Source of the DNA: Promethearchaeota archaeon | Lineage (GTDB): Archaea > Asgardarchaeota > Lokiarchaeia > Sigyniarchaeales > SOKP01 | Assembly (NCBI GenBank): GCA_048938445.1 | Contig: JBHLME010000015.1 | Span: 1-49,634 of the forward strand | Reading direction: 5' to 3' | DNA: 49,634 nt | Shown: piece by piece, positions 1-49,634 of the stretch | Position numbering within the stretch: position 1 is the first letter of the stretch | How the letters are laid out: every line of letters begins with the position of its first letter | Made by a program: the position numbers and the translations under genes | The notes under the pieces: generated by a model | Told to the model about the DNA's origin: nothing | Databases searched by the model: none | Seen by the model: the letters and a program-made list of their open reading frames with translations, nothing else

Positions 1-2
1 TT

Positions 3-209
3 AAAGATTGGCAAATCGATCATAGTAAAGATTTAAGTTCCATCGCGAACATGAGCCCTGAAAATCGAATACAAGCCCTTCTCCAAATAATTAACGTGCT
101 TGAAAAAACATTAATGAGAGTTTTAATTAGTAAAGAACACGAACCTCTTTTGGAAGAAGCAATGAAACAAGTGATAGTCGCATATAAACAACATTATGCA
201 AATAGATAA
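3..209 (+). CDS. 3' end of a gene truncated by the window edge (hypothetical, helical)
   Basis: Hand translation of frame 3 is open from 3 to TAA at 207-209 (KDWQIDHSKDLSSIANMSPENRIQ...YKQHYANR*), followed by T-tracts. Confidence 0.7.
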   Translation, partial: KDWQIDHSKDLSSIANMSPENRIQALLQIINVLEKTLMRVLISKEHEPLLEEAMKQVIVAYKQHYANR

Positions 210-248
210 TATTTCAGCTACATGTTATATTAGTAATCTAAATATAGA

Positions 249-271
249 TTTTTTTTTTTCCTTTTTTTTTT
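249..271 (+). terminator. Oligo-T tract, putative archaeal terminator
   Basis: T11-CC-T10 about 40 nt after the stop of the preceding ORF. Confidence 0.5.
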
Positions 272-461
272 AAGAATATTAAAATAATGGTCATTCTTTA
301 AAAAAAGACAAATGTATAAATATTCACATAACTGTTTATTTTTTTGAAATTCACTTATAATTAGGGTAAAATCAAATTTATAATAGAATCGATTATTTTC
401 TAAAATTCTTCAATATTTGACTTTTTCCTTAGTTTTATAGACACGAAGAGCATGAAATTTA

Positions 462-2753
462 ATGGATGAGCCCCAGATATTAAAGACAAGCAAACATCCT
501 CCAATTAAAGATACGAATCAACTTTTAAATGTCCTTTTTGATCAGTCTAATATCATGATTGCTCACTTAGATCCACAGTTTAATTTCATAAGGGTAAGCC
601 AAGCTTATGCAGATGCCGATGGAAGAATCCCTGAATTTTTTCCAGGCAAGAATCACTTTAGTTTATATCCTAACGAAGAAAATAAGAGAATATTTATAGA
701 GACAGTTGAAAAGGGAGAACCCTATTACGTGAAAGCAAAAGATTTTATATATGAAGAGCATCCTGAACGAGGAGAATCAGCTTGGGATTGGAGCTTGATA
801 CCAATTAAAGATGAGCTGGGGATCACCACGAGTTTGGTCCTTACCTTATATAATGTTACAATGAAAAAAAAAGCTGAAAAAGCTGAAAAAGCACTTCTGA
901 AAGAGAGATCTTTTACTGAAGTTGCCTTGAATGCTCAGATAGATATATTTTTCGTTTTTGAGCCATCAACAGGAAAAGCAATAAGATGGAATAAAGCTTT
1001 TAACGAAATTAGTGGATATAGTGATGAAGAAATATCGCAATTAAAAGCACCTGAAAGTTATTACAGTTTAGAAGAATTAGATCGTTTTAAAGAATCAACA
1101 AAAAAAATTCAAAAAGGAGAAACCACAGTTACAGAGGCACAATTTATAACTAAAGACGGTGCTTTGATACCCTTTGAATATGTCGCATCAGGAATTTTTG
1201 ATGAGGAGAATAAACTTAAGTATATAGTTACTATTGGGAGAAATATCATCGAACGTAAAGAATCAGAGCTTAAACTAAGGTCCGAAAGAGATAAACTGCA
1301 AAAAATAATCGAAGGTTTAACAAGTGCGGAAATTGGTATTGATATTATCGATTTGAAATATAAGATCATATTTCAAAATTCGTTTCTGAAGGAAAGATTT
1401 GGAGATATTTTAGGTGAGTGTTGTCATGTTAAATATATGAATTTAGAACAACCATGCGAATTTTGTCCAATGATAAAAGCTATTAAAAATAATAGGGTAG
1501 AACATGTTGAATTGAGTGGTGCTGATGGGAGAGATTATGAAATAATCTCCGCTCCACTAATAAATTTGGATGGCACTATAGATAAAGCAATTGAAGTTGT
1601 AATGGATATTACTGATCGTAAAAAAGCAGAAAAAAAAATAAGAGAATCTGAAGAAAAATATCGATACTTATTTGAAAAATCTTCAAATGCGATAGTTCTA
1701 CTCGACATAACGGGTAAGATTATAGATTGTAATTATGCAAGCGTGAGAATGTTTGGATATTCCTTACAAGAATTGATCGGTCAAAACTACTTGGAATTGC
1801 CTGTTTATTCGGAAAACATTATTTCTACATTAAAAAAGAGGTTTCAAATAATAGCTAAAAAGGGGGATTTAGAACCGCTAGAAACAGAAATTAAAAAAAA
1901 AGATGGATCTATTGCAACTACAAAAGCATCGATCTCCTATATAACAATTGCAGAACAAGATTATTTTCAAGCTATAATTGAAGACATAACCGAACGAAAA
2001 GAAGCTGAAAAATTAATTCTCGAGGAAAATAAGAAATTAATGGAATTTAACCAAATGAAGCAAGAATTACTTACACGTTTTTCCCATGAATTAAATACGC
2101 CAATAACTTCCATTTTTGGTGCCTCTCAAACAATGCTTGAATTATACAGAGAAATAATTCCTGAAGAAATGATGGATTTTGTTAAAATGATACATAGAGG
2201 AGGAATGAGGTTAAAAAACTTAACTGATAATTTAATAGATGCATTAAATATAGACTCAGAGAATTTGCAATTACAAATGGAAAATCATGATTTAATTTAT
2301 TATATAAATGATTACATCAATAATTTGAAATATTTCGCACATAACCGACAAATATTATTATTATCAACCTTGCCTAGCAAATTATTTTTAAATTTAGATA
2401 TTAGAAGGTTTAAGCAAGCATTTACAAATATTGTTTTAAATGCAATTAATAACACACCCTCAGGTGGAACTGTTTCCATAAATATTTTTGATGCTCAAGA
2501 ATTAATTGAAATAGAAATAAAAGACACGGGTATTGGATTGACTGAGAAAGAAAAAGGGAGATTATTTGAAAAATTTGGAAAGATAGAACGGTTTGGAAAG
2601 GGATATGATATATATACAGAAGGTCCTGGATTAGGTTTGTTCATTTCAAAACAAATTATTGAAGCACATGGAGGTCAAATACTTGTCTCATCTAAAGGAA
2701 GAAATCAAGGTTCTTTATTTACAATAAGGTTGCCAAAAAAAGAGATTTTATAA
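462..2753 (+). CDS. Cytoplasmic multi-PAS sensor histidine kinase
   Basis: About four PAS/PAC repeats ending in DIT-like motifs; H box FSHELNTPITSI, N box NIVLNAINNT, G1 DTGIG, F box LFEKF, G2 GPGLGL; no TM segments. Confidence 0.93.
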   Translation: MDEPQILKTSKHPPIKDTNQLLNVLFDQSNIMIAHLDPQFNFIRVSQAYADADGRIPEFFPGKNHFSLYPNEENKRIFIETVEKGEPYYVKAKDFIYEEHPERGESAWDWSLIPIKDELGITTSLVLTLYNVTMKKKAEKAEKALLKERSFTEVALNAQIDIFFVFEPSTGKAIRWNKAFNEISGYSDEEISQLKAPESYYSLEELDRFKESTKKIQKGETTVTEAQFITKDGALIPFEYVASGIFDEENKLKYIVTIGRNIIERKESELKLRSERDKLQKIIEGLTSAEIGIDIIDLKYKIIFQNSFLKERFGDILGECCHVKYMNLEQPCEFCPMIKAIKNNRVEHVELSGADGRDYEIISAPLINLDGTIDKAIEVVMDITDRKKAEKKIRESEEKYRYLFEKSSNAIVLLDITGKIIDCNYASVRMFGYSLQELIGQNYLELPVYSENIISTLKKRFQIIAKKGDLEPLETEIKKKDGSIATTKASISYITIAEQDYFQAIIEDITERKEAEKLILEENKKLMEFNQMKQELLTRFSHELNTPITSIFGASQTMLELYREIIPEEMMDFVKMIHRGGMRLKNLTDNLIDALNIDSENLQLQMENHDLIYYINDYINNLKYFAHNRQILLLSTLPSKLFLNLDIRRFKQAFTNIVLNAINNTPSGGTVSINIFDAQELIEIEIKDTGIGLTEKEKGRLFEKFGKIERFGKGYDIYTEGPGLGLFISKQIIEAHGGQILVSSKGRNQGSLFTIRLPKKEIL

Positions 2754-2765
2754 ACAATTTAAAAT

Positions 2766-4571
2766 CTAATTTTTAAGTTTTTTCATCTCATTAATGTATT
2801 TTAATGATTGATGCCGAAAATAAGTATTATAAAGACTGAAATATTTACCTTTTTTTGCTATTAATTCATCGTGGTTTCCTTCCTCCATTATTTTACCATG
2901 GTCTAAAACAATAATTCTATCAGCATGACGAACAGTCCAAAGTCTATGAGCAATAATAATTGAAGTGCGTTGGGCTACAGTTTTTTCAAGTGCTTCTTGA
3001 ATACGTGTTTCTGTAAAGGGATCAACCGATGCTGTTGCCTCATCTAGTATGAGAATAGAAGGATTTTCTAGTAAAACCCTAGCAAAAACTAATAATTGGC
3101 GTTGTCCCATAGAGAGAAGGTTTCCACGCTCTCTTATATAAGTATTTAATCCATTTGGTAATTGTTCAACCCAATCATATCCACCTGCTTTATTGAAGGC
3201 ATCAATTATTTCTTCTTTTGACACGTCTGAACAGCAATATTTGACATTATTTTCTATGGTATCTGCCCATAACATTGGTGTTTGCGAATTGATTCCTATT
3301 TGTTTCCTATATTCTTTAAGATTAAAGTTTCTAATGCTCACGTCATCTATTAAAATATCTCCTTCTTGAAATTCATAAAATCTTGCTATTAAATTTGCAA
3401 TTGTAGTTTTTCCTGCTCCAGTGTGACCTACTATAGCCAAGGTTTCTCCGGGATTAATTAGAAGATTAAAATTTTCAAATACCTTTTTCCCCTCTTCATA
3501 CTCAAAAGTAAGATTTCTAAATTCAATCTTACCTTTAAATCGAGATGGAATAAGATTATCTCTTTGAATAACTATAGGTTTAGCATCAATAAGTGAAAAT
3601 ATTCTCTCCGAAGATGATAATCCTGCTTGAAATTGAGGCCAAAATGCAGCAATAACGAGTAATGGGTAGACAAGTGTCCACAAGCTCTGTAAGAACAAAT
3701 AAAGATCTCCTGCTTTAATTTGATTTCCAATCATGCCAATTCCTCCAAAAAACATAATTAATGCCAGAACTACTCCTTGTATAATACCCAAAGAAGGAAA
3801 TATTGCATTTAAAACCCATGCTCGTCTTAAATTGACCCTATAAGATTGATCATTCACTTCTTTAAACCTATTAAATAATTTTTCTTCTTGACGGAAAGTT
3901 TTAGCTATTTGAATACCTTTTATAGTTTCTTTAACGAATTCATTTACTGTTGCTAATGCTCTTTGCCCTAATAGAGTTTTTTTTCTTGCCACTTTTCGAA
4001 AGAAAAAAGCAATAATGAAGAAGAGAGGAATAGTTAATAAAAAAATTAGTGATAAAATTATATTAACAAAGATCATAAAGATAAAAAGTAATCCGACCAT
4101 CAGAATAGATGATATAACTTGATTCGCTAAATCGACCATGTTACCAAAGTCTTGACTATCTGAATCAATTCTACTCACGATTTTTCCGATAGGGTATTTA
4201 TCAAAGAAAGAAAGGTCATGTTCTAAGACAGATGCTACCGCATCATTTCTAAGATCAAGCAACACGTTCCCAATCGCTTTAGCAGAATAATTCCAATTAT
4301 AATAATTGAAAACATAACTCAATAAATTCAAAATTAAAATAATAAAAAGTACAACAATTATACTGGTGATATCACGACTTATAATTATGGTATTAATAGC
4401 GAACGAAGAAAATACAAAAATTAGAGCACTCACGATTGAAGAGAGCGTGAGTACAAAAGTAACTATGCCCATCTCTTTTTTATATTTTAAGAAATAACCC
4501 ACTATTCTCTTTAAAAGATCAAGATCACTATATTTCCTATCATATTCTTCTGCTTCTAAACCGATAAACAC
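2766..4571 (-). CDS. ABC exporter half-transporter (TMD-NBD), heterodimer subunit B
   Basis: Multi-TM N-terminus; Walker A GHTGAGKT, non-canonical signature LSMGQRQ, Walker B ILILDEAT, H-loop IAHRL; GTG start 1 nt after the partner's stop. Confidence 0.93.
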   Translation of the reverse strand: MFIGLEAEEYDRKYSDLDLLKRIVGYFLKYKKEMGIVTFVLTLSSIVSALIFVFSSFAINTIIISRDITSIIVVLFIILILNLLSYVFNYYNWNYSAKAIGNVLLDLRNDAVASVLEHDLSFFDKYPIGKIVSRIDSDSQDFGNMVDLANQVISSILMVGLLFIFMIFVNIILSLIFLLTIPLFFIIAFFFRKVARKKTLLGQRALATVNEFVKETIKGIQIAKTFRQEEKLFNRFKEVNDQSYRVNLRRAWVLNAIFPSLGIIQGVVLALIMFFGGIGMIGNQIKAGDLYLFLQSLWTLVYPLLVIAAFWPQFQAGLSSSERIFSLIDAKPIVIQRDNLIPSRFKGKIEFRNLTFEYEEGKKVFENFNLLINPGETLAIVGHTGAGKTTIANLIARFYEFQEGDILIDDVSIRNFNLKEYRKQIGINSQTPMLWADTIENNVKYCCSDVSKEEIIDAFNKAGGYDWVEQLPNGLNTYIRERGNLLSMGQRQLLVFARVLLENPSILILDEATASVDPFTETRIQEALEKTVAQRTSIIIAHRLWTVRHADRIIVLDHGKIMEEGNHDELIAKKGKYFSLYNTYFRHQSLKYINEMKKLKN

Positions 4572-4572
4572 T

Positions 4573-6405
4573 CTATAAATCTCCCTCCTCTTTTAATAAT
4601 TCTTGCACTTTGACATCAAATCGTTTTACAAATATCTTTTGATATTCCTCTGAAGATTTTAATAGCTCTTCATGACTTCCTATCGCTTCAATATTTCCAT
4701 TTTTAAGAACAATAATTAAATCTGCCCAGCGAATCTGGCTCAAACGATGTGTAATGAGAATAGTCGTGCGGTCTTTCAGAATGTTATTAATCGCTTGCTG
4801 GATCTTATCTTCAGTTTCGGAGTCAATTGCGGATGTAGAATCGTCTAAAATAAGAATTTTTGGATTTGTAAGAAACGCTCTGGCAATAGCTACTCTCTGC
4901 CGTTCCCCACCACTTAATTGTACTCCTCGCTCGCCAATTTCTGATTGTAATCTATTTGGTAAATTGGATATAAAATCATAAGCTTGGGCTTGTTTTGCGA
5001 CTTTAATAATCTCCTCTTCTGAACTAAACCTCCCAAAAGTAATGTTTTCATAAATCGTTGTGGAAAATAAGAATATATCTTGTTCAATATAAGAAATTTG
5101 GCTTCTAAGGGACTTTAATGAATAATTTCGAATATCGACATCATCAATATAAATCGCACCTTCAGACACATCATATAACCTAGAAATTAATTTTGTCAAA
5201 GTAGATTTTCCTGAGCCTGTAGATCCAACTATAGCTAACGTGTTTCCAGGTTTAATTTCAAAAGAAATATTTTTTAAAACATAATTTTTATCGTCAGGAT
5301 ACTTGAATGATACATTCTCAAATCTTAACTTACCTTTGATATTCCTACTTAATCCATTAACATTCTCATCAATCTCTGTTTCTTTTTTTAAGATCTCTAA
5401 TAATCTGTCCGATGATGCTCTTGCTAATTTAACAATTGCAAAAATAAAAATTGAAATGTTTGTTGGAAAACGTAATTGAGTGAAAAGTCCCAAATAAGAG
5501 ATAATTTGTCCCACACCTAATACCCCTTGAATATTGAGGTTAATGGATTGCGCTAATCCGATCGTTAATGTTATTGCGAGAATCACTAAGGGAGTATATT
5601 TTGCCTGTGCTTTTCCCTCTCGAAGATATGCATCCTTATAATTCCCAGCATGGAAGAGATAATTTTGCAAACTTGATGTTTCTCGAGCTGTTGCTTTAAT
5701 TAATTCTATATTGGAAAGGTTTTCATTTAAAACATCGTTCATTTTACCGAATTCCGTGCGTAAGTCCATTGTAATTGGTCCAAGTTTATGTAAATAATTT
5801 CTTAATGCGAATATAAATAAAATCGTAAAAATTATAGGTGCAATTACTAATTCTAAAGGAAAGAAAATAATAATATAGATGATTGGGACAATGAGAGAGG
5901 TAAAGGATTCAAAAATTAATGAAATAGCAGGACTCATTAAAAAATTCAACATACGAACATCTTCTGTTGCCCGAGCCATTAATTCCCCCGTTTTTTGCTG
6001 CTCGTGGAATGATTGACTTTTACCTAATAAGTTTCCAGCAAATTCTTGTCGAGCTTCTTTTTCCATTCTTTGAGCAAGGATTTCTCTTAGCATAAAACTA
6101 CTTAATCTTATTAATGGTGCGAATATTCCTAAGATTAACATAATTAATGTATAGGAAAGTAGCGTGGAAATGTTCCCTTTAATAAAATCATTTATGGCTA
6201 AACCAACAACTATTAAAACCTGTGAATTAATAATAGCGGCTGAGATTGTTGTAAAAAAAACAATAAAAATGAGATATTTATTTTTTCCGCTGAAAATATG
6301 GGCTAAAATCCATCTAATTGGTGATTTTCTCGCTTTATAAAATTTATCCCATTCTGGAGAAAACTCGAGAAGGGGTGATTTTAATTCTGTATTTTGGGAA
6401 GTCAT
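4573..6405 (-). CDS. ABC exporter half-transporter (TMD-NBD), heterodimer subunit A
   Basis: Walker A GSTGSGKS, signature LSGGERQ, Walker B ILILDDST (catalytic Glu replaced by Asp), ITHRLS. Confidence 0.93.
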   Translation of the reverse strand: MTSQNTELKSPLLEFSPEWDKFYKARKSPIRWILAHIFSGKNKYLIFIVFFTTISAAIINSQVLIVVGLAINDFIKGNISTLLSYTLIMLILGIFAPLIRLSSFMLREILAQRMEKEARQEFAGNLLGKSQSFHEQQKTGELMARATEDVRMLNFLMSPAISLIFESFTSLIVPIIYIIIFFPLELVIAPIIFTILFIFALRNYLHKLGPITMDLRTEFGKMNDVLNENLSNIELIKATARETSSLQNYLFHAGNYKDAYLREGKAQAKYTPLVILAITLTIGLAQSINLNIQGVLGVGQIISYLGLFTQLRFPTNISIFIFAIVKLARASSDRLLEILKKETEIDENVNGLSRNIKGKLRFENVSFKYPDDKNYVLKNISFEIKPGNTLAIVGSTGSGKSTLTKLISRLYDVSEGAIYIDDVDIRNYSLKSLRSQISYIEQDIFLFSTTIYENITFGRFSSEEEIIKVAKQAQAYDFISNLPNRLQSEIGERGVQLSGGERQRVAIARAFLTNPKILILDDSTSAIDSETEDKIQQAINNILKDRTTILITHRLSQIRWADLIIVLKNGNIEAIGSHEELLKSSEEYQKIFVKRFDVKVQELLKEEGDL

Positions 6406-6678
6406 AATATTTTGCTCTATATAGACTTGATTATGTATTTAATTAATTTAAAATAAATAAAAAATAGAAATCTGTCTATTATATTTTATTAATAGTCGTA
6501 TTTATTTAGATAATTTAAAAACTAATATGTTCAATAATCTTTTAAATTATACATAATCATTTTATGATTTTTAAAAAAAGAAGCATAATCTATTTTTATA
6601 AAATTATTAGTGATTCAATTAAATTAAGGTTAGTAAAAATTTCTATAAATAGATATTAATTCTCAATTTTTCGAGGTG

Positions 6679-6963
6679 TTATTTCAAAAGATCAGCATTC
6701 TCTAAAATATATTGTTTGCCTATTGATCCTTGACTAATCCCTCCGTTTTCATCTGTAAAGGGATCGGGAATCATTTTTTCTTTCCTTAAAATCCCTTTAA
6801 CTTTTATTGATTTGTTAAATAAATCAGGAGACCATAATGACATCCCTTTTATATATATTGGCATATCATTAACAACTAAAACCGCTCCTCCCTTGGCATC
6901 TTTGGCAATGCCTACTAACGTCACTTGTTCACCCAATAATTCCTCAAGGTTTAATTCATTCAT
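6679..6963 (-). CDS. Small hypothetical beta-rich protein (possible OB-fold)
   Basis: 94-aa ORF with alternating beta patterns (QVTLVG, KSIKVKGILRK), isolated in AT-rich DNA. Confidence 0.65.
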   Translation of the reverse strand: MNELNLEELLGEQVTLVGIAKDAKGGAVLVVNDMPIYIKGMSLWSPDLFNKSIKVKGILRKEKMIPDPFTDENGGISQGSIGKQYILENADLLK

Positions 6964-7187
6964 TATACTATTGCATTATTATTGGCAACTTTATTAATCT
7001 TAGGATGATTAAAAATCATGATTATTTAATAAATATAACTGGGCTATATTAATATATGTGATCAATCTCTCTATAATATATGAACTTTTAAGATATATTC
7101 ATAAATTTTTTAAATCTAAGTTTCTATATGTAATATATATATTATTATAAAAATATAACTCGTAAAAATTGATAATGGATTGCCATA

Positions 7188-8516
7188 ATGATTCAGCAAG
7201 AGATAACACTATTTCCTGGCTGTATGATCTCTTATAGATTACCTTTTATAGAAGTTTCAGTTAGGAAGGTTTTAGAAGCTTTTGGAATTGATTTTTCAGA
7301 AAATCCCAAATTTTCATGCTGTCCTGAACCAAATGGAATTAAAAATTCTGATGAATTTATATATTCCATAACGGCTGCCCGAAACTTAGCTCTTGCTGAA
7401 ACAGAACATAGAAACATTCTCACACCTTGTAATGGTTGCTTTGAAACTCTAAAAGGTATAAGGAGTGAGATAAAAGTTGACAGTCATTTTCGTGATAAAA
7501 TAAATTCCTATCTCGAAAATATTGATTTAAAGGTAGAAGGAAAATCAGATGTATTTCATTTTGTAGAATTTATTCATAAATTAGGAAAAGATAATATTAA
7601 AGATAAAGTTGTTTATCCATTAAATGGATTGAGAGTTGCGGTTCATTATGGATGTCATTTTTTACGTCCCAGCAATAAAATTCAAATGGATGATCCCATG
7701 GAACCTCATATTTTTGATGCATTAATAGAAGACTTGGGAGCAACTAGTGTGGATTATGTTAGAAAAATGGATTGCTGCGGCGGAAGTCTTGCCCGTGCGG
7801 ATAATCCAGATTCTGGATTAGAAATGATACAAAATAAATTAGAGAACATGAAAGAAGTTAATATTGACGTAATTGTTGTTGGATGTCCTCAGTGTTTTAT
7901 TCAATTTGATCACTTACAGCAAGACTTAAAGAAAATTGATTATGATTATGATATTCCTGTTCTTTACTATTCCGAGTTATTATGCATTGCATTAGGTATT
8001 GACATTAGAAATATAATAAAAAAATTTCATCGCACGCCTGTCGATTCAGTATTCCAAAAAGTAGATGAAATTCACGAAAAACAAGAACTTATCAAAAATT
8101 ATTTTGATTTAAAATTTTTAAATGAATGTTATAAATGTGGTGCGTGTAATAATGACTGTCCCGTAGCGAAATTAACGGACTTTAATCCAAATAAAATTAT
8201 TGGAGACATACTAGAAGGGAAAATAGACGATGTCATAAAAGATCCAGCCATATGGAGCTGTTTAGATTGTTATGTCTGTTATGAACTTTGTCCAATGAGG
8301 ACGGGGTTAGTTGATGTTTTCACGACCTTACGGAATCTAGCAACAAAAAAAGGACACGTTTCTGAGGGTTTTAAAGGAGAATATAATTCCTTCCAAAAAA
8401 TGGGAACCGTAGCAATTTATTCTAAATCCGCAAGGTCGAGAGTTGGGCTAAAATCAAAAAAGCCCGATCTTGATGATTTAAAAAAACTATTAAAAAAAAT
8501 TGAAGAGGAAGGATAA
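7188..8516 (+). CDS. hdrBC: Heterodisulfide reductase B-C fusion (two CCG domains plus C-terminal 2x[4Fe-4S])
   Basis: GC..SCCP..PCNGC and GCH..DCCGG..GCPQC (HdrB CCG motifs), then CYKCGACNNDCP and CLDCYVCYELCP (HdrC). Confidence 0.88.
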   Translation: MIQQEITLFPGCMISYRLPFIEVSVRKVLEAFGIDFSENPKFSCCPEPNGIKNSDEFIYSITAARNLALAETEHRNILTPCNGCFETLKGIRSEIKVDSHFRDKINSYLENIDLKVEGKSDVFHFVEFIHKLGKDNIKDKVVYPLNGLRVAVHYGCHFLRPSNKIQMDDPMEPHIFDALIEDLGATSVDYVRKMDCCGGSLARADNPDSGLEMIQNKLENMKEVNIDVIVVGCPQCFIQFDHLQQDLKKIDYDYDIPVLYYSELLCIALGIDIRNIIKKFHRTPVDSVFQKVDEIHEKQELIKNYFDLKFLNECYKCGACNNDCPVAKLTDFNPNKIIGDILEGKIDDVIKDPAIWSCLDCYVCYELCPMRTGLVDVFTTLRNLATKKGHVSEGFKGEYNSFQKMGTVAIYSKSARSRVGLKSKKPDLDDLKKLLKKIEEEG

Positions 8517-8535
8517 ATAAAGAGGAAATAAAAAA

Positions 8536-9732
8536 ATGCATTGGGAAAATTACACTTCACTGCCAGAACAATTTCGAAATGAGAGAGTTTTTGATGGGTG
8601 CGGCATTGCAGGGCTTATTAATATTGATGGAACGAGAGAAGATGGCAAAAAAATCATTGATATGTTAACCATCTTAAATGATAGAGAGAATGGACTTGGA
8701 GCGGGTTTTGCGGCTTATGGGATTTATCCTGAACATAATGATTGTTATGCACTTCATTTCCTATTTGATGATGAACCTGCGAAATTAGATGTCTTAGATT
8801 ATCTTTCGGAAGTTGGATTTATCGTCCAATCTGAAACAATTCCAACTAAAGTGCCTCCAAATATTGATAATCCACCAATCACGTGGAGAACTTTCTTTCA
8901 TCCACAAGAGAAAAAAAACATTTCTGAAGATGAACAGGTTCTCAAAATTGTCATGAATATAAATGAAAATTTCGAAGGTGCTTTTGTAATGTCTTCGGGA
9001 AAGAATATGGGCGTATTCAAGGGAAATGGATGGTCCCATGAAATAGCAGAATATTACAAAATAAAAGATTATAAAGCCAACATGTGGTTAGCACATTCAA
9101 GATTTCCTACTAACACGCCCGGTTGGTGGGGAGGAGCGCATCCATTTAATCTGCTTAATACTAGTGTTGTTCATAATGGGGAAATCACGTCTTATGGGAC
9201 GAACATGAGGTATTTAGAATCCTTTGGGTATAAATGCACGTTAAGAACCGATACAGAAGTCATTGCTTATTTATTCGATTTATTATGTAGAAAACATAAA
9301 ATTCCGATAGAAATCGCAAGTATTGCTTTAGCCCCACCACTTTTCCAAGATATTGAGAGCCTTGAAAATAATTACAAAATTGCATTAAAAAATATAAGAG
9401 CAACATATCGATCAGCAATGCTAAATGGTCCATTTTCGATAGTTGTAGGAGTTGCTGATCCTGTCCCCACTATGATTGGATTAACTGATAGAAAAAAATT
9501 ACGACCATTAGTCGCAGGGATTTCTGACGATGAAAATACGGTTTATATGAGTAGTGAAGAAGCGTCATTCAAAAGATTAATGATTGATCCTAAAATCGAT
9601 TTTTCTCTTAAAGAAATATGGCATCCGAAAAGTGGGACGGCAATTGTTGCTAAAATGGGGCAAGGTTTGCTAAGAAATGGATTGGAAAAACCACTTGAAA
9701 ATATCAAATTAACAGTTAAGGGGGTCATTTAA
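8536..9732 (+). CDS. gltB1: Glutamate synthase glutamine amidotransferase subunit (Ntn/class II)
   Basis: DG|CGIAG with nucleophile Cys22 after a short propeptide; GLGAG, AHSRFPTNT, HPF, VHNGEI, TDTE, DRKKLRP. Confidence 0.9.
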   Translation: MHWENYTSLPEQFRNERVFDGCGIAGLINIDGTREDGKKIIDMLTILNDRENGLGAGFAAYGIYPEHNDCYALHFLFDDEPAKLDVLDYLSEVGFIVQSETIPTKVPPNIDNPPITWRTFFHPQEKKNISEDEQVLKIVMNINENFEGAFVMSSGKNMGVFKGNGWSHEIAEYYKIKDYKANMWLAHSRFPTNTPGWWGGAHPFNLLNTSVVHNGEITSYGTNMRYLESFGYKCTLRTDTEVIAYLFDLLCRKHKIPIEIASIALAPPLFQDIESLENNYKIALKNIRATYRSAMLNGPFSIVVGVADPVPTMIGLTDRKKLRPLVAGISDDENTVYMSSEEASFKRLMIDPKIDFSLKEIWHPKSGTAIVAKMGQGLLRNGLEKPLENIKLTVKGVI

Positions 9733-9733
9733 A

Positions 9734-11254
9734 ATGTCAGTAAGTCATACTATGGCACCATATTATAAAGTAACTGTAGATCGAGAATATTGTAAAAAAT
9801 GTAAAAGATGCACCACTCATTGTTCTTATGGAGCACTTTCTTTTAATGGAGAGCGTATTATTGCAGACAATTCAAAATGCGTCGCGTGTCAAAGGTGCGT
9901 TACCATGTGTCCTGCAAATGCTATTCAAGTAGTTCAAAATGAATCGTTTTTACCGCCACATGGTAATTATACGAGGAGAATAAGAAATGCTATTTGGGCT
10001 CAATCCGGTAATGGTGGAGTTCTATTAAGTGCAACTGGTAATGATCGAGAAATTCGTTCTATTTTCGATGATTTATTGTTAGATGCTTGCCAAGTTACCA
10101 ATCCTTCCATCGATCCTTTACGAGAAACTATTGAAACTAAAATATTTTTTGGTAGAAAACCTTCTAAAATAGATTTTAAACGTGATTCAGACAATCCCAA
10201 TAACATTTCTCTCAAAACGGAATTCATGCCAAATTTCGAAATTGATATGCCCATCATGGTAGGGCACATGAGCCTAGGATCCATTAGTTATAATGCTGTC
10301 ACTGCAATTTATCAAGCTTGTAAAGAACTTAATATTTTAGCAGGTTCTGGAGAAGGTGGTTTGCATCCCGATTTTTATGAATATGGATCAAATATCATTA
10401 CTGAGGTCGCATCAGGCAGATTTGGTGTGGATATAAACTACCTACATAATGCCGCGGGTATTGAAATTAAGATTGGTCAGGGGGCAAAACCGGGACATGG
10501 AGGTCACCTTCCAGGAGAAAAAGTAAATAGTCTGATTTCCCAAACTAGAATGATACCAAAAGGAAGTGATGCGCTATCACCTTACCCACATCACGATATC
10601 TATTCAATTGAAGATCTCGCGCAATTAATTGCGGCATTAAAAGAAGCGACGCGATATAAAGTACCCATTGGTGTAAAGATAGCTGCGGTCCATAACTCCG
10701 CGCCTATAGCTGTCGGTATAGTAAGAGGTGGTGCTGATTTTCTTACTTTAGATGGTTTTAGGGGAGGGACCGGAGCTGCACCAAGAATTATAAGGGATCA
10801 CGCGGGGATACCTATCGAACTAGCAATTGCCGCTGTTGATGAAAGATTGCGACAAGAAAATCTTAGAGATGAAGTTACTTTGGTTGCGGGAGGATCTATC
10901 AGATATTCGGCAGATTTAATTAAAGCAATTGCTTTGGGTGCAGATGTGGCAATGTGTAGTATGCCTGTTCTTATAGCTATGGGTTGTAGAGTATGCCAAC
11001 AATGTTTTAGAGGTTTGTGCTCATGGGGTATCGCAACACAGCAAGAATATCTCGTGAAAAGGCTTGATATAGACGTTGCCAGGAATCGAATCATCAATCT
11101 ATTCCATTCATGGAATGAAGAATTAAAAGAAGTGTTAGGAGCAATGGGTATAGATTCTGTTGAATCATTGCGGTCAAATAGAGACAGGTTGCGATATATT
11201 GGTCCTAATCCTAAAATTGCAGAAATTTTAGGAGTGAAACATGCAGGTGAATAA
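9734..11254 (+). CDS. gltB2: Glutamate synthase FMN-binding subunit with N-terminal ferredoxin domain
   Basis: CKKCKRCTTHC and CVACQRCVTMCP; MSLGSIS, SGEGG, ASGRFGV, EIKIGQGAKPGHGGHLPGEKV, HHDIYSIEDLAQ, GGTGAAP; cluster motif CRVCQQCFRGLC. Confidence 0.95.
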   Translation: MSVSHTMAPYYKVTVDREYCKKCKRCTTHCSYGALSFNGERIIADNSKCVACQRCVTMCPANAIQVVQNESFLPPHGNYTRRIRNAIWAQSGNGGVLLSATGNDREIRSIFDDLLLDACQVTNPSIDPLRETIETKIFFGRKPSKIDFKRDSDNPNNISLKTEFMPNFEIDMPIMVGHMSLGSISYNAVTAIYQACKELNILAGSGEGGLHPDFYEYGSNIITEVASGRFGVDINYLHNAAGIEIKIGQGAKPGHGGHLPGEKVNSLISQTRMIPKGSDALSPYPHHDIYSIEDLAQLIAALKEATRYKVPIGVKIAAVHNSAPIAVGIVRGGADFLTLDGFRGGTGAAPRIIRDHAGIPIELAIAAVDERLRQENLRDEVTLVAGGSIRYSADLIKAIALGADVAMCSMPVLIAMGCRVCQQCFRGLCSWGIATQQEYLVKRLDIDVARNRIINLFHSWNEELKEVLGAMGIDSVESLRSNRDRLRYIGPNPKIAEILGVKHAGE

Positions 11255-11276
11255 ATTAAATTTAGGTGGAAAAAAA

Positions 11277-12071
11277 ATGGTTGAAAATAAAATAATAAAA
11301 ATAAATGCTGCTCCAAAAAATAAACCTCTCACGTATAGAGAATTAAACGCGAAAATTCATGAAGTAATAAAAAACAATCCTAAAAAAATAATATTAAATG
11401 AAGTTTGCGGACAGAGATTTATCGCAGCATCCTTACAAGGCGATCTTGAAGTAGAGATTAATGGTCTTCCAGGAAACGATTTGGGCATTTTTATGGATGG
11501 ACCTAAAATAATCGTGAACGGAAATTGCGAGGATCAGGCGGGAAATACAATGAATGATGGAGAAATCATTGTTCATGGGGATGGAGGAGATGTAATCGGA
11601 TTATCTGCGAGAGGAGGGAAGATTTATATAAAAAAAGACGTCGGATACCGAGTAGGAATTCATATCAAGGAATACGAACATAAATATCCAGTAATAATCA
11701 TTGGTGGTACGGCAAAGGACTTTTTAGGAGAATACATGGCAGGAGGATTGATCATTGCTCTTGGATTAAAATTCGAGAATGGAAAAATCGTTGAAAACTG
11801 TCAGACGATCTGCGGTAATGAATTGGGCACGGGAATACATAGAGGGAAAATCGTATTAAGAACCGAAGAGAATATTGATAGCAAGTTAGGAATAGGAGCC
11901 AAATTATTTGATATTACTGATGATGAGATGGCTGAAATAAGACCTTATCTCGAAGAGTTTTGCCAAATTTTTAATGTTCCCACTGATCTTCTTAATAAAA
12001 AACCTTTCAAAGTCATAAAACCAATTTCAAAAAGACCATTTGGGGGCAATTACTGCGGTCAATTAATTTAA
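11277..12071 (+). CDS. gltB3: Glutamate synthase GXGXG beta-helix subunit
   Basis: Repeated GNDLGIFMDG / AGNTMNDG / LGEYMAGG / GTGIHRG units. ATG 11277 preferred over 11241 because of the AGGTGG SD and no overlap. Confidence 0.9.
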   Translation: MVENKIIKINAAPKNKPLTYRELNAKIHEVIKNNPKKIILNEVCGQRFIAASLQGDLEVEINGLPGNDLGIFMDGPKIIVNGNCEDQAGNTMNDGEIIVHGDGGDVIGLSARGGKIYIKKDVGYRVGIHIKEYEHKYPVIIIGGTAKDFLGEYMAGGLIIALGLKFENGKIVENCQTICGNELGTGIHRGKIVLRTEENIDSKLGIGAKLFDITDDEMAEIRPYLEEFCQIFNVPTDLLNKKPFKVIKPISKRPFGGNYCGQLI

Positions 12072-12193
12072 TTGAATTTTTAAATATCTAATTATGTAGC
12101 TTTTTTTTATCTTTTAATAATACAATAATTAATATAGTTAAGAGTTCCACTATTTATGTAACAAGTTCATAAAAGTGCATATAGGATCATCCC

Positions 12194-13021
12194 ATGATTA
12201 GGAAATTCCTTTTAATAAGCGAAGGAGGACTACTTAATTTCTATCTTAATCAGGATGACATAGAAATTGACGGAGACTTATTGTCTGGTTTTTGCAAGGC
12301 ATTATATGACATTTCATTAGAGTTAACCTCTCCACTGAAAACAGTAGGATTCGAAAAAAATAAGATGATCGTAGAGGACATCAAGCATTCCAAGGACACG
12401 ACATTGCTAATAGCAATGATTTTCGACGAGCATCATATTGAAGAAGGAATAAAAAATAAAATCCATTATATTTATAACCGATTTTTCAAGAATGTCGATT
12501 TTCATATAGAACATAGAAATTTAAAAAATGAGATTTTAGATGAAAAGATCACCTCAATAGTCAATGATGTTCCCTTAAGAAAGTTAATCGAGAACAACTT
12601 AGATACGATCAAGGAATTATTAGATCCAATTCTCCTCCAAAAAGATAATCAAATAGATGCATATTGCTTGACCAGTTCTAATAATAATATCCTCTATTGT
12701 AATGGAACGTACCAACTGTTGAAACACAGAGACGTGAAAACTGTGAAAGAGATCATTCAAGAATATTTATCTTTATTAAAACAAGAGAAAATTTCCCATG
12801 GAGATAAGTTTATTGGTCTTGATTTTCCTGAAGGACTGGATTTGGAAGATTATATCAATACTGGACAAAAAACACTTGGAGTTATGATAAATACTAGCAT
12901 AAATCTCAAGGAAGAACCCAATAATGAGTTATTACTTTATTTTTTTGGAAAAAACACGCTCATGCGTTCATGTGTTTTGGACATTGAACATGATTTAAGA
13001 TATCGATTGACTGAAGGTTAA
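12194..13021 (+). CDS. Longin-like domain protein (Asgard type) with a second alpha/beta domain
   Basis: N-terminus FLLISEGGLLNF..DGDLLSGFCKALYDISLEL matches the beta-beta-alpha start of longin-like folds (pattern recognition only). Confidence 0.55.
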   Translation: MIRKFLLISEGGLLNFYLNQDDIEIDGDLLSGFCKALYDISLELTSPLKTVGFEKNKMIVEDIKHSKDTTLLIAMIFDEHHIEEGIKNKIHYIYNRFFKNVDFHIEHRNLKNEILDEKITSIVNDVPLRKLIENNLDTIKELLDPILLQKDNQIDAYCLTSSNNNILYCNGTYQLLKHRDVKTVKEIIQEYLSLLKQEKISHGDKFIGLDFPEGLDLEDYINTGQKTLGVMINTSINLKEEPNNELLLYFFGKNTLMRSCVLDIEHDLRYRLTEG

Positions 13022-13128
13022 TTGTTATTTTTTTAAAAATAAGTATAAAATTATCCATTTAAATAGTAGTTCAATCGTAACTTTAAATAATAGTCATAAA
13101 AAATAATTATCCTTATTGGATGAGTTAA

Positions 13129-15213
13129 ATGAAAACGAATTCACAATATGAGATGTTAGAAAAACGGGTTGAATTAAAAGAAGACTTGGATATTAAAAAA
13201 GTAATGAAAAAAAAAGATTCAAGAAAATGGAGTAAATATTTACCCAAGAGAAAATTTAATAGCCTTGGTGAGATGGCGTTTGTTACCATTAGAAGATTTG
13301 GTGATAGAACAGCAATAAGGTGGTTTGACGATGATGAAATCAAAGAATTAACCTATAAAGAACTTGGATTCCATATAATTAATACTTTTCATGGATTAAG
13401 AGCACTTGGCATATCCCAACACGATCATGTCGCAATTTGCTCTAAAACTTCACCCTATTGGACATTAACAGATATAGCCCTTCAATCATTAGGTGCAGTA
13501 TCCATTGCAATATACCCCTCTTTAAAACCTAAAGAAATGAAATATATTTTAAATGATTCAGAAAGCAAGTGTATACTCGTAGATACTCAAGATAATTTAG
13601 AAAAGATACTTTCAATTGAAAGTGAAGTACCTACTTTACAATACATTATAGTTTCTGAACTCTTTGATGAAAAGTTGAAAAAAGACAATGTTCTTGGATT
13701 TAAGGAATTCATTGGGAAAGGTCTCGATTATGCGGTTGACAATCCCGCATCAATTGATGATGCAATTTCTAAAGTTAGAGAAGAAGATTTAGCAAGCCTA
13801 ATTTATACTTCTGGAACTACTGGAATTCCAAAAGGAGTCATGTTAACGCATAGAAACTTTCTTTCTGACGCACTCCTGTCATCTTCTGTCGTCTTGACTA
13901 GTATTAAAGGAGAAAAACCATGGGAACAAGATCTTTGCTGTGTCATGCCATATTCTCACTCATTTGGAAGATGTGTTGATGAATATTGTCCTATCTTAAT
14001 GGGCGCATCAATGAATATGGTTCATGAATATGATCCAGACTTAATTAGAAGAGCTTTTGAAGAATTCAAACCAACCTTCATGTGCGGGATACCTTATCTT
14101 TATCAAAAGATATATAATATTGTTCTGGACGAAGTTGCCCAATATCCAAAAATGATTCAAAATATCGTTGCTGGTGTCATTGAAAATGGACGAACTTTTT
14201 TTAAGTTATGGGAAGCAGGAGAAAAAATACCTTTTAAAGTCAAACTGAGACAGAACTTTACCGCTAAATTGGTAGGGAGAATAGTCAATAAGAAAATTGG
14301 TGGACGGTGGAAGGGAATGATAAGTGGTTCTGCTAAGTTGTCAAGGGAAGTAATGTATTTCTTCAATACTTTGGGATTTCTAATGGCTGAGGGATATGGT
14401 TTAACAGAATCAAGTCCAGTTACACATTTACTACGTACGGAGTTTAATTCAGACTTTAGACCAAATTTTAATAAAAAAATAAATCCCTATGATAAAATCG
14501 GCACGATTGGCCCACCCATAGAAATACCAAACAGTCCATACGAAAATATTGAACAAAAACTCGATCCAGACACGGGAGAGTTGTTGATTAAGGGTCCAAT
14601 GATCATGAAAGGTTATTGGAAGAAACCAGAATTGACCTCTCTTGCGATTGATGATGATGGTTGGTTACATACTGGAGATATCGCAGAAATAGACGAAGAT
14701 GGTTATGTCACAATTAAAGGTCGAGCAAAAGTCGTTATTAAATTAATGACGGGTAAAATGATAAGTCCTGCTGCCGTGGAAAATTTAATTACACCTGCTT
14801 CTAGAATGATCGGACAGTTTATATTAGCAGGTGATGATTCTCGAAAATATTTAACAGCGATAATCGTTCCTTATCAAGAACCTCTTAAAAAATATGCGGA
14901 TGAGCACGGGATAAAATATACCACTTGGAGAGAGATTATTACTAATGAAGAAATTCAGAAAGTATTAGAAAATGAAATCTCATCATTCTTGAAGGATACA
15001 TCAAATTATGCCCGGCCTAAGAAATTCTTAATATCATCAAAGGTAATCGATGAGTCTCAATACGTCACTCCAACATATAAATTTAAAAGAAAAACACTCA
15101 TGGAAGATTTACAAAAAGATATCGATAAACTTTACGATTCTGATAAAACTTTTGTTATTATTGAGGATAGAATGACAGATTTTTATGATCAAGGAATGAT
15201 TATCTCTGGTTAG
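13129..15213 (+). CDS. Long-chain acyl-CoA synthetase (AMP-binding)
   Basis: YTSGTTGIPKG, EGYGLTE, GWLHTGD, GRAK, TPTYKFKR. Confidence 0.92.
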   Translation: MKTNSQYEMLEKRVELKEDLDIKKVMKKKDSRKWSKYLPKRKFNSLGEMAFVTIRRFGDRTAIRWFDDDEIKELTYKELGFHIINTFHGLRALGISQHDHVAICSKTSPYWTLTDIALQSLGAVSIAIYPSLKPKEMKYILNDSESKCILVDTQDNLEKILSIESEVPTLQYIIVSELFDEKLKKDNVLGFKEFIGKGLDYAVDNPASIDDAISKVREEDLASLIYTSGTTGIPKGVMLTHRNFLSDALLSSSVVLTSIKGEKPWEQDLCCVMPYSHSFGRCVDEYCPILMGASMNMVHEYDPDLIRRAFEEFKPTFMCGIPYLYQKIYNIVLDEVAQYPKMIQNIVAGVIENGRTFFKLWEAGEKIPFKVKLRQNFTAKLVGRIVNKKIGGRWKGMISGSAKLSREVMYFFNTLGFLMAEGYGLTESSPVTHLLRTEFNSDFRPNFNKKINPYDKIGTIGPPIEIPNSPYENIEQKLDPDTGELLIKGPMIMKGYWKKPELTSLAIDDDGWLHTGDIAEIDEDGYVTIKGRAKVVIKLMTGKMISPAAVENLITPASRMIGQFILAGDDSRKYLTAIIVPYQEPLKKYADEHGIKYTTWREIITNEEIQKVLENEISSFLKDTSNYARPKKFLISSKVIDESQYVTPTYKFKRKTLMEDLQKDIDKLYDSDKTFVIIEDRMTDFYDQGMIISG

Positions 15214-15300
15214 AGAAATCTCAAAAAGTTTTTCATTAAAATAAAATTCTGAAGTTCAAATAATTTTTTTATTTATTTTTTAAAAAAAAGAACATTCAAG

Positions 15301-15828
15301 TCATAGCAATTTAGCATTTTTCATCATTATTTTTGTAATTGCTTCCATAATTACTTGAACATTTTCACCCGTTTTTGAAGAGCATTCTATATAGCCTAGA
15401 AGCTTCTTTTTTTTTGCGAGTTCTATAACCTCATCTGACTCCACTTCACGTTTATCTTCAAGGTCTATTTTTGTACCTACCATTATGATTGGTGCCATGA
15501 ATTCTTCCCTGTTATTAGGATCCTTAAAAAAATCTAACCATTCATTAATTTTATCTAAACTTTTAGTATCTGTAGTATCGAACATAAAAAGCCCTCCTTT
15601 TGCATCCTGTACAAAGCTAGGAAAGAGGATTTTATAGTGTTCTTCACCCGCAAAATCCCATATTTGGAGTCCGACAGTTTTTCCTTCGACTTCAAGAGAT
15701 GTGGTGTGTAAATCAGTACCTATTGTCATTCTCTCCTCTTCATTGAAGACATTGGTTAAATACTTCCTACAGTAACTAGTTTTTCCTACACCGCTATCCC
15801 CAAATATACACAGTTTAAATTTTGTCAT
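15301..15828 (-). CDS. Rab-like small GTPase
   Basis: G1 GDSGVGKTS, G2 TIG, G3 LQIWDFAGEE, G4 TKID, G5 ECSSKTG; 175 aa; no C-terminal Cys motif. Confidence 0.93.
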   Translation of the reverse strand: MTKFKLCIFGDSGVGKTSYCRKYLTNVFNEEERMTIGTDLHTTSLEVEGKTVGLQIWDFAGEEHYKILFPSFVQDAKGGLFMFDTTDTKSLDKINEWLDFFKDPNNREEFMAPIIMVGTKIDLEDKREVESDEVIELAKKKKLLGYIECSSKTGENVQVIMEAITKIMMKNAKLL

Positions 15829-15936
15829 TTATTTACTCCATGAATGATCCATTTTATTATAATAATCTCAAGAAGATAATTATATAAAAATAATTGGTAA
15901 AAAAAAAAATTAAATTTGATGGTAAATAACTTGATT

Positions 15937-16971
15937 TTATTTAACTTCATAAATCCAGTTAAACTCATCCTTGATTTCTAATCGTTGAATTCCAGTCAAC
16001 AGATCATATAATTTCGTAGTTACTTCTCCTGGTTTTCTATTATTGAATATCTTCTCATTTTCTTCGATTTGAACTGAACCTATTGGTGTTATGACAGCAG
16101 CAGTTCCAGTACAAAAACATTCTGTACAAGATTCTTTAAACAATTCTCTGTATGATATTTTTCTTTCTTCTATTCTCAAGTAAAGTTTCTTTTCAGCAAG
16201 CTCTAAAACGCTTTTTAGTGTTATACCTTCTAAGATCGTTCCATCCAGTTGAGGCGTGGTTAGCGTATTATCTATTATAGCACAAAAATTGGCTGCACCA
16301 ACTTCATTGATATATTCTCTTTGAATTGAATCAAGATATAATACTTGAGAAAAACCACGTTGCTTGGCTTCTTTAGCGGGTTTCATTGTTCCTGCATAAT
16401 TACTGCATGTTTTTGAAAAACCCGTTCCACCAGGACTGGAGCGCGTGTATTTCTTACTAATTTCCAAATTAATTGCTTTAAATCCTTCTGGAAAATAAGC
16501 TCCAACTGGAGAAGTGAAGATTATGAATTTATATTCTTCAGCGGGTCGAATACCAAGCATTGGACCACTCCCAATCATTAAAGGTCGGATATATAAGGAG
16601 CCCCCACTCTCATATGGAGGAATATATTCTTCATTTGCCTTTACAACTGTTTTAATCTTTTCCACGAACCTAATAGGATCATAACTAGGCATCATAAGCC
16701 TTTCAGCGCTTTTGTTCAACCTTTTAGCATTTTCGTCTGGTCGAAAGAGCGTGATTTTACCATTCTTTGCTCTTAAGGCTTTCAATCCTTCAAATATCCC
16801 TTGTCCGTAATTCAAGACACATGCCGCGGGTGAGATTTCTATATTCCCTAAAGGAATGATATCTCCTTCATCCCATCTACCATCCTTATAATTTGAAACA
16901 AACATCACTTTAGTCTTTATGAAACTAAATCCAAGATTATAAAAATCTATTTTTTTACTTTCGATTTGCAT
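15937..16971 (-). CDS. ilvE: Branched-chain amino acid aminotransferase (fold type IV PLP)
   Basis: LNYGQGIFEGLKA, LFRPDEN, SLYIRP, SKTCSNYA (PLP Lys), EVGAAN, ILEGIT, TGTAAVITP; SD GAGGT at 16984-16980. Confidence 0.95.
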   Translation of the reverse strand: MQIESKKIDFYNLGFSFIKTKVMFVSNYKDGRWDEGDIIPLGNIEISPAACVLNYGQGIFEGLKALRAKNGKITLFRPDENAKRLNKSAERLMMPSYDPIRFVEKIKTVVKANEEYIPPYESGGSLYIRPLMIGSGPMLGIRPAEEYKFIIFTSPVGAYFPEGFKAINLEISKKYTRSSPGGTGFSKTCSNYAGTMKPAKEAKQRGFSQVLYLDSIQREYINEVGAANFCAIIDNTLTTPQLDGTILEGITLKSVLELAEKKLYLRIEERKISYRELFKESCTECFCTGTAAVITPIGSVQIEENEKIFNNRKPGEVTTKLYDLLTGIQRLEIKDEFNWIYEVK

Positions 16972-17248
16972 TTACTCATACCTCATTTTTTTATTTTCTA
17001 TCTATGTGGCATGACCCCTTGACAAAAACGCAATCCTTCTATGATCTCTTCCATATTAAACTCACGTTCAAACAAGATACTATCCCCATGATAATCATTA
17101 GAGAATAAGAAAAGATATTAAAAGGAGTCGCGATCTTGTTTTATAATAATACTGCTGCTACTGCTGCGATAGCTGCCGCTATAATGGAGCGTGCAAATGC
17201 ATTTACAGCTATTGCATTTTTTCGAGTATTATTAATCGAAGAGATCAT
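16972..17248 (-). promoter_or_regulatory. Structured ilvE leader region (candidate attenuator)
   Basis: Leader ORF, U-rich tract and several complementary segments (17238-17248/17041-17051; 17211-17221/17024-17034; 17101-17132/17029-17063; 17133-17141/17070-17078). Confidence 0.7.
17141..17248 (-). CDS. Leader peptide of ilvE, 35 aa: MISSINNTRKNAIAVNAFARSIIAAAIAAVAAVLL*
   Basis: Hand translation, ATG 17248 to TAA 17141. The last 14 codons are only Ile/Ala/Val/Leu. Not in the ORF track. Confidence 0.8.
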   Translation of the reverse strand: MISSINNTRKNAIAVNAFARSIIAAAIAAVAAVLL

Positions 17249-17271
17249 TAATATATAATGACATGAGCTTG

Positions 17272-17279
17272 AATATAAA
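17272..17279 (-). promoter_or_regulatory. TATA box for the leader-ilvE transcript
   Basis: TTTATATT 24-31 nt upstream of the leader ATG, the spacing expected for a near-leaderless archaeal transcript. Confidence 0.55.
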
Positions 17280-17384
17280 TATTACGTGTAAAATGGGAAA
17301 GCATACCCACAAAAATATGTCATTTCTTATTCATTGATAAAACCCATACAAATTAAATTAAAAAAAAAATATTAAATTATTTAA

Positions 17385-19001
17385 TTATACCAAGTATCCG
17401 TAAAACCTAATATTTTGTCCAAAAACCATTGAAATTCCATTTTTAGCAATTATAATATTGATCCATCCTTGTTCATTTTTACCAATATAGATTTCAAATA
17501 TTTCATAAATCTTATGGATCATTATATTAAAATTCAAACGTATATTCTCTACTTTAAAATCTATATTATACTCATTTATATAAATTGCTGATATTCCAGC
17601 TACACAAGCATCATCATTTTTTATTTTACCGAATCCTTCAAGCATTCTTCGGTTCAATAACCAATCATAAGTGATCACACTTACATCATCTTCGCTATAC
17701 TCGCCAAAATAGACATCTAAGTGCCCATACTCCGGTAACATTATTCCTGTAAAATCCGGATTAGCAATTCCATTTATAAAACGAAAATCACCACTTCCAT
17801 TTCCAAAAATACCACTAGTGAATGCTATAAGAGGAATATCCACCTCAGAATAATGATCATCGAAATCATATGGTATATATGGACAATCATCCCAATCGGA
17901 TATAGCTGCAGATTCCAATCCTAACCGACTAGGCCACCAATTATCGAATTGGGCATTTTGATGTATCATCACGAAAGGATCTCCATAACCTCCATAAAGA
18001 TTACTTACACCTCCAGGCCCCCACGCAAAATAAATAGCAAAAGTTAGATATTCAGCTATATTATTCCATGGTAAATTAGTATATGGATTTATCTCAGGTT
18101 GAAGGGGTACTCCTATGGGAAATTCAGCAGGTGCTCCTGGATTTTGATCACCATATTGAAGTACAAATATTGATTCAGGTCTAGTACCCATGAATCGTGC
18201 CCATTCTCCTGTCTCTTTCATGAACTCGATCGAGGAAGTTAAATTCACGCTATTAGTGACCAAATCGGGGTATTTTGTTCCCGTTCCACCATCCAGTAAG
18301 ATAATTCCTTTTAAATCATCTTCCCAAAATAATGAAGCATGATTCATTGTTGCTCTTCCACCAAAGCTTTGACCCGCCATATAGATTTTTTCTACACCAG
18401 AAGTTTCTTTTGCCAGATCAACAGCTTCCTTTATATCACTCATCCATTGTTCCCAACCCCAATCAGACATGAAAGAAAGTTGTTCAGTAGTGAGATAATC
18501 AGGTACGAAATGTGTCCTGTAATCTATAGCATATACATCAAAATCCTTATTTGCTAGGTAATAAGGTAATGAATAATTTTCATACATCGTCCACCAATCT
18601 TCAGGTGGATTTGAAATTAATTGCTCTCCATTCATCCAAGTTCCAGGACAAAAAAAAATAACTCCTTTAGGATCGATGCCTTCCTTGACAACTCTATGTA
18701 GTCCTATTTTATCAAATGGACCATATGGTGCTCTTTCCATCTGCCAAACATATTCTTTCAATTCAGGATAAGCTTTAATCCCACGAGCATTAAAAATATT
18801 TACCCAATTAGATATTAAAGATTCCGAATATGCATCATCACTAATCGAGAGAATATTTTCACTTTTACTAAGTACTATTGGTCCGAAATAATGATTTTGA
18901 TCATTAGGATCAGACCAAGAGGTTATTGAAGTAATATAGTTGAGACTAATAAAAACCATACAAAGAATTAATGGGATTGCTTTAAGTTTTTTCATATTCA
19001 T
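17385..19001 (-). CDS. Secreted alpha/beta hydrolase (esterase/lipase-like)
   Basis: Signal-peptide-like N-terminus (MKKLKAIPLILCMVFISL); nucleophile elbow GQSFGG, AIDYR, YGHLD. Confidence 0.8.
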   Translation of the reverse strand: MNMKKLKAIPLILCMVFISLNYITSITSWSDPNDQNHYFGPIVLSKSENILSISDDAYSESLISNWVNIFNARGIKAYPELKEYVWQMERAPYGPFDKIGLHRVVKEGIDPKGVIFFCPGTWMNGEQLISNPPEDWWTMYENYSLPYYLANKDFDVYAIDYRTHFVPDYLTTEQLSFMSDWGWEQWMSDIKEAVDLAKETSGVEKIYMAGQSFGGRATMNHASLFWEDDLKGIILLDGGTGTKYPDLVTNSVNLTSSIEFMKETGEWARFMGTRPESIFVLQYGDQNPGAPAEFPIGVPLQPEINPYTNLPWNNIAEYLTFAIYFAWGPGGVSNLYGGYGDPFVMIHQNAQFDNWWPSRLGLESAAISDWDDCPYIPYDFDDHYSEVDIPLIAFTSGIFGNGSGDFRFINGIANPDFTGIMLPEYGHLDVYFGEYSEDDVSVITYDWLLNRRMLEGFGKIKNDDACVAGISAIYINEYNIDFKVENIRLNFNIMIHKIYEIFEIYIGKNEQGWINIIIAKNGISMVFGQNIRFYGYLV

Positions 19002-19184
19002 TTATTTAATTTCTCCCTTTATTTGTCAAAATCAATAGTATTTTTACCATTTTTTATGGTAAATAAAAATAGTTTTAATGAAATATTTAATATTTTTGCA
19101 TTAAATTAATATAATAACATAATAGAGAATTATAAAAATTAATAAAAAATATAAAAATTGAGGTAAAATTCATTTTAATTTAAA

Positions 19185-19469
19185 TTAACCAATAAAATCA
19201 TTTCGAGAACCCATTAAAGTAGTGGTTTCTTCTATCCATTGACCAAGATCAGGATCAACTCGGCAGAAGGTGACTATTTTATCTAAATCATTCAATTTAC
19301 TAAAACTACACTCAATTATTATGTCCCATCCACCATAGACCGGAGTAGCATAGGTTATTTTCCAATCTTCTCCTTCTTCTGCTGATGATTTTCCTCGCAG
19401 TATATTTGTTATCTCCCATTCTTTTCCAATAGTTTTTAGTCTAATCAATATATATCCTCTATAATAAAT
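19185..19469 (-). CDS. Small Lrp/AsnC ligand-binding (RAM)-like protein; start uncertain (ATT 19469 or TTG 19448)
   Basis: YRGYILIRL..VYGGWDII..DLDKIV..IEETTTL fits the beta-alpha-beta-beta-alpha-beta RAM pattern. Confidence 0.65.
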   Translation of the reverse strand: MYYRGYILIRLKTIGKEWEITNILRGKSSAEEGEDWKITYATPVYGGWDIIIECSFSKLNDLDKIVTFCRVDPDLGQWIEETTTLMGSRNDFIG

Positions 19470-19568
19470 CTTTTGAACACCTCTTTTATTAGTTTTTATT
19501 TTTTATTATATTTGATTTAATTTAATTCCATAAATTAAAATTGAAGTGAAATTTAACTATTAATATTT

Positions 19569-22500
19569 TTACCAGTAAACTTCCTTCAAATTAGAATGGT
19601 AATCATTGAGAGATTTAACGACTAATTTTTTCTCCCTTACATTTTCAATTGCATCTACAATTGTTTTAGCAAGTTGTAAATTAATTATTACTGGAATATT
19701 ATAATCAACTGCCATTCTCCTGATTTTATATTCATCCTCAATTATTTTTCTAAATTTATCTTCCACGGTTGTGGGGAGTGGAATGTTGATTACCATATCA
19801 ATACGTCCTTCTTGCAAGCATTCCATGATATTAGGCTCCATTCCCTTTTCATGAACTTTATAAAGTCTCACGACATCGATATCATTATTTCTCAATGCTT
19901 TAGCTGTATCTTCTGTAGCAAAAATTGTAAATCCCAGATCTCTTAATTTTTTAGCAATTGGGATCACTTCTTGCTTTAATTCATCCCCTCCAACAGAAAT
20001 CAAAACATTACCCCCTTCCACAGGGATATATTGCTCAGCAGCTTCAAGAGCCTTTAGTAAAGCATCTTGAAAATCATCCCCAATAACTGCGACTTCTCCT
20101 GTACTATTCATTTCAACTCCAAGTATCACATCTGCTTTATCCAAGCGCATAAATGAAAACATTGGTGCTTTAACTCCAACGAATTCACCGTAAGGTAAAT
20201 TCAGTAATCTTTCTGGAATTTTTCCACCCATGATTACTTCCGCTGCTAATTTCATGAGGTTGATACCTCGAGTTTTTGATACGTATGGCATGCTCCGGCT
20301 AGAACGTAAGTTGCATTCAATAACAAATACTTCATCATTTTTCACAAGGTATTGAATGTTAAAAGGTCCCATTATTTTGAGAGATAAAGCAATTTTTTTT
20401 GTATAATCATCTATATCCTTCTTGACTTTTTCGGAGATTGTTTGAGGCGGCAGAGCCATCGTCGCATCACCTGAATGTACCCCCGCATTTTCGATATGTT
20501 CCACGATTGCACCTATTAGAACCTTCTCACCATCACAAATACCATCACATTCAACTTCAAGGGAATTAGTGAAAAATTTTGTAATAACGACAGGATATTC
20601 TCGCGAAACAGCTGCGGCCAAATCGAGCGTGTCATTGAGTGTTTTTTCATCATAACATACTCTCATTGCAGCACCACTTAAGACATAAGAAGGTCTTACA
20701 AGAACGGGATATTTAACCTTATTTGCGAACTCTAAGGCTTCTTCTTTAGTCGTTAGCATTGCCCATTCAGGTTGCTTAATTCCCAGTTGATCTAACAAAC
20801 CACTAAATTTACTTCTATCTTCTGCCATATCAACTCGAGAACCATGTGTCCCTAAAATATTTATGTTTGTCTTACGGTAAAAATCAGAATATTTTGCAAA
20901 CTTTGCGGCGAGATTTTGTGCAATCTGTCCACCAGCATTCAATACAATACCATAAGGTCTCTCTAATTCACATATGTCTAAAACTCTCTCTCCTGATAAT
21001 TCTTCAAAATATAAGCGGTCAGAAACATCATAATCTGTTGATACTGTTTCAGGATTATAATTTATGATTATTGCTTTATCAACATCTAACTTCTGTAAAC
21101 CCCAGAGACAATTTACAGAGCCCCAATCAAATTCAACGCTTGCTCCAATACGATACGTGCCTGAACCTAGTACAATTACTTTTTTCTCATGTTCTTCTTG
21201 ACTGTATTTAATATCATGTTTATTACCCCAATATGTTAGATATAAATAATGTCGTTCTGGAACACATTGACCTGCTAAAGTGTCAATTTGTTTAACATAT
21301 GGCACTATATCATATCGTTTTCTTAAACGTCTTATTGTTGGTGTATCAATACCTATAATTTTTGCTATTTGTCCGTCTGAAAAACCATATCTCTTTGCTC
21401 TAGTTAGTAGATGCTGTTTTTCTTCATCACTAGAGCCTAAGAAGTCTAACTGTTCAAGTTGGTTTTCAATATCAATAATATTTTTTAACTTATAAAGAAA
21501 CCACTTGTCAACTCGAGAGCGTTCATAAATTTCATCAATTGAAATCCCTCGTTTAATCGCCTCCCCGATTCTTAAAAACCTTAAATCAGTTGGGTTTCTC
21601 AATTCGTATTTTAATTCGTTAATATCTTCTATAGGTTTAATTTCATTTGCAACAAATCCTTTTAAACCAATATCTAGCATTCGAAGTGCTTTTTGGCAAA
21701 TTTCCTCAAAATTTCTACCAATACTCATGCACTCACCCACTCCTTTCATTTGAGGACCGATATGTCTATCTACTTTCTCAAATTTTGTCAAATCCCATCT
21801 TGGATATTTTAACACCATGTAATCAGTAGCGGGTTCAAAATTAGCTGTTGTTTTTAAAGTTATTTGGTTTAATAACTCAGGTAAAGTGTAACCTATTGCC
21901 ACCTTAGCTGCAATATATGCTAATGGATAACCTGTTGCTTTTGAAGCTAAAGCAGAAGATCTAGACAATCTAGCATTAATTTCGATGGCTCTAAATTTTT
22001 TTGAAAATGGATCAAGGGCCCATTGTATGTTACATTCTCCAACCACACCCACACCCCTAGTTGCCCGAATTGATGCTGAGCGTAGTATTTGTAATTCTTC
22101 ATCTGTTAAAGTTTGAGCAGGAGCTATAACTATACTGTCCCCCGTATGAATACCACAAGGATCTACATTTTCCATACTGCAATTAATGAAACAGTTATCT
22201 TCAGCATCTCTTAGGATTTCAAATTCAATTTCTTTCCAACCCCAAACACTTTCTTCAATTAAAATTTGATGGATTCTTGATTGTGCTAAACCTCTTTTTG
22301 CCATCCTTTCAAACTGTTCCCAATTGTGTATAATCCCTGATCCTTTACCTCCTAAGACATAAGCGACCCTTAACATGAGGGGAAATTCAAGTTCTTTAGC
22401 ATATTCTTTAGCTTCTTTATATGAATTGACTGCTTTACTTAGACATACAGGACAATCTGCTTCAGCCATTGCTTTGACAAAAAGGTCTCGATCTTCAGTA

Positions 22501-22874
22501 GCTTCTATTGCTTTTATAGGTGTTCCCAAAACCTTTATATTATATTTATCCAGGATTCCCGCTTCATGTAATTCAACAGCAACATTCAATCCCGTTTGAC
22601 CACCAAAAGAAGTACAAATCCCATCAGGTCGTTCCTTTTTTATAATTTCTTCAACATATTTAACATTTATAGGTTGTAAATATACTTTATCAGCCATCTG
22701 TGGATCTGTTTGAATTGTCGCAATGTTTGGATTTACTAGTATAGTTTCAATCCCTTCTTCATTTAAAGCCTTAAGTACTTGACTTCCACTATAGTCAAAT
22801 TCTCCTGCCTGACCAATTCTAACTGCACCAGAACCTAATATTAAAACTTTTTTTAAAGAATTATCTAAAGGCAT
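19569..22874 (-). CDS. carB: Carbamoyl-phosphate synthase large subunit, copy 2
   Basis: IGQAGEFDYSGSQ, NPNIATIQTD, HTGDS, EINARLSRSSALASKATGYP, NPETVSTDYD, RPSYVLSG, HSGDA, C-terminal MGS-like domain. Confidence 0.96.
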   Translation of the reverse strand: MPLDNSLKKVLILGSGAVRIGQAGEFDYSGSQVLKALNEEGIETILVNPNIATIQTDPQMADKVYLQPINVKYVEEIIKKERPDGICTSFGGQTGLNVAVELHEAGILDKYNIKVLGTPIKAIEATEDRDLFVKAMAEADCPVCLSKAVNSYKEAKEYAKELEFPLMLRVAYVLGGKGSGIIHNWEQFERMAKRGLAQSRIHQILIEESVWGWKEIEFEILRDAEDNCFINCSMENVDPCGIHTGDSIVIAPAQTLTDEELQILRSASIRATRGVGVVGECNIQWALDPFSKKFRAIEINARLSRSSALASKATGYPLAYIAAKVAIGYTLPELLNQITLKTTANFEPATDYMVLKYPRWDLTKFEKVDRHIGPQMKGVGECMSIGRNFEEICQKALRMLDIGLKGFVANEIKPIEDINELKYELRNPTDLRFLRIGEAIKRGISIDEIYERSRVDKWFLYKLKNIIDIENQLEQLDFLGSSDEEKQHLLTRAKRYGFSDGQIAKIIGIDTPTIRRLRKRYDIVPYVKQIDTLAGQCVPERHYLYLTYWGNKHDIKYSQEEHEKKVIVLGSGTYRIGASVEFDWGSVNCLWGLQKLDVDKAIIINYNPETVSTDYDVSDRLYFEELSGERVLDICELERPYGIVLNAGGQIAQNLAAKFAKYSDFYRKTNINILGTHGSRVDMAEDRSKFSGLLDQLGIKQPEWAMLTTKEEALEFANKVKYPVLVRPSYVLSGAAMRVCYDEKTLNDTLDLAAAVSREYPVVITKFFTNSLEVECDGICDGEKVLIGAIVEHIENAGVHSGDATMALPPQTISEKVKKDIDDYTKKIALSLKIMGPFNIQYLVKNDEVFVIECNLRSSRSMPYVSKTRGINLMKLAAEVIMGGKIPERLLNLPYGEFVGVKAPMFSFMRLDKADVILGVEMNSTGEVAVIGDDFQDALLKALEAAEQYIPVEGGNVLISVGGDELKQEVIPIAKKLRDLGFTIFATEDTAKALRNNDIDVVRLYKVHEKGMEPNIMECLQEGRIDMVINIPLPTTVEDKFRKIIEDEYKIRRMAVDYNIPVIINLQLAKTIVDAIENVREKKLVVKSLNDYHSNLKEVYW

Positions 22875-22878
22875 ACTT

Positions 22879-24012
22879 CTACAACTCCAGTAATTTAATA
22901 AATTTGTTAAAAATCAGTTCCCTCATATCTAGTGCTCCTGGTGATCCTTCAGGATTGAATGCCACCGAAAATATTGGTTTGTTCTCATGTATCAATCCTT
23001 CATTTGTATTATCGTCCTTATCATAGAAATATTGTTTAAAACCATTCATTTCACAATCCTTTAAAAAATACGCATGATTTTGAAAAGTAATGAAACAATG
23101 GTCAGTTGCGCTTTCTACAGTAGTTCGCCCTCCACGATGTTCAGCAGTTAACTTGTATGAAGTCATTCCTGCTGCAAGTCCTAATATAACATGCCCTAAA
23201 CCGATTCCTATTGTTGGAATAGAATTATCAATTAACTTTTTAACAGTATCTATTGTTTTTTTATATATTAGGGGATTTCCAGGTCCATTAGTAATTAAAA
23301 TACCATTTGGATTTAGCCCTATTATTTTTTCATAACTATAATCATACGGAGCAATAATTACATCTAAATTTTTTTGTAATAATGTTCTAAGCAAACCATT
23401 TTTTACTCCCAAATCTAATATGAGGATCTTCCCTTTAGGATTTGATAAAGAGAATTTTTTAATTTCTTTAACTGAAACCATCTCAACGAGGTTATTTTGA
23501 CTTGGATCTACAATCTTTTTAACTTCATTCTTCAATTCTTCAATATTTGGGTTTTCACCCTCTTCATAGACTTCAAGCAAACCCAATTGTGAGCCTTTTT
23601 CCACGAATGTTTGAGTCATAGCTCTCGTATCGACCCATTGGATACCAGGAATGTTTTGTTCTAGAAGCCATTCTTCTAATGTCCTTATTGACTCGTAATG
23701 GTTTGGATTTTGACAATATTCATTAACAATTATACCTTTTAATTGAATAGAATCAGACTCAAAATGTCGAAGAATTCCATTTTCATCTATTTCTCTTGCG
23801 GGTACACCATAATTACCTATAGAAGGATAAGTAAATAGGACGATGTTGTCTTTAAATGTGCTATCTGTTAAAATCTCGATATAACCTGATCCTGGAATAG
23901 AGGTAAATGTTATTTCTCCAGATACTTTATTTATTGCTCCAAATCCTATCCCTTCATAATAAGTTCCGTCTTGGAACATTAAAATAGCAGATCTTTCCGT
24001 TTTATAAATCAT
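22879..24012 (-). CDS. carA: Carbamoyl-phosphate synthase small-subunit homolog lacking the catalytic Cys and His
   Basis: Full length (377 aa) with GNYG, DTRA, DLGVK, NGPGNP and QNH, but GIGLGHV replaces GICLGxQ and FNPE replaces FHPE. Confidence 0.9.
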   Translation of the reverse strand: MIYKTERSAILMFQDGTYYEGIGFGAINKVSGEITFTSIPGSGYIEILTDSTFKDNIVLFTYPSIGNYGVPAREIDENGILRHFESDSIQLKGIIVNEYCQNPNHYESIRTLEEWLLEQNIPGIQWVDTRAMTQTFVEKGSQLGLLEVYEEGENPNIEELKNEVKKIVDPSQNNLVEMVSVKEIKKFSLSNPKGKILILDLGVKNGLLRTLLQKNLDVIIAPYDYSYEKIIGLNPNGILITNGPGNPLIYKKTIDTVKKLIDNSIPTIGIGLGHVILGLAAGMTSYKLTAEHRGGRTTVESATDHCFITFQNHAYFLKDCEMNGFKQYFYDKDDNTNEGLIHENKPIFSVAFNPEGSPGALDMRELIFNKFIKLLEL

Positions 24013-24142
24013 TTTTGCTCAAGAATCACGAAATTTTTAAAATATAATCTAATATAACTAATTAAATTATCTTAATGAATATAATAACCAGTCAATAATG
24101 AACTAATAAATTAATAAATAAGTTAGAATAATTAACGGATAA

Positions 24143-27100
24143 TTACCAATATACTTCTTTTAAGGTATCATGATATTCATTCAGGGATTTAATAGTAAGA
24201 GGTCTTTTTCTTACCTTTTCTATTGCCTCTACAACTGCTCGTGCTAATTCAAGATTAATTATTACAGGAAGATTGAAATCAACTGCCATTCTCCTTATCA
24301 AGTACTCATCTTCTAATATGATTCTAAATTTATCTTCCACTGTAGTAGGAAATGGAATATTTATTACCAAATCGATTGCACCATTTTGTAAGCATCCCAT
24401 AATGTTTGGTTCTTGACCATATTCGTGAACTTTATATAATTTTACTGCAAAAATACCATTTTCTTTCAAAACTTTCGCTGTATCCTCAGTTGCAAATATT
24501 GTGAAACCCATTTTTTTTAATTTTTTTGCTAACGGAACGACTTGCATTTTTAATTCTTCACCACCTACTGAAATCAATACATTACCACCATTAATAGGAA
24601 TATTCATTTCAGTAGCTTCTAATGCATTTATTAAAGCGGATGGAAAATCATTCCCAAGAACGCCTATTTCGCCTGTGGAGCTCATTTCAACTGAAAGAAC
24701 GGGATCTGCCTTGTCAAGCCTCATAAATGAAAACATTGGTGCCTTGATTCCAACATAATCACCATAAGGTAAATTCATGAGTCGTTCTGGAATTTTTTTA
24801 CCCATCATTACTTCTGCGGCTAATCTCATCAAATTTACACCTCGAGTCTTGGAAACATATGGCATACTGCGGCTAGATCTTAGATTACACTCAATAACGG
24901 ATACCTCTTCATTTTTCACGAGATATTGAACATTAAATGGACCAATGATTTTTAATGCAAGGGCAATCTTTTTTGTATATTCTTCAATTTTTTTTATAAT
25001 TTTTTCTGAAATTGTTTGTGGAGGGATTGCCATTGTTGCATCTCCACTGTGGATACCCGCATTTTCAATATGTTCAACAATTGCCCCAATAAATACATTT
25101 TCTCCATCACATACTCCATCACATTCTATTTCCCGAGCATTAGTAAAAAACTTAGTAATGACTACAGGGTATTCATTAGAAACTGCTGCTGCTAAATCTA
25201 AAGTATCTTTTAACGTATGTTCATCATAGGATACTCTCATTGCAGCTCCACTCAAGACATAAGAAGGTCTAATCAAAACAGGATATCCCACGGAACGTGC
25301 AAATTCCACGGCTTTTTCTTTATTGACAAGTGCAGCCCATTCAGGTTGCTTTATTCCAAGTTGATCCAATAAACTACTAAATTTTGAACGATCCTCTGCC
25401 ATATCAATTCGTGTCCCATGAGTTCCTAATATGTTTAAACCTGTTTTACCAAAAAATTCTGAATATTTTGAAAATTTTGTGGCCAAATTATTTGCAATCT
25501 GCCCACCAGCAGATACTATGACACCATATGCTTTTTCAAGTTCACAAATGTCTAACACTCGTTCTCCACTTAATTCTTCAAAATATAATTTATCTGAAAT
25601 ATCGTAATCCGTGGAAACTGTTTCTGGATTATAATTAATAATAATAGCTTGATCCACTCCCAAATTCTTTAAACCCCAAAGACAGTTAACAGATCCCCAA
25701 TCAAATTCTACTGATGCGCCAATACGATATGTTCCTGAACCTAATACAATGACTTTTTTCAAATTTTTTCGAGTTTCTTGTTCAAAATCAATATCATGCT
25801 CTGATGCAGAATAAGTAAGATACAGATAATTGGTAATAGCAGGCCACTCCGCAGCCAAAGTATCTATACGTTTTATGTAAGGTTGAATTTGGAAATTTTT
25901 TCGTAATTTTCGAACGATAATCGAATCAATTCCCATTATCTTGGCTATTTGACCATCCGAAAAGCCGAATCGTTTTGCTCTTTCAAACCAATAATGTTTT
26001 TCCTCATTACTTGATTCTAATAAATCAAGTTCTTTTAGATTTTTTTCAATATCATTTATATTTTTTAGTTTATATAAAAACCACTTGTCGACTCGAGATA
26101 ATTCATAAATCTCATCTATAGATAAACCTCTTTTTATAGCTTCACCTAATCTAAATACCCTTAAATCGGTAGGATTTCGTAATTCGTATTTTAACTCATT
26201 AAGATCCTCAATAGGTTCCAAATCATTTGCAATAAAACCTTTCATACCAATATCAAGCATTCTTATGGCTTTTTGAAGCACTTCCTCAAATGTTCTTCCA
26301 ATAGCCATAACTTCACCTACAGATTTCATTTGACTTCCAATATGACGATCGACTTTTTGAAATTTGGTTAAATCCCATCGAGGAATCTTCAAAACTAAAT
26401 AATCTAAAGCGGGTTCGAAACAAGCAGTTGTTATTTCAGTGATTTTATTTTTTAATTCTGGGAGAGTATATCCTATCGCAAGCTTTGCTGCTATATAGGC
26501 TAAAGGATACCCTGTAGCTTTCGATGCTAAAGCAGATGATCTTGAAAGTCGTGCGTTTACTTCAATGACTCGAAATTCTTTTGATGTTGGATGGAGAGCG
26601 TATTGTATGTTACATTCACCAATTATCCCTAAATTTCTAATGACTCGAATTGAAGCAGATCGTAACATTTGATATTCTTCATTCGTGAGAGTTTGGCTTG
26701 GAGCTACTACTATGCTTTCCCCTGTATGGATACCAACAGGATCAAAATTTTCCATATTGCAGTTAATGAAACAATTATTAGCGGAGTCTCGAACGACTTC
26801 ATATTCGATTTCTTTCCAACCCCATACACTCTCCTCAATTAAAATTTGATTGATTCTTGACTGTGCTAATCCCTTTTTTGCCATTTTTTCAAAGTCTTTC
26901 ATATTATATATTATACCAGACCCTCTACCACCAAGCGTGTAAGCAACTCTAAGCATTAAAGGGAATCCGAAATTTTTAGCGACTTTAATTGCCTCTGAAT
27001 AGGAAGTAACTGCTTGGCTCCTACATACTTTCGCATCGGATTCATACATTGCCTTGACAAACAAATCTCGATCTTCTGTTGCCTCTATAGCCTCTATTGG

Positions 27101-27460
27101 CGTACCTAGAACCCGTACATTATATTTTTCCAGGATTCCTTCTTCTTTTAACTCAACACCTACATTTAAAGCGGTCTGTCCTCCAAAGGCAAGCAAAATT
27201 CCATCAGGTTTCTCTTTTTTGATAACTTCTTCAACATATTTCACATTAATGGGCAATAAATAAACTCTATCAGATAATTGCGGATCTGTTTGTATTGTCG
27301 CAATATTGGGATTAATCAGAATGGTTTCAATGCCTTCTTCCTTGAGAGCTTTCAGGACTTGGCTTCCAGAATAATCAAATTCGCCAGCTTGGCCAATTCG
27401 AATTCCACCAGATCCTAAAACTAAAGCTTTTTTAATGGATTTATCGAGAGGCATAATCAT
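24143..27460 (-). CDS. carB: Carbamoyl-phosphate synthase large subunit, copy 1
   Basis: Same CPS motifs, with HTGES and IDTLAAEWPA; start overlaps the carA stop (ATGA) or is ATG 27454. Confidence 0.96.
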   Translation of the reverse strand: MIMPLDKSIKKALVLGSGGIRIGQAGEFDYSGSQVLKALKEEGIETILINPNIATIQTDPQLSDRVYLLPINVKYVEEVIKKEKPDGILLAFGGQTALNVGVELKEEGILEKYNVRVLGTPIEAIEATEDRDLFVKAMYESDAKVCRSQAVTSYSEAIKVAKNFGFPLMLRVAYTLGGRGSGIIYNMKDFEKMAKKGLAQSRINQILIEESVWGWKEIEYEVVRDSANNCFINCNMENFDPVGIHTGESIVVAPSQTLTNEEYQMLRSASIRVIRNLGIIGECNIQYALHPTSKEFRVIEVNARLSRSSALASKATGYPLAYIAAKLAIGYTLPELKNKITEITTACFEPALDYLVLKIPRWDLTKFQKVDRHIGSQMKSVGEVMAIGRTFEEVLQKAIRMLDIGMKGFIANDLEPIEDLNELKYELRNPTDLRVFRLGEAIKRGLSIDEIYELSRVDKWFLYKLKNINDIEKNLKELDLLESSNEEKHYWFERAKRFGFSDGQIAKIMGIDSIIVRKLRKNFQIQPYIKRIDTLAAEWPAITNYLYLTYSASEHDIDFEQETRKNLKKVIVLGSGTYRIGASVEFDWGSVNCLWGLKNLGVDQAIIINYNPETVSTDYDISDKLYFEELSGERVLDICELEKAYGVIVSAGGQIANNLATKFSKYSEFFGKTGLNILGTHGTRIDMAEDRSKFSSLLDQLGIKQPEWAALVNKEKAVEFARSVGYPVLIRPSYVLSGAAMRVSYDEHTLKDTLDLAAAVSNEYPVVITKFFTNAREIECDGVCDGENVFIGAIVEHIENAGIHSGDATMAIPPQTISEKIIKKIEEYTKKIALALKIIGPFNVQYLVKNEEVSVIECNLRSSRSMPYVSKTRGVNLMRLAAEVMMGKKIPERLMNLPYGDYVGIKAPMFSFMRLDKADPVLSVEMSSTGEIGVLGNDFPSALINALEATEMNIPINGGNVLISVGGEELKMQVVPLAKKLKKMGFTIFATEDTAKVLKENGIFAVKLYKVHEYGQEPNIMGCLQNGAIDLVINIPFPTTVEDKFRIILEDEYLIRRMAVDFNLPVIINLELARAVVEAIEKVRKRPLTIKSLNEYHDTLKEVYW

Positions 27461-28593
27461 AACTCCATTAATTCCATAAATTTATCAAATAAATATAAAG
27501 AATCTAAAGGTCCTGGAGACGCTTCTGGGTGAAATTGGACAGCAAAAATAGGTTTGCTCTCATGAAAGAGCCCTTCATTTGATTGATCATCAACATTTTT
27601 TAGAAATTCCTTAAATCCTTCTTTTTCAAAGTCTTTGATACAGAACCCATGATTTTGTGAGGTAATAAAGCATTTTTGATTTTCAGGATTAATCACGGTC
27701 TTATTGCCTCCTCTATGACCGTATTTTAACTTATATGAGGCCCCTCCCGCTGCCAAACCAAGGATTTGGTTCCCTAAACATATCCCAAATGTGGGAATAT
27801 CATTTTTAATTAATTTTTTACACACTTCTATGGCACTTTTATAAATTGCAGGATCTCCTGGACCATTTGAAATGAATACGCCATTAGGTTTAAACTCCAT
27901 TATTTGTTCATAAGTATAATTATATGGTACTACAATTATTTCAAGACCCCTTCGAGCAAAATTCCTTAATATATTTAGTTTAACACCCAAATCCAAGATG
28001 ACTACTTTCCCAATAGGATTCTTGGGGCCATATTCTTTAACTTCTTTTGTACAAACCTCACTTGAAAGTTCTCGGTTATTGGGATCTTCAGCATCCCTTA
28101 CTAGTTTTTTTAACTTTTCAATATCTGGTTTCACACCATGCTCATATACTGCTAAAAGACCAATTTGAACACCTTCTTCTCTTAAAATCTTAGTAACTGC
28201 TCGAGTATCAATCCACTCAATCCCTGGGACGTTTTGTTCTCTCAGGAATTCATCTAATTTTTTCACGCTTTGGTAATGGCTTGGATGCTTGCAGCATTCA
28301 TTTACAACAAAACCAGTTACCTTGACTGAATCAGATTCGAAATACTTGGTGATACCATATTCATCCTTTTCCCAGGCAGGAACACCATAATTACCTACGA
28401 GAGGATGAGTCATTGTAACGATCTGGCCTTGATATGAGGGATCTGTTAATGTTTCATTGTATCCCGCACCCGTCATTGTATTAAAAACAAGTTCTCCCGT
28501 GACAATTTTTGTTGCTCCAAAACCAATCCCCTGAAAATATCGCCCGTCTTGAAGCATTAAAATCGCGGGTCTTTCATTCTTATAAATAACCAT
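27457..28593 (-). CDS. carA: Carbamoyl-phosphate synthase small subunit (glutaminase motifs intact)
   Basis: SNGPGDP, FGICLGNQ, GHRGGN, SQNHG, QFHPEASPGP: intact Cys-His-Glu triad. Confidence 0.96.
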   Translation of the reverse strand: MVIYKNERPAILMLQDGRYFQGIGFGATKIVTGELVFNTMTGAGYNETLTDPSYQGQIVTMTHPLVGNYGVPAWEKDEYGITKYFESDSVKVTGFVVNECCKHPSHYQSVKKLDEFLREQNVPGIEWIDTRAVTKILREEGVQIGLLAVYEHGVKPDIEKLKKLVRDAEDPNNRELSSEVCTKEVKEYGPKNPIGKVVILDLGVKLNILRNFARRGLEIIVVPYNYTYEQIMEFKPNGVFISNGPGDPAIYKSAIEVCKKLIKNDIPTFGICLGNQILGLAAGGASYKLKYGHRGGNKTVINPENQKCFITSQNHGFCIKDFEKEGFKEFLKNVDDQSNEGLFHESKPIFAVQFHPEASPGPLDSLYLFDKFMELMEL

Positions 28594-28739
28594 TAGTGCT
28601 AAAGTTTTAATTATTCTCTTAAAATCTTAAATCAAAGATACCTAATATTTTTTTTGAATATCATTTATTAACAAGTAGACAATCTTTAGGAATATAAATC
28701 CCTTTTTAAAAATGAAAATAAATTCAACCTAAAGATTAT

Positions 28740-29321
28740 TCAAGGCTTTCTTAATTTTAATTCTATTCCATCTTTAGCTGCTTGATCGCGTAATAATCCT
28801 TTTAGTATTTTTGATCTTGACTTTAAATCACTTATACTTATATGATCTGCTTTAATTTGCTGTTCACAAGCTTGTAAGATGTTATTCAAACCATCTATTG
28901 AAATCAAGGTTACAGCAATACAAAAAAAGCTTTTTGAACGCCCATCATTGAATTGATTCAGCATTAATTCAAGTAACTTAATTCTTTTTTCTTGATTCTC
29001 TACAAATTTCTCAATACTCATTTCTTTTATTAACCGTAAATTGGAAAGTGACACTTTATGACTAATAAATGAGTCACCTAAATCCCATTTTGCTATCTTA
29101 GAGCATGGAAAATCATCACATTCAGCACAAGTTTCATACCCATTCTTTTTTACACAACATGTTATAATTGAACATGAAGGATGCTTGTCAAAAAAATCAG
29201 GACCGCAACATCCGGGACATCTTGAAGGCCCTTCCGTGTAATATGTAGGACATAATCCACAATCGAGGCCACAACAAGCAATGGTTGGATATTTTTTTAA
29301 AGGTTTTTTTTCCATTTTCAA
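28740..29321 (-). CDS. DUF3795-type Cys-rich metal-binding protein
   Basis: IACCGLDCGLCP..CPGC..CSIITCC..TCAECDDFPC; start may be ATG 29315. Confidence 0.75.
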   Translation of the reverse strand: MKMEKKPLKKYPTIACCGLDCGLCPTYYTEGPSRCPGCCGPDFFDKHPSCSIITCCVKKNGYETCAECDDFPCSKIAKWDLGDSFISHKVSLSNLRLIKEMSIEKFVENQEKRIKLLELMLNQFNDGRSKSFFCIAVTLISIDGLNNILQACEQQIKADHISISDLKSRSKILKGLLRDQAAKDGIELKLRKP

Positions 29322-29606
29322 GTATTTCTAATTGCTTAATTAAATGAAATTATCTTATAATCTTAGATAAGAAAAATTACTTATTAATAGTTTAACACCT
29401 GAAATTAAGTAAAAAAAAAATACTATTTGAAGTAAAATGATTAAAATAAGTTTCCGTCTATATTAATGATACGTTGATAAATTTTCGTTTATATGTTCAG
29501 TTTTTAAAGATGTGAAAACAAATATAAGTATAGGTTATTATATTTTTATTAAAGTAATTTTTAATCATAAATACAGTTTCTACAATAATAAAAGGTTATA
29601 TTAATC

Positions 29607-29729
29607 ATGAGCGAAACTATAGAAATGGGTAATTGTGAAAAATGTAGTAAGGAGATCAATCTTGCGGAATCATGGAGGGTTGATGAACACTACTATTGCG
29701 AAGAATGTTTCTCAAAATTGGATCTCTAA
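29607..29729 (+). CDS. 40-aa zinc-finger microprotein MSETIEMGNCEKCSKEINLAESWRVDEHYYCEECFSKLDL*
   Basis: Hand translation; CxxC-x17-CxxC; TAA TAG stops followed by a T-tract. Not in the ORF track. Confidence 0.8.
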   Translation: MSETIEMGNCEKCSKEINLAESWRVDEHYYCEECFSKLDL

Positions 29730-29844
29730 TAGCTTTTTTTCCATGTATAAACATTAAATCCTTTTCTTCTACTTATTTCAAATAATTGATTAGTATTAAT
29801 TGCTCTAAGTAAAATAATTTAAAAATTGTAAAAGAAGAAAAAAA

Positions 29845-30726
29845 TTATTTGATTTTTTGAATGAGACTAGTTTTTAACTCTTCAGCTAAAGTCTCTAACC
29901 TGCTTGCCGTTGAGGATATTTCTTCCATTGAAGCAACCTGTTCTTCGGTTCCAGACGTTATTTCCTCCATCGCTTGAGAAACTTTTTCACTTGCTGACGC
30001 AATTTCAGTGAGATTTTTGACCATCGTTTCGATTAATTCTGTCGTCTGATCCACTGAAAGTTTTGATTCTTCTGCCAGTTTTTGCACCTTTTCAGCCACT
30101 ACGGCAAATCCTCGACCGTGTTCTCCTGCCCGACCCGCTTCGATGCTGGCGTTTAATGCAAGTAAGTTTGTTTGTTCTGAAATGCTCGTAATGAATTTTG
30201 CGATGTTTTTGATGTCAGTAGTCATATTATTTATATGTATTAAGGAATTTGATTGATCCTTAGCTCGTTTTGAAACTTCTACGGTTGTTTGGGAAATTTG
30301 TTCTGATGCTGCGTTAACTTCACTAGCACTCGCAGATAATTCAGTTGCCATGTTCGCAACGCTCAATGCCACGCTTTCTGAGTTGTTAATGATATTTTTT
30401 AATCGATCACGTTGATTACTCAATGAATTTTCTTGTTTTCTTATCACTTTTAATATGTAGTATACTGAATATATCACTAGTGAAAAATTTACGGGTAAGC
30501 TTGCTAAAGTGAATATCAAAACCAAATTAAGAACAGCTACTAAAATTACTCCTGCTAAAATAAAAATACTGATTCCAACAAAATATAATATTAGAACTTT
30601 AAATTCAGTTGATTTCATATTGATTTTGAAACGCCATTTAAATCCTGTAGCGATTAACAAGAATCCAAAAATCACTATTGGTAAGTAAAATTCGATTGGT
30701 AATGATTCCAATGTTTGCATTATCAA
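29845..30726 (-). CDS. Methyl-accepting chemotaxis-like protein 1 (3 TM, short signalling domain)
   Basis: [30 protein letters not shown] hairpin tip; methylation-type motif [10 protein letters not shown]. Confidence 0.9.
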
Positions 30727-30931
30727 TTATATTCCCCTAATTTTATAGTTTATATTCATTTTTTAAAAACTAGAATATATTTGATTCTATCAAGAAAAAA
30801 GAACTATAAAAAATTTGAGATTTTAAAATATTTTCCAAAATGATCGAAATTAAAGAAATTAGCAATACAAACCAAAAAGAAAAAATAAAGAAAAAATAAT
30901 TCTTCAATAAGTCTAAAAAACCAATGAATCA

Positions 30932-31813
30932 TTATTTAATTTTCTGAACAAGGTTTGTCTTTAACTCTTCAGCTAAAGTTTCTAATCTACTTGCCGTTGA
31001 GGAAATCTCCTCCATTGAAGCAACCTGTTCTTCGGTTCCAGACGTTATTTCCTCCATCGCATGAGAAACTTTTTCACTTGCTGACGCAATTTCAGTGAGA
31101 TTTTTGACTATCGTTTCGATTAATCCTGTCGTTTGATCAACTGAAAGTTTTGATTCTTCTGCCAGTTTTTGCACCTTTTCAGCCACTACGGCAAATCCTC
31201 GACCATGTTCGCCCGCCCGACCCGCTTCGATGCTGGCATTTAATGCAAGTAAGTTTGTTTGTTCTGAAATGCTCGTGATGAATTTTGCGATGTTTTTGAT
31301 GTCAGTAGTCATTTTATTGATATGTTCTAAAGCACTAGCTTGATCTTTCGCCCGTTTACTCACCTCGATTGTGGTTTGCGAGATTTGTTCTGAGGAGGCA
31401 TTTACTTCGCTTGCACTTGCGGATAATTCGGTTGCCATGTTCGCAACACTTAATGCAACGCTTTCTGAATTGTTGATGATTTTTTCTAAACGTCCATATT
31501 GACCTTTCAATGTATTCTCTTGCCTTCTAATTACTTTCAAAATGTAAAGGAGTGAATAAACGACGAAAATAAAACTGACGGGTGATGTTATAAAAGTAAA
31601 AAAGATATCAGAATTTAGAAGACCAACCAAGATCATTGCTAAAGATGATAAACTACCGACTCCAACAAGGTAATATAATAAAATCTTAAATTCAACCGAT
31701 TTTATTTTAATTTTATAACGATATATAATTACTAATGCAACCAGTGTGAATCCAACGATTATCAGCATGATGAACATTTCAACTGGCATAGACCCTAATA
31801 ATTGCATGAACAT
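30932..31813 (-). CDS. Methyl-accepting chemotaxis-like protein 2
   Basis: Same signalling domain; 293 aa. Confidence 0.9.
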
Positions 31814-31875
31814 TTATTATCACTAAAATTTCCTTTTTATTCTTCTTGATATAGGTTCTAATTTCTAAAATTATG

Positions 31876-31969
31876 AAAGAACCAATATTTAAACTTTAAC
31901 TTTATAGAATATTTAAATTGATTATTACGAGATAAAAATTAACTTTGTGAAAAGAATGAATTCTTCTTG
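31876..31969 (-). promoter_or_regulatory. Conserved promoter block of MCP2 (TATA TTTAAATA 31893-31886 plus upstream imperfect palindrome 31951-31969)
   Basis: Aligns with the equivalent blocks upstream of MCP3 and MCP4. Confidence 0.6.
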
Positions 31970-32072
31970 AAAATTTTTCACGACTTATCCAATTAGACAT
32001 ATTTAATAATCATTTATATCTAAAATTCAATTGAGGGAATGTAAAAAAATGATAAAAAAAATTTTAAAAAAG

Positions 32073-32954
32073 TCATTTTATTTTTTGAATGAGGCTTGTT
32101 TTTAACTCTTCAGCCATTGTTTCTAACCTGCTTGCCGTTGAGGATATTTCCTCCATTGAGGCCACCTGTTCTTCGGTTCCTGAAGTAATTTCTTCCATCG
32201 CATGAGAGACTTTTTCACTTGCTGACGCTATATCCGTGAGATTTTTGACTATCGTTTCGATTAATTCTGTTGTTTGATCTACTGAAAGTTTTGATTCTTC
32301 AGCTAATTTTTGTACTTTTTCAGCTACCACGGCAAAACCTCGACCGTGCTCCCCTGCCCTTCCTGCTTCTATGCTCGCGTTTAAGGCGAGTAAATTAGTT
32401 TGTTCTGAAATACTCGTGATGAACTTTGCGATATTTTTGATGTCAGTGGTCATTTTATTGATATATATTAAAGCATTAGCTTGATCTTTCGCCCGCTTAC
32501 TCACCTCAACTGTCGTTTGTGAGATTTGTTCTGAGGATGCATTTACCTCACTGGCACTCGCGGACAGTTCGGTTGCCATGTTCGCAACGCTTAATGCCAC
32601 GCTTTCTGAATTGTTGATGATTTTTTCTAAATGCGTTCTTTGGCCTTTTAAAGAATTTTCTTGCCTTCTAATTACTTTTAAAATGTAAATCAGCGTATAT
32701 ATCAGGAATACTAAACATAAGGGAAGAAATATAAAAATGAATAGATAGTCTGCATCAAGAGGTATGAATATAATGATGGCAACGATTAGTATTCCCCCAA
32801 GACCGAGAAGATAAAGTATGACAACTTTAAACTCAGTTGATTTTAGTTGTATTTTATAACGATATTTAATCATTAATGCTAGTAATGGCAATATTGTTAT
32901 TGCTAACACAAGCAGAAGTTGATATGGTGCTGGACCTAAAATTTGCATGAACAT
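32073..32954 (-). CDS. Methyl-accepting chemotaxis-like protein 3
   Basis: Same signalling domain; 293 aa. Confidence 0.9.
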
Positions 32955-33013
32955 TTTTTGTAGTCCTTTTTTTTTAATTCCCTAAAAAGTGAAATTTTAC
33001 TTCTTTTATCATG

Positions 33014-33108
33014 AAAGAACTTGTATTTAAACCTTAAGTTTATGGAATATTTAAATTAAATGCTTATAATAAAATGGTAAAACTGCTAACAAGAAGGGAT
33101 TCTTCTTG
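33014..33108 (-). promoter_or_regulatory. Conserved promoter block of MCP3 (TATA 33031-33024; palindrome CAAGAAG-N5-CTTCTTG 33090-33108)
   Basis: Read directly; TATA-to-palindrome spacing is within 1 nt of that for MCP2. Confidence 0.6.
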
Positions 33109-33207
33109 AAAGTACTTTGAGTATTTTATGAATATAACTTTTTAGTGTCCATTCATTAATTATAAACCATTTGAAGGAAAAAAAATAATCGATAAAATTA
33201 AATTAAG

Positions 33208-34089
33208 TTACTTGATTTTCTGAACGAGGGTTGTTTTTAATTCTTCAGCTAATGTTTCTAACCTGCTTGCCGTTGAGGAGATTTCTTCCATTGAGGCTAC
33301 TTGTTCTTCAGTTCCTGAAGTAATTTCTTCCATTGCATGGGAAACCTTTTCACTTGCTGACGCAATTTCCGTGAGATTTTTGACTATCGTTTCGATTAAT
33401 TCTGTTGTTTGATCTACTGAAAGTTTTGATTCTTCTGCTAATTTTTGGACTTTTTCAGCTACGACGGCAAAACCTCGACCGTGTTCCCCCGCACGACCCG
33501 CCTCTATGCTTGCGTTTAATGCAAGTAAGTTTGTTTGCTCCGAAATGCTCGTTATGAATTTTGCGATGTTTTTAATATCAGTAGTCATTTTATTGATATG
33601 TTCTAAAGCATTAGCTTGATCTTTCGCTCGTTTACTGACCTCGACTGTGGTTTGCGAGATTTGCTCTGAAGAGGCATTTACTTCACTGGCACTAGCTGAT
33701 AATTCAGTTGCCATATTCGCAACACTTAAAGCTACGCTTTCAGAATTGTCAATTATACTTTTTAGGCGTACTTGCTGGCCTTTTAAAGAATGCTCTTGAT
33801 TTCTTATAACTTTTACAATAAAAATTATTGAATAAACCAAGAAAATAACCACCGGTGGAATTAATATAAAGATATAAAAAAATTCAGAATTGAGGGTTCC
33901 CACTACCACGACAGCGACGATTGCTATTGCCGTGATACCAGTAGTATAAAATACGAGGGCTTTAAATTCAGTCGATTTTAGATTAATTTTATATAGATAT
34001 TTTATCACAAGTCCAATCAATGACAGGACAAATATTACTAAAAAAATAAGAAATTCGACAGAAGCATAGCCTATTATTTGCATCAACAT
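33208..34089 (-). CDS. Methyl-accepting chemotaxis-like protein 4
   Basis: Same signalling domain; 293 aa. Confidence 0.9.
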
Positions 34090-34144
34090 TTTTTTTCCCG
34101 ATATTTTATAAAACTCTAAAGGTATATACCTTTCTTAGATAAAA

Positions 34145-34184
34145 AAAGAACCTATATTTAAACCTAAAGTTTTTGAAATATTTA
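34145..34184 (-). promoter_or_regulatory. Conserved promoter block of MCP4 (TATA 34162-34155)
   Basis: AAAGAAC-N3-TATTTAAAC...AATATTTA on the + strand, as for MCP2 and MCP3. Confidence 0.55.
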
Positions 34185-34326
34185 TATATTAAATAGAAAA
34201 AATAGAAAAAATGGTGATTATCCCCCATTAAACTATTACAAAGAAAAACTAAAAATTAAGAAGATATACCTTTTGTATAACATTTATAATATTATCCTTC
34301 AAATAGTCCCTCCAGAGCCCTAAAAT

Positions 34327-34971
34327 TTATCTGAATGCACGTAATAAATCATTAATAGTATCTTCAATTCGGGATGTATCTTCTAACATTCTTTTTTTAT
34401 CGCGGTGTTTTTGTACTTCATTGACAAAATCAAATAACTCGTTTTGGACAATTTCATAAAGTCGATCATGCAATAAATAATCTTTAATCTGATTCAATTC
34501 CTGAACAAGAATGCCAGTCCCTGAATTTCGATATTGCAGATATACTACCTCTAAATCATCAAGATAGCTATTTAGATCATTTAAAAGGATCATGAAATCA
34601 CTAACAGCTTCTTGGCGTATTTCCTTCTTCCATGGCCACTGTAAAAATCGTTCAGAATTTTCTTGAAGAGCTTTATGACATTTATTTAGACCAGTTAACG
34701 CAATTTTTAATATAGGTCTGAGTTGGTCTACATTCAAATATTCATCAATGCGAATAAGTAACTTAGAAACTTTTTCTGGGTCGCTTAAATCAATGTTTTT
34801 TGATTGTACTAGTATTTGATCACATTCTTTCTCTAATCCAATCACCGCACTTTGGGCTGCTTTTAAATAATTTTTACAATATTCAACATCATCTTTTGCA
34901 TTTTTATTAGCTTTGTTTAAATATTTAAGTGCTTCTTTAAATGCAATTTCTATTGCAAATTCTATAGCCAA
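34327..34971 (-). CDS. Hypothetical all-helical protein
   Basis: 214-aa ORF, amphipathic helical pattern, TTG start. Confidence 0.7.
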   Translation of the reverse strand: MAIEFAIEIAFKEALKYLNKANKNAKDDVEYCKNYLKAAQSAVIGLEKECDQILVQSKNIDLSDPEKVSKLLIRIDEYLNVDQLRPILKIALTGLNKCHKALQENSERFLQWPWKKEIRQEAVSDFMILLNDLNSYLDDLEVVYLQYRNSGTGILVQELNQIKDYLLHDRLYEIVQNELFDFVNEVQKHRDKKRMLEDTSRIEDTINDLLRAFR

Positions 34972-35584
34972 ATTAAATGAATCTCTCTGTTAATTATTGC
35001 TACTTTTTGGATTACTCAACATAAAGACAACATAATATAAAAAACTATTTGATATCACGAGTATATCCCTTGTATTTCTATCGTGTGTTCAATAAAGGAT
35101 TTTTGTGGTAGAATGGAATTCCTTGCTTTCGAGAGACTCGCAAGGGCGTTCATTTGCGGAATTAAAGATGCAAGTATATGCAATATCAAAAATGGATAAG
35201 AAACTCCAATAAAATTAGTGAGATTTCTCAATTTATATAAAACGTTTGATTTATACTCAATTCAAGAACCCAAAATTGAATTTTTCATTTTTTGAAAAAA
35301 CAAACCACGGATTAAGCCCTATTTTAATTTCTATTTAAATCCACGCCTGGATTTTTTGCCTTGGTTAATTTTAGAAAAGACTAATTCCTCTCTCCTAATG
35401 TAATAAAATGTACCTTATAAAATTAAATGATTAATTTAATATAAATGTACAAATTATACATTGATATACAATTGAACACAATAGTATTTAAAGGTATCGA
35501 AAATTAATTAATATTAAGGCAATAATAATTTTTATTAAGAAATTTTAATGATAAAAATAAAATAAATAATAATCTAATAATTGC

Positions 35585-36418
35585 ATGGACGATAAGAAAA
35601 AAGCCCTTAGGGTTGACTTAAACAAAAGTCTCTCCAAAGATTTAGTTGATATAAAAAATTATTATGGTATTCAATCAGACTCAGACATGATTAGATTTAT
35701 TATTCGAGAGCATAAAAAAGAACTTTTAACGAAAGAAGATTATTACGTGTTACAAAATAATACAAATAAAGGATATATCTTACAGGAAAATGGAAGTTAT
35801 GAAAAAATTGACGTTGACGAATTAGATTTAAAATTAAATGAATTTGACATGGATTTAATACGATTTAATTTAAATCCTTGGTCCTTGTCCTATATTCTTA
35901 AAGGGATTTTTTCAAAAAGACCTATTTTATTAATTTTTGAACACGAATACGTGAATAAACATTTAATGAGTTTTTTCGAATTCATTACTGAAGATTCCTT
36001 TAAAGTAGACATTTCTTTTTCCACCCCTCATAACTATGAAAAAAATACTGGCATGTATAAAGAACATTTAATTCTTAAGGGGAATGAAATCCTCAAGGAT
36101 GATGATAAACTCTTAGTAAAAAAGAAACTAAAAATAGAACGAGAAATTGTTCAAAATTTTTTCTCCGAAGAAAATCCAAAATTTAGCTTATTAGGAATTA
36201 GAAATGACATGAAAAAAGCATATATTTTATCAACAAAAATGGTTCCAATTATAAATAATGCGGATAAAATTAGTACAAAAGAAATAGCTGAGGATCTTAA
36301 AGAAAACTTCCCTGTCGACTTAACATTAAGTTATCTAGAGTTTTTAATAGGGATTTTAACCAATTATTATAATATCAACGTGCCAAAAATATATAATGCC
36401 ATAACTGAATTATTATAA
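35585..36418 (+). CDS. Protein with N-terminal ribbon-helix-helix-like domain and uncharacterised C-terminal domain
   Basis: ALRVDL (strand), KSLSKDLVDIKNYYG, SDSDMIRFIIRE follows the RHH pattern. Confidence 0.6.
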   Translation: MDDKKKALRVDLNKSLSKDLVDIKNYYGIQSDSDMIRFIIREHKKELLTKEDYYVLQNNTNKGYILQENGSYEKIDVDELDLKLNEFDMDLIRFNLNPWSLSYILKGIFSKRPILLIFEHEYVNKHLMSFFEFITEDSFKVDISFSTPHNYEKNTGMYKEHLILKGNEILKDDDKLLVKKKLKIEREIVQNFFSEENPKFSLLGIRNDMKKAYILSTKMVPIINNADKISTKEIAEDLKENFPVDLTLSYLEFLIGILTNYYNINVPKIYNAITELL

Positions 36419-36775
36419 TCGTTTTTTGAGACTTAGATAATATTACTTTTTATATTATTAGATAAATTTTATTATATTTTTTAGCTATTATTTTATATTT
36501 TAATATGCCTTCATAGACGTTATAACTCAATTCCTTTGTTATAAGGCGGATAATTAAAATCTGAAAAGAGAAATTTTGACTTTTTTGTAGATATTTTCGG
36601 ATCTAATTACTTTAAGACTTATTTTGAAAAATGAAAGATTCTTATGAATGTTTTTCAATAATGTAGTTTTTAGAAAAAAAAATAACATTTTTATGTTACT
36701 ATGCGAATTTTACACTATCTCAAATATTTTTTTTTTTAATATTAAATTAAAAAATACATTAAGAAAACGAGAAAC

Positions 36776-37501
36776 TTGATTTTTCAATTAACACCCTTAA
36801 GGATTTTTACGGTTTATATTGTTCAGAGTTTCCTAATAGTATTTTATATATTCATTTCATATATTTTACTAAAAAAAAGGGAAAAAATTAGCAGGAAAAG
36901 AATTATCTTTAGTTCTTATTACCTACTATGTAGTATTGGTCTAATTATAAATTGGTTCTATGCTCCTCTCCAACATGAGATATTAAGTATCTTACTTTAC
37001 TCAATGACAATCTATATCGTGTATGCAGGAACCAGTTTTATTGCTATATTTTCAATTACCTTATATTTTGAAATAAAAGCTAATATCGATACAACAAAAG
37101 TACAAATTATATATTTAATCATACTCAGTGCATTATATCTTGTAATTTTTATTCCAGGTGGAGTAGTTATTAATAAAGATACCAATTGGTTCCCAGTGGT
37201 TAATAGTGGTTTTTTCATTTATTGCACTGTTTTAATCAATTTGAGCCTCACAATCTTCATAGTATATTCGATTAAAACTCTTAAAATATTCAAAAGGAGA
37301 AATGAGAGTAAAATTCTTATGAATAGGTGGAAAATTTACATAATCGGAATAATAGAGACGTTTGCATTCGCTTCAATTACCATGCTCGTCCATTTAATCA
37401 ATATAATACAAGTAAGGGATATTTGGGCGGTAATTGGTGGAGTATTATTTATAACCGGGATATATTTCACGTGGTATGGAATAGGTAAGAAATTTCTTTA
37501 A
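36776..37501 (+). CDS. Stand-alone seven-transmembrane protein
   Basis: Seven hydrophobic segments counted by eye; basic loops after TM1 (KKREKISRKR) and TM5 (KIFKRR) suggest N-out topology. Confidence 0.75.
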   Translation: MIFQLTPLRIFTVYIVQSFLIVFYIFISYILLKKREKISRKRIIFSSYYLLCSIGLIINWFYAPLQHEILSILLYSMTIYIVYAGTSFIAIFSITLYFEIKANIDTTKVQIIYLIILSALYLVIFIPGGVVINKDTNWFPVVNSGFFIYCTVLINLSLTIFIVYSIKTLKIFKRRNESKILMNRWKIYIIGIIETFAFASITMLVHLINIIQVRDIWAVIGGVLFITGIYFTWYGIGKKFL

Positions 37502-37502
37502 T

Positions 37503-39197
37503 TTATTTCTTTTTATTATCTATACACGCTTTTATAAATGCCATATAGCACTTGCTTGGTTTATATGGCCTGCTTTTAAATTCAGGATGAAATTGCGTTC
37601 CTACCATCCAATGGTCGTCCCGGTCTAATTCTATACTGTTTATTATTTTTCTAGTTTCATCTCGACTCGATACAATTAGCCCTTTTTTCTCAGCTTCCTC
37701 AATGTATTTAGAATTAACATGATATCTATGACGGAAGCGTTCTATGATTTCCGTTTCTTGATATGCTTCATGTAATTTCGTTCCTTTTTTAACGATGATC
37801 TTTTGACCTCCCAACCGCATCGTCCCTCCCTTGTCAGACACTTCTTTTTGACTTTCTAATAAATCTATCACTGGATATGGAGTATTAGGATCGATTTCAG
37901 TAGAATTTGCTCCTTCTAAGCCAAGATATTTTCTACAAAATGCTGCAAAAAATAGCTGTGCCCCAAAGCAGATTCCAAGGAAAGGAATTTTTTGTTCCAT
38001 CGCATATTCCGCGCTCTTGATCATACCCTCTACTGCTCTTTCTCCAAATCCGGGTGTTAAAAGGATTCCATCGCAATCTTCAAGTTGTTCTTCGATGTTT
38101 ATATCTTCGACAATGTTTATCATTTTTAATTCAGCTTTATATCCCTGGTGTGCGGCAGCATGCTCTAATGCATCATTAATCGAGATGTATGAATCTGAGA
38201 TATTGAAATATTTCCCAGGCATCCCAATCCGGACAATTGGTTGTTGAATTTTAAACAAGTCAACCATTTTTACCCATTCTGAATAGTTATTGACCTTGCT
38301 AAAAGAGACTAATTTTGCCTTGAGATCTAAAAGTTCACACATAAGATCGCCTAATTTTTGATTTTCAAACAAAATTGGCAACTCATACACGATATCTAAA
38401 TCAGGATTTGAAATAACAAATTCCTTAGGGATGCTCGAAAACATTGATAACTTATTTCTGATATCATCTGCTAATGGTTTTTTACTCCTACAAATTAAGA
38501 TATCTGGTTGTAATCCTGCACTTTGAAGCATTTTCACAGAATGTTGGGTGGGTTTGGATTTTTGCTGTCCCACGGCTTCAGAAAAGGGAACTAGCGTCAC
38601 GTGGACAAAAGCCGTATGTTTCTTGGGTAATTCTAATTTTAATTGCCTGAAAGCTTCCAAAAAAATACCAGATTCCAAGTCTCCGACTGTTCCACCACAT
38701 TCAATCAATAATACATCTAAATCTTCTTTTTTAGCAATATTCAGTAATCTTTCCTTTATCATATTCGTGCAATGAGGAATTATTTGCACGGTCCTTCCCA
38801 AAAATTTCCCTTTTCTTTCCCTTAAAATCGTTGAAAGATAAATTTGACCTGAAGTGATGTTATGTGAGGGATGCATCTCAATCCCTAAGAATCGACTATA
38901 CGTACCAAAATCCTGATCGATTTCAGAGATCCTATATATTTTCTCATCTGATTCAAAAATAGGTTCCGTCTCAATGACAGGTTTAAAATCCCATACTTCT
39001 TCAGTAATAAAACATTCTCCATGCTCAATTGGGTTAAGCGTGCCAGGATCCACGTTCAAGTAAGGATCAATTTTAACTACGGATACATTAAAACCACGAA
39101 ATTGAAAAAGTTTGCCTAAGCTGGCTGTAACAACTCCCTTTCCTATGCCGCTCATGACCCCACCAGTCACGAACACGAATTTACAGTCAGGAGGCAT
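37503..39197 (-). CDS. pyrG: CTP synthase
   Basis: VTGGVMSGIGKG, KIDPYLNVDPGT, GRTVQIIPH, GGTVGD, KSKPTQHSV, GICFG, GGTMRLG, RHRY, QFHPEF. Confidence 0.97.
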   Translation of the reverse strand: MPPDCKFVFVTGGVMSGIGKGVVTASLGKLFQFRGFNVSVVKIDPYLNVDPGTLNPIEHGECFITEEVWDFKPVIETEPIFESDEKIYRISEIDQDFGTYSRFLGIEMHPSHNITSGQIYLSTILRERKGKFLGRTVQIIPHCTNMIKERLLNIAKKEDLDVLLIECGGTVGDLESGIFLEAFRQLKLELPKKHTAFVHVTLVPFSEAVGQQKSKPTQHSVKMLQSAGLQPDILICRSKKPLADDIRNKLSMFSSIPKEFVISNPDLDIVYELPILFENQKLGDLMCELLDLKAKLVSFSKVNNYSEWVKMVDLFKIQQPIVRIGMPGKYFNISDSYISINDALEHAAAHQGYKAELKMINIVEDINIEEQLEDCDGILLTPGFGERAVEGMIKSAEYAMEQKIPFLGICFGAQLFFAAFCRKYLGLEGANSTEIDPNTPYPVIDLLESQKEVSDKGGTMRLGGQKIIVKKGTKLHEAYQETEIIERFRHRYHVNSKYIEEAEKKGLIVSSRDETRKIINSIELDRDDHWMVGTQFHPEFKSRPYKPSKCYMAFIKACIDNKKK

Positions 39198-39355
39198 TTT
39201 TATAAGTAAATGATTTTTTTAATTATCTTCATAAATAAAAATAATTATTATCCACCACAGTTAATATACTTTTTTTAAGTAATAAATTAAACTCTAATAA
39301 TTTAGAAAAAAAATGAATTTTTCTTTCAACAAAAATTTCTCATTGAAAATTATTC

Positions 39356-40183
39356 TCACTTACCTTTAAAGACAGGAGCTCTTTTTTCGCTTAAAGAGCG
39401 CGTAGCTTCTCGAAAATCCCGTGTTTTAAAAGCCGCAAGATTTCCCTTGTTTTCATCATCGAGAATGTTAGAAAGGATGTCTCTAAAGTATCCATGCATG
39501 AGTTTTTTCATTGCCCTTATTGCTCCAAGAGGGCTATTAGGAGGGAGCAAGCGCATCGCTTGTTCTCTTGCATAAGCCATCAACTTCTCTTCGGGTAAGA
39601 CTTTATTTACAATCCCCAATTTCTCAGCATCTTTAGCAAATATTTTTTCGGCGAAATATATTATTTCTTTTGCTTTCTGGAAGCCAACGTAAAAGGGTAA
39701 AATATAAGATGAGCCAAATTCTGGAAGCACGGCTCGCTTTGCAAAATAGAATCCTAAATATGCCTCTGGGTTATCTGTCATATAAATTAAATCGGCACCT
39801 ATCAGTGGCATCGTGATGCCTGCCCCAATAGCTAATCCATTAATCACGGCAATAATCGGTTTAGAAAAATCCCACAATTTTAAAGTTAATTTTTTTTGTG
39901 CGATATCTTGCAAGTTGATCTGTTCCATAATTTCCGAGGGGGTTGATGCCAATTCCTTAAAATTAAAATAGCCTCCTGAAGAAAAAGCCCTTCCCTCTTC
40001 CGAACCTGTGATTATCAAGACTTTGGTATTTTTATCTTTTTCCATATCATCTAAAACAGTCATAATTTCCAAGAATGTGATGGGTGTCATCGCATTCCTT
40101 CTTTCAGGAGCATTGATCGTGAGAGTACAAATTCCATTAGGTTCTTTTTCATATATTAAATCTTTAATTTCAGTTATATCCAT
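39356..40183 (-). CDS. Enoyl-CoA hydratase/isomerase (crotonase family)
   Basis: PERRNAM, AFSSGG, KPIIAVINGLAIGAG, LPEFGSS, AEKLGIVNKV. Only one catalytic-type Glu is evident (isomerase-like). Confidence 0.9.
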   Translation of the reverse strand: MDITEIKDLIYEKEPNGICTLTINAPERRNAMTPITFLEIMTVLDDMEKDKNTKVLIITGSEEGRAFSSGGYFNFKELASTPSEIMEQINLQDIAQKKLTLKLWDFSKPIIAVINGLAIGAGITMPLIGADLIYMTDNPEAYLGFYFAKRAVLPEFGSSYILPFYVGFQKAKEIIYFAEKIFAKDAEKLGIVNKVLPEEKLMAYAREQAMRLLPPNSPLGAIRAMKKLMHGYFRDILSNILDDENKGNLAAFKTRDFREATRSLSEKRAPVFKGK

Positions 40184-40220
40184 AAACTATCATCCTTTTG
40201 AGTAGGGAATTAATTAAGAT

Positions 40221-41504
40221 TTATAAAAGTTTAAAATGTTGTCTTAAGGCCATACTCATTATATACTGTTGAATTTGTCTTGTGCCTCCTCCAATCTCCT
40301 GAATTCTTGAGATTCCTAGAAGGTCACTCATTAAAGTATTATCACATACACCTGCACCACCCATTAAATTAGCACATTCATAACAAACGCGTTCTGTCAA
40401 TTTTGCACTTTGATATTTCAACTGTGATACGGTTGCCATTAATGCTAAGCTGTATTCTTTAGGAATGTTATTTCCAAATTGCTCCATTTTTTCATCAATA
40501 ATTTGACTCACGTGAAGGGCAGCAAGCGTTAGATTCATGGTTTTTGCCCATAAATTCGTCAACGGAAATCCCGTTCCTTGAAATTTTAAAATTTCTTGAT
40601 TAAATTGTTTTCGTAAATTAGCATAAATAACTGCATGAGACACCGCATTCCACGCTTCTGCTATGTTAAGAATGACTATTCCCATCCTTTCCAAATTTAA
40701 TCCTTCAAAGAGGTGATCCCTTCCAACACCTGGAGGTCCCAACACACACTCCTTTGGAACCTTCAAATTTGTAAAGGTCTCTTTTCCAATATAAATCCGA
40801 GGTGTCCAAGGGATGTTCACTCGCTCAGTGCGCCATCCTTCCCATGATGTATCAACTAAAAACTGAGCCATCGTGTTTCCATTATCTTTTTCGGCGCAGG
40901 CATAAACTATTGCCCAATCTGCTTTAGGGCCGTTTGTTTGATAAATTTTTTCTCCATTTATTAGATAACTTCCATCTTCCTGTTCATCACATTTAGTTAA
41001 CATATGAACCGCATCTGAACCCCTCTCTGGTTCTGTTATACATATGCATCCTATTTTTTCTCCCGTGACTATTTCTCTCAATGCGCGGAGTCTGATATCA
41101 ATCCCATCATTATGCATGAACAATGGATTGACGCAAAGGACTGAAGCACCCATTCCCATAGCTAGTTGTGGATCAAAAAAGTCGGTTGCTAAAACCCGCA
41201 TGAACTCGACCATCATACCATATTCTTTATAATTCAATCCTAAATTTTCAAAATCACTAATACGGGTCACTAACCCTTCTTTTCCAAGTTCAGGAATCCA
41301 CTCATAATAATCTTCTTTATGGGTAATTTTGTTCTTTTCTTCAAACCTTACATAAAATTTTTGTATTTTTTTAAGGAAATTAAAATTTTCAGGTTTTAAA
41401 ACGCTCAATAAATTGTTATTGAGAAACTTATATCGATTTTTAAGACTTAATTTCTCTAAAATATCATCATTAATACATTGCACATCCCATCTTTTATTCT
41501 CCAT
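40221..41504 (-). CDS. Acyl-CoA dehydrogenase
   Basis: ITEPERGSDA, INGEKIYQTNG, RKQFN, GGAG, EIGGGTRQIQ. Lacks the MCAD-type YEG Glu but has LNLERM (IVD/LCAD-type position). Confidence 0.92.
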   Translation of the reverse strand: MENKRWDVQCINDDILEKLSLKNRYKFLNNNLLSVLKPENFNFLKKIQKFYVRFEEKNKITHKEDYYEWIPELGKEGLVTRISDFENLGLNYKEYGMMVEFMRVLATDFFDPQLAMGMGASVLCVNPLFMHNDGIDIRLRALREIVTGEKIGCICITEPERGSDAVHMLTKCDEQEDGSYLINGEKIYQTNGPKADWAIVYACAEKDNGNTMAQFLVDTSWEGWRTERVNIPWTPRIYIGKETFTNLKVPKECVLGPPGVGRDHLFEGLNLERMGIVILNIAEAWNAVSHAVIYANLRKQFNQEILKFQGTGFPLTNLWAKTMNLTLAALHVSQIIDEKMEQFGNNIPKEYSLALMATVSQLKYQSAKLTERVCYECANLMGGAGVCDNTLMSDLLGISRIQEIGGGTRQIQQYIMSMALRQHFKLL

Positions 41505-41591
41505 TTAATATATCACTCATTAAAACCAGTTATTGATTAATAATAATCATGATATCCAACCTTTAATATATTATTAAGCTATAAAAAAAAG

Positions 41592-43325
41592 TTATATTTT
41601 TCTCAAGACTTTCTTATCGAGCTTTCCAATTGCCGTGAGGGGTAAGTTTTCTCTTATTTCAATTATTTTAGGAACTTTATATGAAGCTAAATTTTCTCGC
41701 GCAAATTCTAATATATCTGCTTGGAGTTGTTGAGTATTAGAATGATCTTTTTTAAGGAGGACATATAATTTTACGATTTCAGAGCCAGGTTTATCTGAAT
41801 CAGGGATTCCAACAGTTGCACAAAGTTCTATTGCGGGATGTTTACTCATTTTATCGTCAATTTCCACGCTGAAGACTTTAAATCCAGAGACAATAATCAT
41901 GTCTTTTGTACGATCAACAATCGTAATGAATCCATCTTCATCCATTATCCCAACATCTCCAGAATAAAACCATCCATCTTTTAGAGCATTCTTCGTTTCT
42001 TCTGGTTTATTCCAATAGCCTTTAAAAATCTGAGGTCCCTTGATAACAACTTCTCCGGGTTCTCCTAAAGGAACGGTTTTTTGCCTATCTGTAGTATCAA
42101 CTAGCTTCACTTCCGTGTTTGGAAGAGGAATTCCAACAGAACCAACTTTTCTCTTACCACGATAAGGATTCATAGTGACTAAAGGAGATGCTTCAGTCAT
42201 TCCATATACTTCTACTACCTTATGTTTTCCTACTAGTTCCTCAAATTGATTTATACTCTCAGAGGGAAAGGGTGCTGCTCCCGAAACAAATCCCTTGAAA
42301 CTTGTAGAATCTATTTCATGAAATCCCGGATAATTATACAACATTAAATAAAGCGTGGGGACATTACACATTATGGTTGGAGAATGTTCCTTAATTTTTT
42401 TAGTAATGAATTTCACGTCTCGAGGATCGGGAATGAGAATTTGAAGAGAGGCAAGACTAATGGAGATCAAGTTAAAAGCCATCCCTGCTAAATGAAAGAG
42501 TGGAAATCCACTAATTAATATTTCATTTCCCCTTTCACTATCCGCTGAAATCCAATGATTTATTTGTTGAATGTTAGAAATAAGGTTTTTATGAGTTAAT
42601 ATTGCACCTTTCGGAACTCCCGTGGTTCCACCCGTATATTGAAGAAATGCAATATCGTTTGTAGGATCAAAATCTATCTCAGGAGCATTTTCATTTGAAT
42701 ATTCCAAGTTGTTCATGATTTCCTTATAACCAAAATAACATAAATTTTCAACAGGTTCAACCCTTCCATGAGGAATCTTGTTAAGCTTTTTTGCAATCCA
42801 TTTAATCATTGATGGTAAGTACATTGTATCTGCAATATTAGTTGTTATAACTGTTTTTATGTCTGATTTTCCTGTGGAAAGTGCAGCTCGCACTTCTTGC
42901 TCGTAAAATGAATCCATGGTGAACAATACAACAGCACCACTATCTTGTAATTGATAAAGGATCTCAGTGGGTTTTAGTAGAAAACTCATACCCATAGATA
43001 TACAACCTGCATAAAACGTGCCGAATAATGCAACTAAATATTGTGGAGAGTTGGGGAGGTGTATTGCCACCCGATCTCCTTTCTTCACTCCGTTCTGTAT
43101 TAAAAAATTAGCAAATCTAATTACATCCTTTTCAAATTCCTTGTAAGTAGCAGTGGCTCCTCTAAAATCATAACAAGGTCGGTCAGGAAAGTCATTTACG
43201 GCTCGTTTTAATAATTCAACTAAAGTTATTACTTCAATATTAATAATTTCTTCTACATCTTCATCATATGACTTTTTCCAAATCTTTGCAGAATAAGGAT
43301 CTACTTGGTGACCATTTTCCATCAT
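41592..43325 (-). CDS. Long-chain fatty acid-CoA ligase (FadD-like)
   Basis: QYTGGTTGVPKG, EVYGMTE, YSGD, DRTKD, GKLDK. Confidence 0.93.
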   Translation of the reverse strand: MMENGHQVDPYSAKIWKKSYDEDVEEIINIEVITLVELLKRAVNDFPDRPCYDFRGATATYKEFEKDVIRFANFLIQNGVKKGDRVAIHLPNSPQYLVALFGTFYAGCISMGMSFLLKPTEILYQLQDSGAVVLFTMDSFYEQEVRAALSTGKSDIKTVITTNIADTMYLPSMIKWIAKKLNKIPHGRVEPVENLCYFGYKEIMNNLEYSNENAPEIDFDPTNDIAFLQYTGGTTGVPKGAILTHKNLISNIQQINHWISADSERGNEILISGFPLFHLAGMAFNLISISLASLQILIPDPRDVKFITKKIKEHSPTIMCNVPTLYLMLYNYPGFHEIDSTSFKGFVSGAAPFPSESINQFEELVGKHKVVEVYGMTEASPLVTMNPYRGKRKVGSVGIPLPNTEVKLVDTTDRQKTVPLGEPGEVVIKGPQIFKGYWNKPEETKNALKDGWFYSGDVGIMDEDGFITIVDRTKDMIIVSGFKVFSVEIDDKMSKHPAIELCATVGIPDSDKPGSEIVKLYVLLKKDHSNTQQLQADILEFARENLASYKVPKIIEIRENLPLTAIGKLDKKVLRKI

Positions 43326-43473
43326 TTTAAGTCACTCTTAAAAGTAATTAAAAATAGGTACTGGAGAACAATTAGATAATTCTATATTTAAAATTAATGA
43401 AATTTGATCAAAAATGTCGAGGATAAATAAAAAAAGAGAGTATAATAAGATTAAATTTTCGATGGTTAGCTAT

Positions 43474-43731
43474 TTAATTGCATACTAAATCAAGGTCATT
43501 ATATACTTCGATAATCTTATGGAGTCTTGATAAATTATTACCATCTGTAATCTTATATATATGAATCGTCCCGTCAGTATTTACAGATTGGCTAATTGTC
43601 TTGATTAACTGCTCTGTTGATGACCCGCGAACAATTAGAACGTTTTCAAAAATTGGTTCCAATTCACCATCAGGCCTCAAAAAAACAGCTTCGAAATATA
43701 CATTGTTTACTATTCCAAACATTCTAACCAT
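43474..43731 (-). CDS. Small hypothetical protein
   Basis: 85-aa ORF; AGGAG SD fits the second ATG (MFGIV). Confidence 0.6.
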   Translation of the reverse strand: MVRMFGIVNNVYFEAVFLRPDGELEPIFENVLIVRGSSTEQLIKTISQSVNTDGTIHIYKITDGNNLSRLHKIIEVYNDLDLVCN

Positions 43732-43735
43732 CTCC

Positions 43736-43852
43736 TTATTTGATATTTTTTAATTTTTTTTGTTGTAAGTTTTTATTAATTTTTTGAAAACAATAATCCA
43801 TGAGATTTACCAAAAGATGCCTCAATCCATATTTTATTATTTTTTTATCCAT
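43736..43852 (-). CDS. Putative 38-aa basic microprotein MDKKIIKYGLRHLLVNLMDYCFQKINKNLQQKKLKNIK*
   Basis: Hand translation; stop abuts the SD of the next ORF; low-complexity DNA. Confidence 0.3.
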   Translation of the reverse strand: MDKKIIKYGLRHLLVNLMDYCFQKINKNLQQKKLKNIK

Positions 43853-43965
43853 TTTTTTGGTTATTTATTGAAGGCTATTTTTTTATCTCTTTTTTCTTGT
43901 AAACCTCTTATGTTTATTTTTTCAGTATTTCTTACAATATTTTTGTTCATTCTTAACTCATGTTT

Positions 43966-44142
43966 TCATTCATGAGCGACTAAATAGGTGTATTTTGTTA
44001 AATCAAAGTGTTCAATTTTAATTTCCAAATCTTGTTTCTCGTCTTTTGTTATGGGCGTCTTAACAACAAGTTTATGTTCATCTATGTATAAGTTGCTGTA
44101 GAAGAGTTTTTCCCTTTTATCAAAGTCGAGAAACAATCCCAT
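43966..44142 (-). CDS. 58-aa hypothetical protein MGLFLDFDKREKLFYSNLYIDEHKLVVKTPITKDEKQDLEIKIEHFDLTKYTYLVAHE*
   Basis: Hand translation; strong SD GAGGTGG just upstream of the ATG. Not in the ORF track. Confidence 0.65.
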   Translation of the reverse strand: MGLFLDFDKREKLFYSNLYIDEHKLVVKTPITKDEKQDLEIKIEHFDLTKYTYLVAHE

Positions 44143-44225
44143 TTTACCACCTCTAATATTTTTTTTATTTTTTTATTTTTTTTAAAAATTATTTTATTTC
44201 TTAATTATATTTAGGTAGTAATATA

Positions 44226-44240
44226 TATATAAACCTTTCG
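44226..44240 (-). promoter_or_regulatory. BRE-TATA promoter (CGAAAGG-TTTATATA)
   Basis: Matches the archaeal BRE/TATA consensus upstream of the small-ORF chain. Confidence 0.6.
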
Positions 44241-44323
44241 GAATATATATTGGATATATTATATATACACTAAATAAAAAAAAAAATAAAAAGAATAACA
44301 AGAAAAATAATTAGAAATTAATT

Positions 44324-46024
44324 TTATTTTGTTTCAACAGATAATATTTTCTTCTCTTTTCGTTTTTCTTCTTTTTCTCGCAAACTTCTTCTCAATACTT
44401 TACCAACGGCGCTTTTTGGAAAATTACGTACGAATTCTACTTCTCTTGGATATTTATAAGCCGCTAAATTTTCTTTTCCAAACTCAATTATGTCTTGTTC
44501 AGATACTTTTCCTTTATATTCTTTTTTAAGTAGTACGAATGCTTTAATATCTTCTCCTTTCACAGGATCTTTAACTCCTATTACCGAGCATTCTTGAATT
44601 GCTGGATGTTCATGGAGGACTTCTTCGATCTCTCGAGGATATACACTATGCCCCTTATATTTTATCATGTCCTTAATACGATCAAGTATAAAAGTATACC
44701 CCTCATCATCCATTTTTGCATAATCTCCTGTCCTCAACCAACGGTAACCTCCTGCTTCAAAAAATACGTTCTTAGTCTCTTCAGGTCTATTATGATATCT
44801 TACCATAACTTGTGGACCTGAGATAACTAACTCCCCTGGATCCCCAATAGGTAAGAAATTTAAATTCTCATCAATCACTCCAACGAGCGTGTTCGCGAAC
44901 GGATGACCTGTCGAACCGTATTTTTTTTTTCCCCATGGAGGAGACATGATTGCAGCAACACTAGTTTCACTTAAACCATATCCTTCTGCCATTTGAAAAC
45001 CCGTGCGCTTTTCCCATTCCTTTGCAAGTTCTGAAGGTAAGGCTCCAGCGCCAACATTCGAGTATTTTAAACAAGAAATGTCAACATCGACAATATGAGG
45101 AGAATTCAACAGATTTATGAACATCGTAGGGACTCCGAGCAACATGTTAGGTTTATGCTCCTTTATGATTTCTGCAATTTTTGGAATATCAAAAGTAGGT
45201 AATACATAAGCTTTTCCTCCAACCATGGGTCCCATTGCTAACTCACATACTTGACCGTAAATATGATACCAAGGCAATACGGAGAGACCAGCAACGTCTT
45301 CTTTTAAATAATGTTCTTTCAAGTATAATACAAATTGTTCTATTGCGTGAATCATTGAAACAATATTATAATGGGATAAACAAGCACCTTTAGGTAGCCC
45401 TGTAGTTCCTCCAGTATATTGAATGACGGCAATATCCTCTTTAGGATTGATATCGACGTTATAATCAGAAAGGGGTTCTGCATGTTTCTCCATTAGCGTG
45501 TTATAGTGAATGATTTTATCATCTTCGGGTACTTCGGGGATTTTTCCTTCTATATTAACTACAATTACTTTTTCTAGGAGTAGATTATCGGCTACTTTTT
45601 GATATTGCTTGATAAACCTATCAATTATTATAAGGTATTTCGCACCAGAATCTTGTAATTGATATGCTAATTCTCTTGCGACGAAAAGTGGACTAATTGC
45701 TGTCATCGTTGCTCCAACATATAATGATCCAAAATATGTAATTCCAAAATGAGGACAATTTGGGAGCCAAAGTGCTACAACATCTCCTTTTTTAGCTCCT
45801 AAGTCTACTAATCCTGCTGCAAATCTTCTTGTTAAGATATTTAATTCTTTAAAGGTAAATTCTATTCCATAAAAGTCCATACAAATTTTATCCGGGAACT
45901 CTTTTTGACCTCTTTCAAAAACATCAATAAAGGTCATATCTTCTGGAAATTCAAGATCTACGGTAATCCCAGGAGCTAAATAATCCTTCCAATAGCGATT
46001 TTTGATATAATCTGGAAGTTCCAT
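44324..46024 (-). CDS. Long-chain fatty acid-CoA ligase (FadD-like)
   Basis: QYTGGTTGLPKG, EGYGLSE, LRTGD, DRIKD, GKVLRR; SD AGGAGGTGA. Confidence 0.93.
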   Translation of the reverse strand: MELPDYIKNRYWKDYLAPGITVDLEFPEDMTFIDVFERGQKEFPDKICMDFYGIEFTFKELNILTRRFAAGLVDLGAKKGDVVALWLPNCPHFGITYFGSLYVGATMTAISPLFVARELAYQLQDSGAKYLIIIDRFIKQYQKVADNLLLEKVIVVNIEGKIPEVPEDDKIIHYNTLMEKHAEPLSDYNVDINPKEDIAVIQYTGGTTGLPKGACLSHYNIVSMIHAIEQFVLYLKEHYLKEDVAGLSVLPWYHIYGQVCELAMGPMVGGKAYVLPTFDIPKIAEIIKEHKPNMLLGVPTMFINLLNSPHIVDVDISCLKYSNVGAGALPSELAKEWEKRTGFQMAEGYGLSETSVAAIMSPPWGKKKYGSTGHPFANTLVGVIDENLNFLPIGDPGELVISGPQVMVRYHNRPEETKNVFFEAGGYRWLRTGDYAKMDDEGYTFILDRIKDMIKYKGHSVYPREIEEVLHEHPAIQECSVIGVKDPVKGEDIKAFVLLKKEYKGKVSEQDIIEFGKENLAAYKYPREVEFVRNFPKSAVGKVLRRSLREKEEKRKEKKILSVETK

Positions 46025-46255
46025 TATGAAATCACCTCCTTAATGCGTTCATTTTTTGGATTTCAGATTACTTACTCTCACATAAAATTATATAATAATT
46101 TTTAATGTAAATTTTAAAATCCAAACACTTTATTTAAATATTTGCAAGTAAGTGATAAAAAATAATAGAAAGGTCATCAGAAATGATCATTACTTAATTA
46201 TTTTATGTCGAAAAATAACAGTTAAAATATTAAAAACTAAAAAAATTGAAAAAAG

Positions 46256-46846
46256 TTATTTAACATCTATTTTCTTCTTTTCTTTTTCTTCTATCTCCTT
46301 CTTTGGTAAATCAAGCTTTAAAATTCCTTTATCAAGTGTCGCATCAATCTTATCTTCATCAATATTTTCAGGCAACTTGAAACTTCTATAGTAGCTTGAA
46401 CTGGAATATTCTCTTCGAACGTAGCCATCCTTTTTTTCTTCATGATTATCTTTTCTTTCACCTTTAATCTCTAAATTACCATCGTGAATGGTTATTTCTA
46501 AGTCCCCCTTTTCCAAACCAGGTATTTCGGCAGTCAAATGATATCCAGCATCATCTTCAGTTATGTTAGATAATGGAGTCCTGAAAAATGGATCTGCGTC
46601 AAAGAATTTTAAGCTAAAAGGTTCAAAATCCCAAATTTTAGTGGGGCTCCAGAAAAAATCATCGAACCAACGAGTCATATCATTAAAGAATCGATCAATT
46701 GTTCCGAAGGTCGATAAAGGATGGTATCTTCGCATGCTCAATTCTCCTTTCTTTTCATCTTTAGAGATTTCCTCTTTTTTGGCTTCTTCTTCCGTTTTGG
46801 AGTGTTCTGTTTTAACTTCAATTTTTTTATCATCTACTTCGGTCAT
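46256..46846 (-). CDS. hsp20: Small heat-shock protein (Hsp20/alpha-crystallin)
   Basis: AEIPGLEK, LEIKGER, YYRSFKLPENID, ATLDKGILKLDLPK, C-terminal IDV motif; ATG 46846 preferred (GAGGTTGA upstream). Confidence 0.93.
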   Translation of the reverse strand: MTEVDDKKIEVKTEHSKTEEEAKKEEISKDEKKGELSMRRYHPLSTFGTIDRFFNDMTRWFDDFFWSPTKIWDFEPFSLKFFDADPFFRTPLSNITEDDAGYHLTAEIPGLEKGDLEITIHDGNLEIKGERKDNHEEKKDGYVRREYSSSSYYRSFKLPENIDEDKIDATLDKGILKLDLPKKEIEEKEKKKIDVK

Positions 46847-46886
46847 ATCTATCAACCTCTAAATTGTAATTTTTTATGGTTTAGGC

Positions 46887-46948
46887 GTCAATCCACAATT
46901 GACATATCCTTAATTAACATATATTGAATTGACTATTTAAATCTTTCG
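46887..46948 (-). promoter_or_regulatory. hsp20 promoter (CGAAAGA-TTTAAATA) and downstream palindrome GTCAAT-N5-ATTGAC
   Basis: TATA 46941-46934, BRE 46948-46942, inverted repeat 46887-46903. Confidence 0.55.
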
Positions 46949-47181
46949 ACTTAAAAATTAGGGAGAATAGGAGTGGAACTCTTAATAGAAGAAAAATATT
47001 ATTTTTTTTTTCGATTTTTTATAAATTGGTATTTTAATTCAATTAAATTTATTTTAAAATTCCTAAATGAACACCTCTTATTTTCAAGAAATTAAGCGGA
47101 GAAAGTTATACCTTAATACTTTATAAACTGAATTAATTTTATTATAATAAGAATTAAAGATCTAAAAAAAATGAATAAAAA

Positions 47182-47772
47182 ATGAGATCAAGTAGTAAAA
47201 AAATAATAGGTGGAGTCATCGGAGGCATTCTAGCTACTACTTTAATTATTGCGTTAATTCCTGTATTCATGTATGGATTTGCTGTTAACACGGTTACTAT
47301 TAATTATAATCCATTTTTCTCAATGTTTCCTTCCCCCTCTACTTCTGATGATTCAATATCAATTAATTCATTCGGATTTGGTTCATATGCTTTCACTGGA
47401 GGGACCCTTGAAGCAGAACATACGGTAATTAGTCCATATGCTTACTTTGATGTGAAAACAAAGGGAAATTGCGCTGGTACTGGAAGTCTTGACTTTAGTA
47501 GCATTCCTGGTTTTGAAGCAATTGATATTATCTTACTATTTCAATTGACTATTACAAATCCTCTTGCTCAATCAGTTACATTAGACTTTTCTTTACAGGA
47601 TATCGCAGGTGACCTTTCTATAGACATCATATTGGGTCCAGATATGATTCAAATCGTTAATGGAACATATCAAATGAGTTTATTTGCATTGCTCTCTTTG
47701 ACATATTCAGGAACTACATTATTTTCCGGAAATTTAACTATTGATGGCACCGTTGATGTTATTATTTATTAA
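47182..47772 (+). CDS. Membrane-anchored or secreted beta-rich protein
   Basis: Basic N-terminus plus one hydrophobic segment, then an acidic Ser/Thr/Gly-rich domain with NxT sequons. Confidence 0.75.
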   Translation: MRSSSKKIIGGVIGGILATTLIIALIPVFMYGFAVNTVTINYNPFFSMFPSPSTSDDSISINSFGFGSYAFTGGTLEAEHTVISPYAYFDVKTKGNCAGTGSLDFSSIPGFEAIDIILLFQLTITNPLAQSVTLDFSLQDIAGDLSIDIILGPDMIQIVNGTYQMSLFALLSLTYSGTTLFSGNLTIDGTVDVIIY

Positions 47773-47830
47773 TAATATAATTTTTTTATTTTTTTTTTAG
47801 TTTTTATTAAAATATGATTCATGATTATAA

Positions 47831-49087
47831 TTGAAGAATAAGAAAAGCTATTACGGGATTTTTTTACTTGTTACTTTTTTAATTATATTTGGAGCTAATA
47901 ATTTTATTAAAGAAAGCTCCTCGGCATCAGTTATTTCTACTGGAATCTTTGATGATCAAAGAATTATCGATCCTAATGAGCCTACTACAATTAATTTCAT
48001 ATTTATCGGATCTAAAGTGGATATTTTGACTGATGTTCAAGTAAATTTAAATACGACATTTTATCCTTTTGTTTTTTCTCGTCAAATTTCAATCATTATT
48101 AATGATACAGAACCCATAACTCTAAATATTGAATGTTTTTTTGATCTTAATAATTTTGTGGGAATTTTATTGGATGAATTACCCAATGAACCTACTTTAG
48201 AAGATATAGTTTTATTATATGAATATAATTGTTATTTTCGAATTACTAGTAATTCTACTATAGATAGATTGACTATACAATTTGATAAGAATATAGATTA
48301 TGACTTGGATCCTGATAAGCAATATACTTTAGCTGCTTTTATTAAAGGTGATCCTGCTTGGAATATAATTCCAACTGAAGAAAAAACGGTAGGTTCAACT
48401 TCCGATAGATATATAGAAAGTACTTTGACTAATGTCGATAGCACGGATTCAATCTATTTTACTATTTATGAAGAAATTACTCAAGTACAGCAACCCCCAA
48501 TTGATTGGACATTAATATTAAGCATTATTGTTTTAACTGCTATAATTTTAACATCTATTGTTATTGTCATTTCAAGACAAGAATACATTAAATACTTAAA
48601 AACAAGAAACATCCAACTTGGAAGTAATGGACATCGTTTAACATTGGAAGAAGTACTAGAAAATGAAAATCGAAGTACAATATTAGATTTAATTTTAAGT
48701 GAACCTGGAATTCATTTTAATGAGTTGCTTCGAAAAACTAATATCTCACCTGGAAATTTAGTTTGGCACCTTGACGTCTTACTAAGTTATAAAATCATAG
48801 GAAAAAAACGATTTGAAAATTATCTTGTTTATTTTCCTTATTATCAAGAAAATCCGCTCTCAAATATTGATTTAAAACTACAGAAAAGTGAACTAACCTT
48901 AAAATTGCTTAAAATAATTAAGAAAAATCCCGGGGTTTGTAATATTCAAATTGCTAAACAATTGAATATCAACAGAAAAACGATTCAATATCACTTGCAG
49001 AAATTATTAGACCATAATCTAATAACTAAGGAAAAAGTAGGAAGAAAAAATCATTTATACATAAAACCTGATAAATTAATTATTTAA
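47831..49087 (+). CDS. Transmembrane transcriptional regulator: signal/TM, extracellular domain, TM, tandem winged HTH
   Basis: N-terminal hydrophobic segment; TM WTLILSIIVLTAIILTSIVIVI; wHTH1 EPGIHFNELLRK..GNLVWHLDVL; wHTH2 NPGVCNIQIAKQLNINRKTIQYHLQKL. Confidence 0.8.
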   Translation: MKNKKSYYGIFLLVTFLIIFGANNFIKESSSASVISTGIFDDQRIIDPNEPTTINFIFIGSKVDILTDVQVNLNTTFYPFVFSRQISIIINDTEPITLNIECFFDLNNFVGILLDELPNEPTLEDIVLLYEYNCYFRITSNSTIDRLTIQFDKNIDYDLDPDKQYTLAAFIKGDPAWNIIPTEEKTVGSTSDRYIESTLTNVDSTDSIYFTIYEEITQVQQPPIDWTLILSIIVLTAIILTSIVIVISRQEYIKYLKTRNIQLGSNGHRLTLEEVLENENRSTILDLILSEPGIHFNELLRKTNISPGNLVWHLDVLLSYKIIGKKRFENYLVYFPYYQENPLSNIDLKLQKSELTLKLLKIIKKNPGVCNIQIAKQLNINRKTIQYHLQKLLDHNLITKEKVGRKNHLYIKPDKLII

Positions 49088-49215
49088 TTTCTGAAAACTT
49101 GATATTCATAATATGAATACCTTATTAAATTAATAAAATATGATTGGAAAACCACAATCATTTTAATATAAGATACTCGATCATTATAACATAAAAAAAA
49201 ATCTTGTGAAAGGAA

Positions 49216-49634
49216 ATGTGGAAAGTTAAGGGAGCATTATTAAAAAATTTTGTAATCATTATACGATCTAATAAAACTGGAGCTTATGATAATATTCTTA
49301 CGGAAGAAGAGAAAGAAATTGTGAACCAGCAGATTCTTGATGCCGTGTGGTATCCCTACGAATATTATAAAAAACTCTTTACTGCGGTTGCCAATGTAGA
49401 AGCTGATGGTGATCCGAAAAAAATTGAGGAATGGGGTTTTACATACGCTAAACAAGCAGTAGATCGCATCCATAGAGGAAAAAGTAAGAGGAGAAGCTTG
49501 AGACATGCAATCACATCATATGATGCCCTAATTAAATTGTGGTTTAATTTCGGTATATTAAAAGAAAATATAATCTCTGATAATGAAATAAATATAGAAA
49601 TTACAGAATTCGATAATGAATTTGATTTACATTA
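49216..49634 (+). CDS. H-NOX/V4R-like domain protein, truncated by the window end
   Basis: Hand translation MWKVKGALLKNF..ILDAVWYPYEYY..IEEWGFTYA..LWFNFG, open to the end. The VKG / WYP / G spacing is H-NOX-like. Confidence 0.6.
   Translation, partial: MWKVKGALLKNFVIIIRSNKTGAYDNILTEEEKEIVNQQILDAVWYPYEYYKKLFTAVANVEADGDPKKIEEWGFTYAKQAVDRIHRGKSKRRSLRHAITSYDALIKLWFNFGILKENIISDNEINIEITEFDNEFDLH

Follow-up and report, generated by a model that had tools for sequence, protein, structure and literature searches.

A conserved short ORF with an aliphatic tail and alternative RNA helices upstream of an Asgard ilvE paralogue: a candidate ribosome-read leader

Ribosome-mediated attenuation is the textbook proof of physical coupling between transcription and translation in bacteria. 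Does a short ORF upstream of a branched-chain aminotransferase gene (ilvE) in an archaeon do similar work, i.e. does a ribosome read its codons to control the gene behind it? The question was raised by an original prediction made on the window, the whole stretch of 49,634 nucleotides analysed here, which pointed to a 35-codon ORF on the ilvE strand, a tail of Ile, Ala, Val and Leu codons and a TATA box at a distance suited to near-leaderless initiation, and which took the host for an Asgard archaeon. The last point agrees with the nearest named relatives, MAGs classed as Promethearchaeota/Promethearchaeia or ‘Hermodarchaeota’; the Asgard archaea, formally named Promethearchaeati, are among prokaryotes the closest relatives of eukaryotes.

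The leader ORF, its transcript and the downstream gene

The predicted ORF and its TATA-box-like sequence were located at the positions given in Table 1. The gap between the stop codon of the leader ORF and the ATG of ilvE is 169 nt (16972-17140), and the translation confirms that the last 14 residues are exclusively I, A, V or L. To place this tail among the short ORFs of the organism, all ATG-ORFs of 20-45 codons in the six frames of the whole 4.63-Mb genome were counted. Of 19,176 such ORFs, only 2 have A, I, V or L in at least 13 of the last 14 residues; the leader ORF ranks top (14/14), and the other one, on contig C141, is another leader of the same RNA family. Background residue frequencies in the long ORFs of this genome are 4.8% for Ala, 5.0% for Val, 10.9% for Ile and 9.8% for Leu. 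A chance ORF was rejected because the tail composition is the most extreme in this census.

Start-to-stop equivalents of the leader ORF are present at the loci of 16 relatives. Short ORFs with A/I/V/L tails before orthologous ilvE genes, the comparison on which the original prediction was to be checked, were found in the same place at 15 other loci and once more at the end of a contig. The leader frame is open in 9/9 aligned homologues, with 1-7 stops in each of the other two sense frames, and G occupies codon position 1 in 11-15 codons vs 0-5 at positions 2 and 3. The homologues have fixed start and stop positions, 26-37 codons, length changes that are in-frame only, and low GC3. Within the ilvE class the peptide sequence drifts and the tail composition is kept, the last 10 residues of the 16 ilvE leaders being A 42%, V 24%, L 16% and I 9%. 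Thus the enrichment of Ala noted in the single sequence is real, and it is specific to the ilvE class. A second apparently conserved ORF (TTG start, 16998-17075) was set aside as a by-product of boxes R1 and P2'b, judged by eye on the alignment.

TTTAAAT/TTTATAT-like boxes stand at about equal distance in most of 49 copies of the leader (judged by eye, uncounted), and the spacing is compatible with near-leaderless initiation in most ilvE-leader homologues, again by eye. No Shine–Dalgarno-like sequence was found before the leader ATG. Because of the TATA spacing, the transcript most likely starts at or a few nt from the leader AUG, which would make the leader ORF leaderless. The helices described below reach from this AUG to 50 nt before ilvE, which argues for a single transcript. 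The best explanation of 17011-17279 on the minus strand is therefore a promoter followed by the leader, about 240 nt long, of the ilvE-2 messenger; an internal promoter within the A-rich spacer ahead of ilvE may also operate. Sigma-70-like matches from a bacterial promoter scan were disregarded, since the host is an archaeon.

The gene behind the leader, ilvE-2, is identified by NCBIfam NF009897 (424 bits, cut-off 307) and TIGR01123 ilvE_II (351, cut-off 250). Leader presence was scored with an unfiltered model search. The 16 IlvE proteins linked to a leader group on a single branch (support 98/99), to which the paralogue without a leader in these genomes does not belong. No ilvD gene turned up in this genome, which is 96.5% complete; the usual route to Val and Ile may therefore be incomplete.

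Table 1. Features of the ilvE-2 leader region (positions in the window)
Feature	Coordinates	Strand	Sequence	Remark
TATA-box-like sequence	17272..17279	minus	TTTATATT	24-31 nt upstream of leader ATG
Leader ORF	17141..17248	minus	MISSINNTRKNAIAVNAFARSIIAAAIAAVAAVLL	35 codons + stop; ORF listing and homologue alignment
Box A	17238..17248	minus	AUGAUCUCUUC (5' to 3')	Start codon included; complementary to R1 and R2
P_orf, 5' strand	17225..17233	minus	AAUAAUACU	Codons Asn-Asn-Thr; pairs with final ORF codons
Tail	17144..17185	minus	IIAAAIAAVAAVLL	14 candidate control codons; translation, class-wide tail counts
P_orf, 3' strand	17145-17153	minus		Last three tail codons
P2a	17124..17141	minus	AAACAAGAUCGCGACUCC	Starts in last base of stop codon
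T1	17107..17118	minus	AUAUCUUUUCUU	U-rich box in P2 hairpin loop; most copies have CUUUUUCU; partner of R1
P2b	17070..17087	minus	GGGGAUAGUAUCUUGUUU	3' arm of P2 hairpin
Box R1	17041..17052	minus	GGAAGAGAUCAU	Purine-rich; complementary to box A and T1
P2'b	17022..17036	minus	GGAUUGCGUUUUUGU	Alternative P2a partner
Box R2	17011..17020	minus	AAGGGGUCAU	Second box A partner
Shine–Dalgarno-like sequence	16980..16985	minus	UGAGGU	8 nt before ilvE AUG; A-rich spacer ahead
ilvE-2	15937..16971	minus		Leader-linked branched-chain aminotransferase paralogue, 344 aa

Alternative helices, the chassis family and the possible read-out

The leader of the window folds with -73.9 kcal/mol (z = -3.55). To find the pairings that are kept in evolution, complementarity was compared between cognate and non-cognate segments in an all-against-all duplex test of 55 segment pairs in 46 copies. 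The duplex P2a:P2b reaches -18.3 kcal/mol for cognate vs -11.9 for non-cognate arms and is better in 45/46 copies. The cognate pairing is also better for T1:R1 (41/46), A:R2 (39/46), P2a:P2'b (38/46), P_orf (33/46) and A:R1 (33/46); P2'b with the ribosome-binding region of ilvE is marginal (29/46), and the remaining 48 of the 55 pairs are flat. The same six pairs hold in the 17 ilvE leaders alone, where cognate beats non-cognate pairing for P_orf in 17/17. Column counts point in the same direction. In the P2'/T1:R1 columns 82.2% of cells are paired vs 72.8% after shuffling, with 93 vs 31.6 double-change cells; in the P2 columns the values are 66.1% vs 61.0% and 83 vs 48.3. The P2 column count gives a weaker signal than the duplex test, since a single fixed register of 19 pairs misfits some classes.

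Several of these helices would compete. In the window, box A can form 11 bp with R1 (-17.0 kcal/mol) or pair with R2 (-11.7), and P2a can pair with P2b (-15.4) or with P2'b (-15.6), the latter a long-range pairing that continues the T1:R1 helix. In these sequence comparisons, mutually exclusive helices are kept by evolution: P2a with P2b or P2'b, and R1 with box A or T1, each backed by cognate-specific pairing and by double changes. Counted from the stop codon's first base, the start of the 5' arm of P2 lies at a distance of 0-7 nt in 47/47 copies, a geometry in which a ribosome on the ORF would be positioned to choose between the helices. The tail itself takes part in the fold, codons -12 to -4 being about 67% base-paired in predicted ensembles. 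Together with the last 3-4 codons, which are fixed by P_orf, this suggests that the tail composition may be partly structural, and there may be a structural reason for the GCN codons of the tail.

The RNA 3' of the tail, hereafter the chassis, was described by a covariance model that includes only the last four codons of the ORF. It matched in 106/151 genomes of the order, all of one family, and 3 times in this genome; in this set of genomes the chassis is a leader family of Asgard archaea from one family of Promethearchaeia. The window scores 145.9 bits with covariance model R1, for which it served as seed, and 108.4 bits with covariance model R2, and non-seed copies have E-values of 1e-5 to 1e-24. 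When the leader DNA was compared by BLAST with the genome it comes from, it matched only itself, and the paralogous leaders were detected solely by the covariance models. The family pattern, to which the window conforms, is a TATA box about 25-31 nt before the AUG (in most copies, by eye), an M-I/T-S-N-N-T start and a stop at a fixed model position, and the ORF could be read by script, ending at that same position, in 91/92 copies. A search of the window against Rfam at gathering thresholds gave 0 matches, and a tRNA/tmRNA scan of it gave 0 genes; a T-box-like element was rejected, on the Rfam search only.

On an unchanged chassis, the composition of the peptide tail follows the gene behind the leader. 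The most frequent tail residue is Leu before leuS (33/33 copies), Ala before ilvE (14/16) and Val before an acyl-CoA dehydrogenase gene (3/3). Among the 92 copies there is no polar or aromatic tail class, all tails being aliphatic (L, V, I, A). The ilvE class is distinguished from the other classes by its longer ORF, an inner ORF hairpin and its Ala, being the only Ala-rich class. One subclass carries a conserved peptide (…YKRAFIP.VVL), not codon runs, and several of the genes behind leaders (for small proteins and an FrhB-like protein) are without evident amino-acid tie.

How could such an RNA control the gene? Between 16900 and 17420 there are 0 sites for a bacterial-type terminator, i.e. 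a G+C-rich hairpin with a U-run behind it. The one oligo-U that the leader keeps consistently is T1, with at least 5 U in 38/47 copies and at least 4 in 44/47 (U4 in the window itself), and it lies within the loop of P2 instead of following a hairpin. A terminator role was rejected for the U-rich stretch between P2b and R1, which has at least U5 in only 5/47 copies, and for the U-run of P2'b (at least U5 in only 3/47). No cognate-specific pairing was found with the 56 nt after box R2, the best partner being P2'b (-8.1 vs -7.0 kcal/mol, 26/46). When ribosome footprints at three positions were masked in equilibrium folding, the ribosome-binding region opened in only 12-13 of 48 copies, a few of which have misassigned gene starts. 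With a flat duplex test, a marginal P2'b and inconsistent masking, sequestration of the ilvE ribosome-binding region appears improbable in these models and was set aside. Hence, with no bacterial terminator and no clear pairing or opening of the ribosome-binding region, neither textbook read-out is demonstrated. As described in PMC7515710, a short U-rich tract suffices for archaeal termination and a hairpin is unnecessary, and the aCPSF1 of Lokiarchaeum is functional in Methanococcus. Since archaeal termination needs no hairpin, the terminator function may persist in another form.

A proposed ribosome-read gauge and the alternatives

Our main reading, to which we give a probability of roughly 0.7, is that the leader controls ilvE-2 in cis as a ribosome-read gauge of tRNA charging with Val, Ile, Leu and perhaps Ala. 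The translation-coupled amino-acid sensor of the original prediction thus gains support from the conserved tailed ORFs, the mutually exclusive helices and the Leu tails before leuS. The leaders carry codon runs for amino acids tied to the downstream gene, yet Ala, the commonest tail residue of the ilvE class, is no IlvE product, which counts against the gauge. In the proposed mechanism, a ribosome on the leader ORF would read codons for Ala, Ile, Val and Leu all the way to the stop codon, whose overlap with the first base of P2a would bring it to the arm with the two exclusive partners P2b and P2'b. Its place and dwell time, including a possible stall on the tail, during the emergence of P2b, R1 and P2'b from the polymerase would determine which of the folds becomes fixed, and the fixed fold would set the amount of full-length, translatable ilvE-2 message. 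The decision would fall at or near a U-rich tract, via archaeal hairpin-independent termination or cleavage; if the output were transcription termination, the leader would be an attenuator strictly speaking. As to polarity, we slightly favour a switch in which starvation turns ilvE-2 on, by analogy with the leuS leaders and because IlvE makes Val, Ile and Leu.

A wider proposal, which we judge a little better than even, is a ‘ribulon’ in one Asgard family. A chassis with a leaderless mini-ORF at its head, repeatedly recoded for Leu, Val, Ile or Ala/Val/Ile, would place spare leuS and ilvE genes, an acyl-CoA dehydrogenase set and several tiny unknown genes under direct tRNA-charging control. 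No ribosome-mediated attenuation system would precede it in Archaea. It would work without a bacterial terminator, probably by the archaeal, eukaryote-like route of U-tract and aCPSF1, and the ilvE member would add alanine to what is sensed.

The strongest competitor, which we regard as possible and still rather doubtful, keeps the sensor and reverses its polarity; ilvE-2 would encode an enzyme of catabolism, and its substrates would induce it. When Ala-, Val-, Ile- and Leu-tRNAs are plentiful, the ribosome would trail the polymerase closely and carry it past the U-rich tract; a stalled ribosome would uncouple from it and leave U-rich RNA exposed to termination or aCPSF1 cleavage. The only conserved U-run does lie 20-35 nt beyond the stop codon, a distance similar to the combined reach of ribosome and polymerase, but in the window this tract is merely U4. 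A degradative set is suggested by the sister leader in this genome, which precedes an acyl-CoA dehydrogenase gene and then an ETF beta-like ORF (identified by eye), and the failure to find ilvD would fit as well, whereas induction by plentiful leucine would be unusual for leuS, which follows 33 of the leaders. The U-tract plus aCPSF1 mechanism is a known one, as described in PMC7515710, but this polarity leaves the two conserved alternative partners of P2a without a role.

Other readings dispense with the gauge. If the leader were a structured cis-regulatory RNA binding a ligand, a protein or a tRNA, with the ORF tolerated and without a sensor role, the extensive conserved structure with covariation would be accounted for, as would the predicted pairing of much of the tail and, through helix P_orf, the conserved Asn-Thr and Val-Val-Leu codons. 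We consider this improbable, since an ORF open in nearly all copies, with indels that keep the frame, constant start and stop positions and codon periodicity, is unexpected at 31% GC, the tail varies with the downstream gene on a constant chassis, and Rfam gives no family match. Similarly small is the chance that the ORF is translated and acts in cis but gauges no amino acid, either as an upstream ORF that opens or closes the leader or as a nascent-peptide arrest element. The subclass with a conserved peptide instead of codon runs and the aliphatic nature of every tail are in line with this, but the peptide drifts within the ilvE class, and the prevalence of Leu before leuS and of Ala/Val/Ile before ilvE argues against it. 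The least probable reading by our estimate, and a very improbable one, is a small hydrophobic peptide with its own function, co-transcribed with ilvE, either a micro-protein of the membrane or an IlvE partner. A hydrophobic C-terminal half and a conserved ORF would suit such a peptide; its sequence is, however, poorly conserved with composition alone kept, charged residues (D, K, R) fall within the hydrophobic part of many homologues, Leu- or Val-rich peptides precede unrelated genes on the same chassis, and the position of the stop codon is tied to that of an RNA helix.

If the charged-tRNA gauge is real, a conserved multi-locus family would show that Asgard archaea too use coupling for regulation, and coupling would have to operate with a polymerase resembling RNA polymerase II and a termination factor resembling CPSF73, so that the interplay of ribosome, polymerase and terminator becomes directly testable. 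The leader would also mark genes tied to Val/Ile/Leu/Ala supply in uncultured or hard-to-grow organisms, among them those for the second BCAT paralogue and for several uncharacterised small proteins.

Comparison with known attenuators

Full-text literature searches returned no report of ribosome-mediated attenuation in Archaea. The enterobacterial branched-chain attenuators are ilvL-ilvGMEDA and ivbL-ilvBN, members of a wider class with trp, his, leu, thr and phe. As in these systems, a short ORF heads the messenger, its codons match the amino acids of the downstream enzyme and are of several kinds as in ilvL, and there are exclusive helices with one arm that a terminating or stalled ribosome could cover. 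The archaeal leader differs in its host, its leaderless-type ORF, candidate control codons that run up to the last codon, and the dominance of alanine. Instead of the 1:2/2:3/3:4 chain, one arm, P2a, would choose between two 3' partners; a hairpin-plus-U terminator before the gene is absent, and there is no sequence or structure homology.

Synthetase genes are also controlled in this way in bacteria: PMC1262725 describes pheM-pheST of E. coli and predicted classical attenuators before leuS and trpS of Streptomyces. The chassis members with Leu-rich peptides before leuS share the logic of these synthetase attenuators, without the explicit antiterminator, terminator and poly-U run of the bacterial form. 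As a precedent for caution, the same source describes mutations of candidate control codons in the ilvB leader of Streptomyces coelicolor as having no effect.

A further parallel is the mycobacterial ‘Cys ribulon’ of leaderless polycysteine short ORFs, as described in bioRxiv 10.1101/834739. Compared with that description, the archaeal leader shows no conserved pairing with the ribosome-binding region of ilvE in our thermodynamic models, uses other amino acids and is built on an unrelated RNA. Both have a leaderless short ORF with a sensory role, proposed in our case, as the first cistron, and in both one design recurs at many loci, with a gene set that answers, or here would answer, to one amino acid.

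A conserved leader ORF ahead of ilvE

The original prediction described a 35-codon ORF whose stop codon lies 169 nt before the ilvE ATG and whose last 14 residues are Ile, Ala, Val and Leu alone; its position, this gap, this composition, the distance to the TATA box and the identity of ilvE were all confirmed. The ilvE product belongs to the class II branched-chain aminotransferases (NF009897, 424 bits against a cut-off of 307), and no Shine–Dalgarno-like sequence precedes the leader ATG in the window sequence. Chance origin of the ORF was rejected by ranking: a tail with A/I/V/L at 13 or more of the last 14 positions occurs only twice among the 19,176 ATG-initiated ORFs of 20–45 codons in the six frames of the 4.63-Mb genome, namely in the window leader (14/14) and in an ORF on contig C141, which is itself a sister leader. 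In long ORFs of this 31%-GC genome, Ala makes up 4.8% and Val 5.0%.

The named relatives closest to the window genome are Promethearchaeota/'Hermodarchaeota' MAGs. IlvE was used as query against 41 related genomes, and 700 nt upstream of ilvE were inspected at 18 loci. Six of these, including the window, have an ORF of 30–37 codons at −160 to −290 from ilvE, with a common start M-I/T-S…N-T and an A/I/V-rich tail (the last codons) ending in V-L or L-L. Three more such leaders from named MAG contigs gave a nine-sequence alignment, in which ATG and stop codon are column-matched and lengths differ by whole codons only. The leader frame is stop-free in all nine, while each of the other two sense frames contains 1–7 stops; 11–15 codons begin with G, compared with 0–5 having G at positions 2 and 3, and the low GC3 resembles that of the genes of the genome. 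One antisense frame is also stop-free in 5/9 leaders, an openness which we take as a by-product of GCN/GUN periodicity and which would account for the plus-strand small ORF. Altogether, 17 ilvE-type leaders were examined: that of the window, 15 from relatives in which ilvE follows, and another located at a contig end. In these, composition is kept while the peptide sequence drifts. Thus, the comparison upstream of ilvE that had been proposed did return equivalent A/I/V/L-tailed ORFs in relatives.

Alternative pairings in the leader RNA

The non-coding blocks of the nine-leader alignment are as conserved as the ORF. RNA elements were derived from single-sequence folds, RNAalifold and local folds, and are listed with the other features below.

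Features of the leader region in the window, with RNA elements in 5' to 3' order
Feature	Position	Strand	Description
Leader ORF	17141..17248	-	35 codons, MISSINNTRKNAIAVNAFARSIIAAAIAAVAAVLL
ilvE	15937..16971	-	same strand as leader ORF
TATA-box-like TTTATATT	17272-17279	-	24-31 nt upstream of leader ATG
Box A	RNA 5' end	-	AUGAUCUCUUC
Helix P_orf	inside ORF	-	Asn-Thr codons with last three or four codons
P2a	starts in stop codon	-	two candidate partners, P2b and P2'b
T1	after P2a, inside P2 loop; starts at 17118	-	U-rich box
P2b	3' of T1	-	P2a partner; 12-17-bp hairpin, T1 in loop
R1 box	3' of P2b	-	purine-rich; complements T1 and box A alike
P2'b	3' of R1 box	-	second complement of P2a
R2 box	3' of P2'b	-	second complement of box A
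Leader 3' end	after R2 box	-	A-rich spacer, GAGGU, then ilvE AUG
Antisense small ORF, 40 aa	17136-17258	+	most simply a by-product of leader GCN/GUN periodicity
TTG-start small ORF MFEREFNMEEIIEGLRF…	16998-17075	-	looks conserved; most simply a by-product of RNA boxes R1/P2'b

The window leader has a folding energy of −73.9 kcal/mol (z = −3.55), matched by 1 of 200 shuffles. Pairing was tested by comparing duplex energies of segments from the same leader (cognate) with those of segments from different leaders, registers being left free; in such a test kinship by itself gives no complementarity, and the remaining pairs control for composition. Six of 55 segment pairs were distinct in 46 copies: P2a:P2b (−18.3 vs −11.9 kcal/mol, cognate better in 45/46), P2a:P2'b (−11.1 vs −7.5 kcal/mol, 38/46), P_orf (−10.4 vs −7.7 kcal/mol, 33/46), A:R2 (39/46), T1:R1 (41/46) and A:R1 (33/46). 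Pairing of P2'b with the ribosome-binding region was marginal (29/46), and for the remaining 48 pairs the cognate/non-cognate difference was <0.75 kcal/mol. The same six pairs hold in the ilvE leaders by themselves (12–17 of 17, with 5–10 of 17 for four control pairs). For the window sequence, the duplex energy of P2a is practically the same with either partner (−15.4 and −15.6 kcal/mol), and box A and R1 match over 11 bp without a mismatch (−17.0 kcal/mol).

Column counts agree with the duplex test, but were made on alignments that had been fitted to the structures: for P2a:P2'b with T1:R1, 82.2% of cells are paired (72.8% shuffled, 47–62% slid), with 93 double-change cells against 31.6 in shuffles, and for the P2a:P2b hairpin, P2, 66.1% (61.0% shuffled, 36–55% slid), with 83 against 48.3. 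The E-value cut left 49 of the 50 loci for the P2 count, removing L076 together with two antisense matches. In 47/47 copies, the distance between the start of the 5' P2 arm and the first stop-codon base is 0–7 nt, so a ribosome at the last codons or the stop must cover P2a. The two conserved partners of P2a are mutually exclusive, and P2 and T1:R1 together could form a pseudoknot.

A chassis with re-coded tails

The fold common to these leaders (the chassis) was searched with two covariance models, R1 and R2, which are not to be confused with the boxes of these names. Model R1, spanning the last four codons through the R2 box of nine ilvE leaders only, found it in 38/135 genomes of the family and a second time in the own genome. 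Model R2, rebuilt from 47 copies, found it in 106/151 genomes of the order (family f1 105/131, three other families 0/19), with three copies in the own genome, on contigs C71, C117 and C141; a fourth match there (E = 2.5) is without a leader ORF upstream and is probably chance.

We read 92 copies (49 earlier matches, 42 of medium to low rank in the model R2 list, and C141; about 60 further matches lie outside this set). By script, the ORF ends at one constant model position in 91/92, and tail composition tracks the downstream gene. In the 33 leaders ahead of leuS, archaeal- or bacterial-type, Leu outnumbers every other residue among the last ten (33/33; 62% overall). The ilvE leaders (n = 16, plus one at a contig end) are the sole Ala-rich class, with Ala commonest in 14/16 and Val in the other two (pooled composition A 42%, V 24%, L 16%, I 9%); their Val codons are GUA in 43/46, though the genome slightly prefers GUU. 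Val is commonest in all three acyl-CoA dehydrogenase leaders, among them the C117 copy, and Ile in the four leaders read of five copies with an FrhB/FdhB-like protein behind. A 45-aa protein ending in IAW, with no match in Pfam or NCBIfam, stands behind 18/92 leaders, with Val or Leu tails; other small proteins follow 15 copies with mixed tails, and a PLP-decarboxylase-like gene follows one. None of the copies read has ileS behind it.

The Val-rich leader MLTNNNTKNTLSSVVVVDVVVVLL (C117:18667-18802, minus strand, locus L065) precedes a 413-aa acyl-CoA dehydrogenase, whose top NCBIfam match, acryloyl-CoA reductase, is under cut-off; by eye, the next ORF resembles an electron-transfer flavoprotein (ETF) beta subunit. 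The Val/Leu-rich C141 leader MVFRNNTSKNTWFARVLGVVLVLVVVLLL (L114:1432-1631) is followed, from about L114:1656, by the 45-aa IAW-ending protein and a 66-aa protein with an E-D-E-I-K-M…KKY motif. Ile-rich leaders (L148, L149, L151, L155, L169; e.g. …SLSIIIVVVLII) precede the FrhB/FdhB-like protein, which has N- and C-terminal FrhB/FdhB domains, a 4Fe-4S motif, a TrmB-like helix-turn-helix at its cut end, and no obvious isoleucine connection. In L097 (relative G051), the gene behind a leader with an Ala/Val/Phe tail (…NNAADAFMVAAFRAVVIL) is pyridoxal-dependent decarboxylase-like and truncated at the contig end. Six loci (L145, L152, L153, L161, L165, L172) have a conserved leader peptide (…HNTT.SW.GYKRAFIP.VVL) in place of codon runs. 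The proteins behind them (52–73 aa) share an ILDYYKDWDSD motif and match nothing in Pfam; the subclass may be a nascent-peptide-dependent variant.

IlvE is present as two paralogues in the own genome and in several relatives. When 50 IlvE sequences were placed in a maximum-likelihood tree (midpoint root for drawing only; two sequences with missing upstream DNA labelled unknown), a branch with support 98/99 separated the 16 leader-linked proteins from the rest, and the second IlvE of the own genome (C111) groups with leader-less proteins. With filters off, model R2 found no leader at 28 loci of other IlvE copies, L026–L028 being excluded from the search, save a partial match (E = 0.33) in L022. 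Hence, the putative leader control applies to a distinct, 'spare' paralogue, ilvE-2. Upstream in the window, a 538-aa protein (17385-19001, minus strand), alpha/beta-hydrolase-like and hydrophobic over a stretch near its N-terminus, separates the leader from an 87-aa protein (19185-19448) and carB (19569-22874). These neighbours adjoin the leader directly in L002 and L003, so the hydrolase gene looks inserted, the leader staying with ilvE.

Read-out, polarity and known systems

Taken together, the ORF resembles a sensor, the RNA resembles a switch, and their arrangement would allow the ribosome to choose the fold. The proposed translation-coupled amino-acid sensor is supported as far as sequence comparison reaches, by the conserved ORF, the exclusive helices and the tail that tracks the downstream gene. 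Against such a gauge, only aliphatic tails occur on this chassis, a bias that helix P_orf (through its GUA/UUA codons) or a demand on the peptide itself might impose; for several downstream genes no link to the amino acid is apparent, one subclass keeps a peptide (…YKRAFIP.VVL) rather than codon runs, and an internal promoter within the A-rich spacer is possible. A caution also comes from the Streptomyces coelicolor ilvB leader, whose candidate control codons turned out to be dispensable (PMC1262725). Ala enrichment is strong and specific to the ilvE class and may reflect sensing of alanine, but predicted ensembles have tail codons −12 to −4 ∼67% paired inside the leader (cognate specificity is weak, 13/17), so the GCN codons may partly serve an inner hairpin, present only in the longer ilvE leaders.

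A terminator scan around the leader found no bacterial-type terminator between the ORF and ilvE, and translational read-out by unmasking the ilvE ribosome-binding site had no support from the duplex test or footprint-masked folding. T1, which lies in the P2 loop and begins 23 nt past the stop codon in the window, is the sole consistently kept oligo-U (at least 5 U in 38/47 copies, at least 4 in 44/47; U4 in the window). In archaea, a U-rich tract suffices for termination, aCPSF1 cleaves after the tract, and Lokiarchaeum aCPSF1 terminates transcription in Methanococcus (PMC7515710). By this analogy and the conservation of T1, we favour a decision at transcript elongation or processing.

For polarity, we put starvation-on against plenty-on at about 55:45. 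In the starvation-on model, a ribosome stalled within the tail would block P2a (and P_orf) during the emergence of P2b; one long helix, built from T1:R1 and later also P2a:P2'b, would then hide the U-run, and box A would pair with R2. Upon fast translation, P2 would snap shut with T1 displayed in its loop, box A would take R1, and the transcript would be ended or cut. In this model every conserved pairing would have a role, and the scheme would match the usual leuS logic and IlvE as the last enzyme of Val/Ile/Leu synthesis. With slightly less than an even chance, plenty would instead turn the gene on, a close-following ribosome carrying the polymerase over T1 and a stalled one uncoupling. This would suit a catabolic IlvE and the acyl-CoA dehydrogenase, and it is favoured by the gene content of the own genome (96.5% complete), where ilvD (TIGR00110) was not found though ilvC is present above cut-off; the best ilvB-like and leuB-like matches are under theirs, and the standard branched-chain pathway may be incomplete.

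The functionally closest kind to the archaeal leader is the multivalent ilv leaders of enterobacteria. Functional likeness extends to the synthetase attenuators pheM-pheST and Streptomyces leuS/trpS (PMC1262725), and in architecture the leaderless polycysteine ORFs of mycobacteria are closest (10.1101/834739). The archaeal leader has no sequence in common with the enterobacterial, synthetase or mycobacterial leaders compared. A full-text literature search found no paper on leader-peptide attenuation in Archaea; the term 'leader peptide' in an Asgard-related review refers to bacteriocin-type signal leaders (PMC6393860). Compared with a classical attenuator, the archaeal leader has the features of the sensor and the switch, but not the terminator. 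The comparison points to a known type of control in a new form: archaeal, probably leaderless, terminator-less and built on a re-codable chassis.

What the first reader, a model, noticed from the sequence alone, without database searches (positions are those of the whole stretch)
17024..17248. Mutually exclusive RNA pairings in the ilvE leader that expose or hide a U-rich tract
Seen by manual pairing of the minus-strand RNA: (a) CGCGACUCCUUUUAAUAUCUUUUCUUAUUCUC (17132-17101), just after the leader stop, can pair with 17063-17029 over about 29 bp including four G-U wobbles that work only on this strand; (b) the same downstream segment can instead pair with the leader 5' end, AUGAUCUCUUC (17248-17238) with GAAGAGAUCAU (17051-17041), 11/11, and AAAAAUGCAAU (17221-17211) with AUUGCGUUUUU (17034-17024); (c) AAACAAGAU at the stop (17141-17133) pairs with AUCUUGUUU (17078-17070); (d) a local AUAGC-GGCA-GCUAU GNRA hairpin lies in the control codons. 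There is no bacterial GC-hairpin-plus-U terminator. Inference: ribosome position selects the fold and so controls access to the U-tract, possibly by the archaeal termination nuclease aCPSF1/FttA, or masks the leader AUG.
Basis: partly seen in the sequence, partly recalled or inferred. Interest (0 to 1): 0.78.

Follow-up and report, generated by a model that had tools for sequence, protein, structure and literature searches.

The report
Leader-peptide attenuator in Asgard archaeon
A tiny leaderless reading frame rich in isoleucine, alanine, valine and leucine codons, followed by RNA that can fold in two exclusive ways, sits before a branched-chain aminotransferase gene in an Asgard archaeon and looks like the ribosome-sensing attenuators so far known from bacteria.

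Summary
The pairings are real and not chance. The minus-strand RNA folds better than all 200 shuffles (z -3.48), and the 11-nt 5'-end complement is unique in the window. The element is one member of a conserved RNA family. A full-length model hit 36 of 135 genomes of the organism's family; a 3'-domain profile hit 123 of 135. No credible hit lay outside that family. Every member examined starts with a TATA-like box about 27 nt before a leaderless 20-38-codon ORF. The stop codon overlaps helix C in 43 of 44. Both exclusive folds are kept with compensatory changes. Leader codons track the downstream gene: Ala/Val/Ile/Leu before ilvE, Leu before leucyl-tRNA synthetase, Val before acyl-CoA dehydrogenase. 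In this window the long hairpin abuts a U5 run. Folding at that decision point switches with ribosome occupancy of the start and stop. Most likely this is ribosome-mediated attenuation. The output step and its sign are inferred, and no RNA data exist. Eight literature searches found no archaeal precedent.

The parts
17272..17279 (-). TATA-like box (TTTATATT), centred about 27 nt upstream of the A of the leader ATG. This implies a leaderless leader mRNA with its start near 17248.
   Evidence: Read. A TTTAWATA-type box at the same distance is visible in nearly all of the 45 family leaders listed (read by eye, not counted); an exception is L105, where the picked upstream ATG misplaces the anchor. 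The typical distance from box to transcription start is recalled, not tested.
17141..17248 (-). Leader ORF of 35 codons plus TAA: MISSINNTRKNAIAVNAFARSIIAAAIAAVAAVLL.
   Evidence: Orthologous ORFs occur in all 44 model hits, 20-38 aa long.
17238..17248 (-). Segment A: the 5' end including the AUG (AUGAUCUCUUC). It pairs with A', or with A''.
   Evidence: A:A' is 79% paired in the ilvE class with 4 compensatory pairs, and 93% paired family-wide.
17225..17234 (-). Segment B (codons 5-8, Asn/Thr codons). It pairs with B'.
   Evidence: 85% paired, with compensatory changes.
17144..17185 (-). Presumed control codons 22-35 (Ile, Ala, Val, Leu). The last ones (17153-17144) form B'.
   Evidence: class-specific composition.
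17169..17182 (-). Local AUAGC-GGCA-GCUAU hairpin inside the control codons.
   Evidence: Weakly conserved, 69.6% paired.
17133..17141 (-). Segment C (AAACAAGAU), starting in the stop codon. It pairs with C', or with C'' at the U run.
   Evidence: The helix starts within -1..+2 nt of the stop in 43 of 44 hits. 8 of 9 pairs show compensatory changes.
17108..17131 (-). Segment D: pyrimidine-rich 5' strand of the long hairpin, with two U4 tracts (17123-17120 and 17113-17110).
   Evidence: A U run of 4 or more in this segment is present in 38 of the 39 family rows the script could place.
17070..17078 (-). Segment C' (AUCUUGUUU), partner of C.
17030..17052 (-). Segment D', 3' strand of the long hairpin. 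It contains A' (17051-17041, GAAGAGAUCAU), which pairs either with A or with the core of D.
17022..17028 (-). U5 run (17028-17024) directly after the hairpin. UUUUGU (17027-17022; C'') can also pair with C.
   Evidence: A U run of 4 or more at this place in 10 of 18 ilvE-class leaders (my reading of alignment A5).
17011..17017 (-). Segment A'' (GGGUCAU), a second complement of the 5' end, present only in read-through RNA.
   Evidence: 91% paired, and position 5 co-varies.
16980..16984 (-). Shine-Dalgarno-like GAGGU, 8 nt before the ilvE ATG.
   Evidence: Read.
15937..16971 (-). ilvE, branched-chain amino acid aminotransferase (regulated gene).
   Evidence: Pfam PF01063. NCBIfam NF009897, 424 bits against a cut-off of 307.

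Best explanation
This is a ribosome-mediated (leader-peptide) attenuator of an Asgard archaeon.

Transcription starts at or next to the leader AUG, so a ribosome can load on the 5' end as soon as it emerges. The RNA has two exclusive folds.
- Fold X: the 5' end (A) pairs with A' and the post-stop segment C pairs with C'.
- Fold Y: the U-rich segment D pairs with D'/A', giving a long hairpin that ends directly before U5.

When Ile, Ala, Val and Leu are plentiful, ribosomes run to the stop codon and cover C, and new ribosomes cover A. Fold Y then forms while RNA polymerase is on the U5 run. Transcription ends there, intrinsically and/or through aCPSF1 binding the free U tract.

When a ribosome stalls in the control codons, or none translates, A and C are free. 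Fold X forms first, the hairpin is blocked, and polymerase reads on into ilvE.

Shown: the ORF, the folds, their conservation and the link between codons and downstream gene. Inferred: translation of the leader, the termination step and the sign of the response.
For: 1. Stability. The RNA is more stable than all 200 shuffles.

2. Family. The full-length covariance model R1 hit 36 of 135 genomes of the family. The 3'-domain profile R2 hit 123 of 135, in 13 of 13 genera.

3. ORF. In 44 of 44 R1 hits an ATG ORF of 20-38 codons ends with its stop overlapping helix C (43 of 44 within -1..+2 nt). A TATA-like box lies at a constant distance before the ATG.

4. Both folds are conserved.
- Fold X: 86.2% of cells paired against 34-61% when partners are slid; covariation 0.201 against 0.122, 0 of 500 shuffles as high (MAFFT alignment of 19 sequences).
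- Fold Y: 79.8% against 42-50%; 13 pairs changed on both sides, reached by 2 of 500 shuffles.
- Family-wide fold X: 23 of 35 pairs changed on both sides against 13.8 in shuffles, 0 of 500 (this alignment was fitted to the model).

5. Codons track the gene (last 14 residues).
- ilvE (n=18): Ala 5.6, Val 2.7, Leu 2.0, Ile 1.8.
- leuS (n=6): Leu 8.0.
- Acyl-CoA dehydrogenase (n=2): Val 5.5.
- 31 further leuS loci have tails of the type ..DLLAVLLL.

6. Decision point. With only nt 1..205-213 exposed (polymerase on U5), free or stalled RNA gives A:A' 0.98, C:C' 0.89 and D:D' 0. With ribosomes on both stop and start, D:D' is 0.76-0.96. Of 40 family members, 23 switch in the same way.

7. Termination factor. 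aCPSF1 is encoded in the genome. The abstract of PMC8716108 reports that aCPSF1, including a Lokiarchaeota orthologue, cooperates with U tracts.
Against: - No RNA data exist. No RNA run holds the locus, so the start, translation and any premature 3' end are unobserved.
- Once the whole leader is exposed, fold Y wins for every ribosome position at equilibrium. The switch must therefore be kinetic.
- Masking the stop alone does not switch this window's RNA (A:A' stays at 0.97-0.98 up to nt 213). Only 12 of 40 members switch with the stop mask alone.
- The U run after the hairpin is present in only 10 of 18 ilvE-class leaders and 0 of 6 first leuS leaders. Termination there cannot be the universal output.
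- As far as I recall, archaeal polymerases terminate at oligo-T without needing a hairpin.
- Part of the hydrophobic tail (B') is fixed by pairing with B, so not every 'control' codon is free to vary.
- Some weak family members (leaders of the type M.FSHHNTT..W.GYKRAFIP..VL) have no amino-acid run.
- The genome lacks a detectable dihydroxy-acid dehydratase. ilvE may therefore be catabolic, and induction by starvation is not a given.
- Related genomes are not independent samples.
Confidence: 0.5

Rival explanations
1. The sensor is the same but the output or sign differs. Efficient leader translation (branched-chain amino acids plentiful) turns the downstream gene ON and stalling turns it OFF. 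One route is a ribosome close behind the polymerase suppressing termination or aCPSF1 access at the conserved U tracts of segment D. Another is fold Y freeing, and fold X leaving masked, the downstream start region.
For: - The only U run conserved in nearly all members lies in D, 20-35 nt after the stop (38 of 39 rows).
- A ribosome at the stop would abut a polymerase sitting on that run (geometry, inferred).
- Family members precede an acyl-CoA dehydrogenase, a catabolic type of enzyme.
- The genome has no ILVD_EDD dehydratase hit at 96.5% completeness.
- In U-run-less ilvE leaders, the C'' sequence GCGCUUGU pairs with the ilvE start AUGCAAGC (-11 to -12.4 kcal/mol). In another subgroup, CACCUC faces the Shine-Dalgarno GGAGGUG. 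Translational platforms therefore exist.
- Cultured Asgard relatives ferment amino acids (recalled).
Against: - Leucyl-tRNA synthetase is normally induced, not repressed, by shortage of its amino acid (recalled from the bacterial pheST attenuator and T-box systems).
- This window carries the hairpin-plus-U5 arrangement, which predicts termination when translation is efficient.
- ilvC is present.
Confidence: 0.25
2. The ORF encodes a functional small hydrophobic peptide, or the region is a structured 5' UTR acting on stability or processing or bound by a protein. There would be no ribosome-position sensing.
For: - The C-terminal halves of the leaders are hydrophobic throughout.
- A conserved palindrome upstream of the TATA-like box suggests protein-based regulation also acts here.
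- Fold Y is the equilibrium structure.
- Some members lack amino-acid runs.
Against: - Peptide sequence is poorly conserved apart from stretches fixed by RNA pairing B:B', and compensatory changes there alter the residues.
- Composition follows the downstream gene.
- The stop is locked to helix C.
- Two exclusive folds are both conserved.
- The hydrophobic run of about 15 residues is short for a membrane helix (inference).
Confidence: 0.12
3. A direct ligand- or tRNA-sensing RNA (riboswitch or T-box-like), with the ORF incidental.
For: Conserved alternative structures occur before an aminoacyl-tRNA synthetase and amino-acid genes.
Against: - No Rfam family matched at gathering score anywhere in the window.
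- The ORF start at the predicted transcript start, and the stop locked to helix C, would be unexplained.
- No conserved unpaired pocket was seen apart from the pairing segments.
Confidence: 0.04

Closest known systems
Bacterial leader-peptide attenuators of branched-chain operons: E. coli ilvGMEDA, ilvBN and leu (recalled); Corynebacterium glutamicum ilvBNC three-hairpin attenuator (PMC11857589, seen as search listing and abstract only)
   Same: A short upstream ORF with runs of Ile/Val/Leu codons, exclusive hairpins, and a hairpin followed by a U run before the structural gene. The stop codon is placed so that a terminating ribosome covers a pairing segment.
   Different: The host is an archaeon. 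The leader ORF is leaderless, and its own 5' end and AUG form one arm of the antiterminator. There are many Ala codons. The terminator stem is long, AU-rich and branched. The U run is missing in many relatives. No Rfam match.
Leaderless leader peptides of Deinococcus deserti before tRNA-synthetase and amino-acid genes (PMC4007540, passages read), and polycysteine leaderless short ORFs of mycobacteria (10.1101/834739, abstract start in listing)
   Same: The transcription start coincides with the leader start codon. The leader codons are cognate to the downstream synthetase or pathway.
   Different: Those are bacterial. Pairing of the 5' AUG segment with a downstream complement as part of the switch is not something I saw described in the passages read.
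E. coli pheST attenuator and T-box leaders (recalled)
   Same: An aminoacyl-tRNA synthetase gene is controlled by sensing its own amino acid in the 5' leader, as the Leu-rich leaders before leuS suggest.
   Different: T-boxes read tRNA directly and need no ORF. No T-box match was found.
Archaeal U-tract / aCPSF1 (FttA) termination (PMC8716108 abstract; PMC10450193 passages)
   Same: U4/U5 tracts are the likely termination signal, and the factor is encoded in this genome.
   Different: As far as the parts I read go, those papers describe constitutive or operon-internal terminators. They do not describe ones hidden or exposed by a translated leader.

Membership tests
Ribosome-mediated (leader-peptide) transcription attenuator | A short ORF in the 5' leader, positioned to be translated while the leader is transcribed | tested here: met
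   A 35-codon ORF at 17141-17248. An ORF is present in 44 of 44 model hits. A TATA-like box about 27 nt upstream implies a leaderless start. Translation itself was not observed.
Ribosome-mediated (leader-peptide) transcription attenuator | [quoted passage not shown] | tested here: met
   Ala/Val/Ile/Leu before ilvE, Leu before leuS, and Val before acyl-CoA dehydrogenase. The excess of Ala is unexplained.
Ribosome-mediated (leader-peptide) transcription attenuator | Mutually exclusive RNA structures, both under selection | tested here: met
   A' pairs either with the 5' end or with D.
Ribosome-mediated (leader-peptide) transcription attenuator | Ribosome position decides the fold (a pairing segment lies within the footprint of a terminating ribosome) | tested here: met
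   Helix C starts within -1..+2 nt of the stop codon in 43 of 44 hits. Constrained folds switch in 23 of 40 members. This is geometry and modelling only.
Ribosome-mediated (leader-peptide) transcription attenuator | One fold is a transcription terminator that gives a condition-dependent short transcript | tested here: inconclusive
   This window has the hairpin plus U5, but the simple terminator scan found 0 sites. The U run is present in 10 of 18 ilvE-class leaders. No RNA data exist.
Any curated Rfam family (amino-acid leaders, T-box, riboswitches) | Match at the family's gathering score | tested here: not met
   0 matches in the whole window on both strands.
Archaeal U-tract / aCPSF1-dependent terminator | U4-or-longer tract(s) at the 3' end, and the factor present in the genome | tested here: met
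   U5 at 17028-17024 and two U4 tracts in D. TIGR03675 scores 875 bits against a cut-off of 580.
Archaeal U-tract / aCPSF1-dependent terminator | Cleavage or termination at the site in vivo or in vitro | not testable with these tools
   No RNA holder was listed.

The most novel reading that the evidence does not exclude
Asgard archaea of this family use a modular set of leaderless leader-peptide attenuators, with up to three or four matches per genome. Ribosome occupancy of the mRNA's very first and last leader codons chooses between two folds. This would be the first ribosome-mediated attenuation system in Archaea. It would feed into a eukaryote-like U-tract/aCPSF1 termination machinery in some members and into translational masking in others. 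It would regulate ilvE, both bacterial-type and archaeal-type leuS, acyl-CoA dehydrogenases and a family of unknown small acidic proteins.
Probability: 0.6. Interest if true: 0.9.

Novelty: new variant of a known kind. Interest (0 to 1): 0.85.

Why it matters
Leader-peptide attenuation is the textbook proof that bacterial transcription and translation are coupled. I know of no archaeal example. Eight full-text searches returned only bacterial cases. Subscription journals and supplementary files were not searched.

A conserved, codon-specific family in the closest prokaryotic relatives of eukaryotes would have three consequences.
- It would show that coupling is exploited for regulation in Archaea.
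- It would give a natural system to test how RNA structure and ribosomes modulate U-tract/aCPSF1 termination.
- It would offer compact amino-acid-responsive parts, and a handle on the function of the unknown small acidic proteins under the same control.

Tried and rejected
Searches and tests that led nowhere or were set aside:
- Rfam at gathering score found nothing. No tRNA or tmRNA was found.
- An nhmmer profile of 7 full-length leaders found only the window's own copy in the genome. That negative was a sensitivity limit: the 3'-domain profile later found two more copies.
- The 5' GAUCU with AGAUC in segment C, seen in the first MFE, is 71.6% paired. It shows no covariation and breaks when position 5 changes. 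I dropped it.
- Equilibrium folding of the complete leader with ribosome footprints never leaves the long hairpin. Only the truncated, decision-point folds switch.
- The script misplaced A' in seven ilvE rows. Its count of U runs after A' (12 of 18) is not used; I counted 10 of 18 from alignment A5.
- Outside the family, two marginal R1 hits are the hydrophobic tail of a longer protein and an intragenic stretch. Of six weak R2 hits, two are protein C-terminal tails plus T-rich DNA and four have no leader-like ORF. I count all eight as false.
- Sequencing runs: no RNA holder was listed. Read laying was not used because DNA contigs cannot show RNA ends.
- The Atlas search of one small acidic protein gave no usable hit, and Pfam gave none for four of them.
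- Not used: structure prediction, complex prediction, the search for homologous proteins, the search of protein representatives. Supplementary files of papers were not opened.

Full report
**What is there**

On the minus strand, a TATA-like box (17279-17272) lies about 27 nt before an ATG at 17248. That ATG opens a 35-codon ORF, MISSINNTRKNAIAVNAFARSIIAAAIAAVAAVLL, ending at 17141. A further 169 nt downstream, a GAGGU and then the ATG of a branched-chain aminotransferase gene follow (15937-16971; Pfam PF01063; NCBIfam NF009897 at 424 bits, cut-off 307).

Titles of the nearest public records name Promethearchaeota/Promethearchaeia and 'Hermodarchaeota' MAGs, so this is an Asgard archaeon. A Ras-family GTPase gene lies next door.

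**The observation**

The 225-nt RNA folds to -61.2 kcal/mol. Dinucleotide shuffles give -46.2 +/- 4.3, so z is -3.48, and 0 of 200 shuffles are as stable. The other strand gives z -2.92.

- The long hairpin pairs 17131-17108 with 17052-17030: 21 bp with 4 G-U.
- The exact 11-mer complementary to the 5' end occurs nowhere else in the 49.6-kb window.
- A compact terminator is indeed absent. However, the long hairpin stops directly before U5 (17028-17024).

**Relatives**

Upstream of the orthologous ilvE in 7 of 30 first loci, I found the same kind of ORF at the same distance. Two more came from named MAGs.

A covariance model of 9 leaders (R1) hit 36 of 135 genomes of the organism's family, with 45 hits. 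It hit 0 of 19 genomes of the other families of the order. In a phylum sample it gave 2 marginal hits in 125 outside genomes. Both are false on inspection.

A sequence-only profile of the 3' domain (R2, from 39 members) hit 123 of 135 family genomes, in all 13 genera. Outside the family it gave 6 weak hits in 125 genomes. None looks like a leader.

The window's own genome holds two more members.
- C141:32982-33088 has a Val/Leu-rich leader before a 45-residue acidic ORF.
- C117:18703-18802 has a Val-rich leader before an acyl-CoA dehydrogenase.

**Anatomy shared by the family**

1. A TTTAWATA-type box lies at a constant distance from the leader ATG in nearly all of the 45 leaders listed (read by eye). 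The leader ORF is therefore leaderless; the usual spacing from box to transcription start is recalled.
2. The ORF has 20-38 codons, median 28. The 5' strand of helix C begins 2 nt after the first base of the stop codon in 36 of 44 hits, and within -1..+2 in 43 of 44.
3. The segments, in order:
   - A: the 5' end including the AUG.
   - B: codons 5-8, pairing with B' (the last codons).
   - C: at the stop codon.
   - D: U-rich.
   - C'.
   - A'/D'.
   - Then a variable tail that often contains C'' and A''.

**Two exclusive folds, both conserved**

I used a structure-blind MAFFT alignment of 19 ilvE-type leaders (A5).

Fold X (A:A' + B:B' + C:C') has 86.2% of cells paired against 34-61% with slid partners. 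Nine pairs changed on both sides. Covariation is 0.201 against 0.122, with 0 of 500 shuffles reaching it.

Fold Y (A:A'' + B:B' + C:C'' + D:D') has 79.8% paired against 42-50%. Thirteen pairs changed on both sides (2 of 500 shuffles reach this), and covariation is 0.162 against 0.128.

Family-wide (44 sequences, in an alignment fitted to the model), 23 of 35 pairs changed on both sides against 13.8 +/- 1.8 in shuffles.

Examples seen directly:
- AUGAUCUC/GAGAUCAU becomes AUGACCUC/GAGGUCAU.
- ACAAGAU/AUCUUGU becomes GUAAGAUU/AAUCUUAC, or CGAGAAAGC/GCUUUCUCG.

Not conserved:
- A:C.

**Codons follow the gene**

Downstream genes were named by Pfam and NCBIfam.

| Downstream gene | n | Mean counts in the last 14 leader residues |
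|---|---|---|
| ilvE | 18 (one at a contig end) | Ala 5.6, Val 2.7, Leu 2.0, Ile 1.8 |
| leuS | 6 | Leu 8.0 |
| Small acidic ORFs | 17 | Leu 5.5, Val 5.2 |
| Acyl-CoA dehydrogenase | 2 | Val 5.5 |

In 65 further R2 hits, 31 precede leuS, of both the archaeal and the bacterial type. Their tails are of the type ..DLLAVLLL or LLLLL. Five more have leuS-like leaders, but my ORF picker took an overlapping frame there, so they are unverified.

Ile/Val-rich leaders (..SIIIVVVLII) precede an FrhB/FdhB-TrmB fusion protein. One leader precedes an ABC exporter.

Part of each tail (B') is fixed by pairing, so only the codons upstream of it are free to vary. Related genomes are not independent.

**How it probably works**

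A ribosome at the stop must cover C, and an initiating ribosome covers A.

With the whole leader exposed, fold Y wins whatever the ribosome position (D:D' 0.76-0.97). A switch therefore has to be kinetic.

At the decision point, only nt 1..205-213 are out of a polymerase standing on U5. There, free RNA or RNA with a ribosome stalled at codon 26 folds A:A' at 0.98, C:C' at 0.89 and D:D' at 0. With ribosomes on stop and start, D:D' reaches 0.76-0.96. With the stop ribosome alone, A:A' persists until nt 217.

The same test across 40 members gave:
- A' on the 5' end (P > 0.5) in 28 of 40, both free and stalled.
- A' on D in 22 of 40 with the stop mask alone.
- A' on D in 34 of 40 with stop plus start masked.
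- 23 of 40 switch between the stalled state and the stop-plus-start state.

Plentiful amino acids therefore predict the hairpin plus a free U5, and so termination. Stalling or no translation predicts read-through. Unlike the trp attenuator, an untranslated leader would read through.

The genome encodes aCPSF1. The abstract of PMC8716108 reports that aCPSF1 binds terminator U tracts and that a Lokiarchaeota orthologue behaves alike.

**What weakens this**

- There is no RNA evidence at all.
- The U run after the hairpin is seen in 10 of 18 ilvE-type leaders and in none of the first 6 leuS leaders.
- In the U-less ilvE leaders, C'' (GCGCUUGU) instead pairs with the ilvE start AUGCAAGC. In one small-ORF subgroup, CACCUC faces the Shine-Dalgarno GGAGGUG. 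Output platforms therefore differ, as they do in riboswitch families.
- The U run kept in almost every member is the one inside D (38 of 39 rows).
- The sign is open. The genome has ilvC but no ILVD_EDD dehydratase at 96.5% completeness, only a sub-threshold acetolactate-synthase-like gene and sub-threshold aconitase-type genes. Other members control an acyl-CoA dehydrogenase.

**Known or new**

Eight full-text searches found only bacterial systems. The closest are:
- Leaderless leader peptides before synthetase and amino-acid genes in Deinococcus deserti (PMC4007540, passages).
- Polycysteine leaderless ORFs in mycobacteria (listing).

I file the element as working like a leader-peptide attenuator. 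It is a new variant, in a new domain of life, with the mRNA 5' end as a switch arm. The termination step remains unproven.

Noticed in passing
window 17294-17309: There is an inverted repeat TGGG-N8-CCCA just upstream of the TATA-like box. Similar TGGGAA..TTCCCA repeats stand at the same place in other ilvE-type leaders (L002, L003, L004, L012, L037). This is possibly a transcription-factor operator acting besides the attenuator.
   Followed up: partly
G000:C141:32982-33088 (+) and G000:C117:18703-18802 (-): These are two further family members in the same genome. One has leader MVFRNNTSKNTWFARVLGVVLVLVVVLLL before a 45-residue acidic ORF ending DIAW. The other has leader MLTNNNTKNTLSSVVVVDVVVVLL before an acyl-CoA dehydrogenase.
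   Followed up: partly
e.g. L086:1741-1878, L090:1280-1483, L096:1059-1238, L093:1081-1272: A family of small acidic ORFs (41-69 aa, ending ..IAW or ..GYLWKRY..) lies behind Val/Leu-rich leaders. They often occur two in a row and are convergent with an LL-diaminopimelate-aminotransferase-like gene. They have no Pfam or Atlas match. Their function is unknown.
   Followed up: partly
L175:367-1821, L200:109-1560, L199:110-1543; L198:461-1900: Ile/Val-rich leaders precede a fusion of FrhB/FdhB domains with a TrmB-type helix-turn-helix. Another leader precedes an ABC exporter.
   Followed up: partly
window 17008-17014 with 16976-16982: In this window only, UCAUGCC (overlapping the second 5'-end complement A'') can pair with GGUAUGA, which covers the ilvE Shine-Dalgarno (MFE). 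Pairing of the 5' end with A'' would free it. I did not see this in the relatives I looked at.
   Followed up: partly
whole genome G000: No dihydroxy-acid dehydratase (TIGR00110, PF00920) was found at 96.5% completeness, although ilvC is present. There are two ilvE paralogues (C71 and C111), and only one has the leader.
   Followed up: partly
one search hit list: Beyond the Asgard relatives (65-80% identity), the next best matches of this IlvE in the genome collection are Bacteroidota proteins at 36-41% identity.
   Followed up: no
L090, L091, L093, L103 (second, weaker hits); L178, L179, L190, L194, L195: Leaders of the type M.FSHHNTT..W.GYKRAFIP..VL share the RNA scaffold but have no run of one amino acid. 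They precede another small acidic ORF. The codon-sensing reading does not explain them.
   Followed up: no
window 15301-15828 (-): A Ras/Roc-family small GTPase gene lies directly downstream of ilvE. This fits an Asgard genome.
   Followed up: no

What the first reader, a model, noticed from the sequence alone, without database searches (positions are those of the whole stretch)
22879..24012. Intact but glutaminase-dead CarA in a duplicated carAB: an archaeal parallel to ammonia-dependent CPS I
Seen: two carA-carB operons in tandem. CarA copy 1 has GICLGNQ, GHRGGN and FHPE. Copy 2 is almost the same length (377 vs 378 aa, no frameshift) but has GIGLGHV (Cys to Gly, GGT at 23202-23200; Gln to Val), EHRGGR and FNPE (His to Asn at 22956-22954). 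Established: class I glutamine amidotransferases need the Cys-His-Glu triad, and mitochondrial CPS I keeps a glutaminase-like domain without the Cys and uses free ammonia. Inference: copy 2 encodes an ammonia-using CPS with a structural pseudo-enzyme subunit, giving a glutamine/ammonia isoenzyme pair reminiscent of CPS II/CPS I, by convergence or shared ancestry.
Basis: partly seen in the sequence, partly recalled or inferred. Interest (0 to 1): 0.82.

Follow-up and report, generated by a model that had tools for sequence, protein, structure and literature searches.

The report
Glutaminase-dead CarA with its own CarB
An Asgard archaeon carries a second, well-conserved carbamoyl-phosphate synthetase whose small subunit has lost the residues needed to split glutamine, so it most likely runs on free ammonia, as the mammalian urea-cycle enzyme does, but it arose independently.

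Summary
The minus strand carries carA1-carB1-carA2-carB2. CarA2 is intact at 377 aa. It has Gly (GGT, 23202-23200) where the catalytic Cys269 sits and Asn (AAT, 22956-22954) where His353 sits.

This is not peculiar to the assembly. 103 of 119 database relatives carry the same two changes. So do 18 of 135 species genomes of one Promethearchaeota (Lokiarchaeia-type) family.

All 18 carA2 genes are followed by a distinct carB2. Trees of both subunits show one operon duplication inside that family, so the resemblance to vertebrate CPS I is convergent.

- CarA2 is under purifying selection: dN/dS is 0.11-0.23, against 0.04-0.09 for CarA1.
- CarB2 is as conserved as CarB1 and keeps the checked catalytic and tunnel-gate residues.
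- Four fairly complete genomes have only the A2B2 enzyme.

Best reading (0.72): an ammonia-dependent CPS with a non-catalytic small subunit. No assay or RNA evidence exists.

Cys-less CarA also turns up sporadically elsewhere, including one cultured bacterium. I found no paper describing a prokaryotic case.

The parts
27457..28593 (-). carA1: canonical CPS small subunit with the Cys-His-Glu triad (GICLGNQ, FHPE)
   Evidence: Cys at E. coli position 269 in 59 of 59 CarA1-type sequences.
24143..27460 (-). carB1: canonical CPS large subunit. Its start overlaps the carA1 stop by 4 nt.
24013..24142 (-). 130-nt AT-rich spacer between carB1 and carA2. It leaves room for a promoter of its own, but none was shown.
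   Evidence: sequence only. No promoter test was run.
22879..24012 (-). carA2: intact CPS small-subunit paralog without a glutaminase triad
   Evidence: dN/dS. Predicted to dock on CarB2.
23200..23202 (-). GGT codon: Gly271 of CarA2, at the position of catalytic Cys269 of E. coli CarA
   Evidence: Gly in 121 of 121 CarA2-type sequences.
22954..22956 (-). AAT codon: Asn353 of CarA2, at the position of catalytic His353
   Evidence: Asn in 121 of 121.
19569..22874 (-). carB2: large subunit co-duplicated with carA2. It starts 4 nt after the carA2 stop.
   Evidence: Own clade with 100 support. Checked catalytic and gate residues kept. As conserved as CarB1.

Best explanation
carA2-carB2 encodes a second, fully functional carbamoyl-phosphate synthetase that takes free ammonia instead of glutamine. 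CarA2 is a pseudo-glutaminase. It has lost the nucleophile, the general base and the glutamine-binding side chains, but it is kept as a docked, non-catalytic subunit of CarB2.

CarB2 keeps both ATP-grasp active sites, the tunnel gate and the allosteric domain. It has co-evolved with CarA2 at their interface.

The pair arose by one duplication of a carAB operon inside one Promethearchaeota (Lokiarchaeia-type) family. It therefore works like vertebrate CPS I by convergence.

Inferred rationale: in ammonium-rich, energy-poor sediment, direct use of NH3 saves the ATP that glutamine synthetase spends for each glutamine.

Shown here: loss of the triad, conservation, pairing, the single origin, and the existence of genomes with A2B2 alone.

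Inferred: ammonia as the substrate, the route by which it enters, and the physiological rationale.
For: 1. Active site.
- Cys269->Gly, His353->Asn and deletion of Asn294 occur in 121 of 121 CarA2-type sequences.
- Gln273 is replaced by variable residues.
- Ser47 is kept in only 6 of 121.
- Cys269 and His353 are essential for glutamine hydrolysis in E. coli (PMC6245113, passage).

2. Not decaying.
- dN/dS by NG86 is 0.11-0.23 for CarA2. It is 0.04-0.09 for CarA1 and 0.02-0.16 for CarB2.
- 92 columns are invariant among 13 genomes.

3. Dedicated partner.
- 18 of 18 carA2 genes are followed by a carB2-type gene.
- CarB2 forms one clade with 100 support. Its stem is 0.13, against 0.014 for CarB1.
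- In 12 genomes that carry both, mean pairwise identity is 0.814 for CarB2 and 0.808 for CarB1. Invariant columns number 629 and 629.
- Every ATP-grasp residue I checked is unchanged in 18 of 18 CarB2. So is the gate Cys232/Ala251/Ala314. The gate is named in PMC4655335 and PMC8674909.

4. Co-evolution at the interface.
- 8 of the 22 CarB2-specific substitutions in residues 1-560 lie among the 58 predicted interface residues. About 2.3 would be expected (hypergeometric p = 8e-4).
- Complex model: score 0.92, best of 3 controls 0.00. That mark was reached by 58 of 80 solved complexes and 2 of 110 mismatched pairs. The runs agree in at least 94% of contacts, and the partner's pLDDT is at least 91.
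- I used my own alignments, so these counts hold only roughly. A like complex (E. coli CPS) is solved, so the pass shows likeness rather than binding.

5. Sufficient alone.
- Genomes G182 (99% complete), G177 (97%), G225 (93%) and G228 (92%) each have one PF00988 hit, of CarA2 type, and one PF02787 hit, of CarB2 type.
- Each also has at least two carbamoyltransferase genes that would consume carbamoyl phosphate.

6. Parallel with CPS I.
- The mammalian CPS1 representative in my sample also departs from the canon at positions 47, 244, 269 and 273.
- In human CPS1 the change at the Gly293 loop blocks the old tunnel, and ammonia is proposed to enter by a side path (PMC4655335).
- CarA2 is changed in the same loop (Gly289->Glu, Asn294 deleted, Lys295->Arg).
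Against: - There is no assay and no RNA evidence.
[quoted passage not shown] A2B2 would therefore need a much better affinity for ammonia, which sequence cannot show.
- The four A2B2-only genomes also carry a carbamate kinase above the NCBIfam cut-off, next to a carbamoyltransferase. A2B2 is thus their only CPS but perhaps not their only source of carbamoyl phosphate.
- All four belong to one genus and are MAGs.
- CarA2-specific sites are not enriched at the predicted interface (3 of 17, p = 0.44).
- Several replaced pocket residues are themselves invariant (Arg295, Thr296, Asp331 and Asn353, each 121 of 121). This hints at a function beyond that of a scaffold.
- The closest ortholog pair gives dN/dS of 0.36-0.52, at dS of 0.05-0.07 and from few changes.
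- The residue roles other than Cys269, His353, the gate and Gly293 are recalled, not taken from a call.
Confidence: 0.72

Rival explanations
1. CarA2 is not just a scaffold. Its rebuilt pocket is a new binding site, for ammonia/ammonium or for an effector, that gates or tunes CarB2. The enzyme would still be ammonia-dependent.
For: The replacement residues in and around the old pocket are fixed, not drifting. Arg295, Thr296, Asp331 and Asn353 are each present in 121 of 121. Glu289 is present in 107 of 121 and Phe/Tyr309 in 115 of 121. Positions that only bound glutamine do drift (273, 313, 351).
Against: Fixed residues may simply fill and stabilise an emptied pocket or plug the old tunnel. No ligand can be inferred. 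I could not inspect model coordinates.
Confidence: 0.15
2. A2B2 has another job. It might run backwards (ATP from carbamoyl phosphate during arginine or citrulline fermentation), or it might act on another amine or carboxylate.
For: CPS enzymes catalyse ATP synthesis from carbamoyl phosphate as a partial reaction (recalled). The A2B2-only genomes have catabolic-looking carbamoyltransferase + carbamate kinase pairs.
Against: CarB2 keeps both ATP-grasp sites, the gate and the allosteric-domain residues I checked in 18 of 18. It is as constrained as CarB1 over all four domains. A one-step reverse kinase would not need all this. The same genomes already have a true carbamate kinase. In four genomes A2B2 is the only CPS.
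Confidence: 0.06
3. A2B2 still uses glutamine or another amide through a non-canonical catalytic mechanism.
For: Glu355 (Glu or Asp in 121 of 121), Asn311, His312, Gly241 and the fold are kept.
Against: Gly stands at the nucleophile elbow in 121 of 121. Ser47, Gln273 and His353 are lost as well. Independent Cys-less CarA lineages show the same set of losses: Ser47 is canonical in 10 of 26, against 122 of 122 where Cys is kept.
Confidence: 0.04
4. carA2 is an incipient pseudogene or an assembly artefact.
For: CarA2 evolves about 1.7 times faster than CarA1. Mean pairwise identity is 0.594 against 0.757.
Against: It is intact in 18 of 18 genomes. dN/dS is 0.11-0.23. 121 sequences down to 54% identity keep the same replacements. 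In four genomes it is the only carA.
Confidence: 0.01
5. The pair shares ancestry with eukaryotic CPS I / CPS II.
For: Asgard archaea are the closest known relatives of the eukaryotic host lineage (general knowledge).
Against: CarA2 (100/100) is sister (97/89) to the CarA1 of the same family. Another genus of that family branches outside (100/98). The CarB tree agrees (99 and 100). Mammalian CPS1 representatives sit elsewhere in a broad CarA tree. No CarA2-type hit was seen outside family f1 in the search of 400 genomes of the phylum.
Confidence: 0.01

Closest known systems
Vertebrate mitochondrial CPS I (EC 6.3.4.16)
   Same: - A CPS whose glutaminase-like part has lost the catalytic Cys and which takes free ammonia.
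- The loop at E. coli Gly293 is altered (PMC4655335).
- Positions 47, 244, 269 and 273 depart from the canon in both.
   Different: - CPS I is one fused polypeptide, has Ser rather than Gly, keeps His353, and needs N-acetylglutamate.
- Here there are two separate genes, and both Cys and His are lost.
- No CarB2-specific change lies in the allosteric domain (0 of 26).
- The origin is independent, inside one archaeal family.
E. coli CarAB (EC 6.3.5.5) and its engineered small-subunit mutants
   Same: - The same two-subunit architecture and Pfam domains.
- Recalled: Cys269->Gly/Ser mutants lose glutamine-dependent activity but keep ammonia-dependent activity.
- Recalled: tunnel-blocking Gly359 mutants still use ammonia. 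The titles of these papers stand in the reference lists seen.
   Different: Here the changes are natural, fixed for a long time, and accompanied by about 15 further clade-specific changes in CarA2 and about 26 in CarB2.
Duplicated arginine- and pyrimidine-specific CPS of Bacillus and Lactobacillus (recalled)
   Same: Two complete carAB-type enzymes in one genome.
   Different: Both of those isoenzymes are glutamine-dependent and differ in regulation. Here the small subunit is catalytically dead. The allosteric domain shows no clade-specific change.
Carbamate-kinase-type ammonia-dependent carbamoyl-phosphate synthesis in Pyrococcus/Thermococcales
   Same: Archaeal carbamoyl-phosphate synthesis from free ammonia. 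I saw only a title in the reference list of PMC6245113 and the abstract of PMC13260591 in a search listing.
   Different: An unrelated enzyme family (amino-acid kinase fold), not a CarAB homolog.
CPS III of Alcolapia fish
   Same: Convergent shift of a CPS towards ammonia (PMC7657897, abstract in the listing).
   Different: An animal fused enzyme. I did not read the details.

Membership tests
CarA / CPS small chain (Pfam PF00988 + PF00117) | N-terminal CPSase_sm_chain domain followed by a class I GATase domain | tested here: met
   PF00988 at 121 bits and PF00117 at 109.5 bits, both above their cut-offs.
Glutamine-hydrolysing CPS small subunit (EC 6.3.5.5) / class I glutamine amidotransferase | Catalytic triad Cys269-His353-Glu355 (E. 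coli numbering) | tested here: not met
   Gly at 269 and Asn at 353 in 121 of 121 sequences. Only Glu/Asp355 is kept.
Glutamine-hydrolysing CPS small subunit (EC 6.3.5.5) / class I glutamine amidotransferase | Glutamine-binding residues Ser47 and Gln273 (roles recalled) | tested here: not met
   Ser47 is kept in 6 of 121. Gln273 is kept in 0 of 121, where it is Met, Asn, Val, Ile and others.
CarB / CPS large chain | Two ATP-grasp modules, oligomerisation domain and MGS-like allosteric domain | tested here: met
   PF25596, PF02786 (2 stretches), PF02787 and PF02142 all hit CarB2.
CarB / CPS large chain | Catalytic residues of both ATP sites (positions recalled) and the ammonia-tunnel gate Cys232/Ala251/Ala314 | tested here: met
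   All listed positions are unchanged in 18 of 18 CarB2. The gate residues are named.
CPS I (ammonia-dependent, EC 6.3.4.16) | Inactive glutaminase part lacking the catalytic Cys | tested here: met
CPS I (ammonia-dependent, EC 6.3.4.16) | Small and large parts fused in one polypeptide | tested here: not met
   Separate ORFs with a 4-nt gap.
CPS I (ammonia-dependent, EC 6.3.4.16) | Common descent with metazoan CPS I | tested here: not met
   CarA2 and CarB2 nest inside one archaeal family. CPS1 representatives sit elsewhere.
CPS I (ammonia-dependent, EC 6.3.4.16) | Free ammonia as substrate; obligatory N-acetylglutamate activation | not testable with these tools
   This needs enzyme assays.
Arginine-/pyrimidine-specific CPS isoenzyme pair | Paralogs differ in the allosteric (C-terminal) domain | tested here: not met
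   0 of 26 CarB2-specific substitutions lie in E. coli 933-1073. The nucleotide-site residues I checked are kept in both (positions recalled).

The most novel reading that the evidence does not exclude
A2B2 may be the largest and oldest example of an overlooked, recurrent class of prokaryotic ammonia-dependent CPS that databases label 'glutamine-hydrolysing'.

On this reading the dead pocket is plugged (Phe/Tyr309, Arg295). The tunnel wall at the subunit interface is remodelled: Pro360->Ala in the small subunit, and Tyr261->Leu, Ile18->Val and Leu352->Thr in the large one. Together these would form a dedicated side entry that gives a physiologically useful affinity for NH3.

This would overturn the statement that glutamine is the nitrogen donor of all prokaryotic CPS. 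It would also show the same structural solution as in CPS I, reached independently many times.
Probability: 0.3. Interest if true: 0.8.

Novelty: new variant of a known kind. Interest (0 to 1): 0.62.

Why it matters
[quoted passage not shown] Ammonia-dependent CPS with a dead glutaminase part is taught as a vertebrate invention.

A conserved archaeal enzyme of that kind, sometimes the only CPS in the genome, would have three consequences:
- It gives a natural, heterodimeric model for how CPS I-type enzymes take up ammonia.
- It changes nitrogen and energy budgets in metabolic reconstructions of Asgard archaea. These genes are annotated as glutamine-hydrolysing (names).
- It shows that the route to CPS I is repeatable.

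It does not bear on eukaryote origins, because the duplication is young and lineage-specific.

Tried and rejected
- **RNA evidence.** No RNA holder was listed. Laying contigs of four DNA runs gave only fragments. Runs of the second study covered short pieces at 90-95% likeness, and one run of the possible source's study was identical over 23043-23467. Nothing follows for expression.
- **Papers not held.** Fan et al. 2009 and the Holden/Raushel review are not in the library. The lists of tunnel-lining residues and the perforation mutant are therefore recalled only.
- **Supplements.** I opened no supplementary files. Supplementary Fig. 4 of PMC4655335 may bear on the CPS1 alignment.
- **Naming the taxon.** The search for related loci in genome contigs returned only 2 loci. 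It named the taxon only as 'Promethearchaeota archaeon'.
- **Gene neighbourhood.** The neighbours of an A2B2-only locus (L040) are uninformative: phosphate transport, 3-hydroxyacyl-CoA dehydrogenase, a molybdopterin oxidoreductase. The window's neighbours of the operon are no arg or pyr genes either: an aminotransferase IV, an alpha/beta hydrolase and a DUF3795 protein.
- **Glutamine supply.** The idea that A2B2-only genomes lack glutamine synthetase is rejected. 5 of 5 have PF00120 hits.
- **Bacterial clade.** The idea that Cys-less CarA forms a large bacterial clade around Desulfonispora is rejected. Only 2 of its 119 nearest relatives lack Cys.
- **YN00 dN/dS.** It failed for most pairs ('math domain error'), so I give NG86 values.
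- **Spacer.** I did not test the 130-nt spacer for a promoter.
Full report
**What is there**

The minus strand of the window carries four genes in a row:

| gene | coordinates | length |
|---|---|---|
| carA1 | 28593..27457 | 378 aa |
| carB1 | 27460..24143 | 1105 aa |
| carA2 | 24012..22879 | 377 aa |
| carB2 | 22874..19569 | 1101 aa |

carB1 overlaps carA1 by 4 nt. A 130-nt AT-rich spacer separates carB1 from carA2. carB2 starts 4 nt after carA2 ends.

Both small subunits hit PF00988 and PF00117. Both large subunits hit the full set of CPS large-chain domains.

CarA1 reads GICLGNQ, GHRGGN and FHPE. CarA2 reads GIGLGHV, EHRGGR and FNPE.

The two CarA copies are 53% identical and the two CarB copies 76%. 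The window's genome is 4.63 Mb in 256 contigs, 96.5% complete and 8.2% contaminated. It holds just these two carA genes, on one contig.

**It is a conserved family, not a local accident**

A search with CarA2 returned 119 non-self relatives. 103 of them carry both Cys->Gly and His->Asn, and 16 are canonical. The source names of these hits are Lokiarchaeota, Promethearchaeota, Hodarchaeota and Hermodarchaeota MAGs. All are annotated 'glutamine-hydrolysing'.

Among 400 species genomes of the phylum, 158 have a CarA hit. Searching the 135 genomes of the window's family (f1) with CarA1 separates the hits cleanly:
- CarA1-type hits are 62-80% identical to the query.
- CarA2-type hits are 46-58% identical.
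- 18 genomes carry a full-length CarA2.
- Two further partial hits at 57% identity were not checked for the motif.

I read the motif in all 18. All 42 CarA1-type genes that I fetched have Cys, including 17 from other families of the phylum.

**Pairing and arrangement**

All 18 carA2 genes are directly followed by a carB that is 79-89% identical to the window's CarB2. The same genes are only 72-77% identical to CarB1.

- The tandem order A1-B1-A2-B2 is seen in 10 genomes. In one of them it is cut at a contig end.
- In 4 genomes the two operons lie on different contigs.
- In 4 genomes of one genus (G182 99%, G177 97%, G225 93%, G228 92% complete) there is one small-chain hit and one large-chain hit in the whole assembly, and both are of the A2/B2 type.
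- Their 17.6-20 kb loci around carA2 show no carA1B1.
- These four genomes have at least two carbamoyltransferase genes and glutamine synthetase.
- They also have a carbamate kinase above the curated cut-off, next to one carbamoyltransferase. A2B2 is therefore their only CPS, but perhaps not their only route to carbamoyl phosphate.

**Origin**

CarA tree, careful search, 60 rows by 382 columns:
- CarA2 is one clade (100/100) with a stem of 0.40.
- Its sister (97/89) is the CarA1 clade of the same family (98/97), with a stem of 0.11.
- Another genus of the family branches outside both (100/98).

The CarB tree is a quick search under LG+G4. It has the same shape, with supports of 100, 99 and 100. 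The stems are 0.13 for CarB2 and 0.014 for CarB1.

So one carAB operon was duplicated inside this family, and both subunits of the new copy then changed quickly. Shared ancestry with eukaryotic CPS I is excluded. Mammalian CPS1 representatives sit elsewhere in a broad CarA tree.

**Selection**

NG86 dN/dS:

| protein | dN/dS | note |
|---|---|---|
| CarA2 | 0.11-0.23 | pairs with dS of 0.5-1.9 |
| CarA2, closest pair | 0.36-0.52 | dS 0.05-0.07, few changes |
| CarA1 | 0.04-0.09 | |
| CarB2 | 0.02-0.16 | |
| CarB1 | 0.04 | |

Comparison within the genomes that hold both copies:
- Across 13 genomes, mean pairwise identity is 0.757 for CarA1 and 0.594 for CarA2.
- Both CarA2 domains are relaxed, by 1.9-fold and 1.5-fold.
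- Invariant columns number 180 for CarA1 and 92 for CarA2.
- Across 12 genomes, CarB1 and CarB2 are equally conserved, at 0.808 and 0.814, with 629 invariant columns each.

CarB2 is thus a fully constrained enzyme. CarA2 is a constrained but lightened subunit.

**What changed in CarA2**

In E. coli numbering, comparing 121 CarA2-type with 59 CarA1-type sequences. Some of the 121 may duplicate one another.

| position | change in CarA2 | count |
|---|---|---|
| Cys269 | -> Gly | 121/121 |
| His353 | -> Asn | 121/121 |
| Asn294 | deleted | 121/121 |
| Lys295 | -> Arg | 121/121 |
| Asn331 | -> Asp | 121/121 |
| position 35 | Pro (Ser in E. coli) | 118/121 |
| Arg123 | -> Val | 116/121 |
| Ser/Thr309 | -> Phe/Tyr | 115/121 |
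| Asp244 | -> Asn | 113/121 |
| Gly289 | -> Glu | 107/121 |
| Pro360 | -> Ala | 90/121 |
| Ser47 | kept | 6/121 |
| Gln273 | replaced by assorted residues | 121/121 |

Kept: Glu355 (as Glu or Asp), Gly241, Gly293, Asn311, His312, Pro358 and Gly359.

**What changed in CarB2**

Comparing 18 CarB2 with 38 CarB1-type sequences, 26 clade-specific sites were found:
- 15 in the carboxyphosphate domain, among them Ile18->Val and Tyr261->Leu (18/18).
- 7 in the stretch 534-541.
- 4 in the carbamoyl-phosphate domain.
- 0 in the allosteric domain.

Leu352->Thr (18/18) just missed my threshold. All ATP-site residues I checked and the gate Cys232/Ala251/Ala314 are unchanged.

Sources for residue roles:
- From papers read here (passages): the roles of Cys269 and His353 (PMC6245113); the gate (PMC4655335 and PMC8674909); and the blocking of the old tunnel at the Gly293 position in human CPS1.
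- Recalled from memory only: the roles of Ser47 and Gln273, the tunnel-lining positions 35 and 309 (small subunit) and 18, 261 and 352 (large subunit), and the perforation and Cys269->Gly mutants.

**Does CarA2 still dock?**

I modelled CarB2 residues 1-560 together with CarA2.
- Score 0.92, best of 3 controls 0.00.
- The mark was reached by 58 of 80 solved complexes and 2 of 110 mismatched pairs.
- The runs agree in at least 94% of contacts, and the partner's pLDDT is at least 91.
- My own alignments were used, so these counts hold only roughly.
- The E. coli complex is solved, so this shows likeness, not binding.

The model is more useful as a map:
- 8 of the 22 CarB2-specific sites within residues 1-560 fall on the 58 predicted interface residues (p = 8e-4).
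- Among the listed contacts are CarB2 258-262 against CarA2 359-361. That is where the ammonia tunnel is said to cross between the subunits.
- CarA2-specific sites are not enriched there (3 of 17, p = 0.44).

**Mechanism proposed**

A2B2 makes carbamoyl phosphate from bicarbonate, two ATP and free ammonia. CarA2 cannot hydrolyse glutamine. It remains bound and helps CarB2, by stabilising it or by shaping ammonia entry.

The old pocket and the tunnel start appear refilled (Arg295, Phe/Tyr309). The wall at the interface appears rebuilt (small-subunit 360; large-subunit 18, 258, 261, 352). This may open a side entry like the one proposed for CPS1. These last steps are inference.

The likely benefit is the saving of the ATP that glutamine synthetase spends per glutamine, in ammonium-rich sediment. 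The DNA holders are listed as sediment metagenomes.

The main difficulty is that ammonia use by E. coli CPS needs very high concentrations.

**Wider occurrence, found in passing**

I searched 1.84 billion representatives with a CarA2 profile. Of the best 150 hits, 120 have Cys-His-Glu, 28 do not and 2 are fragments. The profile favours such hits, so this is not a frequency.

Named cases:
- mammalian CPS1, with Ser-His-Glu. This is a positive control for the method.
- the rotifer Rotaria
- a Helarchaeota MAG
- the cultured bacterium Desulfonispora thiosulfatigenes DSM 11270

On a FastTree the losses are scattered. Well-supported branches force at least 14 changes.

Across the 26 Cys-less and 122 Cys-bearing representatives, loss of Cys goes with four other changes. 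The rows are related to one another, so the p-values overstate.

| feature | Cys-less | Cys-bearing |
|---|---|---|
| Ser47 canonical | 10/26 | 122/122 |
| His353 canonical | 8/26 | 121/122 |
| Asp244 canonical | 6/26 | 100/122 |
| Pro360 canonical | 14/26 | 115/122 |

Around Desulfonispora only 2 of 119 neighbours lack Cys. The bacterial cases seen are therefore small and sporadic. The Asgard clade is large, old and has its own CarB.

**Literature**

Five searches found no paper describing a prokaryotic CarA without the triad or a CarAB-type ammonia-dependent CPS in prokaryotes. The library lacks most subscription journals, so this is weak evidence of absence.

**Verdict**

It is a new variant of a known kind, namely a CPS I-like, ammonia-dependent CPS with a pseudo-glutaminase. 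It is well grounded in sequence and awaits enzymology.

Noticed in passing
window 29845-34089 (-): Four tandem paralogous genes of 293 aa each, with a methyl-accepting chemotaxis signalling domain (PF00015). They lie just upstream of the car operon region.
   Followed up: no
window 15301-15828 (-): A small Ras/Roc/Arf-family GTPase of 175 aa, the kind of eukaryote-like signature protein typical of Asgard archaea.
   Followed up: no
window 7188-12071 (+): A CCG/4Fe-4S protein followed by a split archaeal-type glutamate synthase: class II GATase, Glu_synthase and GXGXG subunits. The organism therefore also has glutamine-dependent nitrogen enzymes. A CTP synthase with a class I GATase domain lies at 37503-39197.
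   Followed up: partly
G167, G178, G199, G169 and others (family f1): 28 of 135 genomes of the family gave no CarA hit at E <= 1e-60, including three that are 99% complete. Some members may lack CPS altogether.
   Followed up: no
G182:C14:7034-10370, G228:C3:32155-34829, G177:C198:421-3085, G225:C81:139-5773: In the four A2B2-only genomes a carbamate kinase (TIGR00746, above the cut-off) lies beside a carbamoyltransferase, a catabolic-looking pair. The window's genome has no hit above the cut-off.
   Followed up: partly
P0216, P0131, P0134, P0156, P0157 and about 20 more representatives: CarA homologs without the catalytic Cys occur in scattered lineages. They include Desulfonispora thiosulfatigenes DSM 11270, a Helarchaeota MAG and the rotifer Rotaria socialis. 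They are mostly Gly at 269 and often Asn at 353 and at 244.
   Followed up: partly
genus g11 of family f1: Within one genus, some species have only A1B1 and four have only A2B2. The CarA2 tree places a genome of another genus (G173) among them. This suggests reciprocal loss or transfer within the family.
   Followed up: no
window 13129-15213 (+), 41592-43325 (-), 40221-41504 (-): Two AMP-binding (acyl-CoA-ligase-like) enzymes and an acyl-CoA dehydrogenase flank the region.
   Followed up: no
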